From Octopus vulgaris (Eukaryota), in the NCBI GenBank assembly GCA_951406725.2, contig OX597842.1, positions 28,210,001-28,274,000 on the forward strand: a stretch of DNA of 64,000 bases, written 5' to 3'. Position 1 is the first letter of the stretch; every line of letters starts with the position of its first letter. The notes below the pieces were generated by a model. That model was given only the letters and a program-made list of their open reading frames with translations, was not told where the DNA came from and ran no database searches. Position numbers and translations under genes: made by a program. Below are positions 1 to 64,000 of this stretch, in pieces.

Positions 1-612
1 ATCTTGCCAACAACAACTTTGGCAACATTTTTGAATTCAAAATCTCAGCCAGCAGCAGACATTCTTATAAAATTAAAATAAAAAACAGTGCAGCACCCAT
101 GACTTTACGAAATACTTTATCTCACTCAGAATTATTTAAGCACACAACAAACCACCTGAGTCAGCTGTTAGCTGTCAGCATACGGCATCCTCCAAAATAG
201 TCTTTTCTTACCGAGGATATATAGCCAGTACAAGGTGTTGATGTGGCTGCGTGTATGTTATTTACAAGAGTTCATAAAGAGATGAAGAATAAATTCAAGA
301 CCTATATATTTACTACGGAAAAATATATTTTATTTACTGGTCGATGACGATACACAGAATTAATATGTAGCATCTAGTTGAATGAAATAATCTATACAAG
401 AAAGTTCAGAGATAGGAAATATAGAAATAATAGCCAAGTGGTGGCTTTCAGCCATGTGTCGTAGAGAAACAGACGGACATAGCAATGACGTGAATGGCTC
501 TAAGTCTAATCGACTAAGAAGCAAAGAGCAGGGTTAGCAAGCTTACATACACACATACATGCTTACATACATAACTACGTACGTATATATCCATATATAT
601 CCATATATATAG

Positions 613-661
<49 letters not shown>

Positions 662-1427
662 CAAATACATATACCCGAAAACAACCACCCACACATATAT
701 GTATATATATATATACATACACATACATACTGTTAACTAAAATAGTATTAAGAATCATTAAAATTAAGATAATATTAATTGTTAATACAACGAAAGGGGT
801 TGGAAGGGTAATTCGTAATATACAAAAAAGAGGGGCCTAAAAGGGTAGAAAAAGGTAAGGGTTAATAAAAGGCAAAGGTTGGGAAATATTGAGATAAAAT
901 TTATAAGAAGGGTATAAACTCAAAACCCAGATTTACCATAACCAGTGTAAAGAAGATGTAGGTTATTTGCATAAGATACATAATTAGAAATTACACCACA
1001 TATTCCGTAAACAATCAGAAGACTAGGAAACCGTCCAGATATCAACACTTGTAAATTTTATCTGAATATTTTCCAACAGTAATCAGACACAAGAACAGGA
1101 GTAAAGAGGAGGACAATTTATTAAATGAACCTCTGGATATTACTGGTACAGATTTTGAGCCCAGGAGTTGAACTTGAAACACAAACGGATCAAAGTAAGG
1201 GGATGATTCTGCATTTAGCCCAAGGCCAGAGGAAAGAGGAAAATTACAAGAGAAGGGGGGTGAGGTTTTTACATGGAATGAAAGGAAGAAGGGAGAGGAT
1301 TTGAACCTGTAACGTTGAGGTAACGAAGGATGAGATGAAGTAAAGAATCCAGTCAGGTAACAACAACAACAACAACAATAATTATGATGATTAATTAATG
1401 AAGTTAGATTACAGTGTCATTAGAGTG

Positions 1428-1460
<33 letters not shown>

Positions 1461-1564
1461 GAAGCATGACGACCCATGGTGGGATTATGACATGAATGAC
1501 TCGAAACAAGAAAACAAAGATTAAAGAAACAGATTTGGATAATCCAAATCCATTGGGGACTTAC

Positions 1565-1923
1565 TTTTGAACTGCCAGATGGAGAGGGGTGTCACCCTCG
1601 AGGTTCACCTTATTGACATCCATGCCTTTCTGTTTCAGGAGAAAATCAACAACTTCCGTGCGTCCATGAGTAGAGGCAAGATGTAGAGGGGTGTCACCTT
1701 GCTTGGTCTCAGCTTTAACATCCGTGTCTTTATGTTGCAGGAGAAGTTCAACAACGTCCTTGCTTCCAAAGCGACAGGCAAGATGGAGAGCTGTCCAATC
1801 ATGTTCCGACACAGCATTAACATCCGTGTCTTTATGTTTCAGGAGAAGTTCAACAACGTCCTTGCTTCCATACCAACAGGCAAGATGAAGAGCTGTTGCA
1901 CTAAAATTATTTCGCTGATTAAC
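1565..1923 (-). CDS. Gene A exon (equivalent to gene B exon 4): three 34-aa ankyrin repeats plus a half repeat
   Basis: AG acceptor and GTAAG donor. 359 nt, phase 0 to 2, open frame VNQRNNFSATALHLACWYGSKDVVELLLKHKDTDVNAVSEHDWTALHLACRFG...GDTPLHLAVQK. Same length as paralog exon 29039-29397. Confidence 0.9.
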
Positions 1924-2375
1924 CTAAATAAGATAAACAATAAAGACATTAAAGATGGTGTTTATTGGGAGAAGAAGGAAAAAAATGAAAAATGTCAGAA
2001 AAACAGAATCAGATTAATTTAAACAGGTGGAATGAAGGTGGGGGAAAATAAATGAGATTTATAATGTATCTATACACACACACATATGTGTATGCATATA
2101 TATATATATATACACTCTCGCACATACATATATACATAAATACCTATATATACATACGTGTTTTATATCTTCACGGATCATTTGTTTATGCATTTTTGTG
2201 TATATATGCGTTTATGTGTGTGTATATTTGTGTATGTATGTACAGGTCTGTGTGAGCTGAAGAAAAGTTTTTAATTAAAAACATATAAATATAAACTGTT
2301 TCATATACATATAACACAAACCAACATACATATCTTTATACACACACACACATATATATATATATATTCGCTGAC

Positions 2376-2532
2376 CTGTAAATTGTTATTTTCTTTGCTA
2401 TTTAACAGGACTTTGACTACATCTTCATAGTTCTTCAACACAGCCAGATGTAGAGGTGTGTTGCCCCCTGAGTCCTGCTTATTAACATTTGCTCCACTGG
2501 AGACTAAGGAGGCCACAACATCAGTTTTGTGC
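2376..2532 (-). CDS. Gene A exon (equivalent to gene B exon 3), ankyrin repeat
   Basis: cctttcag acceptor and gtcagc donor. 157 nt, HKTDVVASLVSSGANVNKQDSGGNTPLHLAVLKNYEDVVKVLLNSKENNNLQ. Phase-compatible with its neighbours. Confidence 0.9.
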
Positions 2533-2639
2533 CTGAAAGGAAGAAAAACAAATATAAAACATCACATTCACTTAATAATTACATCAAATATACACTCGTG
2601 TTCCGTTAAATGCATAAAAACCTATGTATACTACAGCCT

Positions 2640-2672
<33 letters not shown>

Positions 2673-2688
2673 GTGCAAATATGTATTA

Positions 2689-3422
2689 TGTAAAGGCAAA
2701 CCTACACAAGTGTGCCCCAGGCGAATGTTTCCTTGTAACTTCTAGAAAAATGGATGTTTTTCAATGAAATTTCTTTCACAAATATCCTTCAGATGGCAAA
2801 TATTCCAATTATATCGGAATTTGTTGTGAGAAAAACCTTTTCGGTGGGTGGAGAGAGAAATTTAGGAAAGTTCACCCGAGTCGGCTTTCTTTCCAAAAAA
2901 ATAGATATTTTCAAATGAAATTTTCAATAAAACCGTTTCAGATGGTGAAGATTTCGATTATATCGGAATTTAATATGAAGAAAATTATAAAAATTGGTGG
3001 ATTCGCACAGATATACACTGACACAAAACAGAAAATAAAAAGATGAACTTTGGGAAAATAACCGTGATGTGTGTCAGTATGTATGTGTGCGAAACCATCA
3101 AATTTTTAAAGTTTTTTCATGTTAAATTCCGATATAATCCTAATCTACACCATTTGAAAGGGATTTGTAGAAATTTTCACAGAAACAAAATATCCACTTT
3201 TCTGAAAGTTATAGAAAAACAAAACGGATTTGGGTGAATTTTGAGAAAGTCAACTCCTCAACGTTTGAAAATTTGTTTTTACAACAATTTCCGATATAAT
3301 TGGAATCTTCATCATCTGAAGCATTTTTGTCAAAGAAATTTCATTAAAAAATATCAATTTGTCTCAAAGTTATAAGGAAACAAATTCGTCGTGGGGCCCA
3401 GTTGTGTAGGTATGCCTTTACA
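2689..3422. mobile_element. Fold-back MITE with TA flanks (Tc1/mariner-like, non-autonomous)
   Basis: Imperfect TIRs tgtaaaggcaaacctacacaa...ttgtgtaggtatgcctttaca flanked by TA. Internal inverted attatatcggaat/attccgatataat motifs. Other copies at about 63364-64000 and a deleted piece at about 28075-28255. Confidence 0.7.
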
Positions 3423-3899
3423 TATGGACGCATATATATATTTATATATATAAGCCTGTCTCGCGTTTTCGGCATTTCCTGTTTCATTAAGGTTTTTTTC
3501 TATTTCGAACCTCGTCCTGCCATAGAGATTTCTCCCTCGTGGGGTCTCCCTTCTCTCTCTCTCTTTCCCCCTCTTCTATCTAACACGCCAATCGTCCCCG
3601 TCCCCCAGAAAAACCCCTAATCTCTATATAAACCAGTGTTTGCTCGGTTCCTGCCTCTACTCGATTCCTTATTGCTTTGCTTCGGATGATAAACTTGGAT
3701 TTCAGAAATGTGCAGCTAAGATAACCTTGTTTCATTACCGTTTAGGCGCTGATCTCGAACCCCGATATCTTCTCCCCTCTCTATTAACTATCTCCCTCCT
3801 CTCTATTTTAAGAATTTTAACCAATGAAATCCCAACATCTTCGGATTTTAACCAATGAAATCCCAGCATTGCTGCGTTATCGATATTGATAAAGAAATA

Positions 3900-5815
3900 T
3901 AGCAGACGCACGACACACACACACACACTCTCTCTCTCAAACACATGCATATACATTTGCACATGCACATAGTAATTAATATATAAGCGTACACACACAT
4001 ACAAACAACACACACACACACACACACTCTCTCTCTCTCTCTCAAACACATGCATATACATTTGCACATGCACATAGTAATTAATATATAAGCGTACACA
4101 CACATACAAACGACACACACACACACACTCTCTCTCTCTCTCTCTCTCAAACACATGCATATACATTTGCACAAGCACATAGTAATTAATATATAAGCGT
4201 ACACACACATACAAACGACACACACACACACACACTCTCTCACTCTCTCTCAAACACATGCATATACATTTGCACAAACACATAGTAATTAATATATAAG
4301 CGTACACACACATACAAACGACACACACACACACACTCTCTCTCTCTCTCTCTCAAACACATGCATATACATTTGCACAAGCACATAGTAATTAATATAT
4401 AAGCGTACACACACACACACACTCTCTCTCTCTCTCTCTCAAACACATGCATATACATTTGCACAAGCACATAGTAATTAATATATAAGCGTACACACAC
4501 ATACAAACGACACACACACACTCTCTCTCTCAAACACATGCATATACATTTGCACAAGCACATAGTAATTAATATATAAGCGTACACACACATACAAACG
4601 ACACACACACTCTCTCTCTCTCAAACACATGCATATACATTTGCACAAACACATAGTAATTAATATATAAGCGTACACACACACACACACACACTCTCTC
4701 TCTCTCTCTCTCAAACACATGCATATACATTTGCACAAGCACATAGTAATTAATATATAAGCGTACACACACACACACTCTCTCTCTCTCTCTCAAACAC
4801 ATGCATATACATTTGCACAAACACATAGTAATTAATATATAAGCGTACACACACACACTCTCTCTCTCTCTCTCTCTCTCAAACACATGCATATACATTT
4901 GCACAAACACATAGTAATTAATATATAAGCGTACACACACACACACACACACTCTCTCTCTCTCTCTCAAACACATGCATATACATTTGCACAGGCACAT
5001 AGTAATTAATATATAAGCGTACACACACATACAAACGACACACACACACACTCTCTCTCTCAAACACATGCATATACATTTGCACAAACACATAGTAATT
5101 AATATATAAGCGTACACACACACACTCTCTCTCTCTCTCTCAAACACATGCATATACATTTGCACAAGCACATAGTACTTAATATATAAGCGTACACACA
5201 CATACAAACGACACACACACACACTCTCTCTCTCAAACACATGCATATACATTTGCACAAGCACATAGTAATTAATATATAAGCGTACACACACATACAA
5301 ACGACACACACACACACACTATCTCTCTCTCTCTCTCAAACACATGCATATACATTTGCACAAGCACATAGTAATTAATATATAAGCGTACACACACATA
5401 CAAACGACACACACACACACTCTCTCTCTCTCTGAAACACATGCATATACATTTGCACAAGCACATAGTAATTAATATATAAGCGTACACACACATACAA
5501 ACGACACACACACACACTCTCTCTCTCTCTCTCTCAAACACATGCATATATATTTGCACAAGCACATAGTAATTAATATATAAGCGTACACACACATACA
5601 AACAACACACACACACTCTCTCTCTCTCTCTCTCTCTCTCAAACACATGCATATACATTTGCACATGCACATAGTAATTAATATATAAGCGTACACACAC
5701 ATACAAACAACACACACACACTCTCTCTCTCTCTCTCTCAAACACATGCATATACATTTGCACAAGCACATAGTAATTAATATATAAGCGTACACACACA
5801 TACAAACGGACATAT
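3900..5815. repeat. Satellite, about 20 units of ~90-105 bp (fixed core plus variable (CA)n(CT)n)
   Basis: Core aaacacatgcatatacatttgcacaagcacatagtaattaatatataagcgtacac is repeated tandemly. Confidence 0.95.
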
Positions 5816-6468
5816 ACATACACACACATACGCACACAAGCATACATTACACGTTCGTGTCTTGCCCCTTGCCGCAACAAATTTGCACAAAAGGTAAATA
5901 AACCAGAAGGGGGGGGGTCAATGTTTCATCGTTTCGGGGTCGATAAATTAAGTACCAATTACGCACTGGTGTCGAGGATTTTTCCCCAATTTATATCACA
6001 GCTTCCGACAAGCTGGGGGCATCATTTTATGAAAAGATTTTTCGCAAATTTTTACAATACGACTCACACTCCACGCGCAAACTCGAGACCGATTTAGGCA
6101 TATTATTGTTTTGTTTTTGTTGTTTCTGGCCATTCAAAACCATGGGAGAAGCCTTTTTGGTAAAAAAAAATAAAGAAAATATTCAAAAAATATCGTTAAT
6201 ATTTTTATTGGGCGACGAAATTAATCGATTTAAGAGATATAGCTGTTATTTCTAGCACATGTAGAAGACAGAAGAAGAGGTCAATAATTTAAGCTCGAAT
6301 GCTGCGATTTCATTGGTTAAAATTCTTAAAATTAAACTACGTTTAAGTTACGAATTACAATTTTGTTTACAATAATGTTTTCTTTTGACACATTCTACCA
6401 GTATACGAAGTTTCAAATTGTTTAGTTAACTAGGAAAATCTGGCCCTCAAAATGAAAAGATCCTATAT

Positions 6469-6572
<104 letters not shown>

Positions 6573-6910
6573 GAGCAACTGAAATATGTATATTCATGAA
6601 TGTAATCGTAATATACAGCAAACAAATGTGTGTGTATATACATATATTAATAGGTGAAGGTATAACGTATACATATTTTCGACCCAGCAAGACCATCTTG
6701 AGTTTTAGTTCATACATCCCACAATGTATAGCTTCTTCTCATGTCTACCAAATACTGCATTTAGCAGAATATACACACATATTAGAGAGATCGTCACAGA
6801 TTATATAACTATATAATGAAGGAAAATCGTTTTGTGAAAGAGAGAATGTCTGACAATTATAGACAAACTGATCGAAGGCAGATTTCTCATCAATCCCAAA
6901 AAACAACAAC

Positions 6911-7420
6911 GGATCTTTTCCTTTTGAACGGCACATGTCAACACAATTTCTAGTTAACTAAACACTTTTAAACTTCGTATACTGGTAGAATGTGTTTATA
7001 AAACATCATTTTTTCTTGGCTTTATTGAGAAAATTCAATATGTTGTAAGATATTTCCACTTTAAATTGAAGCATTTCGGCAATTTTAACCAATCGCTGGA
7101 GTCTATTTGGAGTGAAAACATTCCGTGCTGTATGAATATGTCCCTCATTTAAGAAACAGATTGGGTTTATTTACATTTGTGAAGTAAAAAAGATACCCTT
7201 TCCCCACCCCTAACCCTGACTCATCTTAACCCTAACCCTAAATCTAAAATAGATTGAAATGCAATAGATCGATACTAGGGTTATAATTATGGGTGACGAT
7301 TTCATACGACACCGCTACGGAAAAAGGGATTTTTTTCGAGCAGTGTCAAATGAAAATGTCACCCACAATTATAACCCTAGTATCGATCTATTGCATTTCA
7401 ATCTATTTACAGATTATTTA
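6911..7420. mobile_element. Partial copy of the GGATCTTT-ended long-TIR MITE family
   Basis: Starts ggatcttttcc...aaacacttttaaacttcgtatactggtagaatgtg, like the copies at 41619 and 52501. Contains ccctaa-like repeats at about 7207-7245. Confidence 0.55.
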
Positions 7421-7807
7421 CTGCCATAACAAGCTATAGGATCTTTCTTCTTGTTTTAGATCTCAAATAACATTTTCTTTGGAGAAAAATTGATCGATTT
7501 CTACAAAATCAATATCAAGAGAGGACACTGAATCACACAGCGTCAATCTTAAGAACTGTTGGATCTCAAAGAATATCTCCAAAACAAAAAGAATCTGTTA
7601 TGGCAAGAAATGATGAAAAAGATTTTTGTGATTCAATGAAGATGATTCATGGAGAAAATGAGAAAAAGATGTTATTTGGTTACTACTATCATGTTATCTT
7701 GTCACACTGCCACTATTATGGTATCTTTGGATATTCAATTTGTCTGGAAATGCAAGAAATTTTGAAACAAAAGCAGATCTGAAGATTTTAGTTAATTCAA
7801 GCCTTAC

Positions 7808-7962
7808 TTCTCCACTGCATAATGCAATGCTGTCCACTTCTTGTCTTCGTCGCTGATGTTGAGATCAGCGCCAGATTCTGTCAATAAGGTTATTAACTCT
7901 TTATTGCCTCGTACACAGGCAGCCATGAGTAATGTAAGGCCACCTGAAGTTTCTTGGTTGAC
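7808..7962 (-). CDS. Gene A exon (equivalent to gene B exon 2), ankyrin repeats
   Basis: ctcttcag acceptor and gtaagg donor. 155 nt, VNQETSGGLTLLMAACVRGNKELITLLTESGADLNISDEDKKWTALHYAVE. Confidence 0.88.
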
Positions 7963-8339
7963 CTGAAGAGAAGAAAGAGAAGACATGTGAAATATATTAA
8001 AGAAGAGAGAGGAGAGAAGAGAGAGAAAAGGGAGAGAGAGAGAGAGAGGAGAGAAGAGAGAGAAAAGGGGGAGAGAGAGAGAGAGAGGAGAGAAGAGAGA
8101 GAAAAGGGAGAGAGAGAGAGTAAAGAAGATGCAGGAGTGAAAAAAGGAATACGAAAGAGAAATAAAGATAAACACACACACACAAATGCATGCACACACA
8201 AACACATACTCACACATGCACACACACACACGCACGCCCACACACACACACACATCATGTTGCAGGGGTTTTCTCAACCAGATTTTGCCCTTATTTAGAG
8301 TTACACTCCTCCTAGACGAGTCAGGAGACCTTGTAGACA

Positions 8340-8490
8340 CAGGCGTGGCTGTGTGGTAAGGAGTTTGATTTCCAACCACATGGTTCTTGGTTCAATCTCA
8401 CTGTGTGGCACTTGAGTGTCTTCTTTTATAGCCCTGGGATGATCAAGGCTTTGTGAGTGAGCCTGATAGAAAATTAAAGAGACCCATCAT
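8340..8490 (+). mobile_element. tRNA-derived SINE, degenerate
   Basis: A-box-like ggcgtggctgtgtggtaag and B-box-like ggttcaatctc, followed by a SINE body and a microsatellite tail. Confidence 0.5.
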
Positions 8491-8509
8491 ACATATGTAT
8501 GTGTGTGTG

Positions 8510-8577
<68 letters not shown>

Positions 8578-8654
8578 AGCGTGCACACACACAAGTATGT
8601 GTGTGTCTAATTATATATTTGTAAATACGTATTTGTGTATATAAGTGTGTGTGT

Positions 8655-8693
<39 letters not shown>

Positions 8694-11030
8694 CCTCATT
8701 CTATATGAATCAAGTTGGAGCCTGGTGCAGCCATCTGGTTCGCCAATCCTTAATGACATCGTCTATACTGATATGTATGCATGTATGTATGTATAGGTTA
8801 CATCTCCAATCTGGTATGCTCATTTTGTCCAGAATACCGAACTACTGGAAGCTGTCCACAGATGTACAACCACACAAATAGCCTCTCTCAATCACTTATT
8901 ATTCCTTAAAAGTATTGCTTTTCCATGCATCAACACACAAAAGTTTTTATTTCTAGCAACTCACTTGATAGAATCCCACAAGATTATCCCTCATCTTTCA
9001 ATAACAACTTTGACCACTTCTGGAATTTAATATCTTTATCACTCTGAGACATGCTTATAAAGTAAAAAAAAACACCCATCCCAGTTTCCATGATATCAGA
9101 AACAATATTTTTATGCTCAGAATTGTCAAGGCATGGAATAAACTATCTACATTGGTTGTTAGCTGTATCCTTCAAAAACACCACACTTTCTGTAATTCAG
9201 AAACACTACATCTGAGGTTCCTATGCACCCTTTCCTTTTTGTGGTTCTTTTACTGCTCCCTTTTATGTCTTTATGAGTTTTATTCTGTGTTATACTATGA
9301 CATGCACTTTAGGCGACCATTGGTGTCTTTCTTGACATGATTTGTGCTTCCTGTCCTTTCATAGAAGTGGACAGAGCAATATCGAGGGAAACCAGTACAA
9401 ATACCGTTTCATGGTAGATGGAAGAGTCTTTCTTATGAAACATGAAATGTCTGTCTTTAGTTACAACCTCACTTTTGTCTGAGTGAAGGCCAAAAAAAAA
9501 ATCAGTTGAGACAATCTTTCAGTTTATTACTGGTATCTGTGATATCAATTATGAATTGAAGAGAACACTGACAAGATTTCAAACTTGGTATCTGACAGGA
9601 GACACACGGGTAAATAAGAGAAACCATCTACACTAACCAACCGCAGAGATTAGACCATAAGATAGTGTATAAAGTAATTGGACAGGTGAAGAGCTATAAA
9701 GGGTGCAAACCCTCAGAAATAATTGTGTAGATTCTAAATATGTCAGACAGGGTTTTAGTTTTATATTCCCTGGAAAAGCTCATGAAATTCTACACTGTGT
9801 TATCACTGATGCCTGGCATAGTAGCACTTTCATTTAATGCTATAATGATGAAGGAGATTTAAATGATGGTGAGAGAAGAACAGGATGTTTGAAATGAAGC
9901 ATGGATCTTCAGATATCATATGTCTGGTGAAACAGCCACATGAGATCAGCTTGAAAAAGAATGAAAGCAAATCTACAAGAAAGGTTTTAGAGAACTGTCC
10001 CTTATTCTATTGACTGTAGAGCACAGGTAAATCAGGGCGAAAAAAGCTTAGAAAGACTGTTCAGTTCATGCATAAGCTCAAGGAAAAGATTGAAAATCCT
10101 TTTACGTTAATCACTGAATCTATTACAAAGTATTTATTTGTGATTAGATATCTGCGACAACTTTGGAACGATACCAACCACAGCTAAATATGTGCAACTA
10201 TGGAAAAGGAGGAGACACAAATGAAAAGAAACAATGGAGAAAATAAAAAATATTCTGAAAGTAGGGATCAGAATTTTGAGCCTAAATGAGGCAGCAGCAG
10301 TGTCAGGGCTTACGTTAGTTTGTAGCCATACAATATGTAAGAAGGTGTGAGTGGTTCATACACAACTGTATTACACCTGTACAAAAAAACACTATCGACT
10401 TCTCCTTGAGGAAATCACCTACCCTCACTAAACTGGCAGACATTCACCTACCATTGAAATACATGTATGATGGTCATCAAGAAATTAAAGGATGTTTTTT
10501 CTGCATTTCACCATTTGTCAGCTGTCTTCCCTCCCAAATTAAAAGCCACATTTTCTGGTCTCTTACCTAGAGTATCTCTATAGATTTTACAGAATCATTC
10601 CACCCACCACTCCCTAACCATGATGGTTCTATACCAGTGCTTCTTAAACTTTTCAATTATGGCCCTTTTTTATTTACTAAGAGTTTTTCAATGCCCCTTT
10701 TCTTGCTATGATTCAATATCTCTGATTTTAATGTTCTCACGGGTCAGATTAATTTACCTTTGGGTCCTAGTCTTGACATGGCTGACTACTTACCACAGCA
10801 CCACCCCACAATAAGTGAACATTTGATGCATCACCACTTCCCTTTAGTTTCTGATCCAAACTCAACAACACATTTAGTTTTATATATTTATACGACCATA
10901 GCCACCTTGGCTCCCTGGTCCTTATAAAATTTTCCACAAACCCTACCCAAGGGTAGCACTACTCTCTTAGAGAAGCCCTGTTTTATAATTCTTGCTGATA
11001 GTGTCCTATCTGCTGACTACCAGCCAGTCA

Positions 11031-11130
11031 NNNNNNNNNNNNNNNNNNNNNNNNNNNNNNNNNNNNNNNNNNNNNNNNNNNNNNNNNNNNNNNNNNNNNN
11101 NNNNNNNNNNNNNNNNNNNNNNNNNNNNNN
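11031..11130. other. Assembly gap (100 N), probably hiding exon 1 of gene A
   Basis: Run of N. Sequence left of the gap matches the reverse complement of gene B intron 1 at about 22363, roughly 560 bp from gene B exon 1. Confidence 0.9.
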
Positions 11131-11179
11131 ATTCCTTGTAACACTAAAGATGAACTGAAAGCAAGGATTATGGCAGCAT

Positions 11180-11281
<102 letters not shown>

Positions 11282-11300
11282 TATATATATACACACACAT

Positions 11301-11331
<31 letters not shown>

Positions 11332-11334
11332 CAC

Positions 11335-11580
<246 letters not shown>

Positions 11581-11858
11581 TATATATATACACACACACA
11601 TATATATATCATCATCATCATCATCATCATCATCGTTTAACGTCCGCTTTCCGCGCTAGCACGGGTTGGACGGTTTGACCGGGTCTGGGAAGCCAGGGGC
11701 CGCTCCAGGCTCCAGTCTGAATCTGGCAGAGTTTCTACGGCTGGATGCCCTTCCTAACGCCAACCACTCCGTGAGTGGATTGGGTGCTTTTTACGTGCCA
11801 CCTGCACAGGGGCCGGAGGGTCCGGCATCGTCACGATCGGTTCGAGCATTTTAACGTG

Positions 11859-14800
11859 TCAGCGGCACGGGGGCAACGAGGTCCGGGGTACTTTGGGGAT
11901 CGGGGTATTTTGGGGATCCAGGGTACTTTGGGGATCCGGGGTACTTTGGGGATCCGGGGTACTTAGAATGGGTAGGGGGTATGTGGAATTGCTGCAGAAA
12001 GCAGCCCGGGTCTTTGTAGTCACAGCATATCTCCAGAGATCTCGGTCCTTCGCCATTGCCTCAGTGAGGCCCAATGCTCTGAGGTCATGCTTGACCACCT
12101 CATCCCATGTCTTCCTGGGTCTACCTCTCCCCCTGATACCTTCAACTGTTTGGGAGTGGCACTTCTTCACACATCTCTCTTCATCCATCCGCAGCACATG
12201 ACCATACCATCGCAAGCGTCGCTCTTGCACACCACATCTGATGCTTCTTATATCCAGCATTTCTCTCAGGATACTTACACTCTGTTTTGCGTGCACACTG
12301 ACACTACACATCCAGCGGATCATGCTAGCTTCATTTCTTTCAAGTCTACGCATGTCTTCTGCAGTCACAGCCCATGTTTCATTACCGTGAAGCATGGCAG
12401 TTCGCACACATGCATCATACAATCTACCTTTTGCTCTGAGGGAGAGGCCTTTTGTTGCCAGTAGGGGTAGGAGCTTTCTGAACTTTGCCCAGGCTATTCG
12501 TATTCTAGTGGTGATACTCTCTGTGCATCCACCTCCGCTACTAACTTGGTCTCCCAGGTAGCGGAAACTATCAACTACTTCTAGTTTCTCTCCCTGGAGT
12601 GTGATGGAATCTGTTTTCTGAGTGTCTGTTGTGTCTATTGTCCCTGTGCATCTGCCGCACATGAAAGCTATCTTATCTGTTAATTTCCCTTTAATGTTGC
12701 TGCACCTCTTATGTGTCCATAACTTACATTGGGTGCATCTTATGGAGTTTCTACCTGTACCTTTCCTACAGGTTGAGCAGGGCCACCTACCCGAGGGGAT
12801 GTGTGTTGAGTACCTCTTGCTGCTTACTAATACTTTGGTCTTTGCTACATTTATTCTAAGGCCCTTTGATTCCAACCCTTGCTTCCATACCCGAAATTTC
12901 TCTTCTAGTTCCGGTAGTGATTCTGCTATGAGAGCTAGGTCATCGGCATAGAGGAGCTCCCAGGGGCATCCCGTTTTGAATTCCTCTGTTATTGCCTGAA
13001 GGACTATGATGAACAAAAGGGGACTGAGGGCTGAGCCCTGGTGCACACCTACTTCTACTCGGAATTCTTCACTATATTCGTTGCCAATCCTAACCTTGCT
13101 AACAGCCTCTCTGTATAGAGCCTGTACAGCCCTTATTAGCCATTCTTCAATCTCCAGTTTCCGCATCGACCACCAGATAAGGGAACGGGGAACCCTGTCA
13201 AAGGCTTTCTCCAAGTCTACAAAAGCTATGTAGAGGGGTTTATCTTTAGCTAGGTACTTCTCCTGCAGTTGTCGGACCAGGAATATAGCATCAGTGGTGC
13301 TTCTACCTGGTACAAAACCGAACTGCATTTCATCTAAACAAATTCTCTCCCTAATGAGATTGGTTATGACCTTCTCTGAGACCTTCATCACCTGGTCCAA
13401 CAGTTTGATACCTCTGTAGTTATTTCTATCTAGAGCATCACCCTTACCCTTGTAGCAGTTGACTATGGTACTGCTGCACCAGTCATTGGGTATGGCTCCA
13501 TTGTGAACTACCTGGTTTACAATGCGGGTGACTATGGCATGGCCCACATAGCCAGCTGTTTTAAGCATCTCAGCAGTGATTCCTGATAGGCCAGGGGCTT
13601 TGCCTGGTTTCATATCCTTAATTGCCTTATCTACAAGGGAGCTGTCTATTCGGGTAGCTGGTCCCTCTACTGGGTCAACATTTGGCAGGCTCTCCTCCTC
13701 CCATTCATTCTCCTCATTTAGCAGTCTTTCATAATGGCTTCTCCAAGCCTCTTTCTTTTCACTAGTAGTAAAAGCAAGTGCCCCATCATCCATGCGGACA
13801 CATTTCTCTCCTATAACATCGCTATTTTCTCTGACACACTGTCTGGCAATCCGAAATACTTCAGCTCTTTGATCCTCGCGACGCTGGACATTGGCAAACT
13901 TCTTCTTTTCTGCTACATCTTTGGCAATGTATACCTGCCGCCCAGCCTCCCTTTTGGCTATCTGGTACAGTTCCCTGCTGCCCCCATCCTTCCAGGCTTT
14001 CCAGGCCCGTCTCTTTTCACAGATGGCTTTATCTACTGCACTATTCCACCACCACGTAATTCTAGGTCTGGAAGGGACTTTGCACCATCCACAAACTTGG
14101 TCTGTGGCACTCAACAAGCTGTCCCGTAGGAATTCCCAGCTACCTTCTATGTCTGACGTCTGAAGCTCCTCTTCCCTCTCATCAAATTTCTTGATGAGTA
14201 TGTCCCTAAATTTCTGACCATGCGAAGGGTTCTTTAGCCTCCAAATCCTTCTTTTCTGGATTGGTTTGTTTCTTGGAGTCCTTCTGGCCTCAAGCTTAAA
14301 GTCACTGATGATTAGTCTATGCTGAGGGATACATTCTTCACCCGGGAGGGTCTTTGTATTCAAGAGCAACCCTGCATCCCGTTGTCTGGTGAGGATGAAG
14401 TCTATTTGGCTAGCGGAGTCTCCTGACTGATAAGTTATAAGGTGGCAGACTGGCTTCTTGAAGTTAGTGTTGCAGATTGAAAGGTTACATGCATCACAGA
14501 ATTCCAGTAGTCTAGTTCCCTCATCATTTCTGGTGCCAATACCATAGCCACCATGTACTCCAGTGAAGATACCCGATTCCCGCCCAACATGCCCGTTAAA
14601 ATCTCCACCTACAAAGATGAGGTCCTTGTTACTAGTCTTTGAAGTAGCCTGCAGAAGGGTATCATAAAAGTTGTCCTTCTGATCATTTGGTAGTCCCGCT
14701 TGTGGGGCATAGGCTGAGATAATCATAGCTGTGCCACTCTGTAGGACCAACCTGAGCTTAAGCACTCTATCACAAACCCTGACAACCTCTATGACCTTAT

Positions 14801-14996
14801 CCACCCATTCCTCCGCAAGGAGAATGCCTACACCCCCTACACCTTCCGCGTTACCTTGCCAGTAGAGTTTGTATCTAAGTGCCTTGCCCGTGAGGACCCT
14901 AGCCGAAGCATCTCTCCATCTTACCTCTTGTATGCAGCATACATCAACCTGTCTTCTCTCTAGCATCTCTACAATCTCACTAGACTTGCCTGTCAA
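11859..14996 (-). CDS. RTE LINE ORF: APE endonuclease, reverse transcriptase and a PHD-like zinc finger
   Basis: Motifs CIQE, GDFNGH, SQIDFI, QFGF, FVDLEKAFD, GVHQGSALSP, LYADD, CSTC..CTQC..HKRC..CGRC, RLRWYGHV, GRGRPRKTW. The frame extends upstream (FRVGTINVGTLTG). Confidence 0.93.
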   Translation of the reverse strand: MTGKSSEIVEMLERRQVDVCCIQEVRWRDASARVLTGKALRYKLYWQGNAEGVGGVGILLAEEWVDKVIEVVRVCDRVLKLRLVLQSGTAMIISAYAPQAGLPNDQKDNFYDTLLQATSKTSNKDLIFVGGDFNGHVGRESGIFTGVHGGYGIGTRNDEGTRLLEFCDACNLSICNTNFKKPVCHLITYQSGDSASQIDFILTRQRDAGLLLNTKTLPGEECIPQHRLIISDFKLEARRTPRNKPIQKRRIWRLKNPSHGQKFRDILIKKFDEREEELQTSDIEGSWEFLRDSLLSATDQVCGWCKVPSRPRITWWWNSAVDKAICEKRRAWKAWKDGGSRELYQIAKREAGRQVYIAKDVAEKKKFANVQRREDQRAEVFRIARQCVRENSDVIGEKCVRMDDGALAFTTSEKKEAWRSHYERLLNEENEWEEESLPNVDPVEGPATRIDSSLVDKAIKDMKPGKAPGLSGITAEMLKTAGYVGHAIVTRIVNQVVHNGAIPNDWCSSTIVNCYKGKGDALDRNNYRGIKLLDQVMKVSEKVITNLIRERICLDEMQFGFVPGRSTTDAIFLVRQLQEKYLAKDKPLYIAFVDLEKAFDRVPRSLIWWSMRKLEIEEWLIRAVQALYREAVSKVRIGNEYSEEFRVEVGVHQGSALSPLLFIIVLQAITEEFKTGCPWELLYADDLALIAESLPELEEKFRVWKQGLESKGLRINVAKTKVLVSSKRYSTHIPSGRWPCSTCRKGTGRNSIRCTQCKLWTHKRCSNIKGKLTDKIAFMCGRCTGTIDTTDTQKTDSITLQGEKLEVVDSFRYLGDQVSSGGGCTESITTRIRIAWAKFRKLLPLLATKGLSLRAKGRLYDACVRTAMLHGNETWAVTAEDMRRLERNEASMIRWMCSVSVHAKQSVSILREMLDIRSIRCGVQERRLRWYGHVLRMDEERCVKKCHSQTVEGIRGRGRPRKTWDEVVKHDLRALGLTEAMAKDRDLWRYAVTTKTRAAFCSNSTYPLPILSTPDPQSTPDPQSTLDPQNTPIPKVPRTSLPPCR

Positions 14997-15678
14997 TGTA
15001 CCAACATTGATAGTGCCAACTCTGAAAACTGGGAAGGAGATGTGGGGGGGACAGGGGGATTCGGCGCCTGAGAAGAGGAGGGTTGTAGTGGTGGTGATAG
15101 TTTTCGTGGTATTTTTCTTTTGATCTCTCTTCCAACCTGACCACGCCGTGGGCAGGAGCTGGTGTTAGCAGTGGACATTTGTTATCGTCACTGAGTAACG
15201 TAATTAGGTAGAGGAAAGAAATACAGATATTCTAGAGTTGAGTTGGGGAGGGGGGTCCAGTTGAGGCGGGTAATATAGGGGAGCAACCAGTGGGGAAGGT
15301 TGGGGTAAGGAGGAACGATGGCAGGAAGAGTTGGTGTAGGTTCCTAAGAAATAAAAACGTAGGATATTACGAGGCGAGAGGGTACTAAAAGGGGATGGTC
15401 GGATTGAGGCAGTGTCAGGAGGAAGCGTAAGATCGGTGGGCAGTTGATGAGCTATGGCGCTAGCAGCTTGTCTTAAGCATATGAGGAGAAGGGGTAGTGG
15501 GGGGAGGAGGAGGGAGTAGGGCGTACCCAGTGTAGATGAGTAAGGCGTATCCGGTGTAGATGGTGAGAACGGGGTATACTGGTATTGGTGGTGGGGGGTG
15601 AGAACAGTGTTCACCGGTATTGGTGGTGGGGGTGAGAACAGTGTTCAACGGTATTGGTGGGGGGGCGGGCGCACCGCC

Positions 15679-17605
15679 AATGGCTGAAAGATGGGAAAAG
15701 ATGGGATTACGGCTTGAGGCAGCCTACGGTTAAATTTTGTAGAGAGAGAGATAGGAAAGATAAATCAAGTTATGGCGAAGGCTTGAAAGTAGCCTAAAAG
15801 GTTAAATTTTCGTAACTGTGTATGAATAAACTGAATGGCTGAAAGATGGGAAAAGATGGGATTACGGCTTGAGGCAGCCTACGGTTAAATTTTGTAGAGA
15901 GAGAGATAGGAAAGATAAATCAAGTTATGGCGAAGGCTTGAAAGTAGCCTAAAAGGTTAAATTTTCGTAACAGTGTATGAATAAACGTAGTAACAACGAA
16001 TAAAAAAATAGTAAGATAAATTTTTAAGAACTTGCTGCGGTCATCGAGCGGGAGTTGAAATTGAAGAAGAAAGTAAGTTGAACTGGGAATTTAAATTGCA
16101 GAATCGTAATGGTAATGGCGAAGAAGAAGAAGAGGAGGAAAAAGACCGCCAATGGCTGAAAGATGGGAAAAGATGGGATTACGGCTTGAGGCAGCCTACG
16201 GTTAAATTTTGTAGAGAGAGAGATAGGAAAGATAAATCAAGTTATGGCGAAGGCTTGAAAGTAGCCTAAAAGGTTAAATTTTCGTAACAGTGTATGAATA
16301 AACTGAATGGCTGAAAGATGGGAAAAGATGGGATTACGGCTTGAGGCAGCCTACGGTTAAATTTTGTAGAGAGAGAGAGATAGGAAAGATAAATCAAGTT
16401 ATGGCGAAGGCTTGAAAGTAGCCTAAAAAGGTTAAATTTTCGTAACAGTGTATGAATAAACTGAATGGCTGAAAGATGGGAAAAGATGGGATTACGGCTT
16501 GAGGCAGCCTACGGTTAAATTTTGTAGAGAGAGAGATAGGAAAGATAAATCAAGTTATGGCGAAGGCTTGAAAGTAGCCTAAAAGGTTAAATTTTCGTAA
16601 CAGTGTATGAATAAACTGAATGGCTGAAAGATGGGAAAAGATGGGATTACGGCTTGAGGCAGCCTACGGTTAAATTTTGTAGAGAGAGAGATAGGAAAGA
16701 TAAATCAAGTTATGGCGAAGGCTTGAAAGTAGCCTAAAAGGTTAAATTTTCGTAACAGTGTATGAATAAACGTAGTAACAACGAATAAAAAAATAGTAAG
16801 ATAAATTTTTAAGAACTTGCTGCGGTCATCGAGCGGGAGTTGAAATTGAAGAAGAAAGTAAGTTGAACTGGGAATTTAAATTGCAGAATCGTAATGGTAA
16901 TGGCGATTTTCAAGTTTTAGCATAAGAAGAAGAAGAGGAGGAAAAAGACCGCCAATGGCTGAAAGATGGGAAAAGATGGGATTACGGCTTGAGGCAGCCT
17001 ACGGTTAAATTTTGTAGAGAGAGAGATAGGAAAGATAAATCAAGTTATGGCGAAGGCTTGAAAGTAGCCTAAAAGGTTAAATTTTCGTAACAGTGTATGA
17101 ATAAACTGAATGGCTGAAAGATGGGAAAAGATGGGATTACGGCTTGAGGCAGCCTACGGTTAAATTTTGTAGAGAGAGAGATAGGAAAGATAAATCAAGT
17201 TATGGCGAAGGCTTGAAAGTAGCCTAAAAGGTTAAATTTTCGTAACAGTGTATGAATAAACTGAATGGCTGAAAGATGGGAAAAGATGGGATTACGGCTT
17301 GAGGCAGCCTACGGTTAAATTTTGTAGAGAGAGAGATAGGAAAGATAAATCAAGTTATGGCGAAGGCTTGAAAGTAGCCTAAAAGGTTAAATTTTCGTAA
17401 CAGTGTATGAATAAACGTAGTAACAACGAATAAAAAAATAGTAAGATAAATTTTTAAGAACTTGCTGCGGTCATCGAGCGGGAGTTGAAATTGAAGAAGA
17501 AAGTAAGTTGAACTGGGAATTTAAATTGCAGAATCGTAATGGTAATGGCGATTTTCAAGTTTTAGCATAAGAAGAAGAAGAGGAGGAAAAAGACCGCCAA
17601 TGGCT
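15679..17605 (-). repeat. Tandem 155-bp monomers with interleaved ~170-185-bp units at the 5' end of the RTE
   Basis: Nine near-identical aatggctgaaagatggg... units, arranged AAB-AAAAB-AAAB on the + strand. Confidence 0.9.
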
Positions 17606-17645
17606 ATATATATATATACACACACACACATATATATATATATAT

Positions 17646-17788
<143 letters not shown>

Positions 17789-17817
17789 CACACACACACA
17801 TATATATATATATACAC

Positions 17818-17850
<33 letters not shown>

Positions 17851-17870
17851 CATATATATAAATATATATA

Positions 17871-17913
<43 letters not shown>

Positions 17914-17933
17914 TATATATAAATATATATATA

Positions 17934-17986
17934 GAGCTTCCTGAAGATTTCTCTTGAATGAAACAGTTCTAGTCCTGTAGAAGCTC
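17934..17986 (+). ncRNA. Type I hammerhead ribozyme motif
   Basis: GAGCUUC-CUGAAGA-uuuc ucuu gaau-GAAA-CAG...CUG-UA-GAAGCUC. Perfect 7-bp stem I, ACAG/CUGU stem III, GUA cleavage site after 17979. Stem II closes with a U-U mismatch. Confidence 0.65.
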
Positions 17987-18005
17987 CTTCTATATAATAA
18001 ATTAA

Positions 18006-18058
<53 letters not shown>

Positions 18059-18119
18059 TATATATATATACATATATATATATATATGCACGCGTATATA
18101 TATATACATATATATACAT

Positions 18120-19265
18120 ATAGGCCTCTCGCTCAGAGTAAAAGGCAGACTGTATGATGCATGTGTACGAACAGCTATACTACATGATAGTGAAACATGG
18201 GCCGTGACTGCTGAGGACATGCGTAAGCTCGTGAGGAACGAAGCCAGTATGCTCCGATGGATGTGTAATGTCAGTGTACTTACTCGACAGAGCGTTAGTA
18301 CCTTGAGAGAAATGTTGTACCTAAGAAGCATCAGTTGTTGTGTGCAAGAGAGACGATTGCGCTGGTATGGTCATGTGGCGAGAATGGATGAAGATAGGTG
18401 TGTGAGAAAGTGCCAATCCCTAGCAGTTGAGGGAACCCGTGGAAGAGGTAGACCCAGGAAAACCTGGGACGAGGTGGTGAAGCACGACCTTCGGACGTTA
18501 GGTCTCACCATGGAAATGACTAAAGACCGAGACCTATGGAAGTATGCTGTGCGTGAGAAGACCCGGCAAGACTAGTGAAGCCATAATCCGTGGCCCCTAC
18601 CTGGGACGTAGTCAGTCCACCTGTGCATACCTTCCTTCTTGTGACACTTGTGAAGACCTGTTGAGGCAAGTGAGAATCGAATCGTATCGATTCAAATCGA
18701 ACCAAATCAAAATAGATGAACATCAATGGAATTTGTATCCTTGTGGTACCAGTGCCGGTGGCACATAAGAAAACCATCCGAACGTGACCGTAGCCAGTAC
18801 CGCAATGACTGGCCTCCGTGCTGAGGGCACGTAACAAACACCATCCGAGCGTGGCCGTCCGCCAGCCTCGTCTGGCACCTGTGTCTGTGACACATAAGAA
18901 AACACCATCCGAGCGTGGCCGTCTGCCAGCCTCGTCTGGCACCTGTATCGGTGGCACATAAAAAACAAAATCCGAGCGTGGCCGTGTGCCAGCCTCGTCT
19001 GGCATATGTGTCGGTGGCACATAAAAAACACCATCCGAGCGTGGCCGTCTGCCAGCCTCGTCTGGCACCTGTGTCGGTGGCACATAAAATCACCCACTAC
19101 ACTCTCGGAGTGGTTGGCGTTAGGAAGGGCATCCAGCTGTAGAAACACTGCCACATCTGACTGGCCTGGTGCAGCCTTCGGGCTTCCCAGACCCCAGTTG
19201 AACCGTCCAACCCATGCTAGCATGGAAAGCGGACGTTAAACGATGATGATGATGATGATGATGAT
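18120..19265 (+). mobile_element. 5'-truncated RTE LINE (3' ORF end, 3'UTR with ~60-bp repeats, (GAT)n tail)
   Basis: ORF 18204-18575 is homologous to the C-terminus of the 11859 ORF. Tail ggacgttaaacgatgatgat. Confidence 0.9.
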
Positions 19266-19358
19266 ATAGGCTTCGAATGTCCCATCTGTGTTTTTTGTAT
19301 CGTCTTCTAAATGTTTTGCATTCTTGTCCCAGTTTGTATTTTTATATATATATATATA

Positions 19359-19790
19359 CATCATCATCATCATCATCATCATTTAGCGTCCGTTCTCCAT
19401 GCTAGCATGGGTTGGACGGTTCAACTGGGGTCTGTGAAGCTGGAAGGCTTCATCAGGCCCAGTCAGATCTGGCAGTGTTTCTATGGCTGGATGCCCTTCC
19501 TAACGCCAACCACTCCGTGAGTGTAGTGGGTGCTTTTTACGTGCCACCTGCACAGGTGCCAGACAGAGCTGGCAAACGGCCACGAACGGATGGTGCTTTT
19601 ACGTGTCACCGGCACGGGGGCCAGGCGGGGCTGGCAACGGACACGAACGGATAGTGCTTTTACATGTCACCGACATGGGGGCCAGACAGAGCTGGCAAAC
19701 GGCCACGAAACGGATGGTGCTTTTACGTGTCACCGGCACGGGGGCCAGACAGAGCTGGCAAACGGCCACGAACGGATGGTGCTTTTACAT
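19359..19790 (-). mobile_element. RTE 3'UTR-only fragment
   Basis: (ATC)n tail followed by catgctagcatgggttggacgg and about 4 copies of the 60-bp 3'UTR repeat. Confidence 0.85.
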
Positions 19791-20126
19791 ATATATATAT
19801 ATATATATAAGTAAATACAATGTCTTGTTGTTGAGATAGGTTCTCTTTCTTTCCTGATGAGAAGATTGCATTATTTTACACCGTTTATTCCTTTGGAATA
19901 AAACCAATGTTGTCTTTGAAACATATGTCGAATATAAAACAATTTGAATAATATCTGCATTCAACTCCATTTATTTACTTATACTACACAAATTACTGCA
20001 CATTAACCCGGAGTTTCTACCTTTGAATAGGTCGCTACATCCTTGTTACTTGCGTGAATGTTGCTACCCTGGAAACCGTTTATTGAATTTTCCATGTTAA
20101 CGTAGACAAAGAATAATTCATTCATC

Positions 20127-20184
<58 letters not shown>

Positions 20185-20208
20185 TTGTATGTTATGTATC
20201 TATATATG

Positions 20209-20264
<56 letters not shown>

Positions 20265-20744
20265 ATGTGTGTGTGTGATAGGATGTGCTCCTTGCATGAC
20301 ACTGTTCCATCCAAATTTTCACACTTGAGGTTAATCAGTTTAAATTCCTTCCATTTTGAATTCAAACAGGATCCTGTACAATCAGCGGAGGGCTGTAATA
20401 ATATAAAAAGCACATCATTAACGAAAGAAACAAGCAGGGGCTTGAACCTGGCCCTCCTTCATTTCATGTTACACCTGTTTCAGTATTTGGTAACACATCG
20501 TTGTGTCACACAATAGCTGCAATTGGTAGATGCACCTCATAAGGGCAGCATGCATAAGGAAATACATGCAGTAACCAAAACGAAATAATTGAGAGGTACA
20601 TGGCTTGAAGGGAAGGGAGATCAGGAGAAGGTAGAGTGGGAACACAACCCCCAGAAACACAATTGTGGACTGGTGTTGATGAGAATGGGGGTTAAGAATT
20701 GACCAGAGTTTGGAGATATAGGCTGTGCTTACATGCCCCCTTAA

Positions 20745-20966
20745 CCCTTTCGTTACTGCATTTATTTTGAGATGCTCTGTGTTTCTTTCAATTACTTTAA
20801 ATATAACAAAGAATTTAGTAAAATAACTTAGTTATCATTAAGCTAGTGTTAGGAACATAAATTGTGACTAAGGTTTCGTGGAAGATTTTAATTGAAAACT
20901 TTTGGAAACAAGATATTTGTACTACAGAGCCCAGAAGCAGTTTCAGCCAGGCTGGTACCAAAAGGG
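20745..20966. mobile_element. piggyBac-like MITE, copy 1
   Basis: TTAA|CCCTTT...AAAGGG|TTAA termini. Confidence 0.75.
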
Positions 20967-20997
20967 TTAAGAATTGTTTCTCTATTATATATTTTAA

Positions 20998-21219
20998 CCC
21001 TTTTGTTACCATATTTCTGTTGAGATGCTCTGTGTTTCTTTCAATTAATTTTAAATATAACAAAGAATTTAGTAAAATAACTTAGTCATCATTAAGCTAG
21101 TGTTAGGAACATATATTGTGACTAAGGTTTGGTGGAGGATTTTAATTCAAAACTTATGGAAACAAGACATTTTACCACAGAGCCCAGAAGCAGCTTCAGC
21201 CGGGTTAGTATCAACAGGG
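20998..21219. mobile_element. piggyBac-like MITE, copy 2
   Basis: TTAA|CCC...GGG|TTAA termini; similar to the adjacent copy at 20745-20966. Confidence 0.75.
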
Positions 21220-21439
21220 TTAAGAGAGGGGAGACAGGCGGGTAAGTAGATAACATATCAGGTGACCAGTAAGAGATTCTGGGTGCAATAATCAAGCAAA
21301 ATTGGGGTTTGTGGTAGCACCATTGATAGATGCGTCCAATTACATACAAACCTGCGGATACGCATTAACACATTAATATGCTTGCTTCCCCAGCCACTCA
21401 TGCGCAGAGAATTTGTGGGTTGGTGGGGGTGGGGCGGGG

Positions 21440-21645
21440 AATGAGTAGGAGGATTCCTTGAGCAAGAACCTTTATTTCACGTTGCTCCAGTCTACTCAGC
21501 GAAAATGAGTTGTGTCTGTATTTCAAAGGGTCAGCCTTGTCACACTCTGTGTCATGCTGAATCTCCCTGAGAACTACATTAGGGGTACACGCGTCTGTGG
21601 TGTACTCAGCCATTTGCATGTTAATTTCACAAATGAGCTGTTCCG
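21440..21645 (+). mobile_element. Old SINE (Deu/Nin-domain-like); related piece at about 52380-52495 on the - strand
   Basis: aatctccctgagaactacattaggggtacacgcgtctgtgg...ctcagccatttgcatgttaatttcac recurs inverted at about 52390-52470. Confidence 0.5.
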
Positions 21646-21720
21646 TCTTCTTTAAATTGCTCTTTACCTCATTTTATAAGTTTTTAAAAACTATCTTACT
21701 TTCCTTTTTATTCAAAAGAC

Positions 21721-21804
21721 ATGGATGTAAATAAGATTATAAGCAACATTCTGGATGGGGACTTTGAAGATGTTGAACGACTTATCAAAGAAAATCCTGA
21801 TCAA
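21721..21804 (+). CDS. Gene B coding exon 1 (N-terminal ankyrin cap)
   Basis: Polypyrimidine tract, aaag|acATG start, MDVNKIISNILDGDFEDVERLIKENPDQ, gtaagt donor. Phase 0 matches the next exon. Confidence 0.75.
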
Positions 21805-24343
21805 GTAAGTTTACTTTATATTGCTTCTTCAATGTTGAATGTTTGTTTATTATTTTATACACAATATTAAATGTTCCTAAATAACCAGATATATTTGTCC
21901 ATAATATTTCATTTCTTTCTTTACCTCTTACCCCTAATCCTCATCATTGTCACTTTTTATAAATATTCAACCAGACAATGAGGTATGCCAGAATTGATTT
22001 AAATATGAGTGAGAGAGAAACCCATCCTCACACACTGCAATGGAGTATTCTGGCAGGAAATATTCAGTCCAAGAGATGGGGGACATATGGACCCAATAGA
22101 TAAATGATGACTTTGTCAAGAAATTCTCTTGCCATACACAGTTAAAGGTTTTACCGACATCAAGGGCTACAGTATTTCTTTTGCAGAAGTTGTCAAACAT
22201 AACCAAAACACTGGGGAGTCACGTAGGAATCAAACCCCTGCTTGAACTGGCTTTATGGAACTGTTCTGGGGCTCATTGAATAGAGAAAGATACCCAAAGG
22301 GACAAAGATGATGGTTGTTTATGACTTTTTACTTCATAATTGAAATATTGGAAGTTAGAATGACTGGCTGGTAGTCAGCAGATAGGACACTATCAGCAAG
22401 AATTATAAAACAGGTCTTCTCTAAGAGAGTAATGCTACCCTTGGGTAGGGATTGCAAAGAATTTTATAAGGACCAGGGTGCCAAGGCGGCTGTGGTGGTA
22501 CAAATATATGAAACTCAATGTGTTGTTGAGTTTGGATCAGAGAACCATCATGATTAGGGAGTGGTGGGTGGAATGATTCTGTAAAATCTATAGAGATACT
22601 CTAAGTAAGAGACCAGAAAATGTGGCTTTTAATTTGGGAGGGAAGACAGCTGACAAATGGTGAAATGCAGAAAAAACATCCTTTAATTTCTTGATGACCA
22701 TCATACATGTATTTCAATGGTGGGTGAATGTCTGCCAGTTTAGTGAGGGTAGGTGTTTTCCTCAAGGAGAAGTCGATAGTGTTTTTTTGTACAGGTGTAA
22801 TACAGTTGTGTATGAACCACTCACACCTTCTTACATATTGTATGGCTACAAACTAATGTAAGCCCTGACACTGCTGCTGCCTCATTTAGGCTCAAAATTC
22901 TGATCCCTACTTTCAGAATATTTCTTATTTTCTCCATTGTTTCTTTTCATTTGTGTCTCCTCCTTTTCCATAGTTGCACATATTTAGCTGTGGTTGGTGT
23001 CGTTCCAAAGTTGTCGCAGATATCTAATCACAAATAAATACTTTGTAATAGATTCAGTGATTAACGTAAAAGGATTTTCAATCTTTTCCTTGAGCTTATG
23101 CATGAACTAAACAGTCTTTCTAAGCCTTTTTCACCTTGATTTACCTGTGCTCTACACCTTTCTTGTAGATTTGCTTTCATTCTTTTCCAAGTAGATCTCA
23201 TGTTGCTGTTTCACCAGACATATGACATCTGAAGATCCATGCTTCATTTCAAACATCCTGTTCTTCTCTCACCATCATTTAAATCTCCTTCATCATTATA
23301 GCATTAAATGAAAGTGCTACTATGCCAGGCATCAGTGATAACACAGTGTAGAATTTCATGAGCTTTACCAGGGAATACTAAACTAAAATCCAGTCTGATA
23401 TATTTAGAATCTACACAATTATTTCTGAGGGTTTTCACCCTTTATAGCTCTTCCCCTGTTCAGTTACTTCATACACCATCTAATGGTCTAATCTCTGCGG
23501 TTGGTTAGTGTAGATGGTTTCTCTTATTTACCCGTGTGTCTCCTATAAGGTACCAAGTTTGAAATCTTGTCAGTGTTCTCTTCAATTCATAATTGATATC
23601 ATACATACCAGTAATAAACTGGGAGATTTTCTCAACTGATTTTTTTTGGCCTTCACTCAGACAAAAGTGAGGTTGTAACTAAAGACAGACATTTCATGTT
23701 TCATAAGAAAGACTCTTCCATCTACCATGAAACGGTATTTGTACTGGTTTCCCTCGATATTGCTCTGTCCACTTCTATGAAAGGACAGGAAGCACAAATC
23801 ATGTCAAGAAAGACACCAATGGTCGCCTAAAGTGCATGTCATAGTATAACACAGAATAAAACTCATAAAGACATAAAAGGGAGCAGTAAAAGAACCACAA
23901 AAAGGAAAGGGTTCATAGGAACCTCAGATGTAGTGTTTCTGAATTACAGAAAGTGTGGTGTTTTTGAAGGATACAGCTAACAACCAATGTAGATAGTTTA
24001 TTCCATGCCTTGACAATTCTGAGCATAAAAATATTGTTTCTGATATCATGGAAACTGGAATGATTTTTTTATTTATTTTATAAGCATGTCTCAGAGTGGT
24101 AAAGATATTAAATTCCAGAAGTGGTCAAATTTGTTATTGGAAGATGAGGGATAATCTTGTGGGATCAAGTGAGTTGCTAGAAATGACAAAATTCTGTGTT
24201 GATGCATGGAGAAGCAATACATTTAAGAAATGATAAGTGATTGAGTGAGGCTAATTGTATGGTTGTACATCTATGGACAGCTTCCAGTAGATTGGTATTC
24301 TGGACAAAATGAGCATACCAGATTGGAGATGTAACCTATACAT

Positions 24344-24670
24344 GATGGCTGCCCCCTCGTTATCGAGTATGGCCATTGCACGAAACTTAACTGTTATTGA
24401 TGCTGTGATCGAATGTGACTTTTTAGCCCAGCTAAAGATCTACAATGTCTTGTACAAAATTGGCAACTAACACCTTTACTGGTAATAGCCAGCTGTAGTT
24501 GTAACTGGGCTTCATGTACCTTTGCATGTCGTTTAAGTCCTCCTGCCGAATTACACTCTCTTCCACACGCCCGACAGATATGATTAGTATGGTGTGTTAC
24601 ACCACCACCAGTGGCCAGGTGGTCACTCATCTGTCTCGTTTTTTGACTACGAAGATGACTCGTGAGTCAT
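24344..24670 (-). mobile_element. 3' fragment of an RTE-type LINE encoding two C2H2-like fingers, with a 9-bp TSD
   Basis: Flanked by cctatacat at 24335-24343 and 24671-24679. The paralogous site in gene A (about 8770-8800) is empty. Protein CRACGRECNSAGGLKRHAKVH...CQFCTRHCRSLAGLKSHIRSQH. Confidence 0.75.
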
Positions 24671-25603
24671 CCTATACATACATACATGCATACATATCAG
24701 CATATGTATAACAAAGTATGGATATAGTAATCTAATTAGGTAACAATGTCTAAGTTAAATGTTTGTGAGAATTTGAAGTTGTAGCTTTACTGTACTTAGA
24801 CCAGTGGTGGGACTTGAATGACTGGAACTATACATACATACATATATATATGATGGCTGCCCCCTCGTTATCGAGTATGGCCATTGTACGAAGCTTAATC
24901 AATGTTGTTATCGTGCAATGCCTGTGCAAGAAGATTTTTTTTAAAGTGCGGAAAGGCTGTCCACTGAGTCAATCCCACTCACTAAGCAACAGCAGCCATA
25001 ATCCGAAAAGAAGAACAAGTCAACATCATCGGTAACCACTGAGCTGCAGGTTTTATGTCAGAGTTATCCCAGTTACCTGAGTTACCTTCGCCTAGAAGGA
25101 TGCCCAAACAAAGGCTAGGAGTCCTTCACTCCCAATGGTTTAACCGCGCAATCGGGTATTCAGTCCGATTATTTCTATGTTCCCGTGCATGATACAGCCT
25201 TAAGACATTTATTGGAAGGCTGTTGACTCTCAAGAGTTCCTCCACCCTTACATACATACATACATACATACATGTGTGTGTGTATGTGTGTATATGTATA
25301 TGAAGGCGCATGACTCAATGGTTAGGGCAACAGGTTCACAATCAGGAGATAGTGAGTTTGATTCCCAGTCTGGGCTGTGTGTTGTATTCTTCAGCAAGAC
25401 ATTTTATTTCATGTTGCACACTGGTGTGTGTGTGTGTGTATCTTTCTTTCTTCGTCTTTCATATCTCTTTCTTTCACTCCAGCATCTTCTTTACTCTCTC
25501 TTCTCTTCTCTCTCTCTCTCTCTCTCTATTCTTCCCTCCTCTCTCTCTCTATCTCTCTCTCTCCTTTGATATATTTTATATATCTTCTCTTTCTTCTCTT
25601 CAG

Positions 25604-25755
25604 GTCAACCAAATAAACTCATACAGTAAAACTTTCTTAATGGCGGCTTGTGAACAGGGCAGCACAAGTCTCATAGACTTCTTGATAGAATCTGGAGCCA
25701 ATATAGACATGAGTGACAAAGGCAAGAATACAGCATTGCATTATGCTGTGGAAAG
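25604..25755 (+). CDS. Gene B exon 2, ankyrin repeats
   Basis: ctcttcag acceptor and gtaagg donor. VNQINSYSKTFLMAACEQGSTSLIDFLIESGANIDMSDKGKNTALHYAVE; phase 0 to 2. Confidence 0.9.
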
Positions 25756-26814
25756 GTAAGGCTTGAATTAATTAAAATCTTCAGATCTGCTTTTGTTTTG
25801 AAAGTTTTTGCAATTCCAGACTATTTGAATATCCAAAGATACCATAATAGTGGCAGTGTGACACGATAACAACATGATAGTAGTAACCAAATAACATCTT
25901 TTTCTCATTTTCTCCATGAATCCTCTTCATTGAATCACAAAAATCTTTTTCGTTATTTTTTGTCAAAACAGATATGATTAGTATGGTGCGTTACACCACC
26001 ACCAGTGGCCAGGTTGTCACTCATCTGTCTCGCTTTATGACTACGAAGATGACTCGTGAGTCATCCTATACATACATGCATACATATCAGTATATATATA
26101 ACAAAGTATGGAGATATTCTTTGAGAGCCAACAGTTCTTAAGATTGACCCATTCTGATTCAGTGCCTTCTCTTCATATTGATTATGGGGAGATCGATCAA
26201 TTTTTCTCCAAAGAAAATGTTATTTGAGATCTAAAGCAACAAGAAAGATTCTCTAGCTTGTTTTGACAGTAAATAATCTGTAAATTTCTTACAGAAATTA
26301 TTTCTCACCTCCATCTGCAACTCACTCAACACATTTTGAGATCTATTATATTTTGAATTGTGCTTCATAAGGTCATCTCTGGACAATAAAACATGTTTTG
26401 AAGTTCTTGTTAGTTTCTATAGCTCTGCAGTCACAAATTGTTCCAGAATTTTGCACAAACACACACACACCATCATTGTCATCGAATGTTCCTTTTCCAT
26501 GCTGGCATGGGTAGGAGGGTTTGATAGGAACAGACAAGTCAGAAGACCACACCAAACACTACTGTCTGCTTAGGTTTGGTTTCTATGGCTGGACGACCTT
26601 CCTAACACCAACCACTTGGCAGAGTGTACTGGATGCCTTTTACATGCCATCCGAACCAGTGAGGTCACCAGTTAATTGCGAGACAAAGACCTCTCGACTG
26701 GTTGAGGTGGTGAGGTGGGGGAGCTAATATTGCTGGAGAGAAAGGTGTCTTGCGTTAGAAGAGGGACATGGCTCCTTCAGATGGAGAAGACAGAGGAGGG
26801 AAACACTAGGTTAA

Positions 26815-27316
26815 AATCTAGTGTTTGGCCCAAGCAAAGAAAAAAGGAAAAAAATAGTGTAATAGGTGTGAAACAACATGTAGTAAACGAATATGAAAAA
26901 GAAAAATATGGCGAACGGGAGGTGGGGAGACGACTCGGAAAATTCAAATCTCACCACTTCCCCGTTCGTCGGCGAATTTTTTGTTCTTCATTTTCGTTTT
27001 TTACACATTATTTTACACCCGGTACTCTACTTTTGTTCAATTTTTGTGACGGGGCGGGTGGGTTGGGTGCGGACTCGGATGATTCACACGATCCGGTAAC
27101 CCCACTCAACAACCGGTCCCAAAACTGAAAACAAAAAGTGTAACAGGTGTAAAACAACATGTAGTTTTCGGATCCTGTGAGATTGATCGTGTGAATTTTC
27201 CGAGTCGTCTCCACCGCCCCTCGTTCGCCAACGTATTTTTTTTTTTACATATTCGTTTTACATTTTATTTTACACCTATTGCACAATTTTTTTTTGCTCG
27301 AGTCAAACACTGGAGT
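26815..27316. mobile_element. Fold-back MITE flanked by TTAA
   Basis: TTAA-aatctagtgtttggcccaagcaaa ... tttgctcgagtcaaacactggagt-TTAA. Long internal inverted arms (ggagacgactcggaaaattca / tgaattttccgagtcgtctcc). Confidence 0.7.
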
Positions 27317-27319
27317 TTA

Positions 27320-27360
<41 letters not shown>

Positions 27361-27926
27361 AATATATATATGTATACACACACACATATATATAATAAAT
27401 ATTTGTGTGTTTATATATTCATTTATGTGTGTTATATGACCGCCATACTTAACTGTTTCTTTTGGCGGTAAAAATACGCCTCGTTGCCCTTAACAACAAG
27501 CTTTCTCTTGCATAGTCTGTTGCTATGACAACATTACATTTGCAGACGTAGTTTTCCCGCCAATTACGACGTGCTGCTGTTGTTGTTTTTTTTTAGATTG
27601 ATGAGAAATCTGCTATCAATTAGTTTGTCTATAATTTTCAGACATTCCATCTTTCGCAAAAGGATTACAATACATTTTTCAATGTATACCTAATATATAG
27701 ATACTAACAACGGTACTTAATCCTTGTTTTGTATTGTACACTCGCTGGGATAAAAATATTTATACTTTATACCCTCACCTATTAATATGAGTATACACAC
27801 ACACGTACACATTTGTTTACTGTGTATTAACGATTATACGTATTTCAGTGGCTCATATTTCTCTGTCTGTCTGTCTCTCTCTATATATACATATATATAT
27901 ATATACATACATACACATACATGCAA

Positions 27927-27961
<35 letters not shown>

Positions 27962-28251
27962 CACATACACATATACACCTGTATAATATTATTGACTTTG
28001 ACATTTCAACTAGCGATATATACCGGTGATATATAATGTACGTGTGTGTGTGTATATATATATATATGCGTCCATATGGGCCCCACGACGAATTTGTTTC
28101 CTTATAACTTTGAGACAAATTGATATTTAATGAAATTTCTTTGACAAAAATGCTTCAGATGATGAAGATTCCAATTATATCGGAAATTGTTGTAAAAACA
28201 AATTTTCAAACTTTCTCAAAATTCACCCAAATCCGTTTTGTTTTTCTATAA

Positions 28252-28308
<57 letters not shown>

Positions 28309-28431
28309 CATACACGCACACACGAGGCTGTAGTATACATAGGTTTTTATGCATTTAATGGAACACGAGTGTATATTTGATGTAATTATTAAGTGAATGT
28401 GATGTTTTATGTTTGTTTTTCTTCCTTTCAG

Positions 28432-28588
28432 CCACAAAAAGGCTGCTGTGGCCTTATTAGTCTCCAGGGGAGCAAATGTTAATAAGCAGGACTCAGGGGG
28501 CGAAACACCTCTACATCTGGCTGTGAGGAAGAACTATGAAGATGTAGTCAAAGTCCTGTTAAATAGCAAAGAAAATAACAATTTACAG
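28432..28588 (+). CDS. Gene B exon 3, ankyrin repeat
   Basis: cctttcag acceptor and gtcagc donor. 157 nt, HKKAAVALLVSRGANVNKQDSGGETPLHLAVRKNYEDVVKVLLNSKENNNLQ. Confidence 0.92.
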
Positions 28589-28596
28589 GTCAGCGA

Positions 28597-28628
<32 letters not shown>

Positions 28629-29038
28629 ATAATGATATGTATGTTGGTTTGTGTTATATGTATATGAAACAGTTTATATTTATATTTTTTTAATTAAAAA
28701 CTTTTCTTCAGCTCACACAGACCTGTACATACATACACAAATATACACACACATAAACGCATATATACACAAAAATGCATAAACAAATGATCCGTGAAGA
28801 TATAAAACACGTATGTATATATAGGTATTTATGTATATATGTATGTGCGAGAGTGTATATATATGCATACACATATGTGTGTGTGTATAGATACATTATA
28901 AATCTCATTTATTTTCCCCTCACCTTCATTCCACCTGTTTAAATTAATCTGATTCTGTTTTTCTGACATTTTTCATTTTTTTTCCTTCTTCTCCCAATAA
29001 ACACCATCTTTAATGTCTTTATTGTTTATCTTTTTTAG

Positions 29039-29397
29039 GTTAATCAGCAAAGGAGAGACGGTTGGATAGCTCTCCATTTTCCCTGTTGCTGTGGAAGAAA
29101 GGACGTTGTTGAACTTCCCCTGCAACAGAATGGCATCGATGTTAATGCTGTGGAGAACAAAGGTTGGACAGCTCTCCATGTTGCCTGTCGCTATGGAAGC
29201 AAGGACGTTGTTGAACTTCTCCTGAAACATAAAGACACGGATGTTAATGCTGAGACCAAGCAAGGTCACACCCCTCTACATCTTGCCTCTTTTCATGGAC
29301 GCAAGGATGTTGTTGATTTTCTCCTGCAACAGAATGGCATCGATGTCAATAAGGTGAACCTCGAGGGTGACACCCCTCTCCATCTGGCAGTTCAAAA
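29039..29397 (+). CDS. Gene B exon 4, three 34-aa ankyrin repeats plus a half repeat
   Basis: ttttag acceptor and gtaagt donor. 359 nt, VNQQRRDGWIALHFPCCCGRKD...GWTALHVACRYG...GHTPLHLASFHG...GDTPLHLAVQK. Confidence 0.92.
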
Positions 29398-30289
29398 GTA
29401 AGTCCCCAATGGATTTGGATTATCCAAATCTGTTTCTTTAATGTTTGTTTTCTTGTTTCGAGTCATTCATGTCATAATCCCACCATGGGTCGTCATGCTT
29501 CACCCCTCTCTCTCTCTCACTCACTCTAATGACACTGTAATCTAACTTCATTAATTAATCATCATAATTATTGTTGTTGTTGTTGTTGTTACCTGACTGG
29601 ATTCTTTACTTCATCTCATCCTTCGTTACCTCAACGTTACAGGTTCAAATCCTCTCCCTTCTTCCTTTCATTCCATGTAAAACACCTCACCCCCCACCTT
29701 CTCTTGAAATTTTCCTCTTTCCTCTGGCCCTGGGCTAAATGCAGAATCATCCCCTTACTTTGATCCGTTTGTGTTCCAAGTTCAACTCCTGGGCTCAAAA
29801 TCTGTACCAGTAATATCCAGGGGTTCATTTAATAAATTGTCCCCCCTCTTTACTCCTGTTCTTGTGTCTGATTACTGTTGGAAAATATTCAGATAAAATT
29901 TACAAGTGTTGATATCTGGACGGTTTCCTAGTCTTCTGATTGTTTACGGAATATGTGGTGTAATTTTTAATTATGTATCTTATGCAAATAACCTACATCT
30001 TCTTTACACTGGTTATGGTAAATCTGGGTTTTGAGTTTATACCCTTCTTATAAATTTTATCTCAATATTTCCCAACCTTTGCCTTTTATTAACCCTTACG
30101 TTTTTCTACCCTTTTAGGCCCCTCTTTTTTGTATATTACGAATTACCCTTCCAACCCCTTTCGTTGTATTAACAATTAATATTATCTTAATTTTAATGAT
30201 TCTTAATACTATTTTAGTTAACAGTATGTATGTGTATGTATATATATATATATATTGTGTGCGTGGTTGTTTTCGGGTATATGTATTTG

Positions 30290-30336
<47 letters not shown>

Positions 30337-31099
30337 CTATATATATGGATATATATGGCTATATACGTACGTAGTTATGTATGTAAGCATGTATGTGTGT
30401 ATGTAAGCTTGCTAACCCTGCTCTTTGCTTCTTAGTCGATTAGACTTAGAGCCATTCACGTCATTGCTATGTCCGTCTGTTTCTCTACGCCACATGGCTG
30501 AAAACCACCACTTGGCTATTTTTTCTATATTTCCTATCTCTGAACTTTCTTGTATAGATTATTTCATTCAACTAGATGCTACATATTAATTCTGTGTATC
30601 GTCATCGACCAGTAAATAAAATATATTTTTCCGTAGTAAATATATAGGTCTTGAATTTATTCTTCATCTCTTTATGAACTCTTGTAAATAACATACACGC
30701 AGCCACATCAACACCTTGTACTGGCTATATATCCTCGGTAAGAAAAGAATATTTTGAAGGATGCCGTATGCTGACAGCTAACAGCTGACTCAGGTGGTTT
30801 GTTGTGTGCTTAAATAATTCTGAGTGAGATAAAGTATTTCGTAAAGTCATGGGTGCTGCACTGTTTTTTATTTTAATTTTATAAGAATGTCTGCTGCTGG
30901 CTGAGATTTTGAATTCAAAAATGTTGCCAAAGTTGTTGTTGGCAAGATTATGTATAAACCTAAGGGATTATACCAGATTAGCTGCTAGACTTCAAAACTT
31001 TAGTGTGCTGATACCCAGAGAAACAATACATTCAGTATATGGTGACTAACAGAGAGTATTTGCCTGGTTTGGAGATCAGATTGAAGCAAAGGTATATAG

Positions 31100-33050
31100 C
31101 ATCTAATAAGATGTCAATACCCAGAGAAGCAATATATTCAAGATATGGTAACTAAGAGAGAGCATTTGCCTTGTTGTTCTTCTCTGAATAGATATTCTGG
31201 ACAGGATGGGGATTCCAGATTGGAAATGTAAACTGTAAGTGTAGACGTATGATAGCCAGGCATAATTTTAAACTGATAACTTGACAAATTGACGGGCAGA
31301 GGTTTTACTGAGCAATACTTTGATATTTCTGATGATTTTTAGAAATGTGGTTCATGCATTACACATCATTGTTGACATTAATGTCACGGTCAAGTTCACC
31401 TGCAGACTTTTGAAGTTTGCTGTTCTGGAGAGAGTTGGTAAATTTTGGAATTTTCATTCCAAAGTGTATAGTGGTGCACCATTCTATGGCCAGCTTGAGT
31501 TTGCAATCAGCAGTGCATTGCTGCATTGTATCCAGGTCAGATTGAAGAAAGGATCTATAGCAGATAGTTGGCATGTATTTAGCTGATACATAGAAGGAGC
31601 AAGAGAAAACCAAGAGTAGTTCCTTGTAGGTCTTCTGTGTTGGGTGCAGAATGTTAGCTTAGTGTTGTGACTCTGTCTTTTCAACTGAGAATGTAAGTAT
31701 TTTAAGCAGTTATATAATTTAGTCCTCGCACCCATTCCAGACAGTTGTGCCATAATTGATCACTGTGGCATGGAATTAAAGACTTTGGTGAAGTTGATAG
31801 AGATAATATCCACCCATGAACCACCATCTGGGAAGAAATTCAATGCAGCAACAGTTAGGGATAAATCGAAATGGTTGGAGTTTGAATAAGCTTATGAGGG
31901 TTCCAGATGTTCCAAAATGTCTTCCTGTAGATCCATTAATTCTGTGAGACTGACTGGATGGTAGTCAACAGGGGATGTCTGGTCACTCCCTTTTTGAACG
32001 GGGAAGAATACTGGCAACTTTCCATTAAACTGGGCTAAGTGTGAATTAGAAGAGGACAAAAAGCTGGTGCAGTAGAAAAAGGGTGCACCCTTTGAGAAGC
32101 AGATGAATAACACCACCAAGACAAGAGGAAGCATAATTGCACATATGCTTCAATTAGCATTGCGATATTGCAGAATTCAACAGGTTTTATGGAATTTGAT
32201 CTCAGTAGCAGTGAAAACGGTACATTTGTCACTCCTTTAATATGGCAGGGTACCATGTTGCACCTTCTTCTTTTATCCCCTGTTCTTTTATCGCGTCCAG
32301 CATCTCATCGATATTTCCTGGCAGTCTCTCACATATTCAGGCTTCTAAAACGTTTGCATGGCACCGACACTTTTTCATGAATTAAGGATGGATGTGCTGA
32401 AGGTTAGTCTTGACATCTCCAGAAGTGTAAAGTCGAAGCCAGTCAGGGAACTATACCTCAGTACAGTCGGAGTTCCAGGAAAACGAAGCAGTTTGGAGGT
32501 TATGGTGGCTTTTCTTTCAATCCATTAGAAATATTTTTGCAAGATTGGAGTATGATCAGAGTCACCTAAGGGTTCATCACTATTGAGGCTGATAATTTCA
32601 GGAGCAGTGGTAAATAGCAGATCGAAAGTGTTGTTACCTCTTTGGGAGAGAGGACTACTTGGGATTAGTTTGAATCTAACATTAAATGAAGGAAATCGGT
32701 TGCATTTTGTGGCCAGTGAAAGATTTCCTAATCAATATTGGGTAATTGAAATCACAAGTATGAGAACATAGGTGACCATTTTCATAGATGCAGCTCTAAA
32801 AAGTTTCGAGGATGGTAAATGTTGATGTACTTTTATGTTGCAGAAAAATTCCTCTTGTGACTGGTTTAAATCTTCACAAGCAATTTCTGAAAAGCTTGAG
32901 CAAGCATAGACCATCGCACCACCTCCAAGGTAATGAAAGAGGTCTTTGTGAAAGAAAATGTAGCCAGCCATGCTAAAAACACCATTGCACAATAAAGAAT
33001 GTGTCCAGGTTTAACAAATGAGATTGGAATCAGTACTTTTAACTTAGGAA
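31100..33050 (-). pseudogene. Old degenerate CR1/Jockey-like LINE
   Basis: Broken frames with PVQKGSDQTSPVDYHPVSLT and LQSDLDTMQQ..LKLAIEWCTTIHFG, homologous to the CR1 ORF at 49103-50156. Confidence 0.65.
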
Positions 33051-33678
33051 TCAAAAATAGTGAACTTTATTGCATAAACTGTGGGTATTTTTAAACAATA
33101 ATTTGTATCTCGATTTAAATCTGTCATGGTTCATGGAAGAGGATATCCTCAGACCAGTTTGCATCCCTTTTTCATCTGGTATTGAGTCATGATTTACGGG
33201 ACCTACAATATGTAACTTCAGGTGTGTATCAGGTGGTGAATGACGAAGAGCTCAATTTATCACACCTGTCCTTATAAGAAGCTAAATAGTATGCACATAG
33301 CTCAGTAGAAGGTGAATCTAACTCGTTTGGGTTTTGATCCAATCAACTGAGGCAAATAAAATTGTTTTGGAGGAACACATCTGAAGTTGATAAGATGTAG
33401 ATCAATGAACATGGACTCACCTATAACAAGGGGCAGGTTTGTATGCAGGGCAAACCTAGACTGAAGTGTTTTGCTAAAGAACTTTACACATTGCCTTGTC
33501 CAGGAATTGAAACCGCAATTTTACTCTATGAGTCCAAAAGCCTAACAACTTAGCCATGCACCTCACTCTGGTCAGTCTGGTGTTTCATAATATTCTGTAC
33601 TGTAAACATAAAACAAACATGTAATATTTGTTAGAAATGAATGTTATAGGTGGGATGTGTTTTATGTTTTTTCCACAG

Positions 33679-33818
33679 ATGTATGCTTTGTGAAGAGAAT
33701 GAAGCCAGCATGGAGTTACAACCCTGTGCACATACTGTTTTATGTGAAGATTGTAGCAAAATTCAACTTAACAGATGCCCCAAGTGTAAAACATGTATAG
33801 AAAGCAAAAGGAGAGTTG
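33679..33818 (+). CDS. Gene B exon 5, C3HC4 RING finger (MIB/IAP-type spacing)
   Basis: ttccacag acceptor and gtaaga donor. CMLC-x11-CAH-x3-CEDC-x7-CPKC. Phase 2 in matches exon 4. Confidence 0.9.
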
Positions 33819-35077
33819 GTAAGAATATGATTTGATGATCTGTCTGTTTGTCACATGACATTATGGAATGGAATAATGTTGTATCGACCCAGATCTGTCA
33901 TAATCTGACAGACGTATGATAAAAGATGTCCCAGGTGTCTTTTCTCTTTGATAGTATATCCATGACTACACCCACTGAATATTGTCTTTATCCAAGTAGG
34001 AAACCTGTCCCACATCAAAAGAGTACTGTCTGCAACATAAGACTAATACGTTTTACTGAAATATAAATGAAATATCAATAAATCTCCAAGGTCCCTTCAG
34101 TAAACATCAACTTTTTATATTCAGTTGTCAGCTTTTATATGAGGTTAATGATTTATAAGTATCTTGGGAAACTGATAATTAAGGACAACAGTACTTCCTA
34201 CAACATCACAGTCAGCTTTGTAATGTAAGAATTTCAATGACAAAATCTCAACTGAGAGTTTAAGGATCTGACTCTTAGCGAGTCTTATATATTCTTGAGA
34301 ATGAATTCTAGTGTCCCATTTCAGATATAACTCCTTTGCAATAATGTGTAGATAAACAGTTTTAAGTTAAGGAGGTTTTATACAAATGTAATGTTTCAGG
34401 ATACCTGTTATCACTTTCTGCTCCACCTGTGTAGAACTAATCATTGCTCACCTGGAAAAAGAAAAAGCTGCTTATTAAGGAGGATGAATGACATTGAAAT
34501 ATCTTCAGATCTTTCCTGAATCAGGTGGTATTCTGGTGAAGTGTGATGTGGGCAGTTAAAATTAAAGATTACCAACAGTAACATATAAAAATGAGAGCTG
34601 GGGTATGTTTATCCTTCCTGAAGCAATGTGTCATGCCTTTGTGGCCAGATCTTTGAAGACCTGTTTGGTTGAGACTGGAATTTAGTAGAAGATGAGAAGA
34701 ATATTGGTTAGTGAAGGTTCGAGATGAGAGGACAATGGCATGTCATATGACCAGCACAGACATAACAAAAGAAAGACAAAACTAAGAGAAAAAGAGTGTT
34801 ATGAAGTGATAACTAAGTGAGAGAATTTCAGAATTGTTAGATTAGTATATAGGATGTCTTAATAGAAAGATGAGATTTAGAAAGGTTTGCCTATTTTGCT
34901 GCGGTTCTAAATATTGAACTATTATATAGTAACAGCTTAGAAAGTGTTGACCGAAAGCATAGTGGTCACCAATTGACTATTGATGATATGAATGCCTTAC
35001 AAAAATGGAATATAGATTATTAAAAGAGACAAAGAAATTTTACTATGAAGTATAAAACTTTGAAATGCTTATATCAG

Positions 35078-35128
35078 TGTGTCCAAAGTCTGAAGAAAAA
35101 GCAATCAAGACGGTTGCAGAATCTGTTG
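35078..35128 (+). CDS. Gene B micro-exon 6 (linker, 51 nt)
   Basis: atatcag acceptor and gtgagt donor. Phase 1-1, open frame (V)CPKSEEKAIKTVAESV. Confidence 0.6.
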
Positions 35129-35469
35129 GTGAGTATAAAATAACTGTAATTGATTTCTATAAATTTTACCTTCACCTGAGATATATTATTTGTGTGAATG
35201 ACTGAGAACAAGTTCCATTGTTACATTTCTTTTGAATGGTTAGCGATAAAAGTAATTCTATTCGTTACCTACAAATGCAAGAATATCCAATAAAGGGGTT
35301 TTATAGAAATATGGAAACATGAGACACAGGAAAAATGTCTTTCACGATGAGGCCAAAATACAAAAGATAAAATATAAACCCTGAAGCTGTTCTCTCCCCA
35401 TAATGAGATACATTCACTTTTCTTTCATCTCATTGTTGTCTCTCTCTCTCTCCTTCCCTGTTTCTTCCT

Positions 35470-35509
<40 letters not shown>

Positions 35510-35925
35510 GCATCTACATGTAGCAGCCTCTGTACTTTCCAGTCGTGTAACAACATGAATTGTATTTAAAATATTGATATTACAGAAATTTAATAAAATG
35601 TCCAGCTGTGTTGGCTCTGTTGCTAAAATGGTTAAATTAGAAAAAAAAACAATAGAGTTAATATTGTCTTTTGAATGAAGGAAGAAAAACATTTTGTTGT
35701 TTAATGGTAAACAGGTGAGTTAATGACAGTGTTTGTTTGTTGTACATTTTCAATAAGTTTACTGATTATTGTTGTTGATGTTCTTGTTGAACAAGATGGT
35801 TAAGTTGAAAGCTTACAAGTGTGATCACCCTGTCTTTTTTTTCACTGTTAGTAAATCTATCATTACATCCATTAAACGATGTCTTTGTCCAAGTAAGAAG
35901 CTTTGGTCTGCTGCTGAGACAATTG

Positions 35926-35972
<47 letters not shown>

Positions 35973-36329
35973 TAAGATGGACACTGGTTGCAAGATACAA
36001 AACAATCGATGTTATTGTCCTCATCATTTACAGTCTGCTCTCCTTGCTTCCATGTAATGGATGGGTGATCACTGTCCAAGTCAGTTCTTGTTCAGAGTTA
36101 CTGTCCCCCTTGACTGCTTGAGAAACACATCTCCCTTAAACATTCCACCTTTTCTATGGTGGGATGCCCTCCCCAACACCAACCACTTCATAAAGAGTCC
36201 TGAGTACATTTTAATGTGGCACAAGCACTAGAAAGATTTTCATGTGTCCAACATTGAAACTGGAATAGCTGTAGGTTGCACACTATCAGTCACTTGGTTT
36301 GTGCTTGTTATGGGGATCGGCAGATTTAT

Positions 36330-36720
36330 GAGAAGAAATTACTCAGGCGAAATCACCTCAGAAGACATTCATGGATGACATAAAAATGCTAACAAGAGAT
36401 CCAAAGTATATGCAATCAGTCCAAGATAGATTGGATGGACTAATTAATTGCTCAAGAATGCTGTTTGAAACAAATAATGAATGCATTCTGACATTTGTGA
36501 AAGGTCAACAGAAGCAAGTGAAGTTCAAAATAGCAGGAGAAACGATGCGAAAGGTTAAAGAGTAACTTGTAAAACGTTTTGGACTGTGGTAGACGATCTC
36601 ATTGTCCGATAAGAGTAGAGGCATTGATGTCATTGCAGAAACCGAGGATGGGCAATAAGCATTTGCCAAGTCAAAACTTCTGGGCAAAAACAAGATTTGG
36701 TGCTTGAAGTTTGATCTATA
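36330..36720 (+). pseudogene. Degenerate R2/HERO-like non-LTR RT fragment
   Basis: KTFMDDIKML...FKIAGETM...LLGKNKIWCL residues, interrupted by stops. Confidence 0.45.
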
Positions 36721-37479
36721 TCACCATCTTGATAATATATTCTTAAATATCACTTCTTTTGTACCATTTCAGATGTTTTTCCTTTGCGATAATCTGTGTA
36801 TGAACATTTGCATGTTGTTAAAGATGTTTTGTGCAAGTATACAGTGTTTTAGGATACTTGCTATCACTTTCTGTTTCACCTGTGTAGAACTAATCATTGC
36901 TCATCAGGAAAGAAAAGCATTTCATTAAGGAGTCCTTAAATATTTCCTGAATCAGATGAAATTCTGGTGAACTGTGAGTTGCATAGTTTAAAATTAAAGA
37001 TTAAAAGCAGCAACGTTTGACAAAGATAACAGGTGTGACATGAGTTTGTGTCAAGGTCGTTGATGACCAGCTTGGTTGACATCAGAATTAAGCAAAAGAT
37101 GAGGGGAATGTTGATTAAGTGAAGTCCAGTGGTGAGGGGACAATGCCATGTCATAGGTTTAGCATGGATACAAGAGAGAAGAAAGATAAAAGGTGTTAAC
37201 ATGTGATCATTAAATAAGATGATTGCAACATTGTTAGATTAAGTAGGATGTCTTAATAGAAAAAGGAGGCTTAGGAAGGTCAGTCTATTTTGTTATGGAC
37301 CTAAATATTGAGCCATTATATAGGACCACTGTAGGAAGTATAAAAGTGTCAACCAAACCTATAGTGGTCAGAAGTTGTCCATTGATGATAGGAATGTCTT
37401 ACAATAATAAAATATAAACCATTAACAGAGATCAGGAAATTGTGCTATGAAGTGTAAAATTTGGAAATATTTATTTCAG

Positions 37480-37536
37480 AGCTGAAGCATTTTGATATGG
37501 TGTCCCAAAAGTTGGCAGGTAAATGGATGGAACTTG
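37480..37536 (+). CDS. Gene B micro-exon 7 (start of the death domain, 57 nt)
   Basis: atttcag acceptor and gtgagt donor. Phase 1-1, (E)LKHFDMVSQKLAGKWMEL(G), matching the death-domain LG.xW..LGR.LG motif. Confidence 0.82.
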
Positions 37537-38524
37537 GTGAGTATAAAATACCCAATTTCTATAAATTTTGCTTTCAGCTAAACTTTTGTTTGTTTGAATG
37601 ACTGAGAACCGGTTCCATTCCTAATTTCCAATTGAAAGTTTAGCTATAAAGTAAAGCTATCACTGAAATTTCATAAAATATCTACAGACGTCAGCACGGT
37701 TGTAAAATGTATAAATTAGAAGGTCCAGTAGAGTTAATACTATCGTTTGTAAAAGGGGACTCAAAAATATTGTTGTTTAAGAGTAAACAGGTGAATTAAT
37801 GACAATGTTTTTGCTTGTTTACACTTTTAGTAAGTTTACTAGTAGAGTGTTGTTGTTGATGTTTATTTCGGCAGATATCTGCCTTAATCTGGCAGAATTA
37901 AGGGGAAAGGGTTCCAGATGTGCCATCGCTCTTTCTCTTGGGTGAAGAGGACCACGTTATCAAATGTAACCTTTTTAAAATGAGAGTGTGCATTGTGTGG
38001 GACATGTTGTCATCTCTCCCCTGGCCAGTCTGTTTTTCTATATTTATTGTAATTCTTTAGTCCCAGGTCAACATATATTTCCTGTCTCTATAGAAGACAG
38101 GCCCCATTGTTGATTGTGTTCATGGCTGGATTGAACTCAGCATTGTAAGTTAATGAAACACTCATTTATATTAGAAAAAAAGAATCTCAACAGAAAATTC
38201 AAACTCAACTTGATCTTGTTTCTCAATTGAAATCATTTCACTCTCCTTTACATTACAAATGTCACGTGGAAAGGCATGAACATCACAATATCCCATTTTC
38301 CATTCTCCGACAGTTTAACGCAACATAAAATATCATTTATACAATGCTCCTATTATTTACAGTAATGTCTTCTACCTCCCTATGGTACCTATATATATCT
38401 AGATAGAGTGAAGCATAGAGAAATGTCTTTACCAGGTACATTGAGCAGTGCTGGGGATTAGATTTGAACCTTTGATCCCTGACTCAAGGGATCATGACAA
38501 TATCCCCTGAGTCAGCTGATAGAA

Positions 38525-39400
38525 ACCATCATCATCATCATTTGACGTCTGTTTTCCATGCTGGCATGGGTTGGACTGTTTGACTGAGGTCTGGAGAGCC
38601 AGTGGCTGCACCAGGCTCCAATCTGATCTGGCAGAGTTTCTACAGCTGGATGCCCTTCCTAATGCCAGCCACTCCGAGAGTGTAGTGGCTGCTTTTTATG
38701 TGTCACCAGTACAGAAGCCAGTCAGGTGGACCTAGCATCAGTCATGTTCGGATGGCCTTTTTACGTGCCACCAACACAAGGAGTCAGTCAGATGACACTG
38801 GCATCGACTACATTCGGATGATGGTTTTTATGTGCCACCAGAACGGGGGCTAGTCATGGGGCACTGGCCACAGCTGCAATTTTGGTTTTACTTGACTCAA
38901 CAGGTCTTCTCAAGCATATCATGTCACCCGATGCATTAAGGATACTCTTAAATGGGCCGGACATGCAACACTGGCATCGGCCATGGCTGCGATCTCACTT
39001 TAGTTGCTGGGTCTTCTCAATCACAGTATATTTCCAAAGGTCTCGGTCTCCTGCCATTGCCTCTGTGAGGCCCAATGTTCAAAGGCCATGCTTCACCATC
39101 TCATTCCATGTCTTCCTGGGTCAACCTCTTCCACAGCTTCGTTCTACAGTTAGGGAGTGGCACTTCCTCACAGTTGTCCTCATCCATACGTAACACGTGA
39201 CCATACCAGCGTAGTCATCTCTCTTGCACACCACATTTGATGCTTCTCATGTCCAACTTTCCTCTCAGGGTGTTTACACTGTGTCATGTATGCACACAGA
39301 CATTCCACATCCAGTGGATCATACTACCTTCATTTCTGTCAAGCCTACGCTTGTCCTCAGCAGTCATGGCCCATGTTTCACTGCCATGTAGCATGGCAGT
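38525..39400 (-). mobile_element. Degenerate 5'-truncated RTE LINE
   Basis: (ATC)n tail, the same 3'UTR, and reverse-strand RWYGHV/RPRKT remnants. Confidence 0.75.
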
Positions 39401-40449
39401 TCACACTCAGAAATGATTTATCTAAATTAAGAAAGGACATCATCTACAACATTGCCAGCTTGCTATACCTCTGGGTATCATACAAAATATACCAGTCATA
39501 TACTGGGATAAAAGGAATCCACTAACACCAGGTCCATTATCATCATCACCTTACATCCATTTTTCTAAGTTTGTAATGGTCAGACGACTTCTCCCAGAGT
39601 TGTTGTGGTCCTTTGTCCAGTTTGATCGCTTGTTTCTTTCCACTTGAATTCCAGGCACTTCTTTACCCAGATTTCATCTGCCATGTCCCTTCTATATCTA
39701 TACCATTATCTTTTTTCTTGTACACTATCACAGATTCTTCTGAGATCCAGTTATTTGGCTCCAAGTTTTCAACACATTAACATTACACTTCTAGTGATGT
39801 CTGCTCACCTCATTTCCTGGCAGTTTCCATTGCATCTTTCACATTCTACGTAACATTGCATGAGGTGTATTTGTAAAGTGCAATCTCTCCCTCATATGGA
39901 GACAGAATCCCTTAGTTGCCAGTAGACATAACTCCCTGTACATTTTTCATCTCCTTTTCCTTCTGTACTTTCAGAATAGTTTCCTCTACTTCTAATTCTG
40001 TCCTTTAGGTAACAGAAACTATCAACTATGTCTTTCATACTTGTTCCTATGAACTATTCCTGTATATTTGCCACATACAAAGTCCTTCCTCAGCCCTAAC
40101 CTTAACCTGCCCTCCCTGTAAACTTGCTTGTTTGTGAATGCAGTGATTCTATCAGGACCCGAGTGTTGTAGGTGTATGGTGTAGATGTTGGTAAAACTCT
40201 TCTCATTGCTTTGTTTACTCTAGGGCCTCTCCTGTATTAGATTCTTTGAAATTGTGGCCTTGATCCAGTGAAAGTTCTTGTTATAAGTCATGAATCCAAA
40301 AACCTTAAGCCAGTGCCCTCTAAAATAAGTGATATTTACCTAACAGTATTATATTTTTACTTTGGGGTGGTTGAAATCATTCAGGTACACAATCCCCACT
40401 TTTGAGATATTTCTGAATGTTGATAATTTTTAAATATTTATTAATCATA

Positions 40450-40895
40450 GGTGGAAAGACATCGCAAATGACTATTTCAGGCATTGATCACAGGATGTTA
40501 TCAAACGACTGAGATTGTATTCCTCCAAAGTGTCTCTGGAGTAACGTTACTCAACAAGGTGTGCAGGCTGGAGATTTGGGGTCTCTCCAGGTCAAGTGAC
40601 TGCTTCTCTGCATTGAGAATTCACAGCTCCAGTAATCCTGGCATGTGATTAAAATATCACAGGAAAGAACCACAAGAGGGATTCTTCAAGCTGAGCCAAC
40701 CGACAGGAGACCTAGGGGTAGAGCAAGAATGAAATGGTTGGATGATATCCATAGTTTCAATTGGCCATGCTTGGAAATCCTTTCAGAAATTCTAATGAAG
40801 GTTGCCTCTGATAGGATCATATGAAGGAGGTGCCTGAAGACTCTTCCCCTACAACCCTCCTATGAATAGAGGGCAGAGAAAATGGACGGTTGGAT
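40450..40895 (+). mobile_element. Degenerate RTE 3' fragment of a different family
   Basis: Remnant RRPRGRARMKWLDDI...VASDR, typical of an RTE C-terminus. Confidence 0.45.
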
Positions 40896-41234
40896 GAAAT
40901 TATCTGTTGGTGGTCTTTGTCAATTCTTTAGGCTCTCATACACTGCTACCCACACAAACACTTCTCCTGCCAGTTGTTCACCAGACATTTTCTCATGTGT
41001 AATTTTCAATTCTTTAAAATATTCTTCTCCTTCTCCAGCCTTTATTTCAAATTGTTTGATATTTTTATCAACATCTTTAGAAATAGATAACAATGTCTTC
41101 TAATTTCCCTGTTTCTTAAGTATTTCTCATTCTTCTATTCACATAATTTCTTTGTCCTAATTAATACAGCCTACAGTACACAGGTTTTATATTATCGTTA
41201 ATGCTGTTGCAATTATTTCTTATTTCTTTTGCAG

Positions 41235-41440
41235 GAAGGGAATTAGGAATTCAACAAATTGACATGGATATCATCAGGCATGACTATCCTCTTGACGTTG
41301 TGGAACAAGGCTTCCAGATGCTGCTCAAATGGTATAGAGATAATGATCCAGAGAAACGTACACTTCAAATATTAAAAGCAGCTCTTGAAAGAACTGAATG
41401 TGACGATGCACTCGAATGTTTATCATCAGAATTCAATTGA
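41235..41440 (+). CDS. Gene B last coding exon, death domain
   Basis: ttttgcag acceptor, phase 1. GRELGIQQIDMDIIRHDYPLDVVEQGFQMLLKWYRDNDPEKRTLQILKAALERTECDDALECLSSEFN*. The eight exons sum to 1206 nt (401 aa plus stop). Confidence 0.9.
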
Positions 41441-41618
41441 ATTTCTTTGTAAATTGTTGCTGTTGCTTAGTCGCAAGTCTGTCTTCACCACAGACCTATT
41501 ATTAAATGCCTTCCATCCAGGACCATCCTGTCTTTTTCATAAGTATAGAGATCGTAGAACCACATTGTTTAATGTGTCCTTCTTTAAGGTGATAAGTTAT
41601 GAATGGAGTAGGATTTGG

Positions 41619-42583
41619 GGATCTTTACCTTTTGACCAGCAGATTTAGAAAATGATTTTTTGGAACTAAACACTTTCAAACTTCGTATTCTGGTAGAATG
41701 TGTCGTATAAAACATCTTTTACTCTTAGCGTTTTTGAGAAAAGTTTATATTTATAAAGTTATTTCGTGTAAAATTTGTCGTATTTCGGTAATTTCAACCA
41801 ATCAATGGCGTGTATTCATCTGAATAAAATTACTGCCGTTGTTTGTCAACAACAACAACTTCTGGCGGTGTATATTTCGTTTGTCACTGTTATTTATGAC
41901 ATATTTCATCTCAGTTATGTTTGTATGAAAAACGAGTCTATCTGAAACATGTTTACTTCATGGCACCACCAGAATCGTTCGTGCATTTCTACTGGTTTTA
42001 GTTATGTTTTTTCCTGTTTTTCAGCTACTATTTTCGCTAAGACTTTTTTAACCCTAACCCTAAAACCTTAGCCCTGACACTAAAACCCTAGCCCTAACAC
42101 TAAAACCTTAACTCTAACCCTAAAACCCTAACCCTAACCCTAAAACCTTAGCCCTGACACTAAAACCCTAGCCCTAACACTAAAACCTTAACTCTAACCC
42201 TAACCCTAACCCTAACACCTTAAAGCTAAAACCACTACAAACGCACGAACGATGTCATAAATAACAACAACAAACGAAATATATACCACCAGTTGTTGTT
42301 GACAAACATCATCATCATCATCATCATCATCCTTTAACGTCCGCTTTGCATGCTAGCATGGGTTAGCAGTAATTTTATTCAGCTGAATACACATCATTGA
42401 TTGGTCGAAATTACTGAAATACGACAAATTTAACACGAAATAACTTTGTAAATATAAACTTTTCTCAAAAACGCTAAGAGTAAAAGATGTTTTATACGAC
42501 ACATTCTACCAGAATACGAAGTTTGAAAGTGTTTAGTTACAAGAAATTATTTTCTAAATCTGCCGGTCGAAAGGTAAAGATCC
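41619..42583. mobile_element. Non-autonomous DNA transposon with long (>200 bp) TIRs and an 8-bp TSD
   Basis: GGATCTTTACC...GGTAAAGATCC termini. TSD GGATTTGG at 41611-41618 and 42584-42591. Internal CCCTAA-like repeats at about 42048-42230. Confidence 0.88.
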
Positions 42584-43039
42584 GGATTTGGTTACTAATT
42601 CTAGCAGATCTCTCTACCACCTGTAGACCCCTTTACTGGTTTGGTTCCCTCATTGTTCTAGATAAACTGTGGAAATAAAGACAAACTTTGAAATTTCATT
42701 TGTTGTTGTTGTTGTTGTTGTAAGTCCCAGCATCTCCCTAAACACTTCCATTGTTATAGAGACAGTTTAAATATCCTGTGGAATTTTTCAAAAAACGAAA
42801 GTTGTAAATTCCATTTTGTGAAACTTACTTAAAATGCACATTTTGTTTTCAAGTAGAACCTCCTTGTGGACACAATTGTCAGTCAATATACAGTTTCTAT
42901 TTGTCTCAGCCAATATTTTTACATTAGCCTTCATCCAAAATCTAGAAAAGGAAACTTACAGCTGACCACGGGAGAAGAATTGCGTTGGAAGATATATTCT
43001 GCTTGGTTTAAATGTCTGTCCCTGTGCCTTGCTGCATGT

Positions 43040-43680
43040 CAAGGCAGAGACTGGTTCCACAGGAAATTGTTTATGTGGTAACTGTGAATGGGAACTCCAG
43101 TCATTGAGACCCATGCGGAATCCTTGAGATTACCAGCATTGATCCTGCAGAAGGACCACAAGCAACCTCAGCCACAATAATAAGATCGTGCAAGCAGATA
43201 ATAACGTAGCCTGTGTCATTGCAATGGCCTTGTTTAACATCTAAATTCTTCGAAAACCTAATGCAGCCTCTTGTCTTTGAGGTGAGGATATGTCCATGGA
43301 AACTCTGATGGTAGGAGTTTGTTGATGAATTTGATTAGGTACAGAGCTTCGTTATCAACTGTATCTGAGCTTTCTGTATATCTTTACCTCGCCAGGGATC
43401 CTGGTCAACATAAATTCATTCACAAATTGTGATATTTCATTTGTTGGAGTAATAATGGGTCTGTTTGCAAGCCACACGGGGTCTGTGAAGTTATTTGCAA
43501 GGTCAGCCTATACAAAATCACTTGGAATTAAAGACAAAGGTTGTAAGTCAGGTTGATTTTGAATGCACCTAGACTTTGTTCGACAGAAATGTCACTATTT
43601 CCTACATCTCTCTTTCATCAGAATGATCTTTTGTAAAAAGTCTTAGATTGGTTGTCAACTTCACTACTTGTACCAAATCC
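43040..43680 (-). pseudogene. Helitron PIF1-helicase fragment
   Basis: Reverse-strand remnants DLANNFTDPVWLANRPIITPTNE, NLDVKQGHCN, VAEVACGPSAGSMLVISRIPH and EFPFT, with stops and frameshifts. Confidence 0.65.
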
Positions 43681-43684
43681 TCAT

Positions 43685-44120
43685 ATAATAATAATAATAA
43701 TAAATTATTGTATACAGTGCTCAGGTGCACCACAACTTGTCAGACAGTGCATATAAAGTATATGCAGTAATGTAAAAATGTCTGGAAAGCGAATAATGTA
43801 TGAGTCAGACACATGCTTGTGTGTGTATGGAGGGGAGAAAATCAGGTGTAGTGTTGGCAAATCTCAGAAAGCATGGAAGTTTTGAAGGATGCAGTGCTCC
43901 GACAACTAACAACTGATGCCGGCAGTTTGTTCCATGCTTCAGCAACTCTTAGCGTGAAAAAATATTTCCTAAAGTCATGGGAGCTGTGCTGTTTTCTGAC
44001 TTTGTAAACATGTCCACAGGTGGAGTTTGAAAAGGTGCTCAGAGTTATTGTTTGTAAGATGGTTAATAATTTTAGGGGTGTCTGCCAAGTCAGCTGCCAG
44101 ACGTCGGAGTTTCAATGTGT
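43685..44120 (-). mobile_element. CR1-like LINE 3' end fragment
   Basis: Near-identical to 48670-49080; (ATT)n tail. Confidence 0.8.
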
Positions 44121-44489
44121 GTATTTGAATTTTTCTTGTTATATATCACATTTAAACACATTTTTATTCTGATGTTTAATCTTATATCTCACATTCTGTA
44201 TTTCTCATATACTTGATTTTACATGATTGATGTATATATACTAATTCATATTTATAATGTATAATTAATAAATTTTAATTCTTAATATTTCAAAGTATCA
44301 TTTTTCTTCTTAATTTTTAATCTTTAATGCTTAATTGTATTGCGTATTTTTAAAGGGATGTAAAATTAGATATATAATATTTTCAAATAGAACCTGAAGA
44401 TGTGTTGGAATAATTGTAAATCTGACAATTGCATATATGTATTTATATATGTATATATATGGGTATACAGTTGTGTATATGTATGTATA

Positions 44490-46032
44490 TTGCTGATGAC
44501 CTTGCTCTAATTGCTGAGTCACTATCAGAACTGGAGGAGAAGTTTCAGGTGTGGAAACAAGGATTAGAATCGAAGGGGCCTTAGAATCAACCTAGCTAAA
44601 ACCAAAGTCCTAATAAGTAGGAAGGTGGACCAATCACAAACGACTTCAGGTAGATGGCCCTGCTCGATCTGTAGAAAAGGCGTAGGTAGAAACTCTATAA
44701 GGTGCACCAAGTGTAAGCTATGGACACATAAGAGGTGCAGCAATGTCAAAGGAAGGCTAACTAGGAAAATAGTTTTTGTCTGTGGCAGATGCTCAGGAGC
44801 AATAAACACTGAAAATGCGCAGAGACCAACTTACACCACATTCCAGGGAGAAAAACTAGAAGTAGTTGATAGCTTCCGTTACCTAGGTGACCAAGTCAGT
44901 AGCGGGTGTACTGAAAGTGTAGCTACTAGAATAAGAATAGCCTGGGCAAAGTTCAGAGAGCTCTTACCTCTGCTGGCGATAAAGGGCCTCTCGTTCAGAG
45001 TAAAAGGCAGACTGTATGACGCATGTGTACAAACAGCCATGCTACATGGCAGTGAAACTTGGGCCGTGACTGCTGAGGATATGCGTAAGCTCACAAGAAA
45101 TGAAGCCAGTATGCTCCGATGGATGTGTAATGTCAGTGTTCATACCCGACAGAGTGTAAGTACCTTGAGAGAAAAGTTGGACCTAAGAAGCATCAGATGT
45201 GGTGTGCAAGAGAGACGTTTGCACTGGTATGGTCATGTGTCAAGAATGGCTGAAGATAGTTGTGTGAAAAAGTGCCACACCCTAGCAGATGAGGGAACCT
45301 GTAAAATTGGTAGACCCAGGAAAACCTGGGATGAAGTGGCGAAGCACGACCTTCAAACATTGGGCCTCACTGAGGCAATTACTAATGACCGGGACCTCTG
45401 GAAATATGCTGTGCTGCAGAAGACTCGGCAAGCGCAAGTGTGACCATAACCTTGTGGCCTATGCTAGGGGGTAACCAGTCCCCTTATGTGTGCCTTTTCT
45501 TCATTGGACACTAAACTCTGCTTGTGAAGACCAGTTGAGGCAAGTGAAATCGAAGTCGAAATCAAACTTGGTGACTGGTATCCGTTGCTAGTGGAGCGCT
45601 AAGAGTACCATACGAGTGAGATCGTTGCCAGAGCAACAAGCTGGCCTTCGTGCCGATGGTAAGTTAAAAACACCATTCGAGTGTGGTTGTCACCTGCGTC
45701 GCCTTACTGGCACTTGTGCTGGTGGCACATGAAAAAAACATTCGAGTGAGATCGTTGCCAGTGCCACTGGACTGGCTCCTGTGCAGGTGGCACATAAAAA
45801 GCACCATTTTAGCGTGGCCGTTGCCAGTACCACCAAACTGTCCCCCATGCCGGTGGCACATAAAAGCACCCACTACACTCTCGGAGTGGTTGGCATTAGG
45901 AAAGGCATCCAGCTGTAGAAACTCTGCCAGATCAGATTGGAGTCTGGTTCGCCAGACCTCAGTCAAATCGTCCAACCCATGCTAGCATGGAAAGCGGACG
46001 TTAAACGATGATGATGATGATGATGATGATGA
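44490..46032 (+). mobile_element. 5'-truncated RTE LINE, from the ADD motif through the PHD finger to the (GAT)n tail
   Basis: ORF 44625-45443 is homologous to the 11859 ORF C-terminus; frameshift near 44580. Confidence 0.9.
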
Positions 46033-46371
46033 TATATATATATATATATAATAATAATATTAGGGAGTATAACTCCAAACTTACAGGGGAAAATTCAATT
46101 TAGTATTAAATCAAATTTTACAATATAAATATATAATATCTATAAATTCGAGATAAAACCACTATTATGCAATTCAAACAATGATAGACATAAACCAAAT
46201 CATAAATAAAAATAAAATGTATTTTTTTAAAACATATAACTAGATCATAAAAAGTATAAAAATGAATAATCAGTATTATTACTAAGTCATGGGGATGTAA
46301 ACATACTAACATTGGTTGTCAAGCAGTTGAGGGAGACAAGCATAGAAACACACACACACACACACACAGAT

Positions 46372-46432
46372 ATTGCTTCTCAATCTTATGGCTAAGATCA
46401 AGGTCTAATATCTACTCTTAACAGTTTAATAT
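46372..46432 (+). pseudogene. U2 snRNA 5' fragment (pseudogene)
   Basis: attgcttctcaatcttatggctaagatcaaggtctaatatctactcttaacagtttaatat resembles U2 ATCGCTTCTCGGCCTTTTGGCTAAGATCAAGTGTAGTATCTGTTCTTATCAGTTTAATAT. Confidence 0.7.
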
Positions 46433-46456
46433 ATATTTCTATGTATGTATATATAT

Positions 46457-46491
<35 letters not shown>

Positions 46492-46615
46492 ACAAAGGGG
46501 AGTTGTGGATGTATGTATGTAGGTATGTATGTGTATATATATATATGTATGTATATATATTTATATATGTATATATATATATATATCTATATATATGTGT
46601 GTATATATGTATGTA

Positions 46616-48645
46616 TCATCATCATCATCATCATCATCATTTAACGTCTGTTTTCCATGCTAGCATGGGTTGGACGGTTTAACTGGGGTCTGTGAAGCCG
46701 GAAGGCTTCATCAGGCCCAGTCAGATTTGGCAGTGTTTCTACGGCTGGATGCCCTTCCTAACGCCAACCACTCCGTGAGTGTAGTGGGTGCTTTTTACGT
46801 GCCACCTGCACAGGTGCCAGACAGAGTTGGCAAACGGCCACGAACGATGGTGTTTTACGTGCACCGGCACGGGGGCCAGGCGAGGCTGGCAACGGACACG
46901 AATGGATGGTGCTTTTACGTGCTACTGGCACGGGGGCCAGGCGAGGCTGGCAACGGACACGAACGGATGGTGCTTTTACGTGCTACTGGCACGTGGGCCA
47001 GGCGAGGCTGGCAACGGACACGAACGGATGGTGCTTTTACGTGCTACTGGCACGGGGGCCAGGCGAGGCTGGCAACGGACATGAGCGGATGGTGCTTTTA
47101 CGTGCTACTGGCACGGGGGCCAGGCGAGGCTGGCAACGGACACAAACGGATGGTGCTTTTACGTGCTACTGGCACGGGGGCCAGGCGAGGCTGGCAACGG
47201 ACACGAATGGATGCTGCTTTTACGTGCTACTGGCATGGGGGCCAGGCGAGGCTGGCAACGGACACGAACGGATGGTGCTTTTACGTGCTACCGGCACGGG
47301 GCCAGGCGAGGCTGGCAACGGACACGAATGGATGGTGCTTTTACGTGCTACTGGCAGGGGCCAGGCGAGGCTGGCAACGGACACGAAGGATGGTGCTTTT
47401 ACGTGCTACTGGCACGGGGGCCAGGCGAGGCTGGCAACGGACACAAACGGATGGTGCTTTTACGTGCTACTGGCACGGGGGCCAGGCGAGGCTGGCAACG
47501 GACACGAAGGATGCTGCTTTTACGTGCTACTGGCATGGGGGCCAGGCGAGGCTGGCAACGGACACGAACGGATGGTGCTTTTACGTGCTACTGGCACGGG
47601 GGCCAGGCAGGCTGGCAACGGACACGAACGGATGGTGCTTAACACTGCTACTGGCACGTGGGCCAGGCGAGGCTGGCAACGGACACAAACGGATGGTGCT
47701 TTTACGTGCTACTGGCACGGGGGCCAGGTGAGGCTGGCAACGGACATGAACGGATGGTGCTTTTACGTGCTACTGGCAACGGACACAAACGGATGGTGCT
47801 TTTACGTGCTACTGGCACGGGGGCCAGGCGAGGCTGGCAACGGACACGAACGGATGGTGCTTTTACGTGCTACTGGCACGTGGGCCAGGCGAGGCTGGCA
47901 ACGGACACGAATGGATGGTGCTTTTACGTGCTACCGGCACGGGGGCCAGGCGAGGCTGGCAATGGACACGAACGGATGGTGCTTTTACGTGTCACCGGCA
48001 CAGGGGCCAGGCGAGGCTGGCAACGGACACGAACGGATGGTGCTTTTACGTGTCACCGGCACGGGGGCCAGGCGAGGCTGGCAACGGACACGAACGGATG
48101 GTGCTTTTACGTGTCACCGGCACGGGGGCCAGGCGAGGCTGGCAACGGACACAAACGGATGGTGCTTTTACGTGCTACCGGCACGGGGGCCAGGCGAGGC
48201 TGGCAACGGACACAAACGGATGGTGCTTTTACGTGCCAGCGGCACGGGGGCCAGGCGAGGCTGGCAACGGACATGAACGGATGGTGCTTTTACGTGCTAC
48301 CGGCACGGGGGCCAGGCAAAGCTGGCAACGGACACGAGCGGATGGTGCTTTTACATGGCAACGGACAAACGATCGGATGGTTCGCTTAACCACAGCTGCA
48401 ATTTCCACTGGTGTTGATTTGGTTTGATTTTGACTGTTCTCACTGGTCTTGCCGGGTCTTCTCACGCACAGCATACTTCCATAGGTCTCAGTCTCTAGTC
48501 ATTTCCTTGGTGAGACCTAAAGTTCGAAGGTCGTGCTTCACTACCTCGTCCCAGGTTTTCCTGGGTCTACCTCTTCCACAGGTTCCCTCAACTGCTAGAG
48601 TGTGGCACTTTTGCACACAACTATCTTCTCCCATTCTCGTCACAT
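46616..48645 (-). mobile_element. 5'-truncated RTE with a 3'UTR minisatellite expanded to about 26 x ~60 bp
   Basis: (ATC)n tail, tandem ggcacgggggccaggcgaggctggcaacggacacgaacggatggtgcttttacgtgctact at about 46810-48380, ORF end at about 48440-48645. Confidence 0.9.
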
Positions 48646-48669
48646 ATATATATAATATATAATATAATG

Positions 48670-50156
48670 AAATTATTGTATACAGTGCTCAGGTGCACCA
48701 CAACTTGTCAGAAAGTGCATATAAAGTACATGCAGTAATGTAGAAATGTCTGGAAAGTGAACATGCTTGTGTGTGTATGGAGGAGAAAATCAGGTGTAGT
48801 GTTGGCGAATCTCAGGAAGCATGGAAGTCTTGAAGGATGCAGTGCTCCGACAACTAACAACCGATGCCGGCAGTTTGTTCCATGCTTCAGCAACTCTCAG
48901 CATGAAAAAATGTTTCCTGAAGTCATGGGAGCTGTGCTGTTTTCTTACTTTGTAAATATGTCCACGGGTGTTAGATGGGTGGAGTTTGAAAAGGTGCTCA
49001 GAGTTATTGTTTGTGCGATGGTTGATAATTTTATGGGTGTCTGCCAAGTCAGCTGCCAGACGTCGGAGTTTCAATGTGTCCATGCCCAGGGAAGTAAGGC
49101 ATTCAGGATATGGCAAATGCCTGATGGAGGGTATTCTTTTGGTTGCACGTCGCTGAACAGCTTCCAGACGATTGATGTCCTAGGCAAGATAGGGGTTCCA
49201 GACCGGTGATGCAAATTCCAGGTGAGGTCTTACCATAGCTATATAAAGCCGCAGAGCGGCTCACAAAGGATTTGGTGAGTGATGCCAAGACACCCTCAGC
49301 CTTCTTGACAATTTTTGCGATGTGTTTTGTCCAACGCAAATCACTGTCGACAATAACACCCAGGTCACGTTCACTTGAAGACTTTTTGAGACTAGTGTTG
49401 TGGAGGGAGTAGGTGGACGCTGGGTTTCTCCTCCCAAAATGCATGGTGGTACATTTGTCCACAGCCAGCTTGAGTTGCCAGTCCATGATCCACTGCTGCA
49501 TTGTGTCCAGGTCTGCTTGCAATAGAGATCCAGGATTTGACCTATTTATTTCGAGGTACAGCTTGATGTCATCTGCATATTTCAGCACTGTGGCATTCTT
49601 TAAGTTGGCATCTATGTCATTAACATATGCAACAAATAAAAGGGGGCCAAGAACAGATCCCTGTGGTACACCAGATGTCATCTCATAGGGCGAAGAGTGC
49701 TGTCCTAGAACTGTGACAACCTCTTTTCGGCTGAAAATAAAGGACTTTAACCAGTTATAGAGTTTGTCTCTTACACCCAATGCAGAAAGCTTCACCATAA
49801 GTCTTTTGTGTGGCACAGAGTTAAAAGCCTTAGCAAAGTCCAGGTAAACAACATCCACCCAGGATCCGCGATCAGTGATTTGGGTAACGTCCTCAAGAAA
49901 CTCGATGAGTTGATTACAGCAGCTGGAGTTAGGAATAAATCCGAATTTTGACGGCTGGATGAGGCTGTGAGACTTCCAGAAGTTCCAGAGGGTTTCTCTG
50001 ATACAGGATTCCATCAGTTTGGCGATGCAGCTGGTAAGACTGACGGGGCAATAGTTGACAGGCGATGTGCGGTCGCCTTTTTTGAACAGAGGGATGACAC
50101 TGGCAGTTTTCCACTGTTCTGGAGTAACACCATTGTCAAGACAGAATTGGAAGATA
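48670..50156 (-). mobile_element. 5'-truncated CR1-clade LINE (RT domain)
   Basis: ORF 49103-50173 with YLDFAKAF, GVPQGSVLGP, KYADD, ERDLGV; continues after a frameshift in 48790-49116 (FRKHFF.LRVAEAWNKLP). Confidence 0.9.
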
Positions 50157-50184
50157 CATATATATATACACATATATATGTATG

Positions 50185-50245
<61 letters not shown>

Positions 50246-50427
50246 ATATATATATATATATATACATATATATATTTATGTATGTATGGGTATATATATA
50301 TATATATATATATATGGGGTAGAAAATATTTCAGTGGAGAAACACATGGGGGATATATATAAAATGAGAAAAGATGAAAAAATCAGAAGATTTGTTTCAC
50401 AGGATTTAGGGGTATATTAGAGCCATG

Positions 50428-51290
50428 GAAAAAAAAGATATATAATTTTGTACAAAATAAGGTTTTGTCCTTTCAAAATAATTGAAGGACCGGTTTCGAG
50501 TTGCTTATCAAACTGAGAGTTGAAAAAAAAGATATATAATTTTGTACAAAATAAGGTTTTGTCCTTTCAAAATAATTGAAGGACCGGTTTCGAGTTGCTT
50601 ATCAAACTGAGAGTTGAAAAAAAAGATATATAATTTTGTACAAAATAAGGTTTTGTCCTTTCAAAATAATTGAAGGACCGGTTTCGAGTTGCTTATCAAA
50701 CTGAGAGTTGAAAAAAAAGATATATAATTTTGTACAAAATAAGGTTTTGTCCTTTCAAAATAATTGAAGGACCGGTTTCGAGTTGCTTATCAAACTGAGA
50801 GTTGAAAAAAAAAGATATATAATTTTTTCAAAATAAGGTTTTGTCCTTTCAAAATAATTGAAGGACCGGTTTGAGTTGCTTATCAAACTGAGAGTTGAAA
50901 AAAAAAGATATATAATTTTGTACAAAATAAGGTTTTGTCCTTTCAAAATAATTGAAGGACCGGTTTCGAGTTGCTTATCAAACTGAGAGTTGAAAAAAAA
51001 AGATATATAATTTTGTACAAAATAAGGTTTTGTCCTTTCAAAATAATTGAAGGACCGGTTTCGAGTTGCTTATCAAACTGAGAGTTGAAAAAAAAGATAT
51101 ATAATTTTGTACAAAATAAGGTTTTGTCCTTTCAAAATAATTGAAGGACCGGTTTCGAGTTGCTTATCAAACTGAGAGTTGAAAAAAAAGATATATAATT
51201 TTGTACAAAATAAGGTTTTGTCCTTTCAAAATAATTGAAGGACCGGTTTCGAGTTGCTTATCAAACTGAGAGTTGAAAAAAAAATATATA
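50428..51290 (-). repeat. Nine tandem 94-bp units, each with a minimal hammerhead-like core (Penelope terminal repeat)
   Basis: Minus strand reads UUGAUAA-G-caacu-C-GAAA-CCGGUC in each unit (one unit lacks the C). Lies next to Penelope remnants. Confidence 0.6.
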
Positions 51291-51439
51291 CGGCAAGTGG
51301 AGATAATTGTTCATTCATATATTTTACAGTTAAGGGGAGGTAAATCTGTAAATTTTTATTTGTTCTCTCTATTTTTTTTTCTGGCTTATGCCCTACATTA
51401 GATGGGGTAAGTCCTTTATTTTTAATATGGGTTCATATT

Positions 51440-52250
51440 TATTTATTTGGTCTGTATTTGGGGGTAAATGAGTCTTCTTTATTCAGTCTTACTTGTTGAA
51501 GATTCTCACCGATGCCAAACTATTCCCTAGAACAACAGATGCAAGAGTTGTAAAGTGTGGTTCACCTATTTGCAGAAAATCTTTTAGAAGGATCGAAATT
51601 CCATTTCAGACAAGGGCAAATATTCAAAATCAAATCCAACGTCCATTGCACACCCCAAAACCTCATTTACATAATCAGATGCTTGGGCTGCCTTCGAAAC
51701 TAAATTGATTCGAGAGGAATTTTAATCCAAAAGAGCTGTATGGTCCACAAACAACAAATTTCCTCCCCACAATATCGCCGAATATACCTCAGTTATCACA
51801 CTGATAAATGTGCAGAACGATTAGAACCACAATTCGTTAGTTTCCCATTTCAGCAACTTGCCTTCTGGACCTCAACACAAGACTAAACTCCTCACAGTAA
51901 CTTTCTTCCATGTTACTTTCGATCTGTGCTCTGGTAGACACAAGCTTTATCACAAGCCAAACCAGAGAATGTCTTGCATTAGAACTGGCACCAGCCCTAT
52001 ATTTTTCAAGAACCTAGTGAGAGGTGTAAGCAAGAGGATCTCGAATCTGTCCTCGAACCAAGATAGCTTTGACGCTGCTGCCCCCTTCTACAACGAGGCA
52101 CTGGCATGGAGTGGATTTAAGGACTGCCTCTCCTACATGCCAGGCCCTGACACCAGGAAAGGAAGCGCCGCAGAAATGTCGTTTGGTTTGCTCCACCCTT
52201 CTCACTTAACATCGAAACTTGTGTGGGAAAGATTTTCCTGAGGAAATATT
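51440..52250. pseudogene. Penelope-like element fragments
   Basis: Minus-strand ORF end RLNKEDSFTPKYRPNK* (about 51440-51490). Plus-strand GQIFKIKSNVHCTPQNLIYIIRCLGC (GIY-YIG start, about 51615-51692). Plus-strand RT thumb VTFDL..YHKPN..ISNLSSNQDSF..YNEALAWSGF..RNVVWFAPPFS (about 51890-52240). Confidence 0.7.
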
Positions 52251-53689
52251 TCAGGGTTATTTTTCTAATCATCATCATCGTTTTAAAATCTCTTTTTCCA
52301 TGCTTGCATGGGTCAGACAAAAGCACATTAGGAGCACTCGGCCGGTTATGACAACATTTGTTTCTTTTGATATGATCGATGGAACAGCCTGCTCGTGAAA
52401 TTAATGCACAAGTGGCTGAGTACTCCACAGGCACACATACCGTTAATGTAGTTCACAGGGAGATTCAGCATAACATACACAATATGACAGGGCTAGATGG
52501 GGATCTTTTCCGTTTGAACGGCAGTTTTTTAAAATAATTTCCACGTAACTTAAACACTTTTAAACTTCATATACTGGTAGAATGTGTTTATAAAACATCT
52601 TTTTCTCTTGGTTTTCTTGAGAAAATTCTATAGTTTGTAAGATATTTGTTGTTTTTTTTCTTCAATTTCTGCAATTTCAACCAATCAATGTCGTCTATAA
52701 ATAAAACGAACCCTTTATTTTCCCTTTTTGCCACACAGTATATATAATACCTGTTTTTTTTTGGGTGGGGGGTTAGCGCGGGAAATTTCTCTGAAATTTT
52801 ATCGCCAAGAAACAAATCCGACCAGTTTGGGATTTTTGTGGAAACTCATCCCAACCCCTACGAATAGAAATAATAATAATGCGATATAATCGGATTCTAT
52901 GAATCGATTATGGAAAAAATAAAAATTTACAAATAGAAAAAAATGTGCGAAAAAGAGTTTGTGTGAGATTTGGCTGCTATTTCTAGCAGGTGAATAGACT
53001 GCTTATTTAAGGTACGGCTGCGCCCAGTTTTGATTTCGAAGTATTTAAAAAAGCTTATTTGGAAATCAAAGAGAAAGGAAGGACGCATTTTAAAAGCGAA
53101 AATTAGAAAAACAAAATTTCCAAAAACCTCCGTTCCACCCGTGTCGCCCACCCAAGACGGGGAGAGAGAAAAATACAGTGTCAGAGGGAGAGAGGGTGAG
53201 AGAGAATAAGGAGAATGGGAGAGAGAGATGGTGAGAGAGAATAAGAGGGAGGATGAGAGAGAGGAAAATACAGAGAGAGAGAGGGGTAAAAGAATAAGAG
53301 ACAGGAAAATACAGAAAGAGAGAGGGGGTAAAAGAATAAGTGAGAGAATGAGAGAGGGGGAAAATACAGAGAGAGAGATAGGGTGAGAGAATAAAAGGGA
53401 GGATGGGAGAAGGGGAAATACTGATAGAAAAATACAGTGTGAGGAGGAAAAAGGGTGAGAGAGAGAGTATTTCTTTATTCACCATAAGGTTGAGAAAAAG
53501 AGGGGACAAAACAAACGTTGGGGTCAGGGTATCGAATGAGACGAAACGTATGAATAAACAAACAATTAAATATATATACAATTAAATGAGAATGAGTGAT
53601 TAACAAAAAATGAAGCGGAGGACGCGGTTGACCCCACAAACCACATCCTCACACTGAAGACTTTGCTTTATCCTTTTTTACATCCTCGA

Positions 53690-56600
53690 TTAAATAGGTT
53701 CTTTCACTCGCAACATACTTGCTGTAGACTTCCATCTTTTACGAAACACACTTTGCGACAGGCATTTCTTCTCCAGCCTTATTTTCCGTTTCATGTGGAA
53801 AACGAAAAAGTCGATTAGCTCGAGACTGGAGATAAACATGCCTGTTGCAATTCCTTTTACTCTCGTCTTCCACACTACTTCTTTCGCCATAGCAACTACC
53901 GAAAGAAAACAGGCTCGCTCCTCCCTATTCAGGAAGGTCGGCGGAACTATCTTAATTACAGATTCGCTCGACAGTTGTACTCTTCTCGAATGCGACAGCA
54001 GGTGTTCGACATAAGTCCAGAGTTCAGTCACCTTGGGGCATTGCACAATCGCGTGCAGGACAGTTTCACTGTCCCTCTTACATCTTGCACAAACCGGCGA
54101 AGGTGCACACCCATGTCTAAAGAGCTTATCTCGAACCGGTAAAGCTCCTCTGTAACATTGCCAGGCCAGGGACTTTTGGTAATTATCCATAGGCCCCGGA
54201 CCGAATGTTCTTTGGAACAGGCTGGCCAGTTGATTTTCGTCGAAGCCCAGAGTTTCTCCTAGGACGTCGTCACACTTAAACTCTACTAACCCTCTATAGA
54301 AGAACGCGGTAGTAGCCCCGCCACCGGCGTTGCCCGACTGGGAGAGAAGCACGAGTGCCTGATAGCACTCTGCATGCCACATGCCCAACCTCGGTCTACA
54401 CTTGATCCATGGGTTCAGTTCGTTAAACGATGTGAACTGTGGAAATAACAGCTTGACAAACGGAGACCACACCTGCTCACCGTCCAGGTAAATCCAGAGG
54501 TGCCTTAGCCTGAGCGCATGTCTGCGCATTTTTAGCCACGGCATCCCTAACCCACCGTTCAGCGGCTTTTGGCAGCAAATAGAGCGCCTTACAAGAGGTC
54601 TGCTGCCCCTCCACAAAAAGCGAAAGAGCATGCGTTCCAGTTTGTTCAGCCACGAATCGGGGCAAGGCACTACGGTTAGGCGGTAAGTGATTACAGAGGC
54701 GATAAACACTTCTGCAACCTCCGCCTTCCCTTTCAAGGACAGATTCCGTTCAGACCATGTCTGAGTTAGGAGAGCCACCTTTCTCGCCACCTCGCTCCAA
54801 TCCTTCTCTATCTGGAGATCTGGACCTAACCAGATCCCAAGCATTTTCACCGGTCCTTCCGTCCAACGTCCTACGACGCTGTCGGAAGACATCGACTTGC
54901 CCCTCCAGGTGCCGAGTTGCAAGCCGACCGATTTATCCCGGTTGACTTTCGCTCCTGCCACCGCTTCGTAGTCCCTTAAGGCCTCACCCACCCACTGTAG
55001 GTGCTCGACTCGGGAAACGATGACGGTGATGTCGTCCGCATACGCCGAAGCTGACTTTCCGCACCCTAGATCTTGCGGGGTGCCTCTCATAGTTTCCAAC
55101 CTCCTCAGCAACGGCTCGAGGGCCAAAACGTGGAGAAGCGGGGAGAGAGGACACCCTTGACGTACCGAACGTTCAATGCTGAACGGTTCCGAAAGGAAAC
55201 CATTTACCCGAACTACCGATTCGATGTTGCTGTATAAAGCGATGATCCATCCGCGGAAGGTCGGGCCGAAGCCAGCCGCCGCGAGGACCGCCGCCAGATA
55301 CTGATGGTCCACCCTATCAAACGCTTTCGATTGGTCCAAGTGGACCATAGCCCCACCCTTGCCAGGAATCCTATTTACCCTTTCTAAGGCATAGCGTAGA
55401 AAGTGGAGATTGTCTTGGATGGTCCTTCCAGGGATGGCGCAAGTTTGCGCCTCGCCAACAAGTTCACCCACGACCCTCGCCAACCTTTTTGCTAAGACCT
55501 TGGCCAAGATCTTCAACTCTGCGTTAAGCAGAGTGATAGGCCGGAAATTATCAATTAAATCCCCCTTGTTTGGGTCCTTTCTTAACAACGCTACCACCCC
55601 TCGGCTCACAGACTTAGGAATTCTCCCGTTCTGCTGCCAGTTGGTGTACACGCATGCAAGTAGGTGCCCAAACAAGTCTGGCATGCTACTATAGAGTTCG
55701 TAAGGCAGACCATCGAGTCCCGGCGATTTGTCCCCGCCGCATTCTGCCAACATATCCTTGACTTCTTTGGCTGTGATCGGCGCCTCACAAGATTCCGCGT
55801 CCGGCCTCGATAGACGCGGCGAACCGGCTAGGAAGTCTGCGAGCTTCTCCCCGCGCTCCAGCTCGCCGCTCCTCCCGAATAGCTGGGCGAAATGATCATG
55901 AAACACCTTGCACATCTCCTCGGGTTCGTTTACTAATCGACCATTTGGGCCCGTCAAGGATCGAATGGTTGAGCTGTTGCCACGCTGGCCCTCTACCACC
56001 CGGGCCCATCCGGCTGCGTTGATCCCTTCCTGTCTCATTGCACGGATCTTAGCCCTGACAATGCACCCTTCATGTTTAGCTTGGAGATGTTGGTCTAGTG
56101 CTAACCTCGCCGCTAACACTTTCGATGCACTGCCTGACCTCATTGCCTCCTCTATTGCCTTAACTAGTTCCTTTTCTACTTTGTTTCTAGCACTAGCTAG
56201 TTCTTTGCTAAACCTAATTGACTCAAATTTGATGGCTCTTTTCAGGGCGTACCACCATTTATTGTTGATAATGGATCCGGTTAACGCCCTCATTACTAAT
56301 TGTTTAATCCGATTCCTGTAGGCTTCACAGTCCAATAGTGACTTGTTTAGCTTCCAGTAACCGGTACCTCGTCTACACATGCTATCTATGTCGAGCGTAC
56401 AGGTCACTAATTTGTGATCGCTGTAGCTGACGATATGGTGTTGTGGACAGCTAAGTATTTTCTTATCTTTCCTTCTAGTTATGATTCTATCGATATAAGA
56501 TCTGGACGACCCGTCGTTTCTTGCCCAGGTCCACTCTGGAGTGTCTGGATGGTCCAGTCTGAATCTATCTGCCAATTCGAAACGACTTAGCATATCGTTG

Positions 56601-57007
56601 AGGTGAGGTAATCCCCTCGTATTCTTTCTCGAGCCAACATAATCTACGCTTGCATCGCAAATTATGTTGAAGTCACCTAGCAATACTAACGTGTTCGACG
56701 TGCCAAGAAAATTCTCTAGGCTTTTGAAATACTCTTTCTGCCCGGCTTTTCCTTCGCAGGGAGCATAGACAGCGACCAGCCTGAACACTTTACCACTGCT
56801 GTGCGTCACATCCAAAACGACCAACCTGCCTTCCGGATCTATAAAGACAGTTCTAATCTCTAAATCCAGGTTTTTCCTGACCAGCACTGCCACTCCTCCT
56901 CCCCCTCCAGGTCGACAGGGAGAAATGTATTTCTCGTAGCCGTTTAGAAGGGCCGAAAAAGCCTGCAGCCCACTCAGTCTGGATTCGGTAATTACCACTA
57001 CATCCAA
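53690..57007 (-). CDS. Tx1 ORF2: APE endonuclease, RT and C-terminal CCHC finger
   Basis: Motifs ITES, GDFN, SYIDR, SDH, GYWKLN, SPGLDGLP, FRPITLLN, DQSKAFD, VRQGCPLSP, AYADD, CARC..ETVLHAIVQC. The frame continues upstream to about 57090 (CINTRGL). Confidence 0.93.
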   Translation of the reverse strand: MDVVVITESRLSGLQAFSALLNGYEKYISPCRPGGGGGVAVLVRKNLDLEIRTVFIDPEGRLVVLDVTHSSGKVFRLVAVYAPCEGKAGQKEYFKSLENFLGTSNTLVLLGDFNIICDASVDYVGSRKNTRGLPHLNDMLSRFELADRFRLDHPDTPEWTWARNDGSSRSYIDRIITRRKDKKILSCPQHHIVSYSDHKLVTCTLDIDSMCRRGTGYWKLNKSLLDCEAYRNRIKQLVMRALTGSIINNKWWYALKRAIKFESIRFSKELASARNKVEKELVKAIEEAMRSGSASKVLAARLALDQHLQAKHEGCIVRAKIRAMRQEGINAAGWARVVEGQRGNSSTIRSLTGPNGRLVNEPEEMCKVFHDHFAQLFGRSGELERGEKLADFLAGSPRLSRPDAESCEAPITAKEVKDMLAECGGDKSPGLDGLPYELYSSMPDLFGHLLACVYTNWQQNGRIPKSVSRGVVALLRKDPNKGDLIDNFRPITLLNAELKILAKVLAKRLARVVGELVGEAQTCAIPGRTIQDNLHFLRYALERVNRIPGKGGAMVHLDQSKAFDRVDHQYLAAVLAAAGFGPTFRGWIIALYSNIESVVRVNGFLSEPFSIERSVRQGCPLSPLLHVLALEPLLRRLETMRGTPQDLGCGKSASAYADDITVIVSRVEHLQWVGEALRDYEAVAGAKVNRDKSVGLQLGTWRGKSMSSDSVVGRWTEGPVKMLGIWLGPDLQIEKDWSEVARKVALLTQTWSERNLSLKGKAEVAEVFIASVITYRLTVVPCPDSWLNKLERMLFRFLWRGSRPLVRRSICCQKPLNGGLGMPWLKMRRHALRLRHLWIYLDGEQVWSPFVKLLFPQFTSFNELNPWIKCRPRLGMWHAECYQALVLLSQSGNAGGGATTAFFYRGLVEFKCDDVLGETLGFDENQLASLFQRTFGPGPMDNYQKSLAWQCYRGALPVRDKLFRHGCAPSPVCARCKRDSETVLHAIVQCPKVTELWTYVEHLLSHSRRVQLSSESVIKIVPPTFLNREERACFLSVVAMAKEVVWKTRVKGIATGMFISSLELIDFFVFHMKRKIRLEKKCLSQSVFRKRWKSTASMLRVKEPI

Positions 57008-57418
57008 ACGATGCGACCTAAGGTCGTTAAGGAGGTAGCCTTGCTTCCAATACGACCCCAGGCCGCGAGTATTTATACAACCGAGTTTAAACGAGAATGT
57101 GAAAATTTAGTCGAATGTTTAAAACTTACTGTTTTAACGGAAGAGAGGATGTAGTTTCACCCTCATCTTTTCTGTCTGTGAGTGTTGTGTTTTGCGAGGT
57201 CAGTTTTTTTGCGAATTGCTTGTACAGATGGCTTGAAAAGTTCATCTGTAACGGGCCTACATCCTCCGCTAAAGATTTTTTAATTTCAAAATATTCCGCA
57301 TTATCTATCGTATAAAATTCTACATTTTCGGATATAATACTATTTATATCTGTTGCGATATATTTTTTCGCCGATTTCAGTAAATTAATTTTTTCCCTTA
57401 ATGGGTTATTGTTTTTAT

Positions 57419-58690
57419 TTATCGCCGTGAAGGTGTTTCTTTTTTTTTGTTAGGTGATTGTGGAGGGGGCTGTGTGTGTGTGTTTGTGGGTGTGTGTGTG
57501 CTTGTAGAAGCGTGGGTGTTTGTAGGTGTGTGCGTGCTTGTGGTAGGTGTGTGAGTGTTTGTGTGTGCTTTTTCCAGTGTGTGTGTTTTTTTGGCTACGT
57601 GTGTGTTTGCGACTGTATTTGTGGGTGTGGGTGTGCTTGTCTGTGTCAGAGTATAGTCCTGTGTATCCGAAGAGGGTGGATTTTTCCGTTTCCGTCTTCT
57701 TTTTGAAGCTTCCACGTTGACCCACTCCTGGATGTTGTTGATGTTGTTGTCATCGTTTTCTCCCGTTGTCGGCTGAATTTCGGCAATTGGGGTGCGCGAC
57801 GTGGCTGCTATTTCTAGCGGTGAAGTTGTTTTCGGCGTCGTGCTTGCCTCTGTAGTATTTTCTTTCGCTGTCTTCTTGCAGCTCGACCGTATGTAGCCTT
57901 TCTCGCCACATTTATAGCATCTCGGTTTTCTTCCCTCGACTATTACCATCAAGGTGGTATCTCCAATGGTGAGGGAGCTTGGCAATTTTTCCAAGTCCGA
58001 TGGGTTCGCTTGGATCACAAGCTCTAAGTCCTGTCCATACCAGGTTGTGGGGCGATATCTTTTAGACTGAAGAATGGCAATTTCTTCCTCTTTGCCTAAG
58101 AGAATCGCTGCTGTTATAAAATCCACCTCGATTTCGGGCGGAATGTCCGTAACCGTTATTCTACTAGTTCTCATTCCTAAATAAAATGGTAAAAGAACTA
58201 CCTCTTCCGACTTCAACGTTCTTGTTGAATGTTCCCTAGCTATTTCTTCGCTAGGGAAACGCACCTCTACCGTGCCGAAGCGACTACCCCTTGTTATAAA
58301 TGTAGTTTGTTGCCATATCGGCCTCAAACATTTTTCTATGGCTTCTCTCTGTACGAAGTCAATTTTCTTATTTTTGACATTATAAGTCTTGTATATGACA
58401 GTTTTTCTCTCCGTCGCGTAAATCAATTCACTGGGAGGGAACAACTTCACATTATCACCTTCTTTTTTTAGTAGTCCTTGGTATTTCTTTAATTCTTCCT
58501 TGTTGATGACTATATTTTCACAGGGGCGAGTTGCTGCACTCGCAAACTTTATCTTTGCCTTTTCTTGTCGTTTACTAACTTCGCCAGACATATTGTGGTC
58601 TGCTTTTGTGAGGCTCGCGTGAGACGTCTCTCTACTTCTACCTTCCTCCTCCCGCATTTTCGCCTTCATCGCCTTCAAACAAATTTTCAA
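57419..58690 (-). CDS. Tx1 ORF1 (gag-like, zinc knuckle)
   Basis: RRM-like region followed by EGRKPRCYKCGEKGYIRSSC (CCHC with H>Y) and a Thr/Pro-rich tail. A probable A-run frameshift near 57445 truncates it. Confidence 0.85.
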   Translation of the reverse strand: MKICLKAMKAKMREEEGRSRETSHASLTKADHNMSGEVSKRQEKAKIKFASAATRPCENIVINKEELKKYQGLLKKEGDNVKLFPPSELIYATERKTVIYKTYNVKNKKIDFVQREAIEKCLRPIWQQTTFITRGSRFGTVEVRFPSEEIAREHSTRTLKSEEVVLLPFYLGMRTSRITVTDIPPEIEVDFITAAILLGKEEEIAILQSKRYRPTTWYGQDLELVIQANPSDLEKLPSSLTIGDTTLMVIVEGRKPRCYKCGEKGYIRSSCKKTAKENTTEASTTPKTTSPLEIAATSRTPIAEIQPTTGENDDNNINNIQEWVNVEASKRRRKRKNPPSSDTQDYTLTQTSTPTPTNTVANTHVAKKTHTLEKAHTNTHTPTTSTHTPTNTHASTSTHTPTNTHTQPPPQSPNKKKETPSRR

Positions 58691-58872
58691 CGTTTTCCTC
58701 CGACTCGGAGGAGACTGGTTGCAAATTCATGTCTTTTCGTCACTTCCCCCTTGAAACAAGGGGGAAAGAACAGCAGAAAAGAAGTGGCCTCCACGACCAA
58801 AACAGCAAATTTTCAAACTTTTCAGCACAAAAACAATCTTTCACTGCGGAGCAAAGAATAACACGACCGATC

Positions 58873-59533
58873 AGAGAGAGAGAGAGAGAGAGTGTGTGTG
58901 TGTGTGTGTCGTTCGTGTGTGTGTGTGTCGTTTGTGTGTGTGTGTACACTTATATATTAATTACTATGTGCTTGTGCAAATGTATATGCATGTGTTTTAG
59001 AGAGAGAGAGAGAGAGAGTGTGTGTGTGTGTGTGTCGTTTGTATGTGTGTGTACGCTTATATATTAATTACTATGTGCTTGTGCAAATGTATATGCATGT
59101 GTTTGAGAGAGAGAGAGAGAGAGTGTGTGTGTGTGTGTCGTTTGTATGTGTGTGTACGCTTATATATTAATTACTATGTGCTTGTGCAAATGTATATGCA
59201 TGTGTTTGAGAGAGAGAGAGAGAGTGTGTGTGTGTGTGTGTGTGTCGTTTGTATGTGTGTGTACGCTTATATATTAATTACTATGTGCTTGTGCAAATGT
59301 ATATGCATGTGTTTGAGAGAGAGAGAGAGAGAGAGAGAGAGTGTGTGTGTGTGTCGTTTGTATGTGTGTGTACGCTTATATATTAATTACTATGTGCTTG
59401 TGCAAATGTATATGCATGTGTTTGAGAGAGAGAGAGAGAGAGAGTGTGTGTGTGTGTGTGTGTGTGTCGTTTGTATGTGTGTGTACGCTTATATATTAAT
59501 TACTATGTGCTTGTGCAAATGTATATGCATGTG

Positions 59534-59579
<46 letters not shown>

Positions 59580-60715
59580 TGTGTGTGTCGTTTGTATGTG
59601 TGTGTACGCTTATATATTAATTACTATGTGCTTGTGCAAATGTATATGCATGTGTTTGAGAGAGAGAGAGAGAGTGTGTGTGTGTGTGTCGTTTGTATGT
59701 GTGTGTACGCTTATATATTAATTACTATGTGCTTGTGCAAATGTATATGCATGTGTTTGAGAGAGAGAGAGAGAGAGAGAGAGGTGTGTGTGTGTGTCGT
59801 TTGTATGTGTGTGTACGCTTATATATTAATTACTATGTGCTTGTGCAAATGTATATGCATGTGTTTGAGAGAGAGAGAGAGAGAGAGAGAGAGTGTGTGT
59901 GTGTGTGTCGTTTGTATGTGTGTGTACGCTTATATATTAATTACTATGTGCTTGTGCAAATGTATATGCATGTGTTTGAGAGAGAGAGAGAGAGTGTGTG
60001 TGTGTGTCGTTTGTATGTGTGTGTACGCTTATATATTAATTACTATGTGCTTGTGCAAATGTATATGCATGTGTTTGAGAGAGAGAGAGAGTGTGTGTGT
60101 GTGTCGTTTGTATGTGTGTGTACGCTTATATATTAATTACTATGTGCTTGTGCAAATGTATATGCATGTGTTTGAGAGAGAGAGAGAGAGAGAGAGAGTG
60201 TGTGTGTGTGTCGTTTGTATGTGTGTGTACGCTTATATATTAATTACTATGTGCTTGTGCAAATGTATATGCATGTGTTTGAGAGAGAGAGAGAGAGAGA
60301 GTGTGTGTGTGTGTGTCGTTTGTATGTGTGTGTACGCTTATATATTAATTACTATGTGCTTGTGCAAATGTATATGCATGTGTTTGAGAGAGAGAGAGAG
60401 AGAGTGAGAGTGTGTGTGTGTGTGTCGTTTGTATGTGTGTGTACGCTTATATATTAATTACTATGTGCTTGTGCAAATGTATATGCATGTGTTTGAGAGA
60501 GAGAGAGAGTGTGTGTGTGTGTCGTTTGTATGTGTGTGTACGCTTATATATTAATTACTATGTGCTTGTGCAAATTTATATGCATGTGTTTGAGAGAGAG
60601 AGAGAGAGAGAGAGTGTGTGTGTGTGTGTCGTTTGTATGTGTGTATACGCTTATATATTAATTACTATGTGCTTGTGCAAATGTATATGCATGTGTTTCA
60701 GAGAGAGAGAGAGAG

Positions 60716-60746
<31 letters not shown>

Positions 60747-62845
60747 CGTTTGTATGTGTGTGTACGCTTATATATTAATTACTATGTGCTTGTGCAAATG
60801 TATATGCATGTGTTTGAGAGAGTGTGTGTGTGTGTGTGTGTGTGTCGTTTGTATGTGTGTGTACGCTTATATATTAATTAATATGTGCTTGTGCAAATGT
60901 ATATGCATGTGTTTGAGAGAGAGAGAGAGTGTGTGTGTGTGTCGTTTGTATGTGTGTGTACACTTATATATTAATTACTATGTGCTTGTGCAAATGTATA
61001 TGCATGTGTTTGAGAGAGTGTGTGTGTGTGTGTGTGTGTGTCGTTTGTATGTGTGTGTACGCTTATATATTAATTACTATGTGCTTGTGCAAATGTATAT
61101 GCATGTGTTTGAGAGAGAGAGAGAGTGTGTGTGTGTGTCGTTTGTATGTGTGTGTACACTTATATATTAATTACTATGTGCTTGTGCAAATGTATATGCA
61201 TGTGTTTGAGAGAGTGTGTGTGTGTGTGTGTGTGTGTCGTTTGTATGTGTGTGTACGCTTATATATTAATTACTATGTGCTTGTGCAAATGTATATGCAT
61301 GTGTTTGAGAGAGAGAGAGAGTGTGTGTGTGTGTCGTTTGTATGTGTGTGTACACTTATATATTAATTACTATGTGCTTGTGCGAATGTATATGCATGTG
61401 TTTGAGAGATAGAGAGAGAGTGTGTGTGTGTCGTTTGTATGTGTGTGTACGCTTATATATTAATTACTATGTGCTTGTGCAAATGTATATGCATGTGTTT
61501 GAGAGAGAGAGAGAGAGAGTGTGTGTGTGTGTGTCGTTTGTATGTGTGTGTACGCTTATATATTTATTACTATGTGCTTGTGCAAATGTATATGCATGTG
61601 TTTGAGAGAGAGAGAGAGAGAGTGTGTGTGTGTCGTTTGTATGTGTGTGTACGCTTATATATTAATTACTATGTGCTTGTGCAAATGTATATGCATGTGT
61701 TTGAGAGAGAGAGAGAGAGTGTGTGTGTGTGTGTGTGTCGTTTGTATGTGTGTGTACGCTTATATATTAATTACTATGTGCTTGTGCAAATGTATATGCA
61801 TGTGTTTGAGAGAGAGAGAGAGTGTGTGTGTGTGTGTGTGTCGTTTGTATGTGTGTGTACGCTTATATATTAATTACTATGTGCTTGTGCAAATGTATAT
61901 GCATGTGTTTGAGAGAGAGAGAGAGAGTGTGTGTGTCGTTTGTATGTGTGTGTACGCTTATATATTAATTACTATGTGCTTGTGCAAATGTATATGCATG
62001 TGTTTGAGAGAGAGAGAGAGAGAGTGTGTGTGTGTGTGTGTGTCGTTTGTATGTGTGTGTACGCTTATATATTAATTACTATGTGCTTGTGCAAATGTAT
62101 ATGCATGTGTTTGAGAGAGAGAGAGTGTGTGTCTGTCGTTTGTATGTGTGTGTACGCTTATATATTAATTACTATGTGCTTGTGCAAATGTATATGCATG
62201 TGTTTGAGAGAGAGAGAGAGAGTGTGTGTGTGTGTGTGTGTCGTTTGTTTGTGTGTGTACGCTTATATATTAATTACTATGTGCTTGTGCAAATGTATAT
62301 GCATGTGTTTGAGAGAGAGAGAGAGTGTGTGTGTGTCGTTTGTATGTGTGTGTACGCTTATATATTAATTACTATGTGTTTGTGCAAATGTATATGCATG
62401 TGTTTGAGAGAGAGAGAGAGAGAGAGTGTGTGTGTGTGTGTCGTTTGTATGTGTGTGTACGCTTATATATTAATTACTATGTGTTTGTGCGAATGTATAT
62501 GCATGTGTTTGAGAGAGAGAGAGAGAGTGTGTGTGTGTCGTTTGTATGTGTGTGTACACTTATATATTAATTACTATGTGCTTGTGCAAATGTATATGCA
62601 TGTGTTTGAGAGAGAGAGAGAGAGTGTGTGTGTGTGTCGTTTGTATGTGTGTGTACTAATATATATTAATTACTATGTGCTTGTGCAAATGTATATGCAT
62701 GTGTTTGAGAGAGAGAGAGAGTGTGTGTGTGTGTGTCGTTTGTATGTGTGTGTACGCTTATATATTAATTACTATGTGCTTGTGCAAATGTATATGCATG
62801 TGTTTGAGAGAGAGAGAGAGAGAGAGAGTGTGTGTGTGTCGTGCG
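58873..62845. repeat. Satellite, about 40 units; reverse complement of the 3900-5815 array
   Basis: Unit gtcgtttgtatgtgtgtgtacgcttatatattaattactatgtgcttgtgcaaatgtatatgcatgtgttt(GA)n(GT)n. Confidence 0.95.
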
Positions 62846-64000
62846 TCTGCTATATTTCTTTATCAATATCGATAACGCAGCAATGCTGGGATTTCATTGG
62901 TTAAAATTCGAAGATGCTGGGATTTCATTGGTTAAAATTCGAAGATGTTGGGATTTGATTGGTTAAAATTCTTAAAATAGAGAGTAGGGAGATAGTTAAT
63001 GGAGAGGGGAGAAGGTATCGGGGTTCGAGATGAGCGCCTAAACGGTAATGAAACAAGGTTATCTTAGCTGCACATTTCTGAAATCCAAGTTTATCATCCG
63101 AAGCAAAGCAATGAGGAATCGAGTGGAGGCAGGAACCGAGCAAACACTGGTTTATATAGAGATTAGGGGTTTTTCTGGGGGGGACGGGGGACGATTGGCG
63201 TGTTAGATAGAAGAGGGGGAAAGAGAGAGAGAGAAGGGAGGCCCCACGAGGGAGAAATCTCTATGGCAGGACGAGGTTCGAAATAGAAAAAAACCTTAAT
63301 GAAACAGGAAAGGCCGAAAACGCAAGACAGGCTTATACATATAAATATATATATGCGTCCATATGTATAGGCATACCTACACAACTGGGCCCCACGACGA
63401 ATTTGTTTCCTTATAACTTTGAGACAAATTGATATTTTTTAATGAAATTTCTTTGACAAAAATGCTTCAGATGATGAAGATTCCAATTATATCGGAAATT
63501 GTTGTAAAAACAAATTTTCAAACGTTGAGGAGTTGACTTTCTCAAAATTCACCCAAATCCGTTTGGTTTTTCTATAACTTTCAGAAAAGTGGATATTTTG
63601 TTTCTGTGAAAATTTCTACAAATCCCTTTCAAATGGTGTAGATTAGGATTATATCGGAATTTAACATGAAAAAACTTTAAAAATTTGATGGTTTCGCACA
63701 CATACATACTGACACACATCACGGTTATTTTCCCAAAATTCATCTTTTTATTTTCTGTTTTGTGTCAGTGTATATCTGTGCGAATCCACCAATTTTTATA
63801 ATTTTCTTCATATTAAATTCCGATATAATCGAAATCTTCACCATCTGAAACGGTTTTATGAAAATTTCATTTGAAAATATCTATTTTTTTGGAAAGAAAG
63901 CCGACTCGGGTGAACTTTCCTAAATTTCTCTCTCCACCCACCGAAAAGGTTTTTCTCACAACAAATTCCGATATAATTGGAATATTTGCCATCTGAGGGA
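62845..64000 (+). repeat. Inverted duplicate of 2785-3905 (gene A intron 2)
   Basis: Near-identical reverse complement, including the unique spacer and the MITE; paired ORFs 3043/63549, 3402/63163 and 3640/62925. Confidence 0.9.

Follow-up and report, generated by a model that had tools for sequence, protein, structure and literature searches.

A large octopus gene family joining the C-terminal half of Mind bomb 2 to a death domain, with a likely role as variable intracellular sensors

We identified, in a 64,000-nt stretch of the Octopus vulgaris genome (the window; contig OX597842.1, positions 28,210,001 to 28,274,000), a predicted gene that is likely one copy of an undescribed, diversifying family of intracellular sensors or adaptors with an immune role. 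The family is large and derives from the C-terminal half of Mind bomb 2 (MIB2), keeping the first MIB2 RING (RING1) and carrying a death domain (DD) where the last RING stood. Its ankyrin exons differ far more than its introns, which makes a role as variable immune sensors likely, and we give the reading of the family as variable intracellular sensors a probability of about 0.5. Cephalopod immunity is poorly mapped, and the family has been hidden by labels such as 'MIB2-like' and 'ankyrin-3-like'; a limited literature search returned no earlier description. The family is of more interest than the single copy in the window. Its named loci number about 86 or more, and both its hypervariable exon and its output domain are defined, so that expression, selection and binding are directly testable.

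The predicted gene in the window comprises eight exons with GT-AG borders throughout and phases 0,2,0,2,1,1,1 (Table 1). Under this predicted splicing the chain is 1206 nt long and encodes 401 aa in a stop-free frame, and an AG acceptor directly 5' of the E1 ATG suggests a further exon upstream. When Pfam was run exon by exon, single exons matched Ank families (E2-E4), zf-C3HC4_3 (E5, 35.5 bits against a cut-off of 27) and Death (E8, 31.2 bits against 22.6), all above the cut-offs, which bears out the combination of ankyrin repeats, RING and DD in about 401 aa that an earlier note had read from the sequence. A public O. vulgaris model, P0002 (CAI9744078.1), has E2-E5, E7 and E8 identical by eye, with a different first exon and E6 omitted, and carries the 'MIB2-like' label which that note had expected of automated pipelines. 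Its Death match (PF00531) reaches 41.5 bits over profile positions 2-83 of 86. A second public model, P0043, splices E2-E5 of the window gene to the DD of a downstream paralogue. The AlphaFold model of P0002 contains six ankyrin helix pairs and a single unpaired helix, in keeping with the predicted 6.5 or so repeats, as well as a helical DD (pLDDT 61-76) and an unreliable RING region (pLDDT <50).

Table 1. Positions of the predicted exons of the window gene, of the deletion junction and of the inverted paralogue within the window.
Feature	Position	Strand	Remark
E1: ATG and N-terminal helical cap	21721..21804	+	RefSeq paralogues likewise begin with E1
E2: ankyrin repeats	25604..25755	+	
E3: ankyrin repeats	28432..28588	+	
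E4: hypervariable ankyrin exon	29039..29397	+	3.5 units of 102 nt
Deletion junction (approximate)	30320..30406	+	between two phase-2 introns
E5: C3HC4 RING	33679..33818	+	8/8 zinc ligands; MIB2 RING1 homologue
E6: linker cassette exon	35078..35128	+	17 aa
E7: first DD exon	37480..37536	+	
E8: second DD exon and stop codon	41235..41440	+	
Inverted paralogue, E2 equivalent	7808..7962	-	
Inverted paralogue, E3 equivalent	2376..2532	-	
Inverted paralogue, E4 equivalent	1565..1923	-	

Descent from MIB2 is recorded in the gene structure. All eight introns compared between the MIB2 gene on contig C26 and paralogue B are shared in place and phase (equivalence judged by eye), and MIB2 and the family also have in common the ankyrin region, RING1 and, in full-length paralogues, the MIB-type tail. 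The score of the family RING is 131 with RING1 and 67 with RING2, and 39 of the 40 fetched family RINGs are closer to RING1. These results uphold the proposed Mind bomb origin. MIB1 was considered as the parent and rejected, as the first ankyrin exons of the MIB1-like gene on contig C13 break at other places; this comparison covered those exons. The human MIB1 ankyrin structure 8v0e matches one family paralogue across residues 3-124, but the concave ankyrin face that is highly conserved in MIB1 is variable in the octopus family. The N-terminal MIB modules predicted to be missing are indeed so: Pfam scans of P0002, P0014, P0213 and P0233 returned neither MIB/HERC2-ZZ-MIB/HERC2 (MZM) nor REP modules, and none of the PF06701 matches listed (10, a lower bound) lies on contig C29. 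Unlike MIB1 and MIB2, the family has no MZM/REP substrate module, and the terminal coiled coil and catalytic RING are likewise not present; cassette and DD exons stand in their place, in support of the suspected DD fusion. Sisters on contigs C27 and C20 have ankyrin exons of the family type and a RING-RING ending with no DD. A 26-row tree, unrooted and with some rows badly trimmed, joined MIB2 to its C26 paralogues (100/99) and intermixed DD-bearing and RING-RING rows (3 changes). A conserved single enzyme appears to have become a diversifying family by exchanging the catalytic exon at its end, and sisters that lack the DD remain in the genome.

The earlier note had the RING ubiquitinate the targets bound by the ankyrins, and this part of its proposal is now doubtful, as RING1 was kept and the last RING, the catalytic one in mammalian MIB1 and MIB2, was replaced by the DD. 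Previous work found that a human MIB1 protein reduced to ANK-RING1-2 does not ubiquitinate itself, that the second RING of MIB2 is the required one, and that a MIB2 RING1 mutant still ubiquitylates cFLIP. Family members might nevertheless be active E3 ligases, in which ankyrins select the substrates for ubiquitin transfer by the RING and the DD serves as a dimeriser or recruiter in place of the MIB coiled coil. Of the 38 family RING exons fetched, 34 retain all eight zinc ligands, with His among them in 24 and Asp in 10; Pro follows the seventh ligand in 22, and in 17 the ending resembles that of MIB1 RING3, being Pro-x-Cys-Arg with I, V, M, L or E at x. The RING exon, moreover, is conserved to intron level, differing by 1.4-2.9% from four close copies (paralogues B, C, D and F). 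We consider active ligases unlikely, however, given the RING1 homology, the behaviour of the mammalian proteins and the RINGs that are broken in an open frame in the left paralogue, E, F and the P0014/P0005 locus. In the window gene itself, Pro follows ligand 7 and Lys follows ligand 8, and a further Lys occupies the usually hydrophobic E2-contact site (mapped by eye to MIB1 P993/I994/R996).

Matches in the octopus genome number 134 for the DD exon, 126 for the tail exon and 66 for the RING exon. Leaving aside two retrocopy arrays (C1), there are 103 MIB-tail exons, of which 86 have a DD exon downstream within 50 kb, each distinct, compared with 5 in a strand-flipped control; the family numbers dozens of genes and this is not a single-copy gene, in support of the note. 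Family models, bearing the 'MIB2-like' label, were found in three Octopus species, and 57 of 58 DD-profile matches, from three species, bear Octopus names. That the RING and DD share one chain, as had been supposed, is borne out in paralogues: they lie together in 21/21 RefSeq isoform proteins of one O. sinensis paralogue, and an intronless retrocopy joins them too. HMMER results against 1.84 billion representatives were dominated by long ankyrin proteins; the best ESM Atlas scores, 0.82 and 0.84, are leads only, and no cluster among those displayed listed a Death family.

The 21 isoform proteins from this O. sinensis locus have 21 distinct RING-to-DD linkers. Cassettes of the E6 type occur in 1-6 copies in most close paralogues, the 1-kb unit with E6 is 69% identical to that with E7, and E6 is likely alternatively spliced. 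Such linker diversity, together with the Notch heritage of MIB, would also suit a non-immune identity code of variable intracellular adaptors in neurons or gametes, for which other cephalopod gene expansions serve as a parallel. This is very improbable in our view, since the ligand-binding MZM/REP modules are gone and young copies have diverged fast, as would be expected under conflict more than under a stable code.

Variation is concentrated in the ankyrin and DD exons. Against close paralogues, introns diverge by 1.2-1.7%, E4 by 12.5-19.6% (5 copies) and E8 by 4.9-13.6% (6 copies), with the DD exon diverging 4-9 times faster than introns. Moreover, the number of units in E4 ranges from 2.5 to 5.5 across 18 clean exons and reaches about 9.5 in a further one (3 of 21 E4 exons were excluded for indels, two of them stop-bearing). 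The ankyrins are thus variable, as the note had assumed. At binding-type positions of E4 the distinct-variant N/S ratio is 2.55 (p 0.002), as against 1.28 at framework positions (p 0.17), and residues per column number 4.35 versus 1.96 (p 2e-6), p-values that recombination among copies makes rough. Synonymous sites in E4 also exceed the intron level (pS 0.04-0.17), and gene conversion from more distant copies therefore explains part of the signal. For the DD, N/S is 1.38, an excess that is not significant (p 0.13); the four-gamete test marks its exons as mosaic, with failures at 221 of 435 site pairs, and 29 of 67 positions are invariant among 12 copies.

The raised exon pS and mosaic exons are also what neutral birth-and-death would leave, with unstable tandem arrays subject to exon-limited gene conversion and unequal crossover and many copies, including the window gene, decaying; deletions and retrocopies agree with it, as do copies with stops or a broken RING. 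Such a process is distinctly improbable as the explanation, however, because change is concentrated at binding-type positions, frames are mostly open and the family persists in three species. Ankyrin repeats of fungal NLRs evolve similarly (PMC4986451). Specifically, the highly conserved ANK, WD and TPR repeats of Podospora HET-type NLRs likewise vary in repeat number, are shuffled within and between loci and, for ankyrins, show selection on the binding face, for which the statistics here are rough. In contrast to those proteins, the octopus family has its repeats at the N-terminus and an unrelated origin, and Pfam scans of the family models returned no NACHT or NB-ARC; no nucleotide-binding or other switch domain is present. 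We tentatively hypothesize that octopuses may have built their own large repertoire of intracellular immune receptors out of MIB2, with DARPin-like binders diversified by repeat number, exon-limited gene conversion and cassette splicing, and with copy-specific DDs in the absence of a nucleotide-binding switch.

Among PDB structures the DD matches Fas and RIPK1 best (E ~1e-6 to 1e-5), yet these scores are weak and non-discriminating, Ankyrin-3 scoring nearly the same as RIPK1, and the family lacks the kinase, transmembrane or LRR part of RIPK1, Fas and PIDD. When alignment A4 was used to query the PDB, all matches were ankyrin proteins. A PIDD-like DD on contig C10, the best of 10 non-family DD loci, was rejected as donor because its match is too weak (E 7e-11, from a 6-sequence profile). 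Coupling of the DD to NF-kB or apoptosis adaptors may be envisaged, and a FADD-like (DED+DD) gene is present in the genome. A predicted complex of three copies each of a family DD (P0014 462-556) and the FADD-like DD scored 0.27 against a mark of 0.34, which speaks neither for nor against such a pairing. The varying DD surface fits poorly with one fixed adaptor. Alternatively, varying DD and ankyrin surfaces could mimic host signalling proteins and act as decoys or dominant-negatives, absorbing pathogen effectors or damping DD signalling without signalling themselves. The DD exon evolves fast and is shuffled among copies, RING integrity is lost in many of them, and mammalian MIB2 itself acts on RIPK1 and cFLIP. 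The DD core, however, is invariant and free of stops in 12/12 close copies, and although this is compatible with either reading, we regard decoys as improbable. Molluscan IAPs with a BIR-DD-RING layout (PMC8917759) are likewise an expanded family joining a DD to an IAP/MIB-type RING, but the octopus family has ankyrins where IAPs have BIR, and RING precedes DD; no BIR was returned by Pfam scans of the family models, and Octopus has only 10-11 IAP genes (PMC8917759).

Under the reading as variable sensors, the concave ankyrin face would bind variable targets, most likely pathogen-derived, and clustering might let the DD recruit adaptors of the FADD or RIPK1 type, leading to cell death or inflammation. 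The RING would serve mainly as a structural spacer or weak accessory, with cassette exons adjusting the distance between RING and DD.

The window gene departs from paralogues B, C, D and F, which have the full ankyrin region with a MIB-type tail. A deletion of about 7-7.5 kb removed three exons in frame (the last ankyrin repeats and the MIB-type tail, about 140 aa), and tblastn recovered no remnants of them. An assembly artefact was rejected as the cause: the left copy, which is 96% identical, has the same junction, and a tail exon is likewise lacking in copy E and at 27.92 Mb. The inverted left paralogue, which has the deletion in common with the window gene, has a broken RING, and this RING and the DD exons lie 3-9 kb left of the window. 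The window gene would thus be a shorter, uncapped variant, and it is possible that decay has made it non-functional. The half repeat is a deletion scar, a point that escaped the earlier note along with the many gene copies and the cassette nature of E6. The first E4 unit carries a Leu-to-Pro change absent from 17/17 other copies, and E7 is 15 nt shorter than in paralogues, the length of an alternative-acceptor form in RefSeq isoforms.

The eight exons (E1-E8) at 21721-41440 are bordered by GT-AG, agree in phase and would encode a stop-free chain of 401 aa, as the earlier note had proposed for an ANK-RING-Death protein. In Pfam scans each domain scores over its cut-off: E2-E4 hold the ankyrin repeats, E5 matches zf-C3HC4_3 and E8 matches Death. 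The 'MIB2-like' label predicted for automated pipelines is indeed borne by a public O. vulgaris model, CAI9744078.1 ('MIB2-like isoform X14'), which has an identical set of E2-E5, E7 and E8; it lacks E6 and starts from another first exon. Its fold model predicts six ankyrin helix pairs plus one unpaired helix; the death domain (DD) is helical there, and the RING is modelled with low confidence. Three other public models (P0001, P0043 and P0191) seemingly join exons from adjacent paralogues and are likely annotation artefacts.

For one O. sinensis paralogue, 21 RefSeq isoform proteins were examined, and all have RING and DD joined. No two share a linker: 17-aa and 12-aa cassettes, together with an alternative acceptor lying 15 nt inside the first DD exon, make up 21 versions. 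RefSeq isoform sets of this kind are based on RNA-seq. On contig C1, an intronless, stop-ridden copy holds ankyrin tail, degenerate RING, linker and both DD exons in ~900 bp, a single-run arrangement expected of a retrocopy of a family mRNA. Paralogue isoforms and retrocopy thus indirectly support a protein carrying RING and DD in one chain. Family copies that lack introns and carry stops form tandem arrays at G000:C1:216.93-216.97 Mb and 102.70-102.74 Mb (G000, the O. vulgaris assembly), with units of ~3.5 kb and ~2 kb, one of which was read.

The possibility that the architecture was already a single-copy gene was also considered; the gene is instead one of a large family, with exon matches across the assembly. 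These number at least 134 for the DD exon (150 of 155 candidates scored), at least 126 for the tail exon of a full-length paralogue and at least 66 for the RING exon, some broken copies included. Leaving out two C1 retrocopy arrays (23 tails, 18 DDs), at least 86 of 103 tails, some in broken copies, have their own downstream same-strand DD exon within 50 kb, against 5 in a strand-flipped control; C31 holds 34 of these pairs and C29 28. A DD-profile search that needed shared words and scored 7999 candidates gave 58 matches, 57 labelled O. vulgaris, O. sinensis or O. bimaculoides, although it cannot speak to absence elsewhere, squid included; by a loose pattern, 41 of the 58 also have ankyrin-type and RING motifs.

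The literature searched yielded no description of the octopus family or the ANK-RING-DD architecture, though genome-paper supplements may list the expansion under another name. The family is not described in the available portions of PMC6522055, PMC4199593 and PMC8166818, and 'octopus' with 'MIB2' returned one paper, with unrelated mentions in the portion available (10.1101/046789). DD-RING IAPs are treated in the accessible text of PMC8917759. In the octopus family, known parts stand in a new domain arrangement, and the family evolves in a receptor-like way; the interest sits with the family, the window copy itself being shortened.

The resemblance to Mind bomb drawn in the earlier note is borne out by MIB2-like introns and a shared first RING (RING1); by membership the gene is not a Mind bomb. 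A C26 gene with two MIB/HERC2 domains, ankyrins and two RINGs is MIB2-like, and the eight introns that lie between its first ankyrin exon and RING1 share place and phase with those of close paralogue B; the MIB1-like gene on C13, seen in part, has its first ankyrin exons split at other places. For the window RING the score is 131 with RING1 and 67 with RING2, the last RING of MIB2, and RING1 is preferred by 39 of 40 RINGs examined, the exception being a broken frame. Family-type expanded ankyrin exons also occur in genes on C27 and C20, which end in RING1-RING2; the C27 gene has the same start exon too, and no DD was found in the stretches examined. The simplest history suggested by these comparisons is that a MIB2 duplicate was truncated N-terminally, DD exons replaced the last RING exon, and expansion followed; a tree did not resolve this order. 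ANK-RING-RING genes without DD occur at G000:C27:36.356-36.374 Mb, C20:45.04-45.06 Mb and C26:0.75-1.33 Mb, the last a cluster of MIB2-like paralogues, two with an additional RING1-type exon.

Judged by alignment, the window gene is a deletion variant, a shortened family copy. Three extra exons between E4 and RING in full paralogues are missing, and the alignment to paralogue B ends near 30346 and restarts at 30406, skipping ~7.5 kb of B. Because the introns on either side are phase 2, the reading frame survives, and the loss leaves the last ankyrin repeat half-made and uncapped. The junction is common to the inverted left copy, and the tail exon is also missing from copies at 28.04 and 27.92 Mb. 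The left copy has no cassette exon, and its RING lacks six residues, two zinc ligands among them; its E1 was not found, the intron-1 match stopping at an N gap, nor were E1 and E2 of the next paralogue at the window's right end. In E7, 15 nt between two AGs are gone, which makes it as long as a natural splice variant. E6 and E7 each lie in a 1-kb unit, and the 69% identity of the units shows that the cassette (E6) arose when the stretch around the first DD exon was duplicated. Some paralogues (G000:C29:28.48, 28.05 and 28.275 Mb) carry a tandem duplication of the E3-E4 block, a second way of gaining ankyrin repeats.

Introns differ from those of six close copies by 1.2-1.7% (over 10-18 kb of aligned bases per copy, with simple repeats masked), E4 by 12.5-19.6% (five copies) and E8 by 4.9-13.6% (six). 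The RING exon differs by 1.4-2.9% from B, C, D and F and by 5-7% from E and the left copy; E, F and the left copy have a broken RING. E4 length follows 257 + 102k nt (18 of 21 exons clean, 2.5-5.5 units; 21 exons from 30 loci, three excluded for indels), and its variation is highest at what we take to be the positions randomised in DARPins (4.35 vs 1.96 residues per column; N/S ratio 2.55 vs 1.28). For the DD exon pN/pS is 1.4-2.7 by set, short of significance on 12 loci, and 221 of its 435 site pairs are incompatible, which marks it as a mosaic. Since synonymous sites are elevated as well, part of the signal comes from conversion between more distant copies; these diversification tests are also rough, the copies being related. 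Ankyrin repeats of fungal NLRs are reported with a matching pattern in the available part of PMC4986451, whereas the concave ankyrin face, variable in the octopus family, is conserved in MIB1 according to the accessible text of 10.1101/2024.03.01.582834. Neutral turnover of the copies appears very improbable.

We give about an even chance (0.5) to the family being a variable sensor/adaptor, in which the ankyrin face would likely bind targets that vary and probably come from pathogens, and the DD would likely recruit DD adaptors. FADD homologues are reported in molluscs, one cephalopod included (PMC11463336, available portion), and the best solved relatives of the family DD are Fas and RIPK1, as weak matches. 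Two frames on C14 look like CARD-DD by eye, and C10 has a PIDD-like DD. That the family serves as decoys seems quite improbable, and a non-immune code is a more distant prospect again.

The proposal that the RING ubiquitinates targets is doubtful: the RING kept is of RING1 type, whereas mammalian MIB1 and MIB2 activity relies on the last RING. In the available text of 10.1101/2024.03.01.582834, MIB1 activity depends on ccRING3, ANK-RING1-2 of MIB1 shows no self-ubiquitination with UbcH5B, and the RING3 homologue in MIB2 is its second RING, which cFLIP ubiquitylation needs (PMC7815719, likewise in part). Active E3 ligases are thus unlikely, yet regained activity in some members is conceivable, given eight zinc ligands in 34 of 38 family RINGs examined (one of the four incomplete ones may be cut merely by the extraction boundary), a Pro-x-Cys-Arg ending in 17 of the 38, and conservation of the RING exon against four close copies. 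Ten of 38 RING exons, mostly on C31, have Asp for the His zinc ligand and a Pro-Val/Met-Cys-Arg ending.

The MITE-like element of the window lies just 3' of the stop codon, with related pieces at 6910-7107 and 52498-52698.

Table. Coordinates of features in the window and of related loci (G000, O. vulgaris assembly; C numbers, its contigs). The window spans G000:C29:28210001-28274000.
Feature	Location	Strand	Remarks
FADD-like DED+DD frame	G000:C26:2421482-2422057		~90 kb from MIB2
Inverted left paralogue	window 1565-11030 (strand as given) and G000:C29:28201054-28207048	-	~96% identity over long stretches
Next paralogue, apparent intron 2	window 60824-64000		91% match to window 2785-5831; E3 just right of window
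LINE, 1100-aa endonuclease-RT frame	window 11862-15164	-	
LINE, two-ORF element	window 53693-58726	-	ORF2 1137 aa
LINE, partial RT	window 49106-50275	-	
MITE-like element	window 41619-42583		218-nt inverted arms, 94% complementary, around CCCTAA-like repeats
Tandem arrays	window 15673-17605, 46787-48364, 50426-51290, 3900-5830, 58900-62850		units ~155, 61, 94, 100 bp
Assembly gap	window 11031-11130		100 N
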